Positions 1-64,000 of a stretch of DNA of 64,000 bases are shown piece after piece (positions within the stretch are counted from its first letter, which is position 1; every line of letters begins with the position of its first letter). The translations under genes were made by a program, and so were the position numbers. Below the pieces are notes generated by a model that worked only from the letters and a program-made list of their open reading frames with translations, searched no databases and was not told the origin of the DNA. This stretch comes from Tubulanus polymorphus (Eukaryota; Animalia; Nemertea): assembly GCF_964204645.1 (NCBI RefSeq), contig NC_134033.1:3992231-4056230 (forward strand), given 5' to 3'.

Positions 1-963
1 TGTGAGAGAAATAAATAGAGAAATAGGGAAATCCACTATTCTGTTTAAATCACATATCGCGTGGTATATCCGTTGAGAGTCTGTCTCATCGGTAGCGATC
101 ATATTACACAAGTGCATATCAGTTTTTGATACTTTGATAATATGACTTCGAAATAAAACATTTGATTTTCAAGGATTTAATCATGCAAGGGAAGAGCAAG
201 TAGATAAAAGTGATAGTGAATATATATAGTCTATTAAGCATTAAACTTGACTTCGTATTCTATAGAAAATTGATTGCATATATCGATTATTATATTCAAT
301 GCTTATGATATTTTGCATGAGGTATATTGCACTCTATTTTACTTGGCAATTTCGTTAACCCGAATCGGTCACCATACGATTCGGTGGTGGCTGAAAAATA
401 CTTTCATCCGGTGGCACATTTAGTAAAGTAGTATAGTGTTTATTTTTCATTAGGTCGTTGCATTATTACATTATTGATATCGCATGATATACAGTGACAA
501 AAATGTAACAAGAAAATGTGGGCTACACGAAGAGATCACAAAGATCTATTGGAGCCGTGCCGCCCTAAAAGAAAAATCAAACCAATCACTCTTACACACA
601 CGCTCACACTACATCAGTGAATACATTCATAGATTAATACGTCGTCATCTATGTAATCGTCTATTTCAATTACACTGGACAGTAAAGGGCTCACCGAGCC
701 CCTTAAATCCACATCCTGAAGTGAATACTATTGCATTCAACAAACAATCTACAATGAATCTAATAGCTACGAAAAAAACATTAATTTATATGAATTGTGT
801 AGATAAAGTAGTGATATAAAAACTGAATGGACCACGGGCCCAAAGGTCATCGTTAATATCTGTTCTTTGTTCTTTAGATTCATTACTAGAGTTTGGTGCG
901 CGACCATGAACGCTAAAACGATTCGTTTAAAAGCTCCTTTATTGCTATTGAAGTGTTCTTAAT

Positions 964-3900
964 CTACTTCTTTTGTTGACGTTTATATCTCGTTCTAATT
1001 GATTTCATATCGATCGTCAGTATTGTATAAAGAAGCGGATTCAGAGACGAGTTGATCGGTAAAAATAGAACGGCCAGCCAAGCGGCCACCTGGTTCGGTA
1101 TCTCGACCGAAAATACGGCGCAAAACTGGACGATTATTATCGGTAGCCAGCAAAATAGATTACAAAGATTGATTACTAAACTCCTTCGAGCTAAAACCAG
1201 TTCGGTAGGATCGGCTCTACCCGAGCCCGACCTACTTCCAGATACGAGTCTATACATCTGAGCGTACGTCGTCATTATCGTAGCCAATATAGCCGCATTA
1301 AACGAGGCAAAAATAGCGAATGAATAGTGCCAGCCATTGACGTCGATCGTCAGTAAATTCATAGGCAAACAAACTCCGGTTGTACCGTAAAAATTGTCTC
1401 CGAAGTAAGACGACGATGACAGCGGTAGAATAGAAACTGTGCTTATAACGAGCCAACAAATGCTGCAAATACCGATAACGTATTTCGGAGTTATAATCGG
1501 ACTTCTAGAAAACGGGTTGACGATATTTGAATATCTCTGACGCGTTAGAATTAGGAGAAAAGTCAGGGAACCTTCGCACGAAACGGTGACAATAACCCCG
1601 GCGAGACGGCATAATGAGCTATCCGTCCAGGTTTCAGAATTCAGATAATAAACGCCTTTGAACGCGTGGTCAGCTCCCGCGATCAAAAACAAATAGACCG
1701 ACATCAGAAAATCACAACCGGCAATATTTATGATGAAGATATCTGAAGATGTGTTACGTGTTCCGGAGGATTCCATCCGCAAAGCTTGAACGCGAAATAA
1801 AATAACGATACTGTTAGCGAGAAAACTGAAAGATGCGATCATCCAGATGATGGCTCTCAGTACAGTGTTACCCATCAGGTCAGAACAGGTGGAAAATTGA
1901 TCAGCTTCGGGAAGACATTGGTCAACATTCGGTGCCATGCAGCAAAATTTGTAAGCATCCGAAGCGAGGTATTTCAATGATGTAAGATCGCCAAGAACGT
2001 TTCCTTTTACAAATATCACTTCGGCATTTTTGACAAGATCTAGAATTTCAAGTCCAACCAATCCAGAAAAAGCAAATGTCGAAATTTAATGGATTCTGTT
2101 ACTGCTGATATTTAACGACTGTAATGCGGATAAACTTTTGAATACATTTTCACCGAGAACCGATATAGAAAGTCCGTGAAGATCGAGAACAGTAAGTGAC
2201 GTCAGACCTCGAAAACTACCGTCTTCTAAATGTTGCAGCGGATTTCCGATAATAAATAGTTGTTTTAAACCGATCAAACCTGCGAATGTATTAGCAGATA
2301 ATGATGTTATGCGGTTGTGAGTTAGGTCTAATGTGTATAGATTGTTTAGATTAGAAAACGCGTTTGGAACGATGTAAGACAAATTATTGCCCGAAATATC
2401 GAGAAAACGAAGATAACTGAAAGAGTTGAACGTCGAATCGTTAAATACGACTCGGTTATTCGACAAAATCAAAACCCGAGTTGATTCTATAAAACGACCA
2501 GTAATATCTGATAAAAGAGCATTTTCACAATCGATGAAATGACCCCGGCAATTACAACACTCAGGACACGTGACCTTACAGAATGACTCGTCATCCGAGT
2601 TATGTTTACAATTTACGACACCATCGCAAACTTCAGATTGCGGAATACATCGATTTTCCTGGCCACATTTAAACATTCCCGGACACGACCAAGTCTCGCA
2701 GTTTCGTTCATCCTCTGAATTAGGACAATCGGATCGACCGTCACAAACGTGTCTGATCGGTATACAGTAAGATGCCGGACATTTTACAGTACCAGCCGCG
2801 CATTCGAAGTCATTACACGCGAGTATATGTTCAAGATTTCTACATACCGGGAAACCAATCGGCGTCCTTTCTAAAATACACCTTTCGTGTCGGGAATAAC
2901 AGCGAGGAGAATTGAACGAACATCTTTGTTCATCCGATTCCTTACACAGATCTGTGAAACGAGTCGTACAGTGATTGTCATTATTACAGTAAACCTCGGG
3001 ATTCACTGTCATATTAGTGACCAATTCGTCTTCTTCGAGACTTCCGCTACAATCCACGACACCATCCCGATACAACTGAGAACTAATACATTCACCGTCC
3101 GCGCACGAGAACCCCTGACAAAGTTCGCCAGTGCATCCGATCTCATCGGAACCGTCTTTACAGTTGGTTAGTCCGTCACATCGTTTATAACTATCGATAC
3201 ATTTGTGATTGGAACAGCGATATTGCGTAGATAAACACGGTGGATGATAGCACGAGTTCTCATCCGAGCCATCGACGCAATTTCTCATAAAGTCACAGAA
3301 ACCGCTAATCGATATAACCTGTCCATCGTTACAGCGGAACTGACTATGTAAATTGATATCCGTACAATCGAGTTCATCTTCACCGCGTTGACAGTCGTTT
3401 CTGGTATCACATACGCGATGGTCGCTGATACATCTTTGATCGTTACATTCAAACTGCCACGATTTACAACCGCTTACAGAAGCTGACTCTTCACCAGTTA
3501 CATTATAGGTACACATCACGGAATGCACTTTATCTTTTGTCTTATCGAAAGGTTTCAATAACCATTTAACCGATTGAATATAAGTAATTTCATTTCTGGT
3601 CACCAGTGGTTTGATAACTTTAAACCCGTCGCGGTCCATCGTCAGAATAGCGCCGTATTGATGTCGATATTGAAATTCGTTGATCAAATTTTTCAAGTCG
3701 CTTTCTGTATTTGAGGTGATTCTTACTATTTCGGCGCGGATGCTGTGACACATTTCTCTAGCACTCCGAATATTTAAACCTCCATTGTTTTTCCAGTCGG
3801 TTAATATTTGATAACATTGTCCGGAAATAGTTACCCAACCTCTTGGACAGGTTGAATTCATTAAAGTAACATCGGGAATAATTTGATCTGTGGTTTTATT

Positions 3901-6900
3901 TAAGTCTGTATTTGTTGAATTGTTCGCGTCGTTTATCGTTGAATTATGTTTGTTTTTGATGTCGATTCTCTCAGATTCACAAATGAATGTCGTGTGCGTC
4001 TCCTCGATTTGACACGGGAATCGAACCCAGTTCGCTGATCCTCGTGGATTATTCAGTATCATCGCCGTACACGGCATGTTGACGTCATTTATCGGTTGTT
4101 TTCTTAGCGGAGATATCAATCCTCGAATAACTTCTGGTATCGTTTCATTAATAACAGGTTTATACCACTCTGCGTAGCTCAATGGTTTGCCGTCAGTCCA
4201 CGTGTAATAACCATCATTCTATTTCGTGAAGAGAAGAAAATATATCACTTCTTCAAAAACCATCTTATTCTAATTCATATTTGTATACATTAGTCTTACC
4301 TTCCATTTTAATCCAATCATCATTATGAGCGCTTTTAATGTGTAGGCCATTCGGAGAAGTTCTGTAGCCAATGATCTTTTGATGGAAATCATTTCCTGTT
4401 CTGAGTTGATACTGAGTAGATGTCCCGCGTACATCTGTCTACAGTATATTTCAGCGTTCTCCCAATTCAGACGTTCATCTCTGATGAATTTGATGCAGGA
4501 AATTCCGGAATCCAGAAATCCTTGTTTACAGTAGAAATCATCGAAATGTTTAATCGGTAACGACTCGTGTAAAGTGTATTGTATTTGAAATGTGGAGATT
4601 CTATTATTAACTTCAAAACGCAGATTATTATCTGTTAAACTATATAATATAAGTCCACGAACCGCGTTATTTTCACATAGTTTCGTTTCACGTTGAGTTT
4701 TAATAGTTTTGAAATATTTCCCATTGAGGAAGGGTTTATAATATATTAGTTGTATCAAAATGATTGGATCATTCGCAAACCTGCTGTTTGTTTCACATGA
4801 AGCTGATCCAATAAATTTGACAATAAATCTGTAATATTGAAATATATTTTGTTCTATAGGGTTTTCAAATTTATAGGAAATAGTTTTTGATGTACTTCCT
4901 GCCGAACCCGGGTAGTTCGGTGACTGCACGAGTCCACATTTATCTTTAGTAGTAACTGGAAGAAATGAACTGTCAAATCCAAAACTATCCGCTTTTTTCA
5001 CTCCTAGACATTTACGACGTAGTTTAACTATTAGTGGATACTGCCAGAATCCAAACTCACCTGTGAAATCTACAGTGTTTAATACGAGACTGTTATGAAG
5101 AAACTGATTACTCAAACTCAAAAACTGATCACATCGCCATGACATCTTGAGAAAACATTTATCAGTTTGATATTCGTGTTCTGATAATATGTGAATATTT
5201 TTCAAGCGAAGGCGTCGATTTTCAGGTGTAATCACGAGACAGTGTGACGTCATATTGATCTGACGTTCTTCTTCCTGTAGAACATAACCATCACAATCAG
5301 TAGGAGCAAATTGAAGATATGACCTGAAAGGATCACCAACAGTTAACTGATTGTTATAGTAATAAGCGTATGCTACTACAGTAACCGGTCCACCTGATGT
5401 AATCAGGCTGACGACAGATCGACCGTAGTATGAACCAGGACAATACGGACCATAGCGTCTAGCTGTGAAATTACTACCATCAAACATATAAAAACCAGCT
5501 CGATCACAGTTTTCTGATAGCACTGATAGTTTCAACTGTTCTTCGTAGATGTTCACTTTCCAGTTTAGTTGTAATGTAGTTACACGATACAATGTATTCT
5601 TTGATCTCGGGAACAAGTGAACAGCTATTATTGATGTCACGCCTGCATCATTCTGAAATATCAGGAAATTGATTACAGCATTAAACGTTTACTATCAATT
5701 TTCACGTTTACAATCCTCCCTCCATAATAAAATGTTTGTCCCTGTTTCCTCTCTGGTCAATATCACCTAGTTTTTAAGTGCATTCTTGAAAATAGTTTTT
5801 AGCATAAAACCGAAAATTTGAGGTTTTGAATAAATTTTAGTAGTTTTAAAATCTGTTTTGATGCTGTGATTGTGGGACTTATATTTCATTCGTCTCTCGC
5901 GATTTATTACGTAGTTTTTTCACGTTGAACAATACAACAATTTCAAATTCCCTATTACAATGATTCTATTACACGAACCCAATTTACAAATCATTATAAT
6001 AAACTTACCCGTGTCCTTGGCTTGTTGACGTAGACGTCTGATATTGTCATTGATTTCACTTCAAATTCTATTTTCAAATTCGATCTTAAAAAATCCGATG
6101 TCGTTAAAACGCACAGAATCACGAGAAATCCGTCTGATTTTACACTCAGAGATTTAAGATGGTTAAAACTGAGTAAAATATCAGTTCTCACAATACGTAA
6201 CCCTTCCTGTTTATATACACCAACGACACCTGGTGACGAGACGAGATCACGTGTCCAGTTGAAGACGACGTACTGCAGAACATCGACTGTGATAGACCAG
6301 CAGTATAAGTGTTTAGACTGAGTGACTATATGTGGTATTCCATCAATTGTAGTGAGCAGTCCTGATTTATCATAGACTTGAATTAACGGGTTAGAGATGT
6401 TCCAATCTGATATTTTGTAAACTTGCACGAGTAACTGCGACTTAACTCTACTTGACAAAAAATCAATACGTGCTTTATTAGTTTTAGTATAAAACGATGA
6501 TAGCGGATGTCCGGTTTGTTCTCGTATAAGAGCTATAGGTTCACTGGTGCTGTTCCATCCGTCGTAAATTTTAGGACGAGTTTTCATTGGATCCTCACCT
6601 GGTTTAAACCTGAAATCTATCTGTAAAAACGTTAAATTCATTGCAAACCCGTCTGGCATCCCGATCCATTCTAACAACAATTTACATCGCCGGGTAGAAA
6701 TCATGAATTCATAACCTGTTTGAGTTGGTAATTCTTTTACTGCACTTTTGCGACATGTATGTACGATTTTCAAGCGACTCTGTTCTTCAAAACGATATAT
6801 GATATAAACCCGACTACCTCGCGCTCCATCGACGTTACTCCTAAACAACAACGAGATCAAACCGTTACTGCGGATATCAAGTCGTTTTCTTCCGGTAGCG

Positions 6901-7229
6901 CAGAGTTTGTTGCCGGACTCACCGACGAGAAGGTAGTTTTCGTTACAGAATATCGACGGCTCGATGTCGTAGTAAACTTGAACGAGAAAACTTCCCGGTA
7001 AAGAGCTGTTGACGAACCAACGACATTCAACGCCGCGCACTAACGACGGATAGTTCGGTGAAACGATGTAACCAGACGTAGAATCGACGGAGTATTGAGT
7101 GTTGTTACAAGATGAACTGACTGTAACAGACGCGGCTTCCTCGACAGAGTTTGCGCGATCAGCCCGCGTAAATATACAGTCTCCGCAAGCGATCAGTAAA
7201 ACTACGAACAACGCTTTCATTCGCTGCAT
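964..7229 (-). pseudogene. GRL101-like CUB/C-type lectin/LDLa/LRR GPCR, copy 1; in-frame nonsense codon at 2086-2088 (pseudogene or secreted ectodomain)
   Basis: Exons 7229-6009, 5652-4300 and 4218-964, with phase-0 introns (CGG|gtaagt..tttcag|AAT; AAG|gtaaga..aaatag|AAT). The codon that is TAT (Tyr) in the other copies is TAA here; the frame continues intact to the 7TM end (ORF 964..2061). Confidence 0.88.
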
Positions 7230-7899
7230 ATTGAAAACAATTCACGCTTCAAAACAAACCGTTTCTAACTATTTCCAAGTTCGCACGACATTCCTCACAA
7301 GAGTCGCTGCAAAGTAATGACGAATTCGCAAATGGCAAAAGTTGACGAATGGATCGAGTCCAATTATTTTGTAAAAAGATCTCCCATCAAACTGGCGCCA
7401 GTCTCGTATTTCTGTTACTTTCATCTGTTCTCGGTTTCGCTGTAATTACCGCGGTTTCTAAATTTAGACGTGTTTCAATATATCGTGTTTATAATCGTGT
7501 GCAATTATTTCTCTAAAATCATTTACTGTCGCTCCCGAACTGCGTTCAGTTTGTGATAATATTCTATGACATTTTCTATCTATACCTCAAAATATTCTGC
7601 GTCTCTGTAAAACACTTCGTCAATATCTGTTTCGACAATTCACACTCTACAGTCAATATAATAACTGAGTTAAAGCTAAATGAAGCGCGTGGATATCTGA
7701 TTGTGGCGGGTGAGGACTGAATCGGAGAACCAACACCAACCAAGTAAGACGACGATGACAGCGGTAGAATAGAAACTGTGCTTATAACGAGCCAATAAAT
7801 GCAGCAAATACCGATAACGTATTTCGGAGTTATAATCGGACTTCTAGAAAACGGGTTGACGATATTTAGATATATACGATATTTAGAATTAAGAGATAG

Positions 7900-9580
7900 T
7901 TAGATAGTTCTAAGACATTTCTTCGAATTCAGTGATAATTCGAGTTACAGACAATGGACATTTGATTAATTGAATTTATTGCATATTTCCTATGATGATA
8001 TCATCTTAGTTTATCTTATCTAATAAGCAGTTGCAAATAGCTCTAAGATTCGTGCTTGATTCCTGTGAAAATTCGAGTGACAATTCGATAATGGAAATGT
8101 GATTGATAAATTGTGTTGCAAATTGATATTTCTTTTAATTCGATTTTGAAAGGATTTAAATTACTGCCTAGAACTATCATTTTAACGAGGACTGTTAGAG
8201 AATATCTGATATTATATCTACTTCATATATCAGTTAGGGAATTGAAGTTGAAATATTAACAGGGTCAGTCCGGTATTATTTAGCCAGTGCTTCTCGTGTC
8301 CATTGAACCGCATATTATGCCAAACTTAGTTTATATTGTGTCCTGTTATTGTCCTCGGTTTTTGAAATAATTGAATACTTATTCGTAACATATACGTTGA
8401 ATTCACTATACACGCGCATATATGTCCAGTCCTTACGTGAGGTTACCTAAGTGAAAAGGAAGATCTATAAGCTTTGTATCAATTGTTAGGTCCACTAATT
8501 TAAATACTAATTTGCGAAGTTGCCGAGGGACGCTTTCGATAGTTCACATCTCGTGTATAAAGTAGTCTAGTTGACTCCCTGTCGCTGGGATCTCACTCGG
8601 GAATCCAACCTAAACTTAAACATTGTTTCTTCCAGTCAGAACTATGAAATTGTTGTTTTTCAGATCAGCCATTCCTCACTCAGGACCTGATTGCGGTCAA
8701 TACCCCGAAGCTGAGTAAACCGACGCTGTGAACTCCAGACATTTTTGAGATAATCCATGATGCTTCACACAGAAATTGGTGGTGAGTAGATTCGTAGGTT
8801 TTTAATACTGGCTATAACAGATTACAATGTGCATGTATCGAGGCAAATTAAAAATTATCATTGAGATTTATACTGGTACTGTTTTTCAGATAAACTCTAC
8901 TTCTCTCAGGATCTGATTGCTGTCAATGTTTGTTGACTAAACCGACAAGGCCGAACAGATATTAGTGCTGTAGCTTGGATGTCACATCTCTCAAGGAAAC
9001 GATAACCGATCGTTATAATCCATGAAGTTCCACTCATGAATTGGTGAGCAGACAATTTAACTTCAAATCTGCCATACAAGGTCAGATTCAAGCTGATTCA
9101 AGTCTAATTAAACGCTTGGTTGCTTTTTCAGAGACGACCTGTCTGAGCAGGATCTGATTGTTGACTAAATCGACAAATACTGCAGTTTCCAGATTCCAGA
9201 CCTTCCTCACTTCATCAGGACCTGATTGCATCAAGTGTGTGCTGACTAAAACAACCTGGTCTGATAGAAAACTCCTGTGAATGATAATCGAAAAACTGCT
9301 CACATAAATCGGTGAGTAGAAATTTTAAATTGTTTCTCATTAGGACACTGACGTTAGGTTAGGTTTAATCTTAGTTTTAATCAGATGGACCCTCGTTATA
9401 GCAAACTCGAATACAGTAGACTCAATCTGAACTCGGATGAAATGTGACCAGTGATTTGTGTTTGAATTTAAGCTAAACCATAGAAATTAGACTGGCATCA
9501 TTGGATGTAATGATTCTAATTATTGTGTTCGAAGTGTTTATTCCCAAGAGTTACGAAGAGTCTTACGATTTATCGGTATA
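7900..9580 (+). repeat. Dispersed ~1.5-kb repeat 'S' containing exon-like units; copies at ~39800-41255 and 52312-53560, inverted at ~29560-31010, partial at 26220-26510
   Basis: Direct visual alignment, e.g. attcactatacacgcgcatatatgtccagtcctta at 8401 and 40296, and its reverse complement at 30541. Confidence 0.75.
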
Positions 9581-11234
9581 TAAACGACTTGACAAACTGC
9601 ACCAGACGTTAGATACATTCAATCAGCAGCCTTTCAATAGTGATCGCTTGAAGCGATGTGGTTCCATGGATACAAACTGATACCCGTATTAAGCGTACTT
9701 AATACAATGGATACTCGGTACCGTAAAACAGACGGGTTTGAACAGTTCATATTCGCTTACCTAAAGGAATTCAGTTGCTTATACGAAAACGGCAAAAGAT
9801 TTATGAAAAAGTCCTAACTTTAAATCGCGGTTGAGTTTGAATTTTTTTCCACATTGAAAGCGATTAAACCAAAATATTCAGTTAACGAAACTGGGTCCTA
9901 CATAAAACTAAAACATGGAGCATCCATTCGGCGCCTACCCCACAAAAGTGGTTGATAAGGGAAAACTATTTCCGTCATTTCCTGAGGATCGTACCAAAGC
10001 ATTATCTATAGGCTTACTCTTCAAGCTGTTCGTTGATAAACCCTCCCATAGTAAGAAAAGAGACGTTTCGACTCAATTCTGTGAGCCATTAAAAACAAAT
10101 TTCAAATTGTTCATCGTCCAGAAATAGTGGATAGGAGGAAAGTTAGTGTTCTATTCTGATAACTGATTAAGCGTGATCAAACAGAAGTATCTGTCAATCC
10201 AACTGTATCGTGACCGGAATTAAACTAGGAAAAATAGTCATAAACTATATACCTGTATAGCGAGCAACGCCCCAATATACTCGAATATAGTCATCTTTCG
10301 AAATTAAATCTGTTAAAGGGGTTAACATGATTAGATTGTGAGAGAAATAAATCTGCTATTCTGTTTAAATCACATATTGCGTGGTATATCCGTTGAGAGT
10401 CTGTCTTATCGGTAGCGATCATATTACCCAAGTGCATACCAGTTTTTGATACTTTGATAATATGACCTCGAAATAAAACATGTAATTTTCGAGGATTTTA
10501 ATCATGCCAGGGAAGAACAAGTAGATAAAATAGTGTATTAATATAGTCTTTTAAGCATCAACCTTGACTTCGTATTCTATTGAAAATTGATTGCATATAT
10601 CAATCATGATATTCAATGCTTATGATATTTTGCATGAGGTATATTGCACTTTATTTTACTTGGCAATTTCGTTTACCCGAATCGGTCACTATACGGTTCG
10701 ATGGTGGCTGAAAAATACTTTCATCCGGTGGCACATTTAGTAAAGTAGTATGGTATTTATTTTTCATTAGGTCGTTACATTATTACATTATTGATATCGC
10801 ATGATATACAGTGACAAAAATGTAACAAGAAAATGTGGGCATGCACGCACGCACGCACGCACGCACGCAACACGCACTACATCGGTGAATACATTCATAG
10901 ATAAATAAGTCGTCATCTATGTAATCGTCTATTTAAATTACACTGGCCAGCAAAGGGCTCACCGAGATCTCACCCTTAAATCCACACCTGAAGTAAATAC
11001 TATTGCATTCAACAAATGATCTACAATGAATCTAATAGCTACGAAAAAACACTAATTTATATGAATTGTGTAGATAAAGTAGTGATATAAAAACTGAATG
11101 GACCATAGGCCCAAAGGTCATCGTTAATATCTGTCCTTTGTTCTTTAGATTCATTACTAGAGTTTGGTGCGCGACCATGAACATTAAAACGATTCGTTTA
11201 AAAGCTCCTTTATTGCTATTGAAGTGTTCTTAAT

Positions 11235-14200
11235 CTACTTCTTTTGTTGACGTTTATATCTCGTTCTAATTGATTTCATATCGATCGTCAGTATTGTATA
11301 AAGAAGCGGATTCAGAGACGAGTTGATCGGCAAAAATAGAACGGCCAGCCAAGCGGCCACCTGGTTCGGTATCTCGACCGAAAATACGGCGCAAAACTGA
11401 ACGATTATTATCGGTAGCCAGCAAAATAGATTACAAAGATTGATTACTAAACTCCTTCGCGCTAAAACCAGTTCGGTAGGATCGGCTCTACCCGAGCCCG
11501 ACCTACTTCCAGATACGAGTCTATACATCTGAGCGTACGTCGTCATTATCGTAGCCAATTTGGCCGCATTAAACAAGGCAAAAATAGCGAATGAATAGTG
11601 CCAGCCATCGACGTCGATCGTCAGTAAATTCATAGGCAAACAAACTCCGGTTGTACCATAAAAATTGTCTCCGAAGTAAGACGACGATGACAGCGGTAGA
11701 ATAGAAACTGTGATTATAACGAGCCAACACGTGCAGCAAATACCGATAACGTGTTTCGGAGTTATAATCGGACTTCTAGAAAACGGGTTGACGATATTTG
11801 AATATCTCTGACGCGTTAGAATTAAGAGAAAAGTTAAGGAACCTTCGCACGAAACGGTGACAATAACCCCGGCGAGACGACATAATGAGCTATCCGTCCA
11901 GGTTTCAGAATTCAGATAATATACGCCTTTGAACACGTGGTCAGCTCCCGCGATCAAAAACAAATAGACCGACATCAGAAAATCACAACCGGCAATATTT
12001 ATGATGAGGATATCTGAAGATGTGTTACGTGTTCCGGAGGATTCCATCCGCAAAGCTTGAACGCGAAATAAAATAACGATACTGTTAGCGAGAAAACTGA
12101 AAGATGCGATCATCCAGATGATGGATCTCAGTACAGCGTTACCCATCAGGTCAGAACAGGTGGAAAATTGATCAGCTTCGGGAAGACATCGGTCAACATT
12201 CGGTGCCATGCAGCAAAATTTGTAAGCATCCGAAGCGAGGTATTTCAATGATGTAAGATCGCCCAGAACGTTTCTTTCTACGGATATTACTTCGGAATTG
12301 TTGACGAGATCTAGAATTTCAAGTCCAACCAATCCGTAAAAAACATAGCTGGAAATATAATGTATTCTGTTACTGCTGATATTTAACGACTGTAATGCGG
12401 ATAAACCTTTAAATACATTTTCACCGAGAACCGATATAGAAAGTCCGTGAAGATCGAGAACAGTAAGTGACGTCAGACCTCGGAAACAACCGTCTTCTAA
12501 ATGTTGCAGCGGATTCCCGATAAGAAATAGTTCTTTTAAACCGATCAAACCTGCGAATGTATTAGCAGATAATGATGTTATGTGGTTGTGAGTAAGGTCT
12601 AATGTGTATAGATTGTTTAGATTAGAAAACGCGTTTGGAACGATGTTAGACAAATTATTTCCCGAAATATCGAGAAAACGAAGATAAATGAAAGAGTTGA
12701 ACGTCGACTCGTTAAATACGACTCGATTATTAGACAAAATCAAAACCCGAGTTGATTCTATAAAACGATCAGTGATATCTGATAAAAGAGCATTTTCACA
12801 ATCGATGAAATGACCCCGGCAATTACAACACTCAGGACACGTGACCTTACAGAATGACTCGTCATCCGAGTTATGTTTACAATTTACGACTCCGTCGCAA
12901 ACTTCAGATTGCGGAATACATCGATTTTCCTGGCCACATTTAAACATTCCCGGACACGACCAAGTCTCGCAGTTTTGTTCATCTTCTGAATTAGGACAAT
13001 CGGATCGACCGTCACAAACGTGTCTGATCGGTATACAGTAAGATGCCGGACATTTTACAGTACCAGCCGCGCATTCGAAGTCATTACACGCGAGTATATG
13101 TTCAAGATTTCTACATACCGGGAAACCAATCGGCATCCTTTCTAAAATACACCTTTCGTGTCGGGAATAACAGCGAGGAGAATTGAACGAACATCTTTGT
13201 TCATCCGATTCCTTACACAGATCTGTGAAACGAGTCGTACAGTGATTGTCATTATTACAGTAAACCTCGGGATTCATTGTCATATTAGTGACCAATTCGT
13301 CTTCTTCGAGACTTCCGCTACAATCCACGACACCATCCCGATACAACTGAGAACTAATACATTCACCGTCCGCGCACGAGAACACCTGACAAAGTTTGGC
13401 AGTGCATCCGATCTCATCGGAACCGTCTTTACAGTTGGCTAGTCCGTCACATCGTTTATAACTATCGATGCATTGGTGATTGGAACAGCGATATTGCGTA
13501 GATAGACACGGTGGATGATAACACGAGTTCTCATCCGAGCCATCGACGCAATCTCTCATAAAGTCACAGAAACTGCTAATCGATATAACTTGTCCATCGT
13601 TACAGCGGAACTGACTGTGTAAATTGATATCCGTACAATCGAGTTCATCTTCACCGTGCTGACAGTCGTTTCTGGTATCGCATACGCGATGGTCGCTGAT
13701 ACATCTTTGATCGTTACATTCAAACTGCCACGATTTACAACCGCTTATAGAAGCTAACTCTTCACCAGTTACATTATAGGTGCATAACACGGAATGTACT
13801 TTATCTTTTGTATCATCGAAAGGTTTCAATAACCATTTAACCGATTGAATATAAGTAAATTCATTAATGGTCACCATTGGTTTGATAACTTTAAACCCGT
13901 CTCGGTCCATCGTCAGAATAGCGCCATATTGATGTCTATATTGAAATTCGTTGATCAAATTTTTCAAGTCACTTTCTGTATTTGAGGTGATTCTTACTAT
14001 TTCGGCGCGGATGCTGTGACACATTTCTCTAGCACTCCGAATATTTAAACCTCGATTGTTTTTCCAGTCGGTTAGTATTTGATAACATTGTCCGTAAATA
14101 GTTACCCAACCTCGTGGACAGGTTGAATTAGTTAAAGGTACATCGGGAATCATTTGATCTATGGTTTTATTTAAGTCTGTATTTGTTGAATTGTTCGCAT

Positions 14201-17200
14201 CGTTTATCGTTGAATTGTGTTCATTTTTGATGTCGATTCTCTCAGATTCACAAATGAATGTCGTGTGCGTCTCCTCGATTTGACACGGGAATCGAACCCA
14301 GTTCGCCGATCCTCGTGGATTATTCAGTATCATCGCCGTACACGGCATATTGACGTCATTTATCGGTTGTTTTCTTAGCGGAGATATCAATCCTCGAATA
14401 ACTTCTGGTATCGTTTCATTAATAACAGGTTTATACCACTCTGTGTAGCTCAATGGTTTACCGCCAGTCCACGTGTAATAACCATCATCCTGTTTCGTGA
14501 AGAAAATTAAACATATCGTAATTTTTAAAAAACCTTTATATTCTAATTCATAATTGTATACATTAGTCTTACCTGCCATTTCAATCCAATCATCATTATG
14601 AGCGCTTTTAATGTGTACACCAATCGGAGAAGTTCTGTAGCGAATAATCTTTTGATGGAAATCATTTCCTGTTCTGAGTTGATACTGAGTAGATGTCCCG
14701 CGTACTTCTGTCTACAGTATATTTCAGCGTTCTCCCAATTCAGACGTTCATCTCTGATGAATTTGATGCAAGAAATTCCGGAATCCAGAAATCCTTGTTT
14801 ACAGTAGAAATCATCGAAATGTTTAATCGGTAACGACTCGTGTAACGTGTATTGTATTTGAAATATCGGAATGAAATTGTTTACTTCAAAACGCAAAGTA
14901 TTATCTATTAAACTATAAAATATAAGTCCACGAACCGCGTTATTTTCACATATTTTAGTTTCATGTCGAGTGTGAAAGCGTTCGTAAATTATTGATTGTT
15001 TCAAAATGATCGGATCATTCTCACCTACGCTGTTTGTTTCACATGAAACGGATCCAATAGATTTGACAATAAATCTGAAATATTGAAATATATTTTGTTG
15101 TATCGGGTTTTCAAATTTATATGAAATAGATTTTGATGTACGTACTGCCCAACCCGGGTAGTTCGGTGACTGCACGAGTCCACATTTATCTTTAGTAGTA
15201 ACTGGAAGACGGGATCCAAGATATCCAAAACTATCGGCTTTTTTCACTCCTAGACATTTACGACGTAGTTTAACTATTAGTTGTCGCTGCCAGAATACAA
15301 ACCCATATGTGAAATCTACAGTGTTTAATACGAGACTGTTATTAAGAAACTGATTACTCAAACTCAGAAACTGATCACATCGCCATGACATCTTGAGAAA
15401 ACATCGGTCAATTTGATATTCGTGTTCTGATAATATGTGAATATTTTTCGAGCGAAGGCGTCGATTTTCAGGTGTAATCACGAGACAGTGTGACGTCATA
15501 TTGATCTGACGTTCTTCATCCTGTAGAACATAACCGTCACAATCAGTAGGAGCAAATTTAAGAGATGAGCTACCGAATCTTAACTGATTGTTATAGTAAT
15601 AAGCGTATGCTACTACAGTAACCGGTCCACCTGTTGTAATCAGGCTGACGACAGATCGACCGGAGAATGAATCAGGACAATACGGACCATAGCGTCTAGC
15701 TGTGAAATTACTACCATCAAATATATAAAAACCAGCTCGATCACAGTTTTCTGATAGCACTGTTAGTTTCAACTGTTCTTCATAGATGTTCACTTTCCAG
15801 TTTAGTTGTAATGTCGTTACACGATACAATGTATTCTTTGTTCTCGGGAACAATCGATTATCTGATATTGAGTTTGTGAGTGAATGCTGGAATATAAGAG
15901 AATTGATTACAACATTGAACGTTTACAATACGACAATTTCAAACCAATCACAACCTGAAAATATCGATAATAGTTCTCCTTGTAATCCAAACTAAATCTA
16001 AATTCTTCCACTAATCATCATAATTACTCTGCGTAAACAACAAGTGCGTCCGAATATATTGTAATTTGGGTCACACATAACATTGTTATTCCAATTTTCT
16101 CGGTAAAGTTTCGCTGGTCAAAATCATAGATTATTACAATGATTCTATTACACGAACCTAATTTACAAATCACTGTAATAAACTTACCGATATCTGTGGC
16201 TTGTTGACGTAGACGTCTGATATTGTCATCGATTTCGCTTCAAATTCTATTTTCAAATTCGATCTTAAAAAATCCGATGTCGTTAAAACGCACAGAATCA
16301 CGACAAATCCGTCTGATTTTACCCTCAGGGATTCAAGATGGTTAAAACTGAGTAAAATATCAGTTCTCACAATACGTAACCCTTCCTGTTTATATACACC
16401 AACGACACCTGGTGACGAGACGAGATCACGTGTCCAGTTGAAGACGACGTACTGCAGAACATCGACTGTGATAGACCAGCAGTATAAGTGTTTAGACTGA
16501 GTTACTATATGTGGTATTCCATCAATTGTAGTGAGCAGTCCTGATTTATTATAGACTTGAATTAACGGGTTAGAGATGTTCCAATCTGATATTTTGTAAA
16601 CTTGCACAAGTAACTTTGACTTAAACCAAGATCTACTTGAAATGAATTCAATACGTGCTTTATTAGTTTTAGTATAAAACGATGAAGGTGGATGTCCGGT
16701 TTGTTCTCGTGTAAGAGCTATAGGTTCACTGGTGCTGTTCCATCCGTCGTAAATTTGAGGACGAGGTTTCATCGGATCCTCACCTGGTCTTAATCTGAAA
16801 TCTATCTGTAAAAACGTTAAATTCATTGCGAACCCGTCTGGCATCCCGATCCATTCTAACAACAATTTACATCGCCGGGTAGAAATCATGAATTTATAAC
16901 CTGTTTGAGTTGGTAATTCTTTTACTGTATGTTTGTGACATGTATGTACGATTTTCAAGCGACTCTGTTCCTCAAAACGATATATGATATAAACCCGACT
17001 ACCTCGCGCTCCATCGACGTTACTCCTAAACAACAACGAAATCAAACCGTTACTGCGGATATCTAATTGTTTTCTTCCGGTAGCGCAGAGTTTGTTGTCG
17101 GACTCGCCGACGAGAAGGTAGTTTTCGTTACAGAATATCGACGGCTCGATTTCGTAGTAAACTTGAACGAGAAAACTTCCCGGTAAAGAGCTGTTGACGA

Positions 17201-17414
17201 ACCAACGACATTCGACACCGCGCACTAACGACGGATAGTTCGGTGAAACGATGTAACCAGACGTAGAATCGACGGAGTATTGAGTGTTGTTACAAGATGA
17301 ACTGACTGTAACAGACGCGGCTTCCTCGACAGAGTTTGCGCGATCAGCCCGCGTAAATATACAGTCTCCGCAAGCGATCAGTAAAACTACGAACAACGCT
17401 TTCATTCGCTGCAT
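11235..17414 (-). CDS. GRL101/RXFP-like GPCR with CUB, C-type lectin, LDLa and LRR ectodomain, copy 2 (~1931 aa)
   Basis: Exons 17414-16188, 15886-14573 and 14489-11235, all in frame. Signal peptide MKALFVVLLIACGDC; CUB motif SGYIVSPNYP; CTL motifs LNWENAEIYC and WTGGKPLSYTEW; LDLa CDGRSDCPNSEDE; LRR LxxLDLxxN; hinge AYKFCC; TM7 FLPINSSLNPLLYT. Confidence 0.92.
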
Positions 17415-18589
17415 ATTGAACACAATTCACGCTTCAAAACTAACACATTTCTAACTCTTTCCAAGTTTGCGCGATATTTCTCATAAGAGTCGCTGCAAAG
17501 TAATGACGAGTTGTCAAGTTGTCAGAAGTTGACGAATGGATCGAGTCCAATTATTTTGTAAAAAGATCTCCCATCAAACTGGCGCCAGTCTCGTATTTCT
17601 GTTACTTTCACCTGCGCTCGGTTTCGCAGTAATTACCGTGGTTTCTAAATTTAGACGTGTTTCAATATATCGTGTTTATAATCATGTGCAATTATTTCTC
17701 TAAAAATATTTACTTTCTCTCCCGAACTGCGTTCAGTTTGTGATAATATTCTATGACATTTTCTATCTTTACCTCAAAATATTCTGCGTCTCTGTAAAAC
17801 ACTTCGTCAATATCTGTTTTGACTAAATTCGCTCTACAGTCAATATAATAACTGAGTTGAAGCTAAGTGAAGCGCGTGGATATCTGATTGTGGTGAGTAA
17901 GGTCTTGTTTGGAACAGATTGTTTTGAAGAAACAATAGCAACCAAGTAAGACGGGGATCACAGCGGTAGATCCGGAATCTACACCTCGGAATACATCTTC
18001 CTACCAAGTTTAGAAGGAATCAGAGAAAAATTTTTTTTCGCCGAAAAAAAACTCCTGGACTTACACCTTAGATGTTTGCCGTTTTTAGCCAAAAAATCGA
18101 ATCCGTTCGATTTGCTTAAAATTTAAGTCCTAAATATTTTCGGGGGTGCTGATTCCAAATCTGCAATCAGATTTCAAATATCTCAAAAACCCTGGGGTCC
18201 AGGGCCTTTTTAAAATTTAAGGGGTACCCGTAAGAATTCGAATTTCTCATTTTTGAGGCCTCGGATCCTAAGAATTCTTTCAGATTTGTGATCAGCACCC
18301 CAGAATACATGTCTATACTAAATTTCTCCGAAATTGGAGACAAAAAATATTTGACCCCTAACCCTCGTTTTGGGGGGTACCTTAGATTGCCATTTCTATG
18401 ATACACCAGTAACTAGACTTAACTCTAACATAACTCAAATTTATTAAGTTTCATGTATATTTTTAGGATGTTTGTCATCAATATGGCGGAACTATTGACG
18501 GTTGTTATGGTGGTGACGATTCCCCCTTTACCTACAATCAGTAGAGAATTGATTTGAACATTATACAGACATTGATGCAGTGGAGCAGA

Positions 18590-18670
18590 TGGACCAAGAT
18601 GAACCAGGACGAACCCCAATAAACTAGGATGAACCAGGACGAACCCAGATAAACCAAGATGAACCAAGTA
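18590..18670. repeat. 10-bp minisatellite (ccaggatgaa/ccaggacgaa/cccagataaa), ~8 units
   Basis: Visible tandem units. Confidence 0.8.
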
Positions 18671-18897
18671 GAGTTGTGACTTGGAAGAAATGCTAGAAAT
18701 TGATGTCTCATTTTAATAGTTATCAATAGGTACGTAGGCAATCGAGGCTGGAGACATGCTAGTACAAAGGGAATCGGATTTCTATTCTTAAGCCTAGTTA
18801 CTGTGTGAAACTCCCTGGCCCTGCTCCCTCTCTCTATCAATCCCTAGCCTAGCATCTAGAATGATGTTACATTGTTTACAATGTTATTATATTGTAG

Positions 18898-19519
18898 ATA
18901 ACAATGATCTGTACGTGTGGGGTAGAAATTAACATGGCTCCTTAGGTTTAGGAAACATGGACGATCAATTCTTTCCGTTTAAGGTAAGTCTCAATTTCTC
19001 AAGATTTAAAACACTCCTAAAGCACCACTCACTCAAAATTTTTGGTTTATTTCTACTAGACGGTGCAAAGAGTTGTCGGCTTTTAACTCAAAAACAGTAA
19101 ACCTTGTCTTACTGAAACGGAGACTTGCAAAATTTATACTTGCTAAGCAAAAATCTGAGTGGAGGATCAGAAAATTCCATTAGAAAGTGAGAAAATGATT
19201 TCATTTCCGTCTGAATTCGACAAAAGTCCAGGAGTTTTTAGACATTTCCGAGTTAGATTGCTAGGTTTTAATTCTCGACCACAGAACTTGAATCATCAGT
19301 CAATGGGATATCACTGGTATCACATTGATTCAAGTTAGGAACAGACTCTACTGTACTGTAATAACATAGCGCACCAGAAACAACATGTGTGATACTGATG
19401 CATCATAAATCTGATATCTGATATTGTAAATATGATTTCAGGTCGTGATTCCTGGGTTAATTCAGTCAGTTCATTGCGGAGTTGATCACATGTTCGCTTT
19501 ATGCAAGACTTTTATTTGA
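18898..19519 (+). pseudogene. RCC1L: RCC1L/WBSCR16 last two exons, duplicated fragment with premature stop
   Basis: Exons 18898-18983 and 19442-19519 give NNDLYVWGRN*HGSLGLGNMDDQFFPFK|VVIPGLIQSVHCGVDHMFALCKTFI*, resembling the RCC1L C-terminus as recalled (LFVWGKN..GCLGIG..EDQYFP..CGVDHM..LAKSFI). TAA at 18930-18932; AATAAA at ~19566; no upstream exons. Confidence 0.8.
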
Positions 19520-20133
19520 TATTTAACTCTGATGCACATTTTTCACTGAAAGAAAGAAATTTCACAATAAATTGATTATTCACTAATTTTGTGGTGGTTG
19601 TAACTGATTTTCTGTTCTAGTTTAAGTGGAATCTCGTTGATATGAATCTTGTGGGATGCAATTGTTGAATCAAACTGGTTTCGTCTTTACACAGATTTGT
19701 CGTATTAACGAGGTTCAACTGAAGTTTTTCCAGTTGTTTGCGCCAATTTGTGGTTGGGAGAGTTTGATTTTAACCCTGACCAAGAAGGGTCGACCTTAAT
19801 AGGAGGTTTAATGGTTCACGTGCTGCAACTTTAATGGTAGCGTTGGATGAATGCACTTTTTTGGAGCATAAAATTTAATTTGCTTTAGATTCTGTCTGTG
19901 GCATGTGAGTCTACCTCTTTACCGCTTTATGCAATTAGATTCCGTTGACAGAAGAGTTCTATCAAAAATGGCTTGAAAATCGTTTTAAAAAGATCCCCTT
20001 TCCAAAAGCTTAAAAATTAATTGAATTATTCATAGAAAACGGAATCGTGGTGAATAATGAACGAAATTCGGCTAAAATAATATCTGTATTACTTGCATGC
20101 CACAGTAAGATTGCAAGGCTGGGTAAGATATCA

Positions 20134-20750
20134 ACCGTACAGTGCTGCCCCTATGAATAACGACAGCGGAATTTCTGTGAACTAAAATAGCGCCGCCGGA
20201 ATATGAATTTCCCAATTACGTACAATACGGACCAGTGTGGCACCTAATTCTATTAAATATGATACTATGAATACTCTATAATTTTTTAATGAAATTTTCT
20301 TATTTTTTAGGTAACGATATTCAATTTTGATAGCTAAAATTCACTTTCTTATCAATTAATTAGTATTTATATTCAGAATAAGTTATTCATTTATATTTTT
20401 GAATGATAATTTATCATCTGATTTGACAAAATTTCCATATTTTTTCTTCGATATATTTTAATTGCGCGCAAATAATCAGGGAACATTCAAACACCTGTCG
20501 CTCTCTGCCAGACGATACTAAAAATATCCCGATTCAAATTTACTCTTTTAAGGTTAATTCTCTTATAGAATAATTGTTTGGTTCAAACGTTTCAGAGCAG
20601 TTGAAAGATTTTGAGAATTCCCTCGGAATCCGGCCCGCAAATCGGTAATTAGTTCGTCCACTACGGCCGTCCGAAGACTCTGGCAAGCGAGTTTTAAGTT
20701 AGTTCACGTTTTCCCCGCTATCGTTATATGTAGGGGCAGCACTAGACGGT
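20134..20750. mobile_element. MITE (~600 bp)
   Basis: TIRs accgt..agtgctgcccctat..ataacga.agcgg / ccgctatcgttat..taggggcagcact..acggt; AT-rich interior. Confidence 0.65.
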
Positions 20751-21540
20751 CGACATGGAAATCGCGCACTGTGGAGCACGCTCAATTCAATCTCTAATTC
20801 TTTATTTACAATGAAACTAAGTCTCTCAATTGATAAAGACTTTAAAGCCACAATGATTCCCATCGTACGAGCTTTGATATTGGTTTAAAAGATAAGAATT
20901 CATGAGATTTCGTGCCCTCACAGACACTCGGACTTTACAGACACGTCCACCACAGGGACCTGGAGTCAAGTGTTTAACGGTAACCTTGTCCTTGCTGTGG
21001 TCACTTTCACTTGGCCGTTTAAAGTAAGACATACGTAAGAATAAGAATTCACAAGATTTCATGTCCTCAGGGACACATAGGGGGACCTCACAGACACAGG
21101 GACCTCGGCACTCAGTGTCAATAACCACTTTCACTAGCCAGGCGGCGCCGCATGCACGACATGGTGCAGGTGATAGTTTCACAAATCTTGATGAGCTGTT
21201 GTTACAATTCCTGTTAATTCCTCCTCTTTTCCACATGTTCAGCAGGTTACCATCACCAGCTGAATCGACCAGTTTCACCATCTTACTCCCACAGTGGCCG
21301 AGTATATCAGTTACGTAAAAACAATCTGTTAATCCAGTAAAGTTGTGAAAACTTTTGCATAAGCCTTTACTAGTATGTCTGAGAGTTTGAGTTTGAGTTT
21401 GTTAATGTGTTTTTCTAGAGACTGTTTCAGTTTCATATTTCAGGTTTTCCTCTCTGGACTGTCGTTGCTAAACTTCATCACAAATACTGGATATGGACTT
21501 CAACTGAAATTCTTCAGTTTTACTTCTTCAGTCAACTTCT

Positions 21541-21698
21541 TCCGGACTAGTGAACTTACCGGACTACTAGTGAACTAACCAGACTGTATGTGAACTTACC
21601 GGACTACATGTGAACTATATGTGCTCTAACCGGACTACTAGTGAACTAACTGGACTACATGTGAACTTACCAAACTACATGTGAACTAACTGGACTAA
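21541..21698. repeat. ~20-bp minisatellite (ggactactagtgaactaacc)
   Basis: Visible tandem units. Confidence 0.75.
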
Positions 21699-22029
21699 AA
21701 GTCGATTGATACTCGTAAAAAATAATCAGTGGTTGACTCCTGAAGGTGTGGAATTCTGTATGTGGAATTGTGGAACTCCGTGGACTATTATTACTGCTAG
21801 ACAAGGGAGGAGAGACTTGTGTGAGTAGAATTTCTTTTATGTTTCAAAAACAATTATGAGAGAGCAGTTTATCTGTAAACATAGTGTTTACTGAGTGTCA
21901 TAAGAATTGTCAATGGAGTTATTTACAGCAGCCTGTAATTGTGTGGCAGGAATTATAATTCAGGGTTTTAGTGAGAGTATCAATTTCTGCCTTAAAAATT
22001 AATTGAATACTTGGCTCAATAGATAAAAT

Positions 22030-22823
22030 TGTATTTTTGGACCAAATTTCATCAAAATTTGTGACGAAAATAAGGGTCAAAACACAAAATCCTGAATATC
22101 TCATTTTAGAGGCCTCAGATCCAAAAACTAACTTCATATTCGTGATCAGCACACCAAAAAACATTTCTGTACCAAATTTTATTAAAATTGGGCCAAAAAA
22201 ATATTTTGATTTTGTACCCCATTTTTGGGGTGCATATTTTGGGCATTAAAACCCTTATTTGCCAATGAAGATGAATTCCGATTCAAAATCTGATTGCATA
22301 TCCGGAATCTACACCACAGAATACATTTTCCTACCAAGTTTACAAGGAATCAAAGAAAAAAAATTTTTCGCCGAAAAAAAACTCCTGGACCTTAGATTTT
22401 TGCCGTTTTTGGCCAAAAAATCGAATCTCTTCGATTTGCTTAAAATTTTAGTCCTTACTATTTTCAGGGGCGCTGATTTCAAATCTGCAATCAGATTTTG
22501 AATATCTGGGGTCCAAGGCCTTTTGACAATTTGGGGGTCCCCCCAAAAATTAGAATTTCTCATTTTTGGGGCCTCGGATCCGAAAAATTCTTTCAGATTT
22601 GTAATCAGCACCCCAGAATACATGTATATACTGAATTTCATCGAAATCGGTGACAAAAAATATTTGGCCCCTGACCCTCATTTTGGGGGTACCTTAGATT
22701 GCCATTTCTCTGATACACCGGTAACTAGACTTAACTCTAACTCTGTATGTTTGATTGATGGCCTTAAATCTATTAAGTTTCATGTATATTTTTAGGATGT
22801 TTGTCATCAATATGGTGGAACTA
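22030..22823. repeat. Dispersed repeat with internal duplication (likely non-autonomous transposon); partial copies at 17970-18495 and 60460-60980
   Basis: Repeated motif gcctcggatcc..ttcagatttgtgatcagcacccc (22091-22240 vs 22551-22700); 22300-22823 matches 17970-18495. Confidence 0.6.
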
Positions 22824-23054
22824 TGATCAGGACTACATCAGATGGTGTGGGCAGTGTTCAAACTCAGCGACAGGATAAACAAACAAACGAACTCATATTG
22901 GGAGAACTTGACTTCAGTTATAGTGAACTTTATGTCCACGAGGACAAAATAATAACATTACTGCTGATGGGATAAATATCTGTTTGAACTAGAAACTGTT
23001 AACGGTATTCTAGATAGAAAACAAGAGGAACATAAGTTCAGGTGATATGCCATC

Positions 23055-23412
23055 CTATCCTCTCTATCTCTTTCTATCCTCTCTCATTCTCACTCTCTCC
23101 TCACTCTGTTTCACTCTCATCTCTCCTCACTCTGTCTCACTCTCACTCTCTCCTCACTCTGTTTCACTCTCATCTCTCCTCACTCTGTCTCATTCTCACT
23201 CTCTCCTCACTCTGTTTCACTCTCATCTCTCTCCTCACTCTGTCCCTTTCTCACTCTCTCCTCACTCTGTTTCACTCTCATCTCTCCTCACTCTGTCTCA
23301 TTCTCACTCTCTCCTCACTCTGTTTCACTCTCATCTCTCCTCACTCTCTCTCTCTCTCTCATCTCTCCTCCTTTCTCTTACTCTGTCTCTGCCCACTCTT
23401 GTCTCATTCTCT
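23055..23412. repeat. CT-rich low-complexity minisatellite (ctctcctcactctgtttcactctcat)
   Basis: Visible tandem units. Confidence 0.9.
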
Positions 23413-23535
23413 ATTACCATCTACCGGGTTGAAATGGGAACTAGTTCCTGTCTCGCCCGGTAGATGGCATTATTTTTTTGATAAAATTTGCTTAAGCAAT
23501 GGATAAATATGAGTTCCTCTGTGTGCTGCCAGCAC

Positions 23536-23605
23536 GTCCCTATAGCGTAGTGGGTAGGGTGCTGGACTGCTAGTCGAATGGTTGGTGGTTCAAATCCCAT
23601 TTTAG
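23536..23605 (+). mobile_element. tRNA-derived SINE head / tRNA pseudogene
   Basis: A box TAGCGTAGTGG and B box GGTTCAAATCC; anticodon-like arm gacTGCTAgtc; acceptor stem does not pair. Confidence 0.55.
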
Positions 23606-23925
23606 TTGATATTAAATATTGATGTTTCAATAAAATGTTGAATTTTACTTTTGCAAACAAGCTGTAAGAAATTCCTACTTTGAATTTGGAATAAATTCTT
23701 TGATTTGTACTTTGCGTTTGTCCTTTCCTATTTGACTTTGTCCTTTCCTTGATTGTGTGAGAAGCGGAAGAGTTCTTTCCGGAGCAGTGTCGAGTATGAA
23801 GTTGTGAGGGGAAGAGTCATTTCCGGAGCCCGAGACAGAGATTTTTAGTAAGACGAGCATTTTATGTATATGGACGTTTACTTATTTACGTTACTTTATA
23901 ACATGCGGCAAAACGAAATAATGAC

Positions 23926-24352
23926 GGAGTAGAGTCTGCGTCTCGAGGTTTGGAGATGGTGCTTTAGTCGGAGTAGAGTCTGCGTCTCGAGGTTTGGAGA
24001 TGTTTGGAGATGGTGCTTTAGTCGGAGTAGAGTCTGCGTCTCGAGGTTTGGAGATGGTGCTTTAGTCGGAGTAGAGTCTGCGTCTCGAGGTTTGGAGATG
24101 GTGCTTTAGTCGGAGTAGAGTCTGCGTCTCGAGGTTTGGAGATGGTGCCTTAGTCGGAGTAGAGTCTGCGTCTCGAGGTTTGGAGATGGTGCCTTAGTCG
24201 GAGTAGAGTCTGCGTCTCGAGGTTTGGAGATGATGCTTTAGTCGGAGTAGAGTCTGCGTCTCAAGGTTTGGAGATGGAGTGGAGTCTGCATCTCGAGGTT
24301 TGGAGATGGTGCTTTAGTCGGAGTTGAGTCTGCGTCTCGAGATTTGAAGATG
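23926..24352. repeat. 44-bp tandem repeat, ~9-10 copies
   Basis: Unit ggagtagagtctgcgtctcgaggtttggagatggtgctttagtc, head-to-tail with no spacers. Confidence 0.92.
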
Positions 24353-25719
24353 TTGCTGTAACTCAAATATAGCCGGCTGAAAAACGGAAACGAAAATCGG
24401 ATAATCGTCAAGCTATTGAAGAAGATTGAATATGCAAAATGTAAGGACGGGTGTAGTTTAATATAATTACCTTATCTTAATGTAAAGATACCGAAACAGC
24501 AAAATGTGGGTTGATGCGGTTCCCAATGCAGCAGCAGCAGCAGCAGACTAGTTAGGACGTTGCGACAAACGAGTTGTGTACATGTAGTTGTCAGTAGTAG
24601 CGAACTGGTTTCGGTTTAACCCTAAAAAGACACAATATTCATAATGTATGAATGTGCGCGAAATAGAACATCGGAAATCAGCGACAACAGCAACTCGTCT
24701 TCATCAGCAAATTAGCCGTAATCTGTTTGTAGTTGAAATCAGACATCAACAGCAGCAGCAGCAGTATCGGGATCTCCACCGCAATCATCAGCATCAACAG
24801 CCGCCAGTCTCATCTTGCGTTCTCAATCGCTAGGCGTCACAAATTCCTTCACGTTCCAGTCTCTCCTAACATCATCAGCCGCTTATCAGTAGGTTGTTTG
24901 CTTAAAGCCACACGTTCTTCACGCCTTGTTGCAGAGCTCTTATAGGTCGACCTTCATCACTGGACATCGGTTCTCGGACTGGCACCGGGCGGCTCGAAAC
25001 GCGCTTCTAATACCTACGTCAACCAATCAACGACGGTGCATCATCGATGCGACCGGAATGGGTCAATCAGAAAGCTCGATCGCGCATTCCTGTGACAGAC
25101 CCGAGTCCGTGACGCTAATCCGAAAGAACTATTCAATTCGTGCCAAACATTTTCAATGGGGCCTATACAGGTCATCGAGTTTAATTCGACTATTCATAGA
25201 GGCACATATTGTTTAAGATAGAAATATCGAATGCTACGATTTTTGCCTAAAATTGTAAGCTGAAATTTTATCTAAACTATCCAACAAACTTTAGTGTAGA
25301 TTTCCCTTCTATTTACGTCTGGTTTTGAACTATAATACCGGCTCAATTTTACTATTTTCGAGTTTTGCTTTAGGATATCGAAGTTTGCTTAAGGGTTTGT
25401 GCAGTGACGCGGCACTATTGTGTAGTAGAGCGTATGGCAGGTCTCCAGTGAGTGATTCTCTATTGGATAGAGTCGTTTTGAATCCGAATTTATACACAAG
25501 TTCACCAGACATCGCCGCGTACACATCTTCTTTAACCGAAATCTGGTGAAGTTAAAAAAATTATCAAAGTTTTATCATCAGTTGAGAAAGAACTGTGATT
25601 GATCACCGCGTGCGCTGCTTGTACCGAATAGTCGCTTGGATTTCTTCAGTTCGAGGAATTGAATAAATATAAAAAAATTTCCCAAACCCTCACCACTAAA
25701 CTTAAAATAACAAACTAAT

Positions 25720-26010
25720 ATTGTAAAAAAGTCGAAGGTCCCTGGGGGAATTACTCCGCAGCCTGGACCGGTATTGTGGGATAAATAAATAATTCAGCCA
25801 GAAACGACTGAATTAAACATAATTTACCCCACACCAGTTATTTTGTAGGACTCACGCATTAGCAACCTCATTCCAGGGAGGACAGTACTCTCGACTCGCC
25901 CGCTTACCGGAGATCATTTGCCACATCCTGACCCGCCTCCTCCGAGACTCGAACCCGGGCCACAGCGGTGACACGCTAGTCGCCGACCGACTAAGCCATC
26001 CGGTCCGCCC
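25720..26010 (-). mobile_element. tRNA-derived SINE
   Basis: Minus-strand head gggcggaccggaTGGCTTAGTCGG...GGTTCGAGTCT (Pol III A and B boxes), followed by ~200 bp of body and a T/A-rich tail. Confidence 0.55.
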
Positions 26011-26881
26011 GATTGTGATTGGAAAACATTCTAACATGTAACTACGTGTAACCATGTTACATGTAAATGTTACCATCGATTTCAAATTTGATTCATGCAA
26101 CTGATTTCATGATGCTGTATTTTGTCGAGATACATTTGGTTGACGAAAAGTGGCTTAATTACATCAGCAAACTGCAGAATTTCTTTTCTATTGCGTCTGG
26201 CAAATCCGGTAAAATCCACTAGAAATTTTGAATTATTTCTGTTTAGGAAATTAAGGTTAGGTTAGGTTTAAGCTTAGTCGAAGAAATGACGGACCCTCGT
26301 TATAGCAAACTGAAATACAGTGGACTCAATCTTAACTCGAATCGATTGTGATCTCAGTGATTTGTGTTTGAATTCCAATTAAACAACGGAAATCTGATTG
26401 CCAGCATCGAATGTAAGTATTCCAATATTTGTTTTCGGAGTTTCAATGCTTATTCGACTTGAAGAGATTCGAGTTACGAGTAATCTAACGATTTATCAGA
26501 TATAAACAATCGAAAACATTTGCTTCATTGCATATTGGGTCATACAATCCATATCGTATATGTTGTAACCCGCTTTAATCGTCTGACACTAAAACCGTTC
26601 TAGATTCTGTATTTAGACGCGAGACAAATATGAAAATATTGAGAAATAACTAAAATTGTGGATTTGTCACCTGACGCTCAATAACACAAAACTTTTGCAG
26701 GGATTTACTGAAACTGAAGTGTCCGTTCAAACTTTTAAATTGGCTTTAAGTGCAAAATATAAAACCAATTCTAAACACATTTGACCTGGTCCAGAGTTGA
26801 TACGGGCAATTCGGCAGTATAGGAAGGTGGGCTAGACTATAACGGGCACCGAGGAGTCGAGTAAAGGTTTGTGAAAGGTTG

Positions 26882-26917
<36 letters not shown>

Positions 26918-26927
26918 AATGAAGTGT

Positions 26928-29309
26928 GGGTTTGACTATTTCACGGAATGGCTTCTTATTGTAATAATGTTACAAATGTGTAAATCACCGGTTCCGGAGA
27001 TTGTGGTTCTAAACAATGCAACAGATGTCGCCTTCGCTAATTTACACTTGTCGTAGAGTTTTCTCAGGAGACTCAGGAGGTTAGCTCGGTGGGCACAGGA
27101 CGGCGCTCCGGCCCACAGACTGATGGAGGTTAGAAACTGACTTTCACCGAGATGGTTATTGCGCTTTGCGTCCTGTCAGACGTCAACTTCACTCACAAAT
27201 CCTCAAGCTCGTGCCACTAATTTCCCTATTAACTGAATTACTGTAGAGATTGATTTAAAAGTTGAAATAATCTGCCTTAATAACTGGTATCTGGCTGATG
27301 AATGGAGATGTCATCAAGTTTAGCGAGCAGAGCCTCATCAGAAATGATTTTGTCCCAGAAACCGTTTTTACATTCGAATAAACTTTGTACAATTTTGAAT
27401 AAAAGTCATGTAGGAATCAAGGTTTCAAGGTTTCAAATTTGTCATTTTATTTAAATCTGCAACAAGTGTGAATTACGAGTCTCCTTTATTTTAATAATTC
27501 TTGCTCAGTCACACGTATAAAACCAATAAACCAAATACAATACATCGAAATAGTAAAGCTGATCTTTGAGTGAATACCTGGCTTAGTTGAATAAAAAGTT
27601 TTATAATCAGTTTATTATCTTCGGTTATGAATATATCCGAAAAATGACATATGTTGCGTTTTCTAAGAACCACCCGGTAGAGTTTGGATGCTGTAACGAC
27701 GCTTTGCTCATCCGCTGGTGCTGTATAAGGACTTCTCTCCGCTGCTGGTTCAAGGTTCCGATAATGATACATTTGACAATGTCGCGTTCCTCTAGGTAAG
27801 TGAAGTGTTTAGCGATTTGAAATAGTCAAAACCAAGATAGAAACTTTCGAAATAATGCATTTATCTATAACCATTTCGAATTCTCTTGAACTTCGAGTGT
27901 TTGGTGTGTTGACGAAACCCGTTATTTCGGTATTTCTATGAAAAGTTCTTAAACCCGACCTAAATTGCAGAAATCGAATCCTTTATTTCAAACACTTTAT
28001 TTTCATTGAACACACACGCAATGAATTTCAGTATTTACACCTCGCATATCTTCAGGTATTCCACCTCCTCACAGCGTTATTCACTTATACTACGACACCC
28101 TACAAAACAAATAGCATCAACATTTTAAAAATATGCAGGGCATATTTATGAAAAGGTGGTTGTGGTTGTTAGGCTTTAGACACGTCAGTGATACCTTTTC
28201 AACGTGTATTTCTAACTCAAATTCGTTTTAACAGTGTCTTAATCTCTAAACCAAACCCTAAGCAGAACGCCGTCCCCAAATGTGTGGAACTGCATCACGA
28301 AACGGCCTAGATAGTGGAAGGCGATGGAGGGAGACGTGTTCGCGCCGGTGGAGGGAGACTCCGACTATTTCGTGTTCACTCAAGGAACAACTCGAAAAAA
28401 CTTCGTATCAATTGCATCAGGTCATTTTCAGCTTCACTTCAATGTATTTTACTGTTTTTATACGTGTGACTGAGCAAGAACAATAAGAGAATAAGTAATT
28501 TACACTTGTCGCAGATTCAACCAAAATTACGAACTTAAAACAGAACATAATAACATGATATGATTTATTTGTCACTTAAAGATAACAATGAAATAAAGAA
28601 TGCCGAGTTAACATCAATAAGTGAGGGTGCAGTCACAGAGCTCGCAGGCTGTAACAACTTAGGACCAAGCCAAGTGGTTTCCACAATGGTTTACCACGGT
28701 AATTTTATTCAAAATCTGCCATCATTTTTTCTAAGAATACTCTCACTAGCTTTATTTACTTGCAGAAGCCGATTCGTCGCTGGAGACCAGAAAGGGCCAT
28801 CACAAAATAGCTATGTCTTCATTCATTCGGCTCGGAGAAAGTAAAGTCAACATCGCTTAAGTCCTCTTTAGTTGGGAGAATCGTTAAGATGATGACTTAC
28901 CGAAAGAACGTATTACAAATTACTCCAGAGAATTGGAAATACAAATACTGATGTAGTGTGATGACTTATCTGATAATGACTTAAGCGAGGTTGAGTGTGT
29001 AGTGGCAAGGTGTTAGGTATGGTAAACGAGGGGATCATCTGTTGGTCGGAAATTGAAATAACCATTTTAGTAAAAAAGTCTATTTCTGTCATGAATTCGC
29101 CGGTGGGCCGGAGCGCCGTCCTGTGCCCAACGAGCTAACCTCCTCGGTCTCCTGAGAAAACTATACGACAAGTGTAAATTAAGCGAAGGCGACATCTGTT
29201 GCATTTTTCAGAACCACTCTTCGTAGTAACCGCGATCCCCAGACCCGGAAACTTACATATTTATACGCATTATTACAATACGAAGCCATTCCGTGAAATA
29301 GTCAAACCC
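26928..29309. mobile_element. Non-autonomous DNA transposon with ~190-bp terminal inverted repeats
   Basis: 26928-27116 (gggtttgactatttcacggaatggctt...gcacaggacggcgctccggcccac) is the reverse complement of 29103-29309; no transposase ORF inside; adjacent to (TA)n at 26886-26913. Confidence 0.7.
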
Positions 29310-31049
29310 GAAATTCATATGACTATTAAATCTACTCGTTATAACCGGATTAATCGTCCTTGACTGATCAGAGATTCCATTCTTAACTCCAGGCAAGCAG
29401 ACGATCAAAACTAATTTGAATCAATGATTTAGAACAAAATTGCGATATATGTTTGATAAATGCGACCACCTTCCCAAGCCTATAGCTCGACTACTCTCAG
29501 GTGCTGTATAAATGTCTCGGACGATTGAACCGGTTACAAGTCGGTTTTACAAGTAATATTTCATTATCCAGTTTTATGGAATAAATTTCAAGATTGCTTT
29601 ATCTGATAAATTGTTTCACATAGGACTCCTCTTAACTCAAATTTGTCAAAACCGGCAAGTGGAATTATCATTTCAAACTTTAATACACATAATTTAGAAC
29701 CATTACAACAAAAGAATATCAAGAATATCAATCAGGTTTTTCTAACACCTCAAACATTAATCACTGGTCAGAAATTAATTCGAGTTAAGAGGAATTTTAG
29801 GAGTCTAATGTATCTGAAATTGCTGTAACGAGGACCAATCTGTTTGATAGATAGGCTTAAACTCGACCTAACCTAAGTTTCCTATACGAAAAACTATTAG
29901 AAATTCTACTCACCAATTCATGGATTACTTCGATCAGTTATCTGTTTGTTTCTTAGAAGATATGACATCCAAGCAGGCTACAACATTCTACTGGTCTGTT
30001 GGTCCAGGTTGGTAAAGTCCAGCACGCAGACAGCAATCGGGTCTGGAGTAATCGAGGAATGTCTGAATTCCAATTATGCATTTGTTGATTTAGTCCGCAG
30101 CAGGTATTGACAGCAAACAGGTCCCGAGTAAGCGAGGAAGGCCTGAAGTCCACTGTGTATTAGTTGATTAAGTCCAGCACGCATTGACAGAGGAAGTAGA
30201 GCTCCTCTGAAAAAAACGTAATGATCACCGTTATGTTTTTTAATTTGACTCCATACAATCCGTTATATCCAGTATTAAAAAACCTACAAATCTACTCACC
30301 ACCAATTCAATTCTGGAGAATCATAGATTATTTTGAAAACAGCGTTGTTTTAGTCAGCCCCGCGGTATTGGAAGCAATGAGGTCCTCAATGAGGAATGGC
30401 TGATCTGAAAAAGAAAACAATTTCATATTTTACAGTTTCAATTCTGACTGATGAATCAATATTCAAGTAAAGAAGCCCGAGCCCTTATAGCTTATAGATT
30501 TACAAAATCCCGTTTAAGATTCAACTCACCTAACCTCACGTAAGGACTGGACATATATGTGCGTGTATAGTGAATTCAACGTGCGTCAAGAATTAATCCT
30601 CAAAACTGGTTCAATTCAAATCGAACACGTATTACATGATTTCAAAGACCGAGGACAATAACATGACACAATATGAGCTGAGTTTGTCATAATGGGACAC
30701 GAGCACCACTGGCTACAAAATACCACTGAACTACAAACGCGTGGTTCTATGATAATACGTACCACACCCTCTGTACTATTCTAACAAACTCAAAAATATT
30801 CATTTCAAATACAATGAATAAGAAGTTGACCAGTGGGTATCAATAATTCATTAGCTGGAGGATACATCGGTCAAATATAAGAAGTGGACCAGTCCTCATT
30901 AGAATGCACAAGAAATATCTTAGAACAGTTCGCACTACATTCAAATAATCAATTTCCATTGTTTATGACTCGAATTGTCGCTGAATTCGAAGAAAATTCT
31001 TAGAACTATTAGCGATAGACTGTAAACTAATGCCTCGATCAAAAATCAT

Positions 31050-31265
31050 TCCCAGGCCTAGCTCATTCTCAGACCTAGCTTATTCTTAGACCTAGCTCAT
31101 TCCCACCACACCTAGCTCATTATCAGACCTAGCTCATTCCCGCCAGACCTAGCTCATTCCCAGACCTAGCTCATTCCCAGACCTAGCTCATTCTCAGACC
31201 TAGCTCATTCCCAGACCTAGCTCATTCCCAGACCTAGCTCATTCTCAGACCTAGCTCATCCCGCC
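31050..31265. repeat. ~17-21-bp minisatellite (agacctagctcattccc)
   Basis: Visible tandem units. Confidence 0.9.
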
Positions 31266-31850
31266 AGCCCACGAATTGTTATCGCGGGATAAAACGAAAA
31301 ACTACCGTTTTATCGCGAAAATGAACCCAAAACATTTCGGTTTTTACTGACAGCCATCATCAGGAATCTGTTAGAAATAAAGAGATGTCGCGCACGTAAT
31401 GTCGCGCTAGAGAGTCGCCATATACGTAAACAAAAACAAAAGATAACCACAGTATTTACGAACGTTCTTAGTTAAGTTCAACTCCCAGAGTTAAGATCAG
31501 TATTTCGATACATGGATTGTCAATGTTCGAACTCAGTATGCTCGCGTTCCCAGCGGTACATGCCCTGTGGCGGTTCTCGATGAAAGTTCTGTTCTGGTTG
31601 GTGTAATAGGCCAAAAACACCGGGGTGCCTTTTGCTAAAAAGTTGATTACAGTTAACCAATGGATGGTCAGGCGTCCCGAGGAATTTTCATAGGGGTTCA
31701 AATTAGCATCAATCCAGCATTCGAGCACAATGTCTGGTTTTTGGTGGACATGCCCCTCAGTAACTGGCCCCGGAATGTTCTCTCTCCTCTCCGATGACGA
31801 ACTAATGAGAAATACACGTCTTGTCTTTCGTGAATTAGTATTTATTGATA

Positions 31851-33319
31851 TCAGGCAGTATCGGGAGTCGTTTGAATGCAAACTGCTGGCTGCTGAACAC
31901 CGAAATCTTGGTAATCCAAATCTACAAAAAAAATCAATTGAAAATTAACATACCGGTACGTGAACTGAACAGAGCAAGGCGCATCTTTGAAAGCTGGGCG
32001 TAGGTCGACCTTGCGATGCGACGCGATCGTCGCGTTGCGTCACAAGTGGCTGCACAAGTCGGTTGCGACGCGATTGTCAGCGACTGTGTGCGACTAGTTG
32101 CTCTCCAGTCGCAAGAGCGCGTAGATCGGTTGCGATGGTCGCGTCGCGTCGCAGAAAGTAGAACATGTGCGACTCATTGCGACTGGCGTTGCTGGCAGTC
32201 GCAACCCGTCGACGGCAGTCGCAAGGTAGCGTAGGTCGGTTGGTCGTTGCGACGCGATCGTCGCTGGCGGTCGCAGTAAGTCGCGTCGTCGCAGTGAGTC
32301 GCAAGCCGTCGCAAGGCCGACCTACGCCCGGCTTTAGATAGCTGGGCGTAGGTCGGTCGTATTTGGCGGCGTAGTAATTAAGAATGGTATTTCCATCGAA
32401 ATTGTGTTAAATCGGGTGGTAGATTTCTGACGGATCCCTGTAAGATCCGCCTACACTCACTCCAGCCGGTAGTACGGCCGATGACGTCGTAGTTGAAGAT
32501 GGACTTGACCTTGACCTCGATGACGCCGTCTGCGGGTGCGTCCTTCATGATGAAGAACGCGCCGTATTTAGCGCGTTCGGTCGTTCGCCACGCCTCTTCT
32601 CCCGGCCATCGGTAATTCACTTCGTAAATGGCATTTCTAAAGATAAAAAGAAAACTGACATGAAAGTTTATTGACGACTTGAAGAATAACCCACATAATG
32701 CTCGATATTGTCGACAACGAATGATATTCTATGAATGATATATTATCAAGGATCAAGAAAGTTATTTCTAATTTGAATATATCGACAATATTGAACGCCA
32801 ACCAGTCCAGCCCCAATATCAATGACGTAGTACACACATCCACTCCCACAATATCCCGATTACCATTAAAATTCGCTATCATAAGGGTCATCTTAGTTCT
32901 ATAACCAATACAATAACTTAAGGCTAGTCTCAAGATTTAGGAACACTTGTACTGAAGGTACGATGCGCAACTGATCCCGGAACGCCCCAAAATTTTTGTT
33001 GTAAAAATCTTCTTTCTTTGAATATGCTTCTACGTAAAAAAATAAAACACACAGTTATATGAAGAAAAGTCTATTTTCTAACTGCTTCGGGGTTACTCCT
33101 AAAACTCCATCATCAAAGAAACTAAAAAGAAAAAATGCTTCTACGTGCATCCCTCGGAAGAACTATTTCCATACCTGTAATTGTGAAATGTTAATTGCGT
33201 CCAGAATTTGTTTTTTTCGGTGAATCGGTACTGTATGTTACCGCGCACCGGACACGGCACCATTTTCCACGAATTCGGGATCCAGCCCGACGGAAGCTGC
33301 ATCGCGATATCGAAACCAC
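31851..33319 (-). CDS. Expansin-like (EXLX/YoaJ-type; end of DPBB domain + CBM63) protein, last three exons; 5' exons missing
   Basis: Exons 33319-33175, 32636-32461 and 31921-31851 have compatible phases (AG|gtatgg..tttag|A; A|gtgagt..ttgtag|AT). AATAAA follows the stop (31846-31841). Spliced peptide: GFDIAMQLPSGWIPNSWKMVPCPVRGNIQYRFTEKNKFWTQLTFHNYRNAIYEVNYRWPGEEAWRTTERAKYGAFFIMKDAPADGVIEVKVKSIFNYDVIGRTTGWNLDYQDFGVQQPAVCIQTTPDTA*. Confidence 0.75.
31991..32335. mobile_element. Palindromic MITE (PIF/Harbinger-like) in the last intron of the expansin-like gene
   Basis: TIRs aagctgggcgtaggtcgaccttgcga / tcgcaaggccgacctacgcccggctt; interior rich in gtcgc/gcgac; a third TIR fragment at 32340. 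Confidence 0.7.
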
Positions 33320-33912
33320 CTTCAACAAAAACGAAATAAACATCATCGATCTATAAAACCAGGGTAGTCTCATTACACTGATAAAACCAACGAGGGATTT
33401 CTGGTTAATTTAATGGGCCCAAGAGACCGGTTCCGTAGTCAGGACTTCAGACCAAAAGTGGTCATAACCCTTTGGTGCCCACCCGTTTTTCCCTCAAAAG
33501 GTCTTTTGTGCCCAAGGTATATGGCCGATGCAATTAAACAACGAGCTAGGATACTACTAAAATCATCATAACTTTTTGAATTATGAAGATAGACAGATAA
33601 TCTTTACACCAAATGAAAGGTAACTTTCACAGCTATCAGATAATGCAGAATAACATATTCCATATATATGATTACCCCAAAAATAATGACAAATCACACC
33701 TCATAAAAATTTTTAAACTTCATGAAGAAAATACAATATTTTTTTGGCAAAAGTATATCTAAATGTCAAATAAAGAAACAAATCACACAAAATGGTATAT
33801 TTCCTAAGTTATATCCAAAAATCAAGCCATTTCCTCAATAAAGAAAAGGGTTAAACCTTAACACTGGTCTTAAATTATTAGATTGGCTATAGAATTAAGT
33901 TTGTCTTGGAAC

Positions 33913-36900
33913 TGTTGTGGAGTTGCTTTCGGTTCTCCAACAATGTTGCGGGGTTGAATTTCTCAACCAATTGTTGTGGGGGCCACGTTGCGTTCTCCCC
34001 TCGTGTTGTCGTTGTTGGTTCCGATTAATCCGATAAGTGATATCCCTCTGACTCCGGAATAATAACAACTCTTCTCGTGGGTCTACGTTCTTTCTTTATT
34101 TTCCCGCACAATTCTTATTCCTTCCTACAGCTCGTATTTTTAGGCTTCTCCGCCACTCTCGCATCTCTCTTCCCCTTACTGTGCTGACCCTCCCTTTTTA
34201 TCTTATTTCATGTTACTCGTGACGTATACTTCTACATATGTTATACGTCACGAGTTTATTATACTTGTTTACTTCCTAGCCATACCAGAGCTCAAGGCTG
34301 CCGCTATAACCAGCAACCCTACGCAGATACTCACGTCACTTTCACCTATCTTCTATTCAGTGTCTTGTGTGCGACGTAAGCATCTACGTAGTTTGTTTAC
34401 TAACTTCAGCCACTGCCCTGAACTCTGGCTTCCCTCCCTCTATGCAAACTACTAATTTATCACCCCAATACTATCCTCCTCCCCAGACGATTGGTCCCCA
34501 ATCGCCAAAAATTCACAAGACCCTATTGTAGTTTCCCAAAAAAAAAAATCTTTTCAAAAGTGCACAGGCTTCAGAACATCATTTATAAGCAACATCTCTT
34601 ACAACTTAAAGCCAGCCGCAGGGTAATGAAAATTACACAAAACCTTCAGAACATCAAGACTAATGATACACAACCACCATTCCGTACATCAATTTACAAC
34701 ACCTGTAAAGTAGCCATAAATCACAATTTCTGACCCTTTCCCCTATTATCCCATCCCGCATAACTTCTACCTAAACTAAGCAACACACCCCACTCATCAT
34801 CAGTTCATCTGATTCATCAACGAGACCTACATGGACCCCATAGAATTTTACGGTAAGCAAAAAATATTTCTAAATACTTATAAACTTAACACACGAACTT
34901 TATCTAAGGGAAAGTAATCATCTACAAATATCAAATATGAGACTCTTTTCATCAGTAATATGTAACAATTATGAGGCATGTACATCTGTATATTGATCTT
35001 ACATTTAATGAGAACAAGCCTATACAATTGTAGTCATGCAAAAAAAACATATCAAACACAACTTCCCAAATAGCTTTCATAGACAATCACCCATTTCTCT
35101 ATATCCACATTTATGTAGTCTCATAATTTAACAATATATGACCAACCACTTCAACTTTCTGACTCTTCTCGTTCTCGTTATCTTTACCAAAAAAAATAAT
35201 CAGTGTGTGCAGCCTTATTTGTCTTTAAAATTACCATTGCAAACACGTCAATTTCCCACTGTCCAAACTATCAGCCGTTACCTTAACCGATATCAGATGA
35301 TTTGTCAAACCTGTCCCGACCCCAATCAACGACGTAAATTAATACAGATGCCAGATACATCATTTAGTTGATTATTATGTGCCCAGCACACGTTGGCAAC
35401 ATACATGCTCAACAATGAATTCACAAACAATTTCATAATAATTTTTCTATGTGTACGTAACATAAAGGTAAGCCAAAACATACCAAAAATGAATATACCG
35501 CATGCGTACATTCGCATTATTGAGATATCAGCTGCTAGTCCCCACCCATTTCCTCAGAAAGCACATTTATCCGTAGTCTAGGCAGGGATAACATGAACTG
35601 CTATTTGCGGCTTGGAACCGTTGAAATAGACAGGCAGGCCGCCATATATTTATGGAAGGATGTCATAAAGTGACCACAAAACTCATTAAGATGCATCACC
35701 CAAAAGTTAGGGAAAATTCCTCTGGACACTACTCATTCAGTGCCATTCAAACAGCCGATTCTCAAAAATTAACTTTAACTCCTGGGCCTATGGTCTTCCA
35801 AACCACCCACATCTGATATTCGAATTGTTCTAATTCCTTCCCGCAAATCAGGGGATATAACCCCACATGTAAAACGGCCGACGCATCATCCTGTATATAA
35901 ACCGGTCAAGACGGAAAGTTCGGAAAAAAAAACATAGCGCTCACACATCCCTGCAATCTACGACCATTCAGTTAAGATACCCAATCTACCGAATAATACT
36001 TATCATACTTATTGTATTACGCAATGAGCAACCCTTTACTTCTAAAAAACCAATCCCCTGAATGGCCATTTCAGCATACCTAACAAATAGCTGTATCGTG
36101 ACATTTCTCATTTCCGTATCATCCCCCATGTCACGCCTTACCGGAGTAAAATAAAATCAATGGATAAATAGGGAACCGGCCGACGAATCACCCATTTGGT
36201 ATTTCTTGATATTCGACCCTAATTATGCCCAACATATATATCCAATCTCTCCCAGAGGCCAGCCACTAAACATTATACTGTTTCAAAGGATCTTCAGAAT
36301 CCTTCGGGCTATAATCCCCCGTTTTATTCCGGACCATCCCTAGAGCATCCCTTACTCTTCATCCAGGTCCCTGGTCCACCTTAATTCATTTCATATAAAC
36401 AACTCTATTCAAACCCCCTCCGGTAAGATTCACCACTGAGCGCCCAATCTAACCTTTGCACAATAAACATATTCTATACTAACTCGCGATACTCATTATA
36501 TTTCTTAAAACCACATAAACACCACAGTTATTTGTTAGGTATATACAGGCAGTGAGCGCTTTCAACTATCGTTACACTGTTAACCGAGTGGCTCACCTAG
36601 ACTAATAAATCATTCTTTCGCGAAATACCATCCAGCAAATTTAGCAAACTATAAAAGATTTACGTAGTGCATATTTATATCTACGTAGATACAATAACCC
36701 AGCACACAAGCAACTTAAAAACGCTGAGTATCATTCTACAAAAGCAATCAAAACATGCAGCAATACATATCATATTATTTACAATTACTATAAGCCGCAA
36801 TCGTAGTCCGTTGAACGTCTCCAAGGTCGATTTCCCGTAGCAGATCTATGAACTGTCCGATGATGAAATGCGTTTGTATAATGCCTCTAATACCCCACTG

Positions 36901-37958
36901 TATTTCATTTATCGCGTTACGATCGCAGAATCGCTTCGTTTCCGAACGCCATTATGTCCGTTAATTCACACGAATCTAAATTCGGAGTAGTGAATCCAAT
37001 TTTCTGCCATGTAAAACGTAGTGTCCAAAACACGATCTTACGAAAACGCCACACCAAATCGGATAATTCAATTAATTTAAATATGGAAAGAAACAACTTC
37101 TTTCCGCACTGGAAGCTCTATAATTCATTTCAACTGAATCTGACGATATGAAGATTATATATTTCTCGAATAAGACAAACAAACAGCTATTAAATCCAGA
37201 CGGGAATGGTTTTTATACACAGATCGAGTTATCCGCAATATTTCAACTTAACCCGCGGTAGCGGCCCGTATTTCATGTAATTATAACGGTTACGGAATGT
37301 AACGTTCATCTTACACTTTTACTTCACCCCTGTTCACTCACCAAATATACACGATCGCTTGGCAGCGAGAGGTGCAGGATACACCACTGTTCTCCACCAA
37401 TGTTGTGGAGTTGCCTTCGGTTCTCCAACAATGTTGTGGGGTTGAATTTCTCAACCAATTGTTGTGGGGGCCACGTTGCGTTCTCCCCTTGTGTTGTCGT
37501 TGTTGGTTCCGATTAATCCGATAAGTGATATCCCTCTGACTCCGGAATAATAACAACTCTTCTCGTGGGTCTACGTTCTTTCTTTATTTTCCCGCACAAT
37601 TCTTATTCCTTCCTACAGCTCGTATTTTTAGGCTTCTCCGCCACTCTCGCATCTCTCTCCCCCTTACTGTGCTGACCCTCTCTTTTAATCTTATTTCATG
37701 TTACTCGTGACGTATACTTCTACATATGTTATACGTCACGAGTTTATTATACTTGTTTACTTCCTAGCCATACCAGAGCTCAAGGCTGCCGCTATAACCA
37801 GCAACCCTACGCAGATACTCACGTCACTTTCACCTATCTTCTATTCAGTGTCTTGTGTGCGACGTAAGCATCTACGTAGTTTGTTTACTAACTTCAGCCA
37901 CTGCCCTGAACTCTGGCTTCCCTCCCTCTATGCAAACTACTAATTTATCACCCCAATA
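33913..37958 (-). mobile_element. Non-autonomous LTR retroelement (~4.0 kb)
   Basis: 558-bp direct repeats at 33913-34470 and 37401-37958, with about 6 mismatches. Minus-strand termini TATTG...CAACA. PBS-like TGGTGGAGAA at 37399-37390 (complementary to a tRNA-Ala-type 3' end). Polypurine tract GGGGAGGAGGATAG at 34484-34471 abuts the 3' LTR. No internal gag/pol ORF; no TSD. Confidence 0.82.
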
Positions 37959-38850
37959 GTATTCCATCAATTGTAGTGAGCAGTCCTGATTTATTATATA
38001 CTTGAATTAACGGGTTAGAGATGTTCCAATCTGATATTTTGTAAACTTGCCAGAGTAGCTTCGACTTCAAACTACTTTCAATTTCAATACGTGCTTTGTT
38101 AGTTTTAGTATAAAACGATGAAGGCGGATGTCCGGTTTGTTCTCGTATAAGAGCTATAGGTTCACTGGTGCTGTTCCATCCGTCGGAAATTTGAGGACGA
38201 GTTTTCATCGGATCCACGCCTGGTCTTAATCTGAAATCTATCTGTATAAACGTTAAATTCATTGCAAACCCGTCTGGCATCCCGATCCATTCTAACAACA
38301 ATTTACATCGGAGGGTAGAAATCATGAATTCATAACCTGTTTGAGTTGGTAATTCTTTTACTGCATGCTTGTGACATGTATATACAATTTTCAAGCGACT
38401 CTGTTCTTCAAACCGATATATGATGTTAACCCGACTACCTCGCGCTCCATCGACGTTACTCCTAAACAACAACGAAATCAAACCGTTACTGCGGATATCA
38501 AGTTGTTTTCTTCCGTTAGCGCAGAGTTTGTTGCCGGACTCACCGACTAGAAGGTAGTTTTCGTTACAGAATATCGACGGCTCGATGTCGTAGTAAACTT
38601 GAACGAGAAAACTTCCCGGTAAAGAGCTGTTGACGAACCAACGACATTCAACACCGCGCACTAACGACGGATAGTTCGGTGAAACGATGTAACCAGACGT
38701 AGAATCGACGGAGTATTGAGTGTTGTTACAAGACGAACTGACTGTAACAGACGCGGCTTCCTCGACAGAGTTTGCGCGATCAGCCCGCGTAAATATACAG
38801 TCTCCGCAAGCGATCAGTAAAACTACGAACAACGCTTTCATTCGCTGCAT
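37959..38850 (-). pseudogene. GPCR copy 3: 5' part of exon 1 only (signal peptide + CUB), truncated by an LTR
   Basis: Near-identical to exon 1 of the other copies up to ...LLTTIDGI, then runs into the LTR at 37958. The rest of the gene is absent on the other side of the element. Confidence 0.88.
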
Positions 38851-41807
38851 ATTGAACACAATTCACGCTTCAAAACAAACACATTTCTAACTATTTCTAA
38901 GTTTGCGCGACATTTCTCATAAGAGTGGCTGCAAAGTAATGACGAATTCGCAAATGTTTAAAGTTGACGAATTAATTGAGTCCAATTATTTTGTATAAAA
39001 ACTCTCCCATCAAACTGGCGCCAGTCTCGTATTTGTAAAACTTTCATCTGTTCTCGGTTTCGCTGTAATTACCGCGGTTTCTAAATTTAGACGTGCTTCA
39101 ATATATCGTGTCTATAATCGTGTGCGATTATTTCGCTAAAAATATTTACTGTCGCTCCCGAACTGCGTTTTGATAACCGAACCAGTTTTTGATAATGTTC
39201 GATGATATTTTCTATATTAACTTCAGAATATTCTGCGTCTCTGTAAAAGACTTCGTCAATATCTGTTTTGACAATTCACACTCTACAGTCAATATAATAA
39301 CTGAGTTGTAGCTAGATGAAGAGTATGGATATCTGATTGTGGCGGGTAAGGTCTTGTTCTGTGCAGACTTTTTGAGGAAACAACTCAATCCAAGTAAGAC
39401 GACGATGACAGCGGTAGAATAGAAACCGTGCTTATAACGAACCAACAAATACAGCAAATACCGATAACGTATTTCGGCGTTATAATCGGACTTCTAGAAA
39501 ACGGGTTGACGATATTTGAATATCTCTGACGCGTTAGAATTAAGAGAAAACTTAACAGTGGTAGAATAGAAACTGTGCTTATAACGAACCAACAAATACA
39601 GCAAATACCGATAACGTATTTCGGAGTTATAATTGGACTTGTAGAAAACGGGTTGACGATATTTGAATATCTCTAACGCGTTAGAATTAAGAGAAAAGTT
39701 AAAGTAGCCTATATTTATTCATCTTGACTTGAATTCATAAATACAAATAACAGTATTTCCTGCTTGGCTGCTGCTGTTGCTGCTGTTGCTGGTGCTAAGA
39801 CAGTTCTAGCAAGTTACAGAGAATGGGTATTTGATTTATTGAATGGATTGCATATTTCCTATGATGATATCATCTTAATTCATTTTATTTGATGAAATCA
39901 ATTGCAAATAGTTCTAAGATTCGTGCTTGATTTCAGTGACAATTCGAGTTATAGACAATGGAAATGTAATTAACAGATTGTATTGCAAAGTGATTTTTCT
40001 GCTAATTCAATTTTGAAAGGATTTAATTTACTGTATAGAAATATCATTTTAACGAGGACTGTTAGAGAATATCTGATATTAAATCTACTTCATATATTAG
40101 TTAGGTTTCTGAAGTTAAGATACTAACAGGGCCAGTCTGGTATTATCTAGCCAGTGGTGGTCGTGTCCATTGAACCTCATTATGACAAACTCCGTTCATA
40201 TTGTGGCCTGTTCTTGTCCTCGATCTTTGAAATCATGTAATACGTGTTCGATTTGAATTGAACCAATTCTGATGATTCATTCGTAACATACGTTGAATTC
40301 ACTATACACGCGCATATATGTCCAGTCCTTATGTGAGGTTACGTAAGTGAAAAGGGAGATCTATAAGTTTTTTTCCACTAATTTAGAGACTAATTTGCGA
40401 AGTTGCCGAGGAATGCTTTCGACAATTCACATCTCGTGTAAAATTAGTCTACTTGACTCCCTATCTCTGGGATCTCACTCGGGCATCCAACCTAAACTTA
40501 AACATTGATTCTTCCAGTCGGAACTGAAATATGAAATTGTTGTTTTTCAGATTAGCCATTCCTCACTCAGGACCTGATTGCTGCCAATACCAGACTCCAG
40601 GCTTTTCTAAAAAATCCATGATGCTTCACACATAAATTGGTGGTGAGTAGATTTGTGGGTTTTTGATAATGGATATAACAGATTACAATGTGCATGTATC
40701 GAGTCAAATTTAAAATTATTATTGAGATCAATACTGTTTTTCAGATATGCTCTACTTCCTCGGGACCTGATTGCTGTCAGTGCGTGCTGGACTTAACCAA
40801 CAAGACGGGACATATTTTAGTGCTGTAACTTGGGTGTCAAATCTCCCAATGAAACGATAACTGATCGTTATAATCCATGAAGTTCCACTCATGAATTGGT
40901 GAGAAGACATTTTAATTCCAATTCTAAATGTCAAACTTAAGTTAGGTCGGATTCAAGCTGATTCAAGTCAAATTAAACACCTTAGTTGCTTTTTCAGAGA
41001 AGATCTTCCTGAGCAGGATCTGATTGTTGAATAAACCGACAAATACACTTTCCAGATTCCAGAACTTCCTCACTTCATCAGGACCTGATTGCACCAAGTG
41101 TGTGCCGACAAAAACAACCTGATCTGATAGAGGACTCATGTGAGCTGAATGATAAATCTCTTCGAGGAAAAGATAATCGAAAACTGCTCACATAAATCGG
41201 TGAGTAGAAATTATAAATTATTTCTCTCTAGGAAACTGAGGTTAGGTTTAATCTTAGGGTATTTCGTGTTCACTCACGCGTGACGAGGGTTGATATACAA
41301 ACTACCATCGTCACTAATTGAATCATCCAAGAGAACTTCAAATATTTGTTTTTTTAAATGATGCCCTTTCGCCATTTTCTCGGGACATGTTTGCTACCGT
41401 TTCGATTAAACCAACCCAAATCGCGACCGGAAGACTCAAACTCTTCCGGAATAAACTAAGGAGCTCAACACGTCACATGGATCATGGCGAGTAGACATTT
41501 TGTGGAGTCGAAATATCTAATCACCATGATTTAATTTCAATACACTGCAGAGCTGTATGATATTGTATAAAAACTTATGTTTCAAAAAATGAGCGAAAAT
41601 TTATCGCAACAATGAGGACCTCGACGGACCGCCACGAAATGACAACTAGAAACTGGAAACTTCTTTATTGTGAATGACACAATAAAAAAATTAAACTAAT
41701 TCGGTCATGCGATTTCAAACGAACTCAACTAAGTTTTAGGATTTCGAGTTTCAACCCCAATTTATAGATAGGCAAACATTATACAGGGACTCTTGTCAAA
41801 CTGTTGT

Positions 41808-44800
41808 TTATTTACTGGATGTCGTCAATCCTAGTCGTCGTTTATTGCGTTCACGAATAGATTTCATATCGATAGTAAGTATTGTATAAAGAAGCGGATT
41901 CAGAGACGAGTTGATCGGTAAAAATAGAACGGCCAGCCAAGCGGCCATCTGGTTCGGTATCTCGACCGAAAATACGGCGCAAAACTGAACGATTATTATC
42001 GGTAGCCAGCAAAATAAATTACAAAGATTGATTACTAAACTCCTTCGAGCTAAAACCAGTTCGGTAGGATCGGCTCTACCCGAGCCCGACCTACTTCCAG
42101 ATACGAGTCTATACATCTGAGCGTACGTCGTCATTATCGTAGCCAATATGGCCGCATTAAACAAGGCAAAAATAGCGAATGAATAGTGCCAGCCATCGAC
42201 GTCGATCGTCAGTAAATTCATAGGCAAACAAACTCCGGTTGTACCGTAAAAATTGTCTCCGAAGTAAGACGACGATGACAGCGGTAGAATAGAAACTGTG
42301 CTTATAACGAGCCAACAAAAGCAGCAAATACCGATAACGTATTTCGGAGTTATAATCGGACTTCTAGAAAATGGGTTGACGATATTTGAATATCTCTGAC
42401 GCGTTAGAATTAAGAGAAAAGTCAAGGAACCTTCGCACGAAACGGTGACAATAACCCCGGCGAGACGACATAATGAGCTATCCGTCCAGGTTTCAGAATT
42501 CAGATAATAAACGCCTTTGAACACGTGGTCAGCTCCTGCGATCAGAAACAAATAGACCGACATCAGAATATCACAACCGGCAATATTTATGATGAGGATA
42601 TCTGAAGATGTGTTACGTGTTCCTGAGGATTCCATCCGCAAAGCTTGAACGCGAAATACAATAACGATACTGTTAGCGAAAAAACTGAAAGATGCGATCA
42701 TCCAGATGATGGCTCTCAGTACAGCGTTACCCATCAGGTCAGAGCAGGTCGAAAATTGATCAGCTTCGGGAAGACATCGGTCAACATTCGGTGCCATGCA
42801 GCAAAATTTGAAAGCATCCGAAGCGAGGTATTTCAATGACGTAAGATCGCCAAGGACGTTTCTTTGTACGGATATTATTTCAAAATTGTTGACAAGGTCT
42901 AGAATTTCAAGTCGAGCCAATCCAGAAAATGCATAGCTAGAAATATAATGGATTCTGTTACTGCTGATATTTAACGACTGTAATGCGGATAAACCTTTAA
43001 ATACATTTTCACCGAGAACCGATATAGAAAGTCCGTGAAGATCGAGAACAGTAAGTGACGTCAGACCTCGAAAACTACCGTCTTCTAAATGTTGGAGTGG
43101 ATTTCCGATAAGAAATAGTTCTTTTAAAACGACCAAACCTACGAATGTATTAGCAGATAATGATGTAATGCGGTTGTGTGTAAGGTCTAATGCGTATAGA
43201 TTATTTAGATTAGAAAACGCGTTTGGAACGATGTAAGACAAATTATTGCACGAAATATCGAGAAAACGAAGATAAATGAAAGAGTTGAACGTCGACTCGT
43301 TAAATACGACTCGGTTATTCGACAGAATCAAAACCCGAGTTGATTCTATAAAACGACCAGTAATATCTGATAAAAGGAGATTTTCACAATCGATGAAATG
43401 ACCCCGGCAATTACAACGTTCAGGACACGTGACCTTACAGTATGACTCGTCATCTGAGTTATGTTTACAATTTACGACTCCGTCGCAAACTTCAGATTGC
43501 GGAATACATCGGTTTTCCTGGCCACATTTAAACATTCCCGGACACGACCAAGTCTCGCAGTTTCGTTCATCTTCAGAATTAGGACAATCGGATCGACCGT
43601 CACAAACGTGTCTGATCGGTATACAGTAAGATGCCGGACATTTTACAGTACCAGCCGCGCATTCGAAGTCATTACACGCGAGTATATGTTCAAGATTTCT
43701 ACATACCGGGAAACCAATCGGCATCCTTTCTAAAATACACCTTTCGTGTCGGGAATAACAGCGAGGAGAATTGAACGAACATCTTTGTTCATCCGATTCC
43801 TTACACAGATCTGTGAAACGAGTCGAACATTGATTGTCATTATTACAGTAAACCTCGGGATTCACTGTCATATTAGTGACCAATTCGTCTTCTTCGAGAC
43901 TTCCGCTACAATCCACGGCACCATCCCGATACATCTGAGAACTAATACATTCACCGTCCGCGCACGAGAACCCCTGACAAAGTTCGCCAGTGCATCCGAT
44001 TTCATCGGAGCCGTCTTTACAGTTGGCTAGTCCGTCACATCGTTTATAACTATCGATGCATTGGTGATTGGAACAGCGATATCGCGTAGATAAACACGGT
44101 GGATGATAGCACGAGTTCTCATCCGAGCCATCGACGCAATCTCTCATAAAGTCACAGAAACCGCTTATCGATATAACCTGTCCATCGTTACAGCGGAACT
44201 GACTGTGTAAATTGATATCCGTACAATCGAGTTCATCTTCACCGTGTTGACAGTCGTGTCTGGTATCACATACGCGATGGTCGCTGATACATCTTTGATC
44301 GTTACATTCAAACTGCCACGATTTACAACCGCTTATAGAAGCTGACTCTTCACCAGTTACATTATAGGTACATAACACGGAATGCGCTTTATCTTTTGTA
44401 TTATCGAAAGGTTTCAATAACCATTTAAGCGATTGAATATAAGTAATTTCATTTTTGGTCACCAGTGGTTTGATAACTTTAAATGCGTCGCGGTCCATTG
44501 TCAGTATAGCGCCATATTGATGGCGATATTGAAATTTGTTGATCAAATTTTTCATATCACTTTCTATATTTAAGTTGATTCTTACTATTTCGGCGCGGAT
44601 GCTGTGACACATTTCTCTGGCACTCCGAATATTCAAACCTCGATTGTTTTTCCAGTCGGTTAATATTTGATAACATTGTCCAGAATTAGTTACCCAACCT
44701 CTTGGACAGGTTGAATTAATTAAAGTAACATCGGGATTCATTTGATCTATGGTTTTATTTAGTTCTGTATTTGTTGAATTGTTCGCATCGTTTATCGTTG

Positions 44801-47800
44801 AATTGTGTTTGTTTTTGATGTCGATTCTCTCAGATTCACAAATGAATGTCGTGTGCGTCTCCTCGATTTGACACGGGAATCGAACCCAGTTCGCTGATCC
44901 TCGTGGATTATTCAGTATCATCGCCGTACACGGCATATTGACGTCATTTATCGGTTGTTTTCTTAGCGGAGATATCAATCCTCGAATAACTTCTGGTATC
45001 GTTTCATTAATAACAGGTTTATACCACTCTGCGTAGCTCAATGGTTTACCGTCAGTCCACGTGTAATAACCATCATTCTGTTTCGTGAAGAAAATGAAAT
45101 ATATTATAATCTTTAAAAATCATCCTATTCTAATTCATATTTGTATACATTATTCTTACCTTCCATTTCAATCCAATCATGATTATGAGTGCTTTTAATG
45201 AGTACGCCATTCGGAGAAGTTCTGCCGCGAATAATCTTTTGATGGAAATCATTTCCTGTTCTGAGTTGATACTGAGTAGATGTCCCTCGTACTTCTGTCT
45301 ACAGTATATTTCAGCGTTCTCCCAATTCAGACGTTCATCTCTGATGAATTTGATGCAGGAAATTTCGGAATCCAGAAATCCTTGTTTACAGTAGAAATCA
45401 TCGAAATGTTTAATCGGTAACGACTCTTGTAAAGTGTATTGTATTTGAAAGGTTGGGATATTATTCCTTACTTCAAAACGCAGAGTATTATCCGTTAAAG
45501 TATAAAAAATAAGTCCACGAACCGCGTTATTTTCACATATTAAAGTTTCGTGTTGGGTCCTAATAATTTTGAACAGTTTTCCATTTTGGAAGAGGGAGTA
45601 CTTTATCAGCTGTATAAAAATGATTGGATCATTCCCGCGTATGTTGTTTGTTTCACATGAAACTGATCCAATAAATTTGACAATAAATCTGTAATATTGA
45701 AATATATTTTGTTCTAAAGGGTTTTCAAATTTATATGAAATAGATTCTGATGTAAGTCCTGCCCGACCTGGATAGTTCGGTGACTGCACGAGTCCACATT
45801 TATCTTTAGTAGTAACTGGAAGACGGGAACCGGCAAATCCAAAACTATGCGCTTTTTTCACTCCTAGACATTCACGACGTAGTTTTAATATTAGTGGATA
45901 CTGCCAGAACCAAAACCCATCACCTGTGAAATCTACAGTGTTTAATACGAGACTGTTATTAAGAAACTGATTACTCAAACTCAGAAACTGATCACATAAT
46001 AATGTCATCTTGAGAAAACATCGGTCAATTTGATATTCGTGTTCTGATAATATGTGAATACTTTTCAAGCGAAGGCGTCGATTTTCAGGTGTAATCACGA
46101 GACATTGTGACGTCATATTGATCTGACGTTCTTCTTCCTGTAGAACATAACCATCACAATCAGTAGGAGCAAATCTAAGAATTGAGTTGCCGGTGTAACC
46201 AACTGTTAACTGATTGTTATAGTAATAAGCGTATGCTACTACAGTAACCGGTCCACCTGATGTAATCAAGCTGACGACAGATCGACCGTAGTATGAACCA
46301 GGACAATACGGACCATAGCGTCTAGCAGTGAAATTACTTCCATCAAATATATAAAAACCAGCTCGATCACAGTTTTCTGATAGCACTGTTAGTGTCAACT
46401 GTTCTTCATAGATGTTCACTTTCCAGTTTAGTTGTAATGTAGTTACACGATACAATGTATTCTTTGATCTCGGGAACAATCGATTAGCTGATATTGAGTT
46501 TCTGGATAAATGCTGAAATATAAGAGAATTGATTACAACATTGAACGTTTACAATACAACAATTTCAAACTCTGTACGACCTCGATATATTGATAATAGT
46601 TCAAAATGTTGCAATCAAATCTTAACTTAAATTCTTCCACAAATCATCATAATTACTCTGCGTAAACAACAAGTGCGTCCAACTATATTGAAATTTGGAT
46701 CACACATAACGTTGTTATTCCAAGTTTCTCGGCAATGTTTCCCTGGTCAAAATCGCCATCAAAATCATAGATAATTACCATAATTCTATTACATGAACAT
46801 AATTTACAAATCATTGTTATACACTTACCGATATCCTTGGTTTGTTGACGTAGACGTCTGATATTGTCATTGATTTCATTTCAAATTCTATTTTCAAATT
46901 CGATCTTAAAAAATCCGATGTCGTTAAAACGCACAGAATGACGAGAAATCCGTCTGATTTTACACTCAGAGATTTAAGATGGTTAAAACTGAGTAAAATA
47001 TCAGTTCTCACAATACGTAACCCTTCCCGTGTATATACACCAACGACACCTGGTGACGAGACGAGATCACGTGTCCAGCTGAAGACGACGTACTGCAGAA
47101 CATCGACTGTGATAGACCAGCAGTATAAGTGTTTAGTCTGAGTTACTATATGTGGTATTCCATCAATTGTAGTGAGCAGTCCTGATTTATTATAGACTTG
47201 AATTAACGGGTTAGAGATGTTCCAATCTGATAATTTGTAAACTTGCACGAGTAACTGCGACTTAAAAAGTGGGTTTCTATTTGAAATAATTTCAATACGT
47301 GCTTTATTAGTTTTAGTATAAAACGATGAAGGTGGATGTCCGGTTTGTTCTCGTATAAGAGCTATAGGTTCACTGGTGCTGTTCCATCCGTCGTTAATTT
47401 GAGGACGAGTTTTCATCGGATCCTCACCTGGATATAATCTGAAATCTATCTGTATAAACGTTAGATTCATTGCAAACCCGTCTGACATCCCGATCCATTC
47501 TAACAACAATTTACATCGGAGGGTAGAAATCATGAATTCATAACCTGTTTGAGTTGGTAATTCTTTCACTGCATGCTTGTGACATGTATGTAAGATTTTC
47601 AAGCGACTCTGTTCTTCAAAACGATATATGATATAAACCCGACTACCTCGCGCTCCATCGACGTTACTCCTAAACAACAACGAAATCAAATCGTTACTGC
47701 GGATATCTAGTTGTTTTCTTCCGGTAGCGCAGAGTTTGTTGTCGGACTCACCGACGAGAAGGTAGTTTTCGTTACAGAATATCGACGGCTCGATGTCGTA

Positions 47801-48058
47801 GTAAACTTGAACGAGAAAACTTCCCGGTAAAGAGCTGTTGACGAACCAACGACATTCAACACCGCGCACTAACGACGGATAGTTCGGTGAAACGATGTAA
47901 CCAGACGTAGAATCGACGGAGTATTGAGTGTTGTTACAAGATGAACTGACTGTAACAGACGCGGCTTCCTCGACAGAGTTTGCGCGATCAGCCCGCGTAA
48001 ATATACAGTCTCCGCAAGCGATCAGTAAAACTACGAACAACGCTTTCATTCGCTGCAT
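41808..48058 (-). CDS. GRL101/RXFP-like CUB-CTL-LDLa-LRR GPCR, copy 4 (~1950 aa)
   Basis: Exons 48058-46829, 46512-45160 and 45077-41808; canonical phase-0 GT-AG introns of 316 and 82 nt; same domains as copy 2; alternative C-tail RERNKRRLGLTTSSK. Confidence 0.92.
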
Positions 48059-49053
48059 ATTGAACACAATTCACGCTTCAAAACAAACACATTTCTAACT
48101 ATTTCCAAGTTTGCGCGATATTTCTCATAAGAGTCGCTGCAAAGGAATGACGAGTTGTCAGAATGTCAGAAGTTGACGAATTGATCGAGTCTAATTATTT
48201 TGTAAAAAGATCTCCCATCAAACTGGCGCCAGTCTCGTATTTCTCGTTACTTTCACCTGCGCTCGGTTTCGCTGTAATTACCGCGAAATCTAAATTTAAA
48301 CATGTTTAAATATATATCGTGTTTATAATCATGTGCAATTATTTCTCTAAAAATATTTACTGTCGCTCCCGAACTGCGTTCAGTTTGTGATAATATTCGA
48401 TAACATTTTCTATCTTTACCTCAAAATATTCTGCGTCTCTGTAAAACACTTCGTCAATATCTGTTTGGACTAAATTCGCTCTACACTCAATATAATAACT
48501 GAGTTGAAGCTAAGTGAAGCGCGTGGATATCTGATTGTGGTGAGTAATAGGTCTTGTTCGGTACAGATTGTTTTGAAGAAACAACAGCAACCAAGTAAGA
48601 CGGGGATGACAGCGGTAGAATAGAAACAGAGAAATGTTAGGAATCTTTAGTTAGGAAACTGTTGCAATAACCCCGGCGAGAATCCGACTCGCGCACTCTG
48701 ATTCGGTCCGTTCTAAATTTGTCCCGTTCCGGACCCGGACCCGTTTAGAACGGTCTAACTGGTTCGTAGTGTGAACGCGACGAAATTCCAACCAATAATA
48801 AATGAGGTGAATTGATAATTCCGAAACTTCTGATCATCATTTAAAAACGTTTAATTTGACTCAATTTAGATTAGTCCAATCTAGCAGAGAGGCAGCTGTG
48901 ATGAAGTCTTGTTAACCTGTCGCGAAAAAGACTCCATTAGAACGATAACCGCACTTAAACGTGATGAACGGATAATAAGATAAAAACCCACTATCTACAG
49001 ATTAAAAGATTTTAAAAACAAGAATTTATTCATTAAATCTAAAATATATATAA

Positions 49054-49097
49054 GACACGACGTTTCGATCTCACCCTAGAGATTATCGTCAGGTGTG
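49054..49097 (-). ncRNA. Minimal type I hammerhead ribozyme motif (Penelope-like pLTR relic), probably degenerate
   Basis: Minus strand acac-CTGACGA-t-aATCTC-tagggt-GAGATc-GAAAC-GTC-gtgt: conserved core, stem II, palindromic mini stem III, GUC site and stem I acac/gtgt; AATAAA downstream. Confidence 0.65.
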
Positions 49098-49373
49098 AGA
49101 TTTAGACTAAAAACAGGGGTATATATATAGACGAGGACAGGTTAATTGAGTAAATTGGCGAGTGAGTAAATAATTAGTGTTTGGCAAGACTCTATTATTG
49201 GTCTAGTTGCTGTACTGGTGACTGGTACGTGTTTACAATGTCGGCAACGATTCAAACTGAACCGCTTTGTAAGCTTTAACTTCGATACCCGACGCCGATG
49301 TCAAGCCGGCAAAATGTAAAGATCGACTTTGAAGGTTCACTATGTATTATTCAGAGTAAGACTTTCGCTACTT

Positions 49374-49541
49374 CAGTGGAATCTCGTTACAGCGAACTTC
49401 ACGGGACCAGAAAATCTGTTCCTTATACTCGATTCTTCGTTATATCCAGTATGAAGTGAATTTTCTTACTCGGCACACAATTTCATATTTGTTATATCCG
49501 ATGAATCGTTATATCCGAGTTCGTTATAACGATGTTCCACT
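49374..49541. mobile_element. Short Tc1/mariner(pogo/Tigger)-like MITE
   Basis: TIRs cagtggaatctcgttacagcgaac / gttcgttataacgatgttccact. Related shorter copies at ~19625-19720 and ~62170-62267. Confidence 0.6.
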
Positions 49542-50952
49542 TTGAGTTTGAATTTTTTTGAAAGGGATTGAACCAAAATATTCAGTTAACGAAACTGCGT
49601 CCTACATAAAACTTAAAGATGGAGCATCCATTCGGCACCTACCCGTAAAAGTGGTTGATATGGAAAAACTATTTCCGTCATTCTCGAGGATCGTACCGAA
49701 GCATTATCTATAGGCTAACTCTGCAAACTGTTAGTTGATAAACCCACGCATAGTAAGAAAAGAGACGTTTCGACAATTCTGTGAGCCATTAAAAACAAAT
49801 TTCAAATTGTTTATTTTCCAGAATAAGTGGATAGATGGAGAGTTAGTGTTCTTTTCTGATAACTGATTAAGCGTGATTAACGAAAGTACCTGTCAATCCA
49901 ACTGTATCGTGACCGGAATTAAACTAGGACAAATAGTCATAAACTATATACCTGTATAGCGAGCAACGCTCCAATATACTCGAATATAGTCAACTTTCGA
50001 AATTAAATCTGATAAAGGGGTTAATATGAATAAATTGTGAGAGAAATAAATCTACTATTCTGTTTAAATCATATATTGCGTGGTATATCCGTTGAGAGTC
50101 TGTCTCATCGGTAGCGATCATATTACCCAAGTGCATACCAGTTTTTGATACTTTGATAATATGACCTCGAAATAAAACATTTGATTTTCAAGGATTTAAT
50201 CATGCCAGGGAAGAGCAAGTAGATAAAATAGTGAATATATATAGTCTATTAAGCATTAAATTTGAAATCGTATTCTATTGAAAATTGATTGCATATTTCA
50301 ATCATGATATTCAATGCTTATGATATTTTGCATGAGGTATATTGCACTTTATTTTACGTGGCAATTTCGTTAACCCGAATCGGTCACCATAGGGTTCGGC
50401 GGAGGCTGAAAAATAATTTCATCCGGTGGCACATTTAGTAAAGTAGTATAGTATTTATTTTTCATTAGGTCGTTACATTATTACATTATTGATATCGCAT
50501 GATATACAGTGACAAAAATGTAACAAGAAAATGTGGGCTACACGAAGAGATCACAAAGATCTATCGGAGCCGTGCCGCCCTGAAAAAAAAATCAAACCAA
50601 TCATTCTTACACACACGCTCACACTACATCAGTGAATACAAATTAATAAGTCGTCATCTATGTAATCGTCAATTTCAATTGCACTAGACAGTAAAGGGCT
50701 CACCGAGCCCCTTAAATCCACACCTGAAGTAAATACTATTGCATTTAACAAACAATCTACAATGAATCTAATAGCTACGAAAATAACACTATTTCATATG
50801 AATTGTTCAGATAAAGTAGTGACAAAAAAACTGAATGGACCACGGGCCCAAAGGTCGTCGTTAATATCTGTCCTTTGTTCTTTTGATTCATTACTAGAGT
50901 TTGGTGTGCGACCATGAACATTAAAACGATTCGTTTAAAAGCTCCTTTATTG

Positions 50953-51184
50953 CTACTGAAGTGTTCTACTTTTTTGTTGACGTTTATATCTCGTTCTAAT
51001 TGATTTCATATCGATAGTCAGTATGGTATAAAGAAGCGGATTCAGAGACGAGTTGATCGGTAAAAATAGAACGGCCAGCCAAGCGGCCACCTGGTTCGGT
51101 ATCTCGACCGAAAATACGGCGCAAAACTGAACGATTATTATCGGTAGCCAGCAAAATAGATTACAAAGATTGATTACTAAACTC
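50953..51184 (-). pseudogene. GPCR copy 5: TM6-TM7 and C-tail fragment (with 3' flank back to ~49540)
   Basis: SLVINLCNLFCWLP...NPLLYTILTIDMKSIRTRYKRQQK; homology stops abruptly at the LTR-like insert starting 51187. Confidence 0.88.
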
Positions 51185-51186
51185 TT

Positions 51187-52311
51187 TGTAACACTGACCA
51201 AGTAGAAGATGAGTACCACGTATTGCAATGCTTACAGTGCCCTGAGAAGCAATGTTCTTTCGAACTATTATGTTCACCATCCATCTGTCTTCAAATTTAT
51301 TAACTTATTATCTTCCAACTCTCCTGCCACCATTATAAAACTAGGCAAGTGTTTATATCAATTATTTAAAAGAAGAAAATTGCTACTCAGGGACGATAAT
51401 CTCTAAATCGCATAAACCGTCATGGGAGATATTGTTGTTTTGCTTTATCCCGTATTGTAATAAAATTAGTATAACTGTTATAGACTGATCTTAAGAATGA
51501 TAATGGATCATAATGAAGTTCCGAAGCAAAAGTACTTTAAATAATTCAAAAAAGAAACAATGAGCATTACCGTAATTTGAGACGAATACTAAAGTTTTAA
51601 AAATATATTTAATTTGAGTATCCTGGATGTTGATTAAGAACAAAGTCTCTATAATCGCTAAAGTTTTATGAAAATTAATTTGTGTTAAATGATAATACTA
51701 GCTCTCTAAAGTTTCTCTTGTTGTATACGTCTGTTGGTAACTCGCAGAGAATAGCTGTTCTCTCAACGATGATAAGCAAGGAGTGAGTAAATCATTCCGC
51801 GTCATGACAGGAGGGTTGGAAAGAAAAAGTTAGTTTAGCAAATCAGCTTCCCAAATAAATTAAGATTAGCGAATCATTAGGGCTAAATTCTACATGACCA
51901 AAGCAGTCATGACAGTTAGGTTGCTGCTCCTTGCCAAAAGTCGAGTGGGAGAGTCGGTATTTTACGAATGCCGATTCTTTCTATAAAAGGGATCCGCAGT
52001 CTTGGGAGAGCAGACACTCGATAGAGATTCGATAGATACTTGATAGAAGCTTGTTTGGGACTTGATTCAGGACAGTTACCAGCAGGAGAGTCCAATAGGA
52101 ACTTAGAGTTAGGAACTGGACTGTGTTTTAACTGGAAAGCTTAGATTAATTATAAAGGTAAATACAATTCGTTTTACTATCATTATATTCATTCAAATTT
52201 TCGGCATTCTAGTTTTTTCTTGGGTTTGTGCACGGACACATTCTCTCGACAGGGACCTATCATCGCTTTTATTAAACAACGGCTAAGGAGAGGATTGTGA
52301 CCGATGTATCA
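51187..52311 (+). mobile_element. Probable solo LTR (~1.1 kb)
   Basis: TGTAACA...TGTATCA termini, TATA box (ctataaaagg, ~51981) and ATTAAA (~52271). Both boundaries coincide with breaks in homology to the repeat unit; no TSD. Confidence 0.6.
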
Positions 52312-53683
52312 CTATGATGATATCAACTTAATTTATATTAGTTGATAATCAATTGCAAATAGTTCTAAGATTCGTGCTTGATTCCTGTGAAAATTCGAGT
52401 GACAATTCAATAATGGAAATGTGATTGCTAAATTGTGTTGGAAATTGATTTTTCTTTCAATTCGATTTTTGAAAGGATTTAAATTACTGCATAGAACTAT
52501 CATTTTAACGAGGACTGTTAAAGAATATCTGATATTATATCTACTTCATGCATTAGGTAGGATATTGAAGTGCACATATGTCCCTTACGTGAGGTTAGGT
52601 TGGGAAAAAGGGAGATCTATTAGCTTTTTATCAATTAGGTCTACTAAATCTAAATTCTAATATGCGAAGCTGCCGAGGGATGCTTTCGACAGTTCACATC
52701 TCGTGTATGAATTAGTATAGTTGACTCCCTGTCTCTGGGATCTCACGCGGGTATCCAACCTAAACTTGAACATTGATTCAATCTTCCAGTCAGAACTGAA
52801 ATATGAAATTGTTGTTTTTCAGATTAGCCATTCCTCACTCAGGACCTGATTGCTGCCAATGCCACAAGGCTGACTAAACCAATGCTGCAGAATCCAGGTT
52901 TTTCTAGATAATCCATGATGCTCCACACAGAAATTGGTGGTGAGTAGATTTGTAGGTTTTTATTACTGGATATAACAGATTACAATGTGCATGTATCGAG
53001 GCAAATTAAAGGTTATTATTGAGATCAATACTTTTTTCAGATATGCTCTACTTCCTCGGGACCTGATTGCTGTCAATGCGTGCTGGACTTAAACAACAAG
53101 ACCGGACAGATATTATTCCTGTTGCTTGGGTGTCACATCTCCCAATGAAATGATAACTGATCGAAAAAATTCATGAAGTTCCACTCACGAATCGGTAAGA
53201 GACATTTTAATTTCAATTCTAAATGTCAAACTTAAGTTACGTCGGATTCAAGCTGATTCAAGTCTCATTAAACTTCGATCGCTTTTTCAGAGACGACCTT
53301 CCTGTGCAGGATCTGATCGCTGCCAATGCGTGTTGACTAAACCGACAAATACAGTTTCCAGATTCCAGACCTTCCTCACTTCATCAGGACCTGTTTGCAT
53401 CAAGTGTGTGCCGACAAAAACAACCTGATCTGATAGAGGACTCATGTGAGCTGAATGATAAATCTCTTCGAGGAAAAGATAATCGAAAACTGCTCACATA
53501 AATCGGTGAGTAGAAATTTTAAATTTTTTCTCTATAGGAATCTGAGGTTAGGTAAGGTTTTATTTTAATTTTAACAGGAAAACGAACTCAACAAACGAAC
53601 TCAACCAAGTTTTAGGATTTCGAGGTTCAAATCCAATTTATAGATAGGCAAATATTATAAAGGGACTCTTGTCAAACTGTTGT

Positions 53684-56600
53684 TTATTTACTAGATGTCG
53701 TCAATCCTAGTCGTCGTTTATTGCGTTCACGAATAGATTTCATATCGATATTTAGTATTGTATAAAGAAGCGGATTCAGAGACGAGTTGATCGGTAAAAA
53801 TAGAACGGCCAGCCAAGCGGCCACCTGGTTCGGTATCTCGACCGAAAATACGGCGCAAAACTGAACGATTATTATCGGTAGCCAGCAAAATAGATTACAA
53901 AGATTGATTACTAAACTCCTTCGAGCTAAAACCAGTTCGGTAGGATCGGCTCTACCCGAACCCGACCTACTCCCAGATACGAGTCTATACATCTGAGCGT
54001 ACGTCGTCATTATCGTAGCCAATATGGTCGCATTAAACAAGGCAAAAATAGCGAATGAATAGTGCCAGCCATCGACGTCGATCGTCAGTAAATTCATAGG
54101 CAAACAAACTCCGGTTGTACCATAAAAATTGTCTCCGAAGTAAGACGACGATGACAGCGGTAGAATAGAAACTGTGATTATAACGAGCCAACACGTGCAG
54201 CAAATACCGATAACGTGTTTCGGAGTTATAATCGGACTTCTAGAAAACGGGTTGACGATATTTGAATATCTCTGACGCGTTAGAATTAAGAGAAAAGTTA
54301 AGGAACCTTCGCACGAAACGGTGACAATAACCCCGGCAGGACGACATAATGAGCTATCCGTCCAGGTTTCAGAATTCAGATAATATACGCCTTTGAACAC
54401 GTGGTCAGCTCCCGCGATCAAAAACAAATAGACCGACATCAGAAAATCACAACCGGCAATATTTATGATGAGGATATCTGAAGATGTGTTACGTGTTCCG
54501 GAGGATTCCATCCGCAAAGCTTGAACGCGAAATAAAATAACGATACTGTTAGCGAGAAAACTGAAAGATGCGATCATCCAGATGATGGCTCTCAGTACAG
54601 CGTTACCCATCAGGTCAGAACAGGTTGAAAATTGATCAGCTTCGGGGAGACATCGGTCAACATTCGGTGCCATGCAGCAAAATTTGTAAGCATCCGAAGC
54701 GAGGTATTTCAATGATGTAAGATCGCCAAGAACGTTTCTTTTTACAAATATTACTTCGGCATTTTTGATAAGATCTAGAATTTCAAGTCCAACCAATCCA
54801 GAAAAAGCAAATGTCGAAATATAATGTATTTTGTTACCGCTGATATTTAACGACTGTAATGCGGATAAACCTTTAAATACATTTTCACCGAGAACCGATA
54901 TAGAAAGTGCGTGAAGATCGAGAACAGTAAGTGACATCAGACCTCGGAAACTACCGTCTTCTAAATGTTGCAGCGGATTTCCGATAAGAAATAGTTGTTT
55001 TAAACCGATCAACCCTGCGAATGTATTAGCAGATAATGATGTTATGCGGTTGTGTGTAAGGTCTAATGTGTATAGATTGTTTAGATTAGAAAACGCGTTT
55101 GGAACGATGTAAGACAAATTATTGCCCGAAATATCGAGAAAACGAAGATAAATGAAAGAGTTGAACGTCGACTCGTTAAATACGACTCGGTTATTCGACA
55201 AAATCAAAACCCGAGTTGATTCTATAAAACGACCAGTAATATCTGATAAAAGAGCATTTTCACAATCGATGAAATGGCCCCGGCAATTACAACGCTCAGG
55301 ACACGTGACCTTACAGAATGACTCGTCATCCGAGTTATGTTTACAATTTACGACTCCGTCGCAAACTTCAGATTGCGGAATACATCGGTTTTCCTGGCCA
55401 CATTTAAACATTCCCGGACACGACCAAGTCTCGCAGTTTCGTTCATCTTCTGAATTAGGACAATCGGATCGACCGTCACAAACGTGTCTGATCGGTATAC
55501 AGTAAGATGCCGGACATTTTACAGTACCAGCCGCGCATTCGAAGTCATTACACGCGAGTATATGTTCAAGATTTCTACATACCGGGAAACCAATCGGCAT
55601 CCTTTCTAAAATACACCTTTCGTGTCGGGAATAACAGCGAGGAGAATTGAACGAACATCTTTGTTCATCCGATTCCTTACACAGATCTGTGAAACGAGTC
55701 GTACAGTGAGTGTCATTATTACAGTAAACCTCGGGATTCACTGTCATATTAGTGACCAATTCGTCTTCTTCGAGACTTCCGCTACAATCCACGACACCAT
55801 CCCGATACAACTGAGAACTAATACATTCACCGTCCGCGCACGAGAACCCCTGACAAAGTTCGAAAGTACATCCGATCTCATCGGAACCGTCTTTACAGTT
55901 GGCTAGTCCGTCACATCGTTTATAACTATCGATACATTGGTGATTGGAACAGCGATATTGCGTAGATAAACACGGTGGATGATAGCACGAGTTCTCATCC
56001 GAGCCATCGACGCAATCTCTCATAAAGTCACAGAAACCGCTAATCGATATAACCTGTCGATCGTTACAGCGGAACTGACTGTGTAAATTGATATCCCTAC
56101 AATCGACTTCATCTTCACCGTGTTGACAGTCGTGTCTGGTATCACATAAGCGATGGTCGCTGATACATCTTTGATCGTTACATTCAAACTGCCACGATTT
56201 ACAACCGCTTATAGAAGCTAACTCTTCAGCAGTTACATTATAGGTACACAACACGGAATGCACTTTATCTTTTGTATCATTGAAGGCAGTCACTGACCAT
56301 TTCACTGATTGAATATAAGTAATTTCATCTCTGGTCACCAGTGGTTTGATAACTTTAAACCCGTCGTGGTCCATTGTCAGTATAGCGCCATATTGATGTC
56401 GATATTGAAATTCGCTGACCAAGTTTTTCACGTCACTTTCTGTATTTGAGGTGATTTTTACTATTTCGGCGCGGAAACTGTGACACATTTCTCTAGCACT
56501 CCGAATATTCAAACCTCGATTGTTTTTCCAGTCGGTTAGTATTTGAAAACATTGTCCAGAATTAGTTACCCAACCCCTTGGACAGGTTGAATTAATTAAA

Positions 56601-59600
56601 GTAATATCGGGAATTATTTGATCTTTGGTTTTATTTAAGTCTGTATTTGTTGAATTGTTCGCGTCGTTAATCGTTGAATTGTGTTCGTTTTTGATGTTGA
56701 TTCTCTCGGATTCACAAATGAATGTTGTGTGCGTCTCCTCGATTTGACACGGGAATCGAACCCAGTTCGCCGATCCTCGTGGATTATTCAGTATCATCAC
56801 CGTACACGGCATATTGACGTCATTTATCGGTTGTTTTCTTAGCGGAGATATCAATCCTCGAATAACTTCTGGTATCGTTTCATTAATAACAGGTTTATAC
56901 CACTCTGTGTAGCTCAATGGTTTACCGTCAGTCCACGTGTAATAACCATCATTCTGTTTCGTGAAGAAAATGAAATATATCACTTCTTTAAAAATCTTTC
57001 GATTTTAATTCATATTAGAATGCATTAGTCTTACCTTCCATTTTAATCCAATCATCATTATGAGCGCTTTTAATGTATAAGCCGTTCGGAGAAGTTCTGT
57101 AGCGAATAATCTTTTGATTGAAATCATTTCCTGTTCTGAGTTGATACTGAGTAGATGTCCCGCGTACTTCTGTCTACAGTATATTTCAGCGTTCTCCCAA
57201 TTCAGACGTTCATCTCTGATGAATCTGATGCAGGAAATTCCGGAATCCAGAAATCCTTGTTTACAGTAGAAATCATCGAAATGTTTAATCGGTAACGACT
57301 GGTGTAAAGTGTATTGTATTTGAAATGTCGGAATGAAATTGTTTACTTCAAAACGCAAAGTATTATCTGTTAAACTATAAAATATAAGTCCACGAACCGC
57401 GTTGTTATCACATATTTTAGTATCATATTGAGAGTCAATAGTTTTGAAATATTCACCATTATGAAAAGGTTTATAATTCATTAGTTGTATTAGAATAATC
57501 GGATCATTCGCTTTATTGTTGTATTTTTCACATGAAACTGGTCCAATAGATTTGACAATAAATCTGTAATATTGAAATATATTTTGTTGTATCGGGTTTT
57601 CAAATCTATATGAAATAGATTTTGATGTACGTCCTGCCCGACCTGGATAGTTCGGTGACTGCACGAGTCCACATTTATCTTTAGTAGTAACTGGGAGACG
57701 GGAACCGGCAAGTCCCAAACTATCCGCTTTTTTAACTCCTAGACATTTACGACGTAGTTTAACTATAAGTGGTCGCTGCCAAAATCCAACCGCATAAACT
57801 GTGAAATCTACAGTGTTTAATACAAGACTGTTATTAAGAAACTGATTACTCAAACTCAGAAACTGGTCACATGACAATGACATCTTGAGAAAACATCGGT
57901 CAATTTGATATTCGTGTTCTGATAATATGTGAATATTTTTCAAGCGAAGGCGTCGATTTTCAGGTGTAATCACGAGACAGTGTGACGTCATATTGATCTG
58001 ACGTTCTTCTTCCTGTAGAACATAACCATCACAATCAGTAGGAGCAAATCTAAGATATGAGCTACCAACTGTTAACTGATTGTTATAGTAATAAGCGTAT
58101 GCTACTACAGTAACCGGTCCACCTGATGTAATCAGGCTGACGACAGATCGACCGTAGTATGAACCAGGACAATACGGACCATAGCGTCTAGCTGTGAAAT
58201 TACTACCATCAAATATATAAAAACCAGCTCGATCACAGTTTTCTGATAGCACTGTTAGTTTCAACTGTTGTGATTCATAGATGTTCACTTTCCAGTTTAG
58301 TTGTAATTTAGTTACACGATACAATGTATTCTTTGATCTCGGGAACAAATCATTAGCTGATATTGAGTTTGTGAGTGAATACTGAAATATAAGATAATTG
58401 ATTACAGCATTGAATGTTTACAATACGACAATTTCAAACCACTCACAGCCTGAAAATATCGATAATAGTTGTAATCCAAAATAAATTGGAATTCTTCCAC
58501 AAATCAGCATAATTACTCCGCGTAAACAGCATGTGTTTTCGGTCACACATAACGTTGTTATTCCAAGTTTCTCGGTAAAGTTTCACTGGTCAAGATTGCC
58601 ATCAAAATCATAGATTATTACAATGATTCCATTACACGAACCTAATTTACAAATCACTGTTATAAACTTACCGATATCCTTGGCTTGTTGACGTAGACGT
58701 CTGATATTGTCATTGATTTCACTTCAAATTCTATTTTCAAATTCAAACTTGAAAAATCCGATGTCGTTAAAACGCACAGAATCACGAGAAATCCGTCTGA
58801 TTTTACACTCAGAGATTCAAGATGGTTAAAACTGAGTAAAATATCAGTTTTCACAATACGTAACCCTTCCTGTTTATATACACCAGCGACACCTGGTGAC
58901 GTGACGAGATCACGTGTCCAGTTGAAGACGACGTACTGCAGAACATCGACTGTGATAGACCAGCAGTATAAGTGTTTAGACTGAGTTACTATATGTGGTA
59001 TTCCATCAATTGTAGTGAGCAGTCCTGATTTATTATATACTTGAATTAACGGGTTAGAGATGTTCCAATCTGATATTTTGTAAACTTGCACGAGTAACTG
59101 TGACGTAAACGACACAACTTGAATGACACTTTTAAATTCTACACACGCTTTATTAGTTTTAGTATAAAACGATGAAGGCGGATGTCCGGTTTGTTCTCGT
59201 ATAAGAGCTATAGGTTCACTGGTGCTGTTCCATCCGTCGTGAATTTGAGGACGATTTTTCATCGGATCCTCACCTGGTCTTAATCTGAAATCTATCTGTA
59301 TAAACGTTAAATTCATTGCAAACTCGTCTGGCATCCCGATCCATTCTAACAACAATTTACATCGGAGGGTAGAAATCATGAATTTATGACTTGTTTGAGT
59401 TGGCAATTCTTTTACTGCACGTTTTGAGCATTTATGTATGATTTTCAAGCGACTCTTTTCTTCAAAACGATATATGATATAAACCCGACTACCTCGCGCT
59501 CCATCGACGTTACTCCTAAACAACAACGAAATCGAGCCGTTACTGCGGATATCTAGTTGTTTTCTTCCGGTAGCGCAGAGTTTGTTGTCGGACTCACCGA

Positions 59601-59904
59601 CGAGAAGGTAGTTTTCGTTACAGAATATCGACGGCTCGATGTCGTAGTAAACTTGAACGAGAAAACTTCCCGGTAAAGAGCTGTTGACGAACCAATGACA
59701 TTCGACACCGCGCACTAACGACGGATAGTTCGGTGAAACGATGTAACCGGACGTAGAATCGACGGAGTATTGAGTGTTGTTACAAGATGAACTGACTGTA
59801 ACAGACGCGGCTTCCTCGACAGAGTTTGCGCGATCAGCCCGCGTAAATATACAGTCTCCGCAAGCGATCAGTAAAACTACGAACAACGCTTTCATTCGCT
59901 GCAT
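53684..59904 (-). CDS. GRL101/RXFP-like CUB-CTL-LDLa-LRR GPCR, copy 6 (~1949 aa)
   Basis: Exons 59904-58672, 58381-57035 and 56953-53684; introns of 290 and 81 nt; frame open throughout. Confidence 0.92.
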
Positions 59905-61080
59905 ATTGAACACAATTCACGCTTCAAAACAAACACATTTCTAACTATTTCCAAGTTTGCGCGACATTTCTCATAAGAGTCGTTGCAAAGTAATGACAAG
60001 TTGTCAGAATGTCAGAAGTTGACGAATTGATCGAGTCCAATTATTTTGTAAAATGATCTCCCATCAAACTGGCGCCAGTCTCGTATTTCTGTTACTTTCA
60101 TCTGTTCTCGGTTTCGCTGTAATTACCGCGGTTTCTAAATTTAGACGTGTTTCAATATATCGTGTTTATAATCATGTGCAATTATTTCTCTAAAAATATT
60201 TACTGTCGCTCCCGAACTGCGTTCAGTTTGTGATAATATTCGATGACATTTTCTATCTTTACCTCGAAATATTCTGCGTCTCTGTAAAACACTTCGTCAA
60301 TATCTGTTTCGACAATTCACACTCTACAGTCAATATAATAACTGAGTTGAAGCTAAGTGAAGCGCGTGGATATCTGATTGTGGTGAGTAAGGTCTTGTTT
60401 GGTACAGATTGTTTCGAAGAAACAATAGCAACCAAGTAAGACGGGGATCACAGCGGTAGATCCGGAATCTACACCTCGGAAAACATCTTCCTACCAAGTT
60501 TAGAAGGAATCATAGAAAAAATTTTTTTCGCCGAAAAAAAACTCCTGGACCTTTGATTTTTGCCGTTTTTAGCCAAAAAATCGAATCTGTTCGATTTGCT
60601 TAAAATTTAAGTCCTAAATATTTTCGGGGGTGTTGATTCCAAATCTGCAATCAGATTTCAAATATCTCAAAAACCCTGGGGTCCAGGACCTTTTTAAAAA
60701 TTTAAGGGGTACCCCTAAGAATTCGAATTTCTCATTTTTGAGGCCTCGGATCCTAAGAATTCTTTCAGATTTGTGATCAGCACCCCAGAATACATGTCTA
60801 TACTAAATTTCTCCGAAATTGGAGACAAAAAAAAAATTTGACCCCTAACCCTCGTTTTGGGGGGTACCTTAGATTGCCATTTCTATGATACACCAGTAAC
60901 TAGACTTAACTCTAACATAACTCAAATTTATTAAGTTTCATGTATATTTTTAGGATGTTTGTCATCAATATGGCGGAACTATTGACGGTTGTTATGGTGG
61001 TGACGATTCCCCCTTTACCTACAATCAGTAGAGAATTGATTTGAACATTATACAGACATTGATGCAGTGGAGCAGATGGA

Positions 61081-61309
61081 CCAAGATAAACCAGTACGAA
61101 CCCCAATAAACCAGGATGAACCAGGACGAACCCAGATAAACCAGGACGAACCCAGATAAACCAGGATGAACCAGGACGAACCCCGATAAACCAGGATGAA
61201 CCAGGACGAACCCAGATAAACCAGGACGAACCCAGATAAACCAGGATGAACCAGGACGAACCCCGATAAACCAAGATGAACTAGGACGAACCCAGATAAA
61301 CCAAGATGA
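61081..61309. repeat. 10-bp minisatellite, ~23 units
   Basis: Expanded paralog of 18590-18670. Confidence 0.9.
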
Positions 61310-61540
61310 GTTGTGACTTGGAAGAAATGCTAGAAATTGATGTCTCATTTTAATAGTTATCAATAGGTACGTAGGCAATCGAGGCTGGAGACATGCTAGT
61401 ACATAGGAATAGGGATTTCTATTCTTAAGCCTAGTTACTGTGTGAAACTCCCTGGCCCTGCTCCCTCTCTCTATCAATCCCTAGCCTAGCATCTAGAATG
61501 ATGTTACATTGTTTACAATGTTATTACATGTATATTGTAG

Positions 61541-62068
61541 ATAACAATGATCTGTACGTGTGGGGTAGAAATAAACATGGCTCCTTAGGTTTAGGAAACA
61601 TGGACGATCAATTCTTTCCGTTTAAGGTAAGTCTCAATTTCTCTAGATTTAAAACACTCCTAAAGCATCTCTCACTCAAAATTTATACTTGCTAAGCAAA
61701 AATCTGAGTTGAGGATCAGAAAATTCCATTAGAAAGTCAGAAAATGATTTCATTTCCGTCTGAATTCGACAAAAGTCCAGGAGTTTTTAGACATTTCCGA
61801 GTTAGATTGCTAGGTTTTAATTCTCGACCACAGAACTTGAATCATCAGTCAATGGGATATCACTGGTATCACATTGATTCAAGTTAGTAACAGACTCTAC
61901 TGTACTGTAATAACATAACGCACCAGAAACAACATGTGTGATACTGATGCATCATAAATCCGATATCTGATATTGTAAATATGATTTCAGTTTTCGATTC
62001 CTGGGTTAGTTCAGTCAGTTCATTGCGGAGTTGATCACATGTTCGCTTTATGCAAGACTTTTATTTGA
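61541..62068 (+). pseudogene. RCC1L: RCC1L/WBSCR16 last two exons, orphan duplicated fragment (frame open)
   Basis: Exons 61541-61626 and 61991-62068 give NNDLYVWGRNKHGSLGLGNMDDQFFPFK|FSIPGLVQSVHCGVDHMFALCKTFI*. Upstream lies the GPCR promoter region rather than earlier RCC1L exons. Confidence 0.8.
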
Positions 62069-62681
62069 TATTTAACTCTGATGCACATTTTTCACTGAAA
62101 TAAAAAAATTACACACATGATTATTCACTAATTTTGTGGTGGTTGTAACTGATTTTCTGTTCTAGTTTAAGTGGAATCTCGTTGATATGAATCTTGTGGG
62201 ATGCAATTGTTGAATCAAACTGGTTTCGTCTTTACACAGATTTGTCGTATTAACGATGTTCAACTGAAGTTTTTCCAGTTGTTTGCACCAATTTGTGGTT
62301 GGGAGAGTTTGATTTTAACCCTGACCAAGAAGGGTCGACCTTAATAGGAGGTTTAATGGTTCACGTGCTGCAACTTTGATGATAGCGTTGGATGAATGCA
62401 CTTTTTTGGAGAATAAAATTTAATTTGCTTTAGATTCTGTCTGTGGCATGTGAGTCTACCTCTTTACCGCTTTATGCAATTAGATTCCGTTGACAGAAGA
62501 GTTCTATCAAAAATGGCTTGAAAATCGTTTTAAAAAGAAGATCCCCTTTCCAAAAGCTTAAAAATTATTTGAATTATTCATAGAAAACGGAATCGTGGTG
62601 AATAATGAACGAAATTCGGCTAAAAAAATATCTGTATTACTTGCATGCCACAGTAAGATTGCGAGGCTGGGTTAGATATCA

Positions 62682-63299
62682 ACCGTACAGTGCTGCCCCT
62701 ATGAATAACGACAGCGGAATTTCTGTGAACTAAAATAGCGCCGCCGGAATATGAATTTCCCAAATTACGTACAATACGGACCAGTGTGGCGCCTAATTCT
62801 GATTAAATATGATACTATGAATACTTTATAACTTTTTAATGAAATTTTCTTATTTTTTAGGGAACGATATTCAATTTTGATAGCTAAAATTCACTTTCTT
62901 ATCAATTAATTAGTATTTATATTCAGAATAAGTTATTCAGTTATATTTTTGAATGATAATTTATCATCTGAATTGACAAAATTTCCATATTTTTTCTTCG
63001 ATATATTTTAATTGCGCGCAAATAATCAGGGAACATTCAAACACCTGTCGCTCTCTGCCAGACGATACTAAAAATATCCCGATTCAAATTTACTCTTTTA
63101 AGGTTAATTCTCTTATAGAATAATTGTTTGGTTCAAACGTTTCAGAGCAGTTGTAAGATTTGGAGAATCCCTCGGAATCCGGCCCGCAAATCGGTAATTA
63201 GTTCGTCCACTACGGCCGTCCGAAGACTCTGGCAAGCGAGTATTAAGTTAGTTCACGTTTTCCCCGCTATCGTTATATGTAGGGGCAGCACTAGACGGT
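62682..63299. mobile_element. MITE (~600 bp), duplicate of 20134-20750
   Basis: Same TIRs, within the segmental duplication. Confidence 0.65.
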
Positions 63300-64000
63300 C
63301 GATATGGAAATCGTGCACTGTGGAGCGCGCTCAATTCAATCTCTAATTCTTTATTTACAATGAAACTAAGTCTTTCAATTGATAAAGACTTTAAAGCCAC
63401 AATGATTCCCAACGTACGAGCTTTGATATTGGTTTAAAAGATAAGAATTCATGAGATTTCGTGCCCTCACAGACACACGGACTTTACAGACACGTCCACC
63501 ACAACAGGGACCTGGAGTCAGTGTTTAACGGTAACCTTGCTGTGGCCGTGGTCACTTTCACTTGGCCGTTTAAAGTAAGACATACGTAAGAATAAGAATT
63601 CACAAGATTTCATGTCCTCAGGGACACACAGGGGGACCTCACAGACACAGGGACCTCGGCACTCAGTGTCAATAACCACTTTCACTAGCCAGGCGGCGCC
63701 GCATGCACGACATGGTGCAGGTGATAGTTTCACAAATCTTGATGAGCTGTTGTTACAATTCCTGTTAATTCCTCCTCTTTTCCACATGTTCAGCAGGTTA
63801 CCATCACCAGCTGACTCAACCAGTTTCACCATCTTACTCCCACAGTGGCCGAGTATATCAGTTATGTAAAAACAATCTGTTAATCCAGTAAAGTTGTGAA
63901 AACTTTTGCATAAGCCTTTACTAGTATGTCTGAGAGTTTGAGTTTGAGTTTGTTAATGTGTTTCTCTAGAGACTGTTTCAATTTCATATTTCAGGTTTTC

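Follow-up and report, generated by a model that had tools for sequence, protein, structure and literature searches.

GRL101 of Lymnaea stagnalis, LGR type C and RXFP1/2 combine LDLa repeats, LRRs and a rhodopsin-type 7TM domain, in this order, on one chain; in GRL101 of Aplysia, a CUB domain also stands upstream of the LDLa repeats. In ampullariid snails, GRL101 genes form tandem expansions of 29–132 genes, which are expressed in the tentacles and have been interpreted as serving environmental sensing (PMC6573481). The schistosome-resistance locus SudRes2 of Biomphalaria sudanica, supported by a GWAS association, is a cluster of 12 GRL101-like genes of CTL-LDLa-LRR type; structural variation and truncated copies were described in it, and its products were discussed as possible recognition receptors (PMC12297450).

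The window analyzed here (the whole stretch of 64,000 nucleotides) contains a three-exon gene on the minus strand, encoding about 1,940 aa and represented by four full copies and two fragments (Table 1). Its firmly identified domains (LDLa repeats, LRRs and 7TM) make this gene family of the nemertean Tubulanus polymorphus a GRL101-like LGR (LGR type C). Exon 3 of copy 1 scored 88.1 bits with Pfam 7tm_1 (cut-off 30.5); N-terminal to the LRRs lie the LDLa modules (Ldl_recept_a, 119 bits in six stretches), and the LRRs directly precede the 7TM domain (LRR_8, 82.9 bits in three stretches; LRR_4, 37.9 bits). Among named relatives, GRL101 proteins match best, with about 30% identity across about 75% of exon 3, and the GRL101 or GRL101-like matches came from Hypsibius, Ischnura, Penaeus, Glandiceps and Aplysia (E 1e-78 to 1e-125). 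In the 7TM domain, NPxxY reads NPLLY and CWxP reads CWLP. The E/DRY motif, unlike that of GRL101 and RXFP1/2, reads QRY, and therefore the coupling competence of the domain is an assumption only. The family further differs from these receptors by about 1,100 aa added at the N-terminus, where lectin-like domains and about six modules that evolve fast are found.

Table 1. Positions within the window of the gene copies, the modules of copy 1 and its variable patches (columns refer to the exon alignments).
Feature	Position	Strand	Remarks
Copy 1, exon 1	6009..7229	(-)	407 codons; ATG at 7229, open frame, GTAAGT donor after 6009
Signal peptide (exon 1)		(-)	
Module D1 (exon 1)	6780-7115	(-)	CUB-like
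Module D2 (exon 1)	6408-6761	(-)	
Module D3 (exon 1)	6045-6407	(-)	
Copy 1, exon 2	4300..5652	(-)	451 codons; CAG acceptor before 5652, GTAAGA donor after 4300, phase 0
Module D4 (exon 2)	5299-5613	(-)	
Module D5 (exon 2)	5014-5301	(-)	
Module D6 (exon 2)	4561-4947	(-)	
C-type-lectin-like domain, N-terminal half	4300-4542	(-)	End of copy 1 exon 2
Copy 1, exon 3	964..4218	(-)	Begins with second lectin-like half, then linker, second lectin-like module
Six LDLa repeats (exon 3)	2581-3474	(-)	Pfam
LRRs (exon 3)	1885-2580	(-)	Pfam
7TM (exon 3)	1000-1869	(-)	Pfam
Copy 1, premature stop	2086..2088	(-)	In-frame TAA; TAT in copies 2, 4 and 6
Copy 2	11235..17414	(-)	Intact; exons 17414-16188, 15886-14573, 14489-11235
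Copy 3	37948..38859	(-)	Exon-1-only fragment, ends after ~300 codons; loop 1 variant EIESSLKSK
Copy 4	41808..48058	(-)	Intact; exons 48058-46829, 46512-45160, 45077-41808
Copy 5	50909..51187	(-)	279-bp relic of the gene unit's 3' end
Copy 6	53684..59904	(-)	Intact; exons 59904-58672, 58381-57035, 56953-53684
Patch, start of module D2	6654..6779	(-)	Exon 1 columns 150-195; ω 0.70
Patch inside module D2	6564..6623	(-)	Exon 1 columns 205-225; ω 0.87
Patch "loop 1"	6435..6479	(-)	Exon 1 columns 256-275; length-variable; ω 0.92-1.04
Patch, exon 1 end	6009..6095	(-)	Columns 388-417; ω 0.51
Patch, exon 2 start (linker)	5617..5652	(-)	Columns 0-13; highest pN, 0.34; ω 1.32, not significant
Patch TVGDPFRSYLQ	5311..5343	(-)	Exon 2 columns 106-117; 3-codon indel; ω 1.02
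Patch between two cysteines of D5	5131..5166	(-)	Columns 165-177; ω 0.87
Patch FTGEFGFWQYP	5041..5067	(-)	Columns 198-208; ω 0.55-0.78
Patch, D5-D6 linker	4963..4992	(-)	Columns 224-234; ω 0.57
Patch PGSAGST	4885..4908	(-)	Columns 252-260; sole patch with ω ~3 (P = 0.04, uncorrected)
Longest variable block (ETNSRFAND and following segment)	4630..4815	(-)	Columns 283-345; ω 0.62, significantly <1

Copy 1, in which an earlier note on this DNA had located its observations, is disrupted: the premature stop cuts the protein short within the last LRRs, upstream of the 7TM domain. Of the 24 full-length copies sampled in the genome, 12 are disrupted in this way or another, copy 1 among them, and in twelve the frame is open throughout, over about 1,940 codons; the majority of the exon 3 frames genome-wide are open over about 1,080–1,106 codons. 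Fragments with exon 1 alone occur dispersed across the array, and five in the genome share the truncation of copy 3. Near-identical 7TM copies number at least 127, scored among 529 candidates (scored matches were 94/381, 102/381 and 127/529, all with E < 1e-150). Subfamilies are about 60% identical in exon 2 and about 82% in the 7TM domain. The family is very large, lineage-specific and tandem, and evolves by birth and death; it has the large tandem arrays and the high fraction of pseudogenes that mark a chemosensory repertoire. The ampullariid GRL101 genes likewise represent lineage-specific tandem bursts in a lophotrochozoan, but the Tubulanus family belongs to another phylum, has a much longer ectodomain and is apparently larger, with at least 127 copies scored and candidates numbering up to about 500. 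The SudRes2 genes are likewise clustered paralogs whose GRL101-like GPCRs carry an additional lectin-type domain at the N-terminus; the cluster has 12 genes, in contrast to the hundreds in Tubulanus, and lacks CUB-like modules.

The assignment of the N-terminal region to CUB domains, made in the earlier note, is weak. Module D1 gave a Pfam CUB score of 17.5–18 bits, below the gathering cut-off of 21.4, and D2–D6 had no Pfam CUB match even at E up to 10. The comparison of the modules with a seven-sequence CUB profile by hhalign yielded 56% for D1, 35% for D6, 9% for D2 and less than 1% for D3–D5, and language-model features placed the modules near CUB clusters at 0.90, a value at the level of a lead. 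A distant relative, locus L051 of the ENA assembly ERZ24900295, has a genuine CUB domain (65.7 bits) at the equivalent first module. Its upstream frame of 835 aa ends in half a lectin domain, with the lectin intron at the same position, and is followed by LDLa-LRR-7TM at 35% identity to the Tubulanus family, whereas the N-terminal modules of the two are unalignable except for short motifs. No homologue of residues 1–360 of exon 2 was found by phmmer among 1.84 billion representative proteins, and the weak matches of exon 2 were confined to its lectin-like part. Similarity among the six modules was not significant by hhalign, and the profile of D6 retrieved nothing from the PDB sequences at E up to 10. 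AlphaFold2 produced poor models of exon 2 with 28 paralogs (mean pLDDT 30.7) and of D6 alone with 31 paralogs (pLDDT 51.9), because the family has no outside homologues for the alignment. The searches of the poor D6 model with Foldseek against the PDB and with VIA-align wide retrieved beta-sandwich folds of a generic kind only (best Z 5.8), with no CUB among them. The CUB fold is thus weakly supported for modules D1–D6. The N-terminal lectin half at the end of exon 2 remained below the Lectin_C threshold (18.4 bits; cut-off 22.6) in domain searches run exon by exon, in which the first lectin-like domain, split by intron 2, was tested in halves; the second lectin-like module had no Pfam match.

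The variable peptides quoted in the earlier note are all present, those of loop 1 in copies 1, 2, 3, 4 and 6 and those of the other four loops in copies 1, 2, 4 and 6. Our paralog data set included 32 members of one subfamily, 24 of them full length, out of several hundred paralogs. In exons 1 and 2 of these, the nonsynonymous counts per 10-codon bin were clustered far above chance (dispersion index 7.4, P = 1e-84), as the description of short, radically differing patches had implied, and the indels of exon 2 were in frame in all 32 copies, also as described. The near identity of the first CUB-like module (D1), the LDLa repeats and the 7TM domain was likewise borne out, with pN mostly 0–0.03. 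Some details required correction. We counted about eleven patches in exons 1 and 2 rather than about seven. Variability is also found outside the CUB region: in the linker, in the second lectin-like module, in the last LRRs and in the C-terminal tail. The shortening of copy 2 after the ETNS… loop was confirmed as a deletion of 9 codons, unique among the 32 paralogs. The loops had also been thought to be rich in aromatic, Ser, Gly and Arg residues; in the variable columns Arg is enriched 1.9-fold and Ser slightly, aromatic residues and Gly show no enrichment, and Cys is absent. The composition of the loops is not CDR-like. The lack of Cys at these columns, the in-frame indels of exon 2 and the NPxxY and CWxP motifs speak for retained function.

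Each patch consists of a few discrete cassettes, combined mosaically among the paralogs; the longest block has about 6–8 of them, with pS up to 0.55, and pseudogenes bear the same cassettes as the other copies. The PHI statistic was 0.270, compared with 0.3445 ± 0.0048 in permutations (0 of 500), and Rm reached 143 in 4 kb. Recombination between paralogs is pervasive, and variants are shared mosaically through gene conversion or recombination. The p-distances of the introns (0.13–0.23) exceed the background exonic pS (0.03–0.1) and are similar to the pS of the patches.

Given an extreme PHI and a site incompatibility that is already 19% within 10 nt, a single tree is invalid for codon models, and ω was estimated from tree-free minimum-spanning-tree counts over the 32 paralogs in place of PAML M8, FEL and MEME. 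It counts against a reading of the patches as weakly constrained loops that a loop-averaged ω near 1 can conceal a mixture of positively selected and conserved sites, that one small patch reaches ω of 3, and that raised synonymous divergence around patches is also expected from long-term balancing or diversifying selection opposing homogenization, as at the MHC. In exon 2, ω was 0.79 in patches and 0.50 outside, with 1.33 and 0.60 synonymous changes per site; in exon 1, ω was 0.71 and 0.61. The five loops quoted earlier, taken together, had ω of 1.09 (P(ω>1) = 0.37) and 1.13 synonymous changes per site; beyond the patches, the corresponding number ranged from 0.30 in exon 1 to 0.60 in exon 2. 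Synonymous counts were over-dispersed too (index 2.35), and their correlation per bin with nonsynonymous counts was strong (rho 0.71). In the core, ω was 0.21 for the 7TM domain, 0.33 for LDLa and 0.31 for the LRRs. No excess of nonsynonymous over synonymous change was found at the variable sites: none of the patches was individually significant after correction, and the value of 3 in the PGxAGxT patch (7–8 codons, P = 0.04) lost significance when corrected for 11 patches. Diversifying selection on CDR-like loops, the central claim of the earlier note, is not supported, as the five loops do not significantly exceed neutrality, the largest block lies at 0.62 and synonymous divergence is raised in the same patches. 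A dN/dS at or below 1 in the patches, coupled with a matching rise in synonymous divergence, had been named beforehand as the outcome contrary to that claim, and it is essentially what was found.

We consider it fairly probable that the patches are weakly constrained loops in a GRL101-like family, reshuffled by conversion, and that the family is a likely recognition repertoire. True diversifying or balancing selection, under which the patches would be ligand-contact loops with many cassette types kept despite homogenizing conversion, is possible but rather unlikely; the diversity of the repertoire, whether it serves innate immunity, allorecognition or chemosensation, would then be a product of selection, as the earlier note envisaged. 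The sharp localization of the variation between homogenized flanks is in its favor, as are the several cassettes at intermediate frequency, the length changes strictly in frame and the pS of the patches, which equals or exceeds intron divergence and fits old maintained lineages. Values of ω of 3.0–4.4 in the PGxAGxT patch and 1.3–1.6 in two others point the same way, and several patches, placed by eye, may correspond to CUB loops L3, L5 and L9. The absence of any significant patch after correction, the pooled estimate close to 1, the largest block significantly below 1 and the composition unlike that of CDRs all speak against such selection, and the pattern is identical in disrupted and intact copies.

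The last observation also bears on the idea that the array is decaying or selfishly amplified and that the patches reflect lost constraint in non-functional copies. Stops or frameshifts in half of the full-length copies, copy 1 included, and the truncated exon-1-only fragments across the array would agree with this, but the strong purifying selection on the 7TM domain, LDLa and LRRs, the twelve copies fully open throughout, the mostly open exon 3 frames, the absence of frameshifts from exon 2 in 32 copies and the equal patch ω values in intact copies make it very improbable. None of the RNA runs searched contains the stretch: the matches in four of them are short collapsed contigs that span the introns and show no splice joints there, and a run of 2015 gave no match, which speaks neither for nor against transcription. 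That the hypervariability arises from misaligned indel-rich stretches is hardly credible: indels are present in three patches, and misaligned codons would inflate N as well as S and push ω towards 1, but the longest and most variable block is nearly indel-free and shows the same pattern, and paralogs share cassettes exactly. A further scenario, a germline combinatorial system in which several hundred GPCR genes and pseudogene donors swap a limited alphabet of loop cassettes through short-tract gene conversion, with selection keeping the alphabet diverse, seems doubtful to us. If true, the worm would present hundreds of different ectodomain surfaces, all joined to a single invariant signaling core and perhaps with each sensory or immune cell showing just one, and the system would be the GPCR counterpart of immune receptors that gene conversion diversifies.

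In the explanation that we favor, weakly constrained loops reshuffled by conversion, a conserved LDLa-LRR-7TM signaling core bears a long N-terminal extension, in which one or two lectin-like modules accompany about six beta-rich ones, the first of them resembling CUB. Birth and death, together with pervasive short-tract gene conversion and recombination between paralogs, drive the family. The loops and linkers of the outer modules would evolve at a near-neutral rate (ω about 0.6–1.3, compared with about 0.5 for the scaffold and 0.2 for the 7TM domain) and retain deeper synonymous divergence than their flanks, while conversion would shuffle a limited set of cassettes into mosaic combinations. 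MHC, KIR, snail FREPs, sea-urchin Sp185/333 and chicken Ig V genes, the last of which are pseudogene-templated, likewise combine mosaic cassettes, pseudogenes with the same cassettes and pervasive recombination. In Tubulanus the signaling module is a GPCR, ω significantly above 1 was not found in the patches after correction, and the likeness is one of evolutionary pattern only.

The large family, the fast outer ectodomain and the conserved core fit a diversified recognition or chemosensory repertoire, and to this extent the earlier proposal of such a repertoire stands, without the selection on CDR-like loops. Varied macromolecules are the probable ligands of the outer modules, with the core doing the signaling, which would make the family a germline recognition repertoire. 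A chemosensory role appears most likely, with innate immune recognition as the alternative; it is favored because the GRL101 expansions of snails are expressed in the tentacles.

On the current tests, which do not model recombination, antibody-like diversifying selection should no longer be claimed for these receptors. The mosaic cassettes make the family well suited to research on gene conversion as a process that homogenizes receptor genes and also reshuffles them. Tandem expansion of GRL101 is itself already known from published work on snails; such expansions are now extended to a second phylum, with a far larger modular ectodomain. To our knowledge, the chemosensory and immune receptors of nemerteans are essentially unknown, and the family of giant GRL101-type GPCRs predicted here (at least 127, up to about 500 candidates, in megabase arrays) is a strong candidate for one of these two kinds.

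Self-comparison of the window (G000:C9:3992231-4056230, from a genome of 268 Mb) shows the gene in four full units and two fragments, all on the minus strand. The full units share 93.8-95.1% DNA identity, and each consists of three exons with GT-AG introns of phase 0. In exon 3, six LDLa repeats, LRRs and a rhodopsin-type 7TM exceeded the Pfam threshold; its best named relatives are GRL101 and GRL101-like receptors (~30% identity), and its closest match is XP_074658304.1 of Tubulanus polymorphus (72% identity). The NPxxY and CWxP motifs of the 7TM are canonical, and QRY replaces E/DRY at the end of TM3 in all copies. In copy 1, to which the coordinates of the earlier note belong, an in-frame change of TAT (Tyr in the other copies) to TAA inside the last LRRs truncates the product ahead of the 7TM; judged from the sequence, its product could only be a secreted ectodomain that lacks the 7TM, or else the copy is a young pseudogene. 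No RNA run contains the stretch; the RNA-run contigs that align are short, span introns as well and lack splice joints, and a run of 2015 gave no alignment. These data have no bearing on expression either way.

Coordinates of the features (positions without prefix refer to the window)
Feature	Position	Strand	Remark
Copy 1	964-7229	minus	full unit
Copy 1, exon 1	7229-6009	minus	
Copy 1, exon 2	5652-4300	minus	
Copy 1, exon 3	4218-964	minus	
Copy 1, TAA	2088-2086	minus	
Copy 2	11235-17414	minus	full unit
Copy 3	37948-38859	minus	fragment, exon 1 only
Copy 4	41808-48058	minus	full unit
Copy 4, QRY	~42400-42450	minus	approximate
Copy 5	50909-51187	minus	fragment
Copy 6	53684-59904	minus	full unit
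Further exon-1-only fragments	G000:C9:4074688, 3091117, 3032548; C22:132427		
7TM-coding relic, equivalent part of exon 3	1403-1561		~156 bp
7TM-coding relic, copy 1	7742-7896		
7TM-coding relic, copy 3	39392-39699		doubled in tandem
Tandem-repeat array between copies 2 and 3	23082-23411		CT-rich 53-bp unit, ~6 copies
Tandem-repeat array between copies 2 and 3	23925-24357		44-bp unit, ~10 copies
Strongly negative GC skew, just upstream of copy 3	34001-38000		-0.33 and -0.27 (2-kb bins)
Paralog L031	C9:3.055 Mb	plus	
Paralog L033	C9:4.152 Mb	minus	
Paralog L022	C9:2852018-2853355		
Relative L051 (ENA ERZ24900295, ctg5357l)	L051:6107-13207		

Searches of the same genome scored at least 94 matches for exon 2 (381 candidates), at least 102 for exon 1 (381 candidates) and at least 127 for the 7TM (529 candidates); these counts are lower bounds, because all scored matches have E < 1e-150. 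Arrays are located on C9, the contig of the window (2.27-5.09 Mb), and on C6 (~17.9-22.1 Mb), C12, C8, C11 and others. Between the C9 and C6 subfamilies, the 7TM is ~82% identical, exon 1 65% and exon 2 60%, and since identity is lowest in these two exons, the outer ectodomain is fast-evolving at deeper levels too.

For the comparison of variable patches, we used 32 paralogs of one subfamily, 24 of them full length; 12 of these 24 are intact, four carry a nonsense codon only and eight have frameshifts or deletions. All loop peptides quoted in the earlier note were found in the copies. Nonsynonymous change is indeed strongly clustered (counts in bins of 10 codons across exons 1 and 2: index of dispersion 7.4, P = 1e-84), but in about eleven patches rather than seven, and the deletion after the ETNS loop of copy 2 comprises 9 codons, not ~11 aa. 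Nor is the variation restricted to the CUB region, as had been suggested: the linker, the second lectin-like module, the last LRRs and the C-terminal tail vary too. The described richness of the loops in Arg (1.9x) and, slightly, in Ser was confirmed, but that in aromatics (0.8-0.9x) and Gly (0.7x) was not; columns with at least four residues are also enriched in Met, His, Thr and Asn, and Cys is absent from them. Exon 2 has at least 11 distinct indels and frameshifts in none of the 32 copies, and therefore the variable stretches have been kept as coding sequence.

Such patches could reflect diversifying selection on the loops, as the earlier note proposed. However, our analysis does not support this proposal, and the outcome is the one named there in advance as refuting it. 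Mean pairwise pS and pN were 0.070 and 0.041 in exon 1, 0.126 and 0.073 in exon 2, and 0.094 and 0.031 in exon 3, and pS climbs alongside pN in every variable patch (pN 0.185 and pS 0.176 in loop 1; 0.189 and 0.171 in the TVG loop; 0.171 and 0.555 in exon 2 columns 300-315). Synonymous counts are over-dispersed as well (index 2.35, P = 2.5e-11) and correlate with nonsynonymous ones (rho 0.71). Because the paralogs recombine heavily, omega was counted tree-free, with the distinct codons of each column joined in a minimum spanning tree; this leaves transition bias and multiple hits uncorrected. So counted, omega was 0.79 in the exon 2 patches (N/site 1.06, S/site 1.33) and 0.50 outside them (0.30 and 0.60), 0.71 and 0.61 inside and outside the exon 1 patches, and 0.21, 0.33 and 0.31 in the 7TM, LDLa and LRR regions. 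The five loops of the earlier note, pooled, gave 1.09 (P(omega>1) = 0.37; S/site 1.13); for the block of 62 codons that follows these loops, omega was 0.62 (P(omega<1) = 0.0015). The PGxAGxT patch reached 3.0 (P = 0.04, uncorrected, one of 11 patches). The picture did not differ between intact and disrupted copies. Selection at single sites would still be compatible with the pooled and patch values.

Every patch exists in a few discrete variants, each common to a subset of paralogs, and the combinations of variants change from patch to patch; paralog pairs run for hundreds of bases without a difference before they become sharply distinct. Of the pairs formed by 405 biallelic informative sites, 34% fail the four-gamete test, already 19% at a spacing of up to 10 nt; PHI was 0.270 vs 0.3445 +/- 0.0048 permuted (reached in 0 of 500 permutations), and Rm was 143 within 4 kb. 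The p-distance of introns 1 and 2 (0.23 and 0.13) exceeds that of background synonymous sites (0.03-0.1) and resembles that of synonymous sites in the patches. We infer that conversion together with purifying selection would hold constrained stretches homogeneous, while unconstrained, intron-like loops would retain older divergence, which conversion would then reshuffle.

Several further observations concern the turnover of the array. Paralogs L031 and L033 lie 1.1 Mb from each other with opposite orientations, yet only 11 of ~4,000 compared bases distinguish them, and a nonsense codon is present in one; the pair points to long-range conversion or to a large inverted segmental duplication of very recent date. 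The five exon-1-only fragments have open frames and an identical truncation point (~300 codons), and look like a single truncated unit, itself re-duplicated. The 7TM-coding relic precedes the start codon of copies 1 and 3 by ~500 bp and likewise lies upstream in L034, L039, L045, L046 and L050; it may show where the original unit of tandem duplication was joined. In L022 and two other copies, intron 2 (81 nt, phase 0) is stop-free, so its retention would stay in frame; the exon 2-exon 3 frames are continuous over 1,461-1,608 codons.

The fold of the outer modules (D1-D3 in exon 1, D4-D6 in exon 2) was approached by Pfam and similarity searches made exon by exon, in which intron-split domains appear as halves. 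Exon 1 gave a sub-threshold CUB (17.5 bits vs a cut-off of 21.4), and exon 2 had no Pfam match. Among 1.84 billion representative proteins, exon 2 found 13 weak matches, all within the half lectin domain, and no homologue of residues 1-360. With an alignment of near-identical paralogs only, AlphaFold2 modelled exon 2 at a pLDDT of 30.7 and module D6 at 51.9, and structure searches with this low-pLDDT model returned nothing specific. A small CUB profile matched D1 with a probability of 56%, D6 with 35% and D2 with 9%, and gave nothing for D3-D5; language-model features point toward CUB clusters, at the level of a lead. By eye, from motif reading, several patches appear to coincide with the expected CUB loops L3, L5 and L9.

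The distant relative L051 shares the gene layout: an upstream frame of 835 aa contains a genuine CUB (65.7 bits) and closes with a half lectin domain, which is intron-split at the same position as in the Tubulanus gene and followed by LDLa-LRR-7TM. The layout is therefore older than Tubulanus polymorphus. The N-terminal modules of L051 are not alignable with those of Tubulanus; L051 would be useful for dating the architecture. A CUB is likewise present in Aplysia GRL101. Tandem expansion of GRL101 is already published: the genes number 29-132 in apple snails, where tentacles and labial palps express many of them (PMC6573481), GRL101 expression in Charonia is tentacle-specific (PMC13403566), and the schistosome-resistance locus of Biomphalaria sudanica holds a cluster of 12 lectin-LDLa-LRR GRL101-like GPCR genes (PMC12297450). 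New in Tubulanus are the phylum, the apparent size of the expansion, the long N-terminal extension made of many modules, and the mosaic cassettes documented for it.

Follow-up and report, generated by a model that had tools for sequence, protein, structure and literature searches.

A partial expansin-like gene copy in the nemertean Tubulanus polymorphus, its two-module parent gene, and the origin of animal expansins

Introduction

Among the closest known relatives of the gene considered here are the microbial expansins of the EXLX type, represented by Bacillus subtilis EXLX1/YoaJ (PDB 2BH0) and by the profile NF041144. In BsEXLX1, residues W125, W126, and Y157 bind glucan, loosening requires Asp82, and a D82N protein is inactive (PMC5072189). 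Several animal genes have been likened to these proteins. The Exaiptasia gene Aipgene19685, described as 'Expansin-YoaJ' plus a chitin-binding domain, is upregulated in the pedal disc (PMC6626399), and a yoaJ gene of Spongilla mesocytes has been discussed as a transfer into the freshwater lineage (PMC10176882). According to a survey of expansins, annotations in tunicates and bivalves are possibly contaminant, and plant-parasitic nematodes have expansin-like effectors in which the domain order is reversed; the survey did not settle whether the small number of expansins annotated in animals represent real genes or contamination (10.1101/637728).

The nemertean gene shares with microbial EXLX the order DPBB followed by CBM63, the WxxVxCP linker, the N-x-K-[YV]-P start of domain 2, the aromatic triad, and (in its second module) Asp82. 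It differs in its low identity (~20-30%, below the NF041144 cut-off), in its Cys-rich domain 1, in a loop between Asp82 and the linker Trp that is 7-8 residues shorter, and in having introns and two tandem modules on a Pro/Thr stalk; the window copy is the 3' part only. With anthozoan genes in which an expansin is joined to CBM14 (L037-L039) it has in common two internal introns, the boundary of the first exon of module 1 (in L037), the short loop, a CGMC motif, and an Asn in place of Asp82, which in the nemertean is found in module 1. The anthozoan proteins, however, consist of one module plus a chitin-binding domain, and their domain 2 is nearer the bacterial type than is that of the nemertean. 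The anthozoan layout matches that of Exaiptasia Aipgene19685, a likeness drawn from the published description. The sponge, tunicate, and bivalve genes, also likened by description, are expansin-like genes of aquatic animals, as is the nemertean gene. The nematode effectors are likewise secreted animal proteins with an expansin-like domain, but the nemertean order is the canonical one.

The window locus

The window analyzed is a stretch of 64,000 nucleotides of Tubulanus polymorphus DNA (NCBI RefSeq assembly GCF_964204645.1, contig NC_134033.1, positions 3,992,231 to 4,056,230 of the forward strand). Three minus-strand exons within it (Table 1) have AG/GT ends and compatible phases of 1, 2, and 1, and when spliced they encode the C-terminal 60% of one EXLX-type expansin module. 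These exons are the last three of the single T. polymorphus expansin-like gene, hereafter the parent, and an LTR element connects them to a broken GPCR exon. The original prediction had proposed three in-phase exons ending in a stop and an AATAAA, a likeness to EXLX1/YoaJ, and the presence of an FDIA motif, an F-W pair, and a Tyr, and each of these features is borne out. All searches and trees were run exon by exon, with the full-length relative P0003 used as a stand-in for the complete module. The protein encoded by exon A, which is 100% identical to that of the corresponding parent exon, matches just three PDB entries at E<=10, and all three are expansins (Xanthomonas EXLX1 at E 0.0011; YoaJ at E 0.023). 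Exon B has no PDB match; it matches the corresponding exon of parent module 1 and P0003 (Z=11 versus P0003), whose own matches to NF041144 have E values of 7e-6 and 4e-14, respectively.

Table 1. Features of the window locus, in window coordinates
Feature	Position	Strand	Remarks
Exon A (parent exon 8)	33175..33319	-	145 nt; end of DPBB with the Asp82 equivalent (FDIA), WxxVxCP linker, start of CBM63-like domain with F-W
Exon B (parent exon 9)	32461..32636	-	176 nt; body of CBM63-like domain, Tyr157 equivalent
Exon C (parent exon 10)	31851..31921	-	71 nt; final 22 whole codons and TGA
AATAAA polyadenylation signal	31841..31846	-	intact in the parent and all 8 copies
Parent intron 7 remnant	33320..33912	-	contains 378-bp insertion at 33473-33850
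Segmental duplication comprising the parent 3' end with 12 kb or more of downstream flank	21545..33472	-	matches C9:2,776,427-2,789,000 at 90-98% identity; inverted relative to parent
Non-autonomous LTR retroelement	33913..37962	-	562-bp direct repeats at 37401-37962 and 33913-34474; PBS-like and polypurine-like stretches; no long ORF
GRL101-type GPCR first exon (signal peptide and CUB-like)	37948..38859	-	cut by the LTR; stop a few codons into the LTR

Profile searches divided the material. None of the three short window exons matches Pfam or NCBIfam, and the expansin exons of parent and window, searched singly, give no match to Pfam DPBB_1 or Expansin_C. The profile support that had been looked for thus failed at the window exons themselves and was obtained from the parent exons and P0003, which do match NF041144. 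Exons 1-7 are absent from the window copy, which has no start exon, no signal peptide, and no DPBB core; in their place, upstream of exon A, lie the LTR element and then the GPCR exon. The original statement that 5' exons are missing is upheld by the finding that the exon encoding the N-terminus of module 2 (parent exon 7) occurs once only in the genome, at the parent.

The parent gene

A search of the genome for a full-length paralog, as had been suggested, located a ten-exon gene on contig C9 (C9:2,772,348-2,778,033), 1.25 Mb away. All of its introns are GT-AG, and the exons join to 1869 nt in frame (622 codons). Behind a hydrophobic leader or signal peptide come module 1, encoded by exons 2-5, a stalk of Pro/Thr repeats (~190 aa; exon 6), and module 2 (exons 7-10), so that by exon order the succession of DPBB and CBM63 is present twice. 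The parent exons match consecutive stretches of NF041144 (positions 25-65, 86-123, and 126-177, with E values of 0.14, 0.027, and 7e-6). The equivalent of Asp82 is Asp in module 2 and in the window copy and Asn in module 1; the equivalents of W125/W126/Y157 are W/W/Y in module 1 and F/W/Y in module 2, and the Asp71 equivalent is kept in module 2. Scanning the genome gave nine near-identical loci that carry both exon A and exon B, and a single further exon with 50% identity.

The neighbor of the parent is the gene for mitochondrial EF-Ts, whose product is identical to XP_074658122.1 of Tubulanus polymorphus. This gene (L021:498-1469, minus strand) is intronless and GC-rich (GC3 0.68) and stands head to head with the parent expansin at a distance of ~1.9 kb. 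At the donor of parent intron 7 (L021:7119), one contig of run X1 has a 21-bp deletion that keeps the GT in a weaker context and is possibly an allele.

Comparisons using a full-length relative

P0003, a one-module database protein (SRR28369062), matches NF041144 over profile positions 13-176 (E 4e-14) and YoaJ (E 2.5e-7). It should be noted that its score is 52 bits against a cut-off of 100 bits for NF041144, that single exons are too short to reach this cut-off, and that P0003 has no match in Pfam. The first 12 structures returned for a structure model of P0003 (pLDDT 66) were all expansins or group-1 allergens; this fold match is not independent evidence, since 11 bacterial expansins were in the alignment used for the model, and a fold from the single sequence (pLDDT 42) was unusable. 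When an FN3 domain, an alternative that the original prediction had allowed for, was tested on the P0003 model, it was rejected as the better match (best E 2.7e-3 versus 7e-11 for expansin), and the expansin assignment was kept.

Homolog searches with P0003 and its alignment, which were limited in length and therefore blind to a 622-aa protein, returned just P0003 and P0002. The top match of a representative search, P0001, is a multihaem cytochrome and was discarded as spurious. In the ESM Atlas, both expansin queries gave scores of 0.89-0.91 with a cluster of 53 proteins of 279 aa, every one of them viral and Nucleocytoviricota being the commonest source; three scans of viral contigs for expansin relatives found nothing.

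Formation of the window copy

The duplicated stretch begins inside parent intron 7, and 8 recent partial copies of the parent, the window locus among them, are ~93-97% identical over 2 kb. One of these lies on C22, a 139-kb contig that looks like an unplaced piece or an alternative haplotype of the C9 array, so that there may be 7 copies instead of 8. In this copy (L028) the Asp82 codon has changed to Asn. Another copy (L066; C9:4,067,000-4,070,000) has an insertion of ~1.4 kb in its last intron. The insertion within the intron 7 remnant of the window copy has ends of the TTAA-CCC...GGG type and, going by its sequence, resembles a piggyBac-like MITE.

The LTR element at the breakpoint belongs to a young family with at least 40 copies genome-wide, which are 97-100% identical and lie on many contigs. 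Target-site duplications of 4 bp flank three of four other copies, whereas the window element has none, and it separates different genes, with intron 7 of the expansin adjoining one end and the truncated first exon of a GRL101-type GPCR the other. The simplest reading of this breakpoint is ectopic recombination involving two copies of the element, which would probably have joined the expansin 3' exons to the broken GPCR exon. The joined unit then multiplied to 8 copies together with an unstable GPCR array. The GPCR piece is kept in 6 of the 8 expansin copies, the other two having other flanks. GPCR first-exon matches number at least 132 genome-wide, with ~60 on C9. Within the window, tandem genes for giant GRL101-type GPCRs, with CUB, C-type lectin, LDLa, LRR, and 7TM domains, occupy 964-7229, 11235-17423, 41808-48067, and 53684-59913 on the minus strand, in units of ~10 kb.

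In three public runs from two samples, which are evidently DNA because they cover introns, contigs of the 3' part of the parent are several-fold deeper than those of the 5' part (~170 versus 22 in X1). This excess is consistent with real amplification, though it is not a copy count. Splice junctions appear in none of the three runs.

Coding potential of the window copy

Lacking the start-codon exon, the signal peptide, and most of the DPBB, the window copy probably makes no working expansin. The state of the 8 copies counts against a non-functional reading, as it is more orderly than would be expected of dead fragments. All of them keep the frame, splice sites, stop, and AATAAA, with no stop or frameshift; in their exons pN/pS is 0.37 (10 synonymous and 12 replacement changes; P=0.02), and indel sites number 0 in exons versus 23 in non-coding DNA (P about 0.01). 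Polymorphic sites make up 5.6% of exon positions versus 7.5% of non-coding positions (P=0.23). However, the copies differ from the parent by just 1-5% per segment and share variants mosaically, and youth together with gene conversion from the parent can therefore explain the apparent constraint.

It is improbable that the 3' copies are expressed instead, from a transcript that begins in the 3' LTR or from one that begins at the GPCR promoter and uses a cryptic donor at 38543. The predicted products would be a protein of 124 aa with CBM63 only, or a CUB-CBM63 chimera that is secreted. The intact frames and signals in 8 of 8 copies, the pN/pS value, and the indel-free exons would fit expression, as would the donor itself, which has the consensus GTGAGT and is in phase (phase 1) with exon A. 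Yet this donor is also found in three of the four intact GPCR copies checked, inside an open exon; the CUB fragment that precedes it evolves without constraint, gathering replacements (1 synonymous change against 6 replacements, of which two affect a Trp), and is absent altogether from 2 of the 8 copies. AATAAA signals within the LTR, and the Asp82 to Asn change in one copy, also speak against it. The reading of the window copy as a truncated duplicate without a working product is accordingly preferred.

An anthozoan gene with the same introns

The representative search had one other genuine match, on long ENA contigs (L037-L039) whose host is placed by an adjoining GPCR with named best matches that are all anthozoan. 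On these contigs a predicted spliced expansin is followed by a CBM14 exon. Two of its expansin exons match NF041144 (E 1e-8 and 1.5e-10). Within the predicted exon model, two introns coincide in position and phase with those of both Tubulanus modules: one, of phase 1, interrupts the Gly that lies three residues ahead of Asp82, and the other, of phase 2, interrupts the Lys/Arg codon of N-x-K. The chance of two such internal matches is between 3e-5 (600 sites) and 3e-3 (60 favored sites). In addition, the first anthozoan DPBB exon begins 12 residues ahead of the first Cys, like that of Tubulanus module 1. In L037 (9959-17132) the CBM14 exon runs into a long low-complexity exon and there is a further CBM14 near 20,000, so that this is possibly one large matrix protein.

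The length of the loop between Asp82 and the linker Trp also sets these genes apart. It is 13-14 residues in Tubulanus, in the anthozoan gene, and in L052, versus 21-23 residues in 12 bacterial EXLX; P0003 is ambiguous in this respect. L052, from a metagenome collection, is a CBM1-fused and apparently eukaryotic (probably protist) expansin and is the closest non-animal sequence found.

Origin of the animal expansin

In trees of the individual exons, which were thinly sampled and without fungal, amoebozoan, or plant sequences, Tubulanus groups with P0003 (95-99), and in two of the three the anthozoan gene groups with L052. The tree of the N-terminal exon sets animal rows and L052 apart from bacteria (92/87). 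An animal clade is not established (N-terminal exon, 83/88; remaining exons, p-AU 0.145 and 0.06); these trees neither support nor reject animal monophyly.

The original prediction took the gene to be a domesticated, horizontally acquired one. If this means that a bacterial EXLX gene was acquired recently, or by nemerteans specifically, and gained introns later, it is very improbable. Such a transfer would accord with the scores of exon A, which are best against myxobacterial EXLX (Z 10-19) and higher than against the anthozoan exon, with PDB matches that are mostly bacterial, with the great rarity of close relatives in databases, and with the integration of the gene in a host chromosome. But the introns, exact in position and phase, are common to an anthozoan gene and hence not lineage-specific, the short loop is found in none of the bacteria tested, and the animal N-terminal motif has no relative among 185,579 prokaryotic genomes. 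The comparison with bacterial EXLX that was proposed as a check did not bear out the transfer either, as Tubulanus is nested inside bacteria in none of the three trees and the N-terminal exon separates as described above. Contamination or an assembly artifact deserves hardly any credence: although animal expansin annotations have been suspected as contaminant (10.1101/637728), this gene lies on a 16.5-Mb contig beside the host EF-Ts gene and has nine spliceosomal introns, and separate DNA runs hold contigs that pass through its exons and introns, with a deeper 3' part, which refutes an artifact except as to the exact copy number.

The shared intron positions make animal expansins look old and often lost rather than recently imported from bacteria. 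The sponge, anemone, tunicate, and bivalve genes described in the literature accord with such a wider occurrence. We consider it probable that the animal gene was inherited from an intron-bearing eukaryotic gene that was already present in the cnidarian-bilaterian ancestor and has been lost in many lineages. Rather unlikely, by comparison, is an ancient transfer in which an early animal or holozoan received the gene from a microbe, either bacterial or a cellulose-walled protist, followed by vertical descent and many losses. It is compatible with the shared introns and with the patchy distribution among animals, and the closest non-animal sequence being L052 is in its favor; nothing in the present comparison, which is without choanoflagellate, fungal, and amoebozoan sequences, separates it from inheritance from an opisthokont ancestor. 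Descent from the ancestral intron-bearing gene is the reading followed below. A tentative extension of it, which we regard as somewhat doubtful, is an ancestral animal subfamily with a short loop, a Cys-rich domain, and conserved introns, present in anthozoans, nemerteans, and perhaps sponges, whose task shifted from cellulose to chitin or to further extracellular glycans of animals, with the nemertean tandem pairing a loosening module and an anchor module.

Proposed function of the parent protein

By analogy with BsEXLX1, the parent is likely a secreted 622-aa glycan binder that attaches at two points, with a head that would loosen and another that would anchor, both carried on a flexible stalk. 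Both of its CBM63 domains should bind flat beta-1,4 glycan, and module 2 could loosen fibers without cutting them. Module 1 is probably the anchor, since its Asn at position 82 is the change that inactivates BsEXLX1. Tubulanus is predatory and inhabits a tube that it secretes; this, and the fusion of the anthozoan relative to a chitin-binding domain, make chitin or the animal's own matrix a likelier target than plant cellulose. The likeliest substrate may thus be an extracellular glycan of the animal itself or prey chitin rather than a plant wall, a suggestion to which we would give slightly less than an even chance.

Significance

Taken together, the analyses are explained with fair confidence by a truncated duplicate in the window, a secreted two-module glycan-binding parent, and an ancestral animal gene. 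The window locus itself is a commonplace duplicated fragment that arose as a by-product of the instability of a GPCR array, and it matters less than the family to which it leads, for which the result is moderately surprising. A chromosomal, ten-exon nemertean gene that has intron positions in common with an anthozoan gene shows that at least these animal expansins are real, and the shared introns point to an origin before the cnidarian-bilaterian split. The parent also offers a testable case of an expansin that would act on a substrate other than the plant wall.
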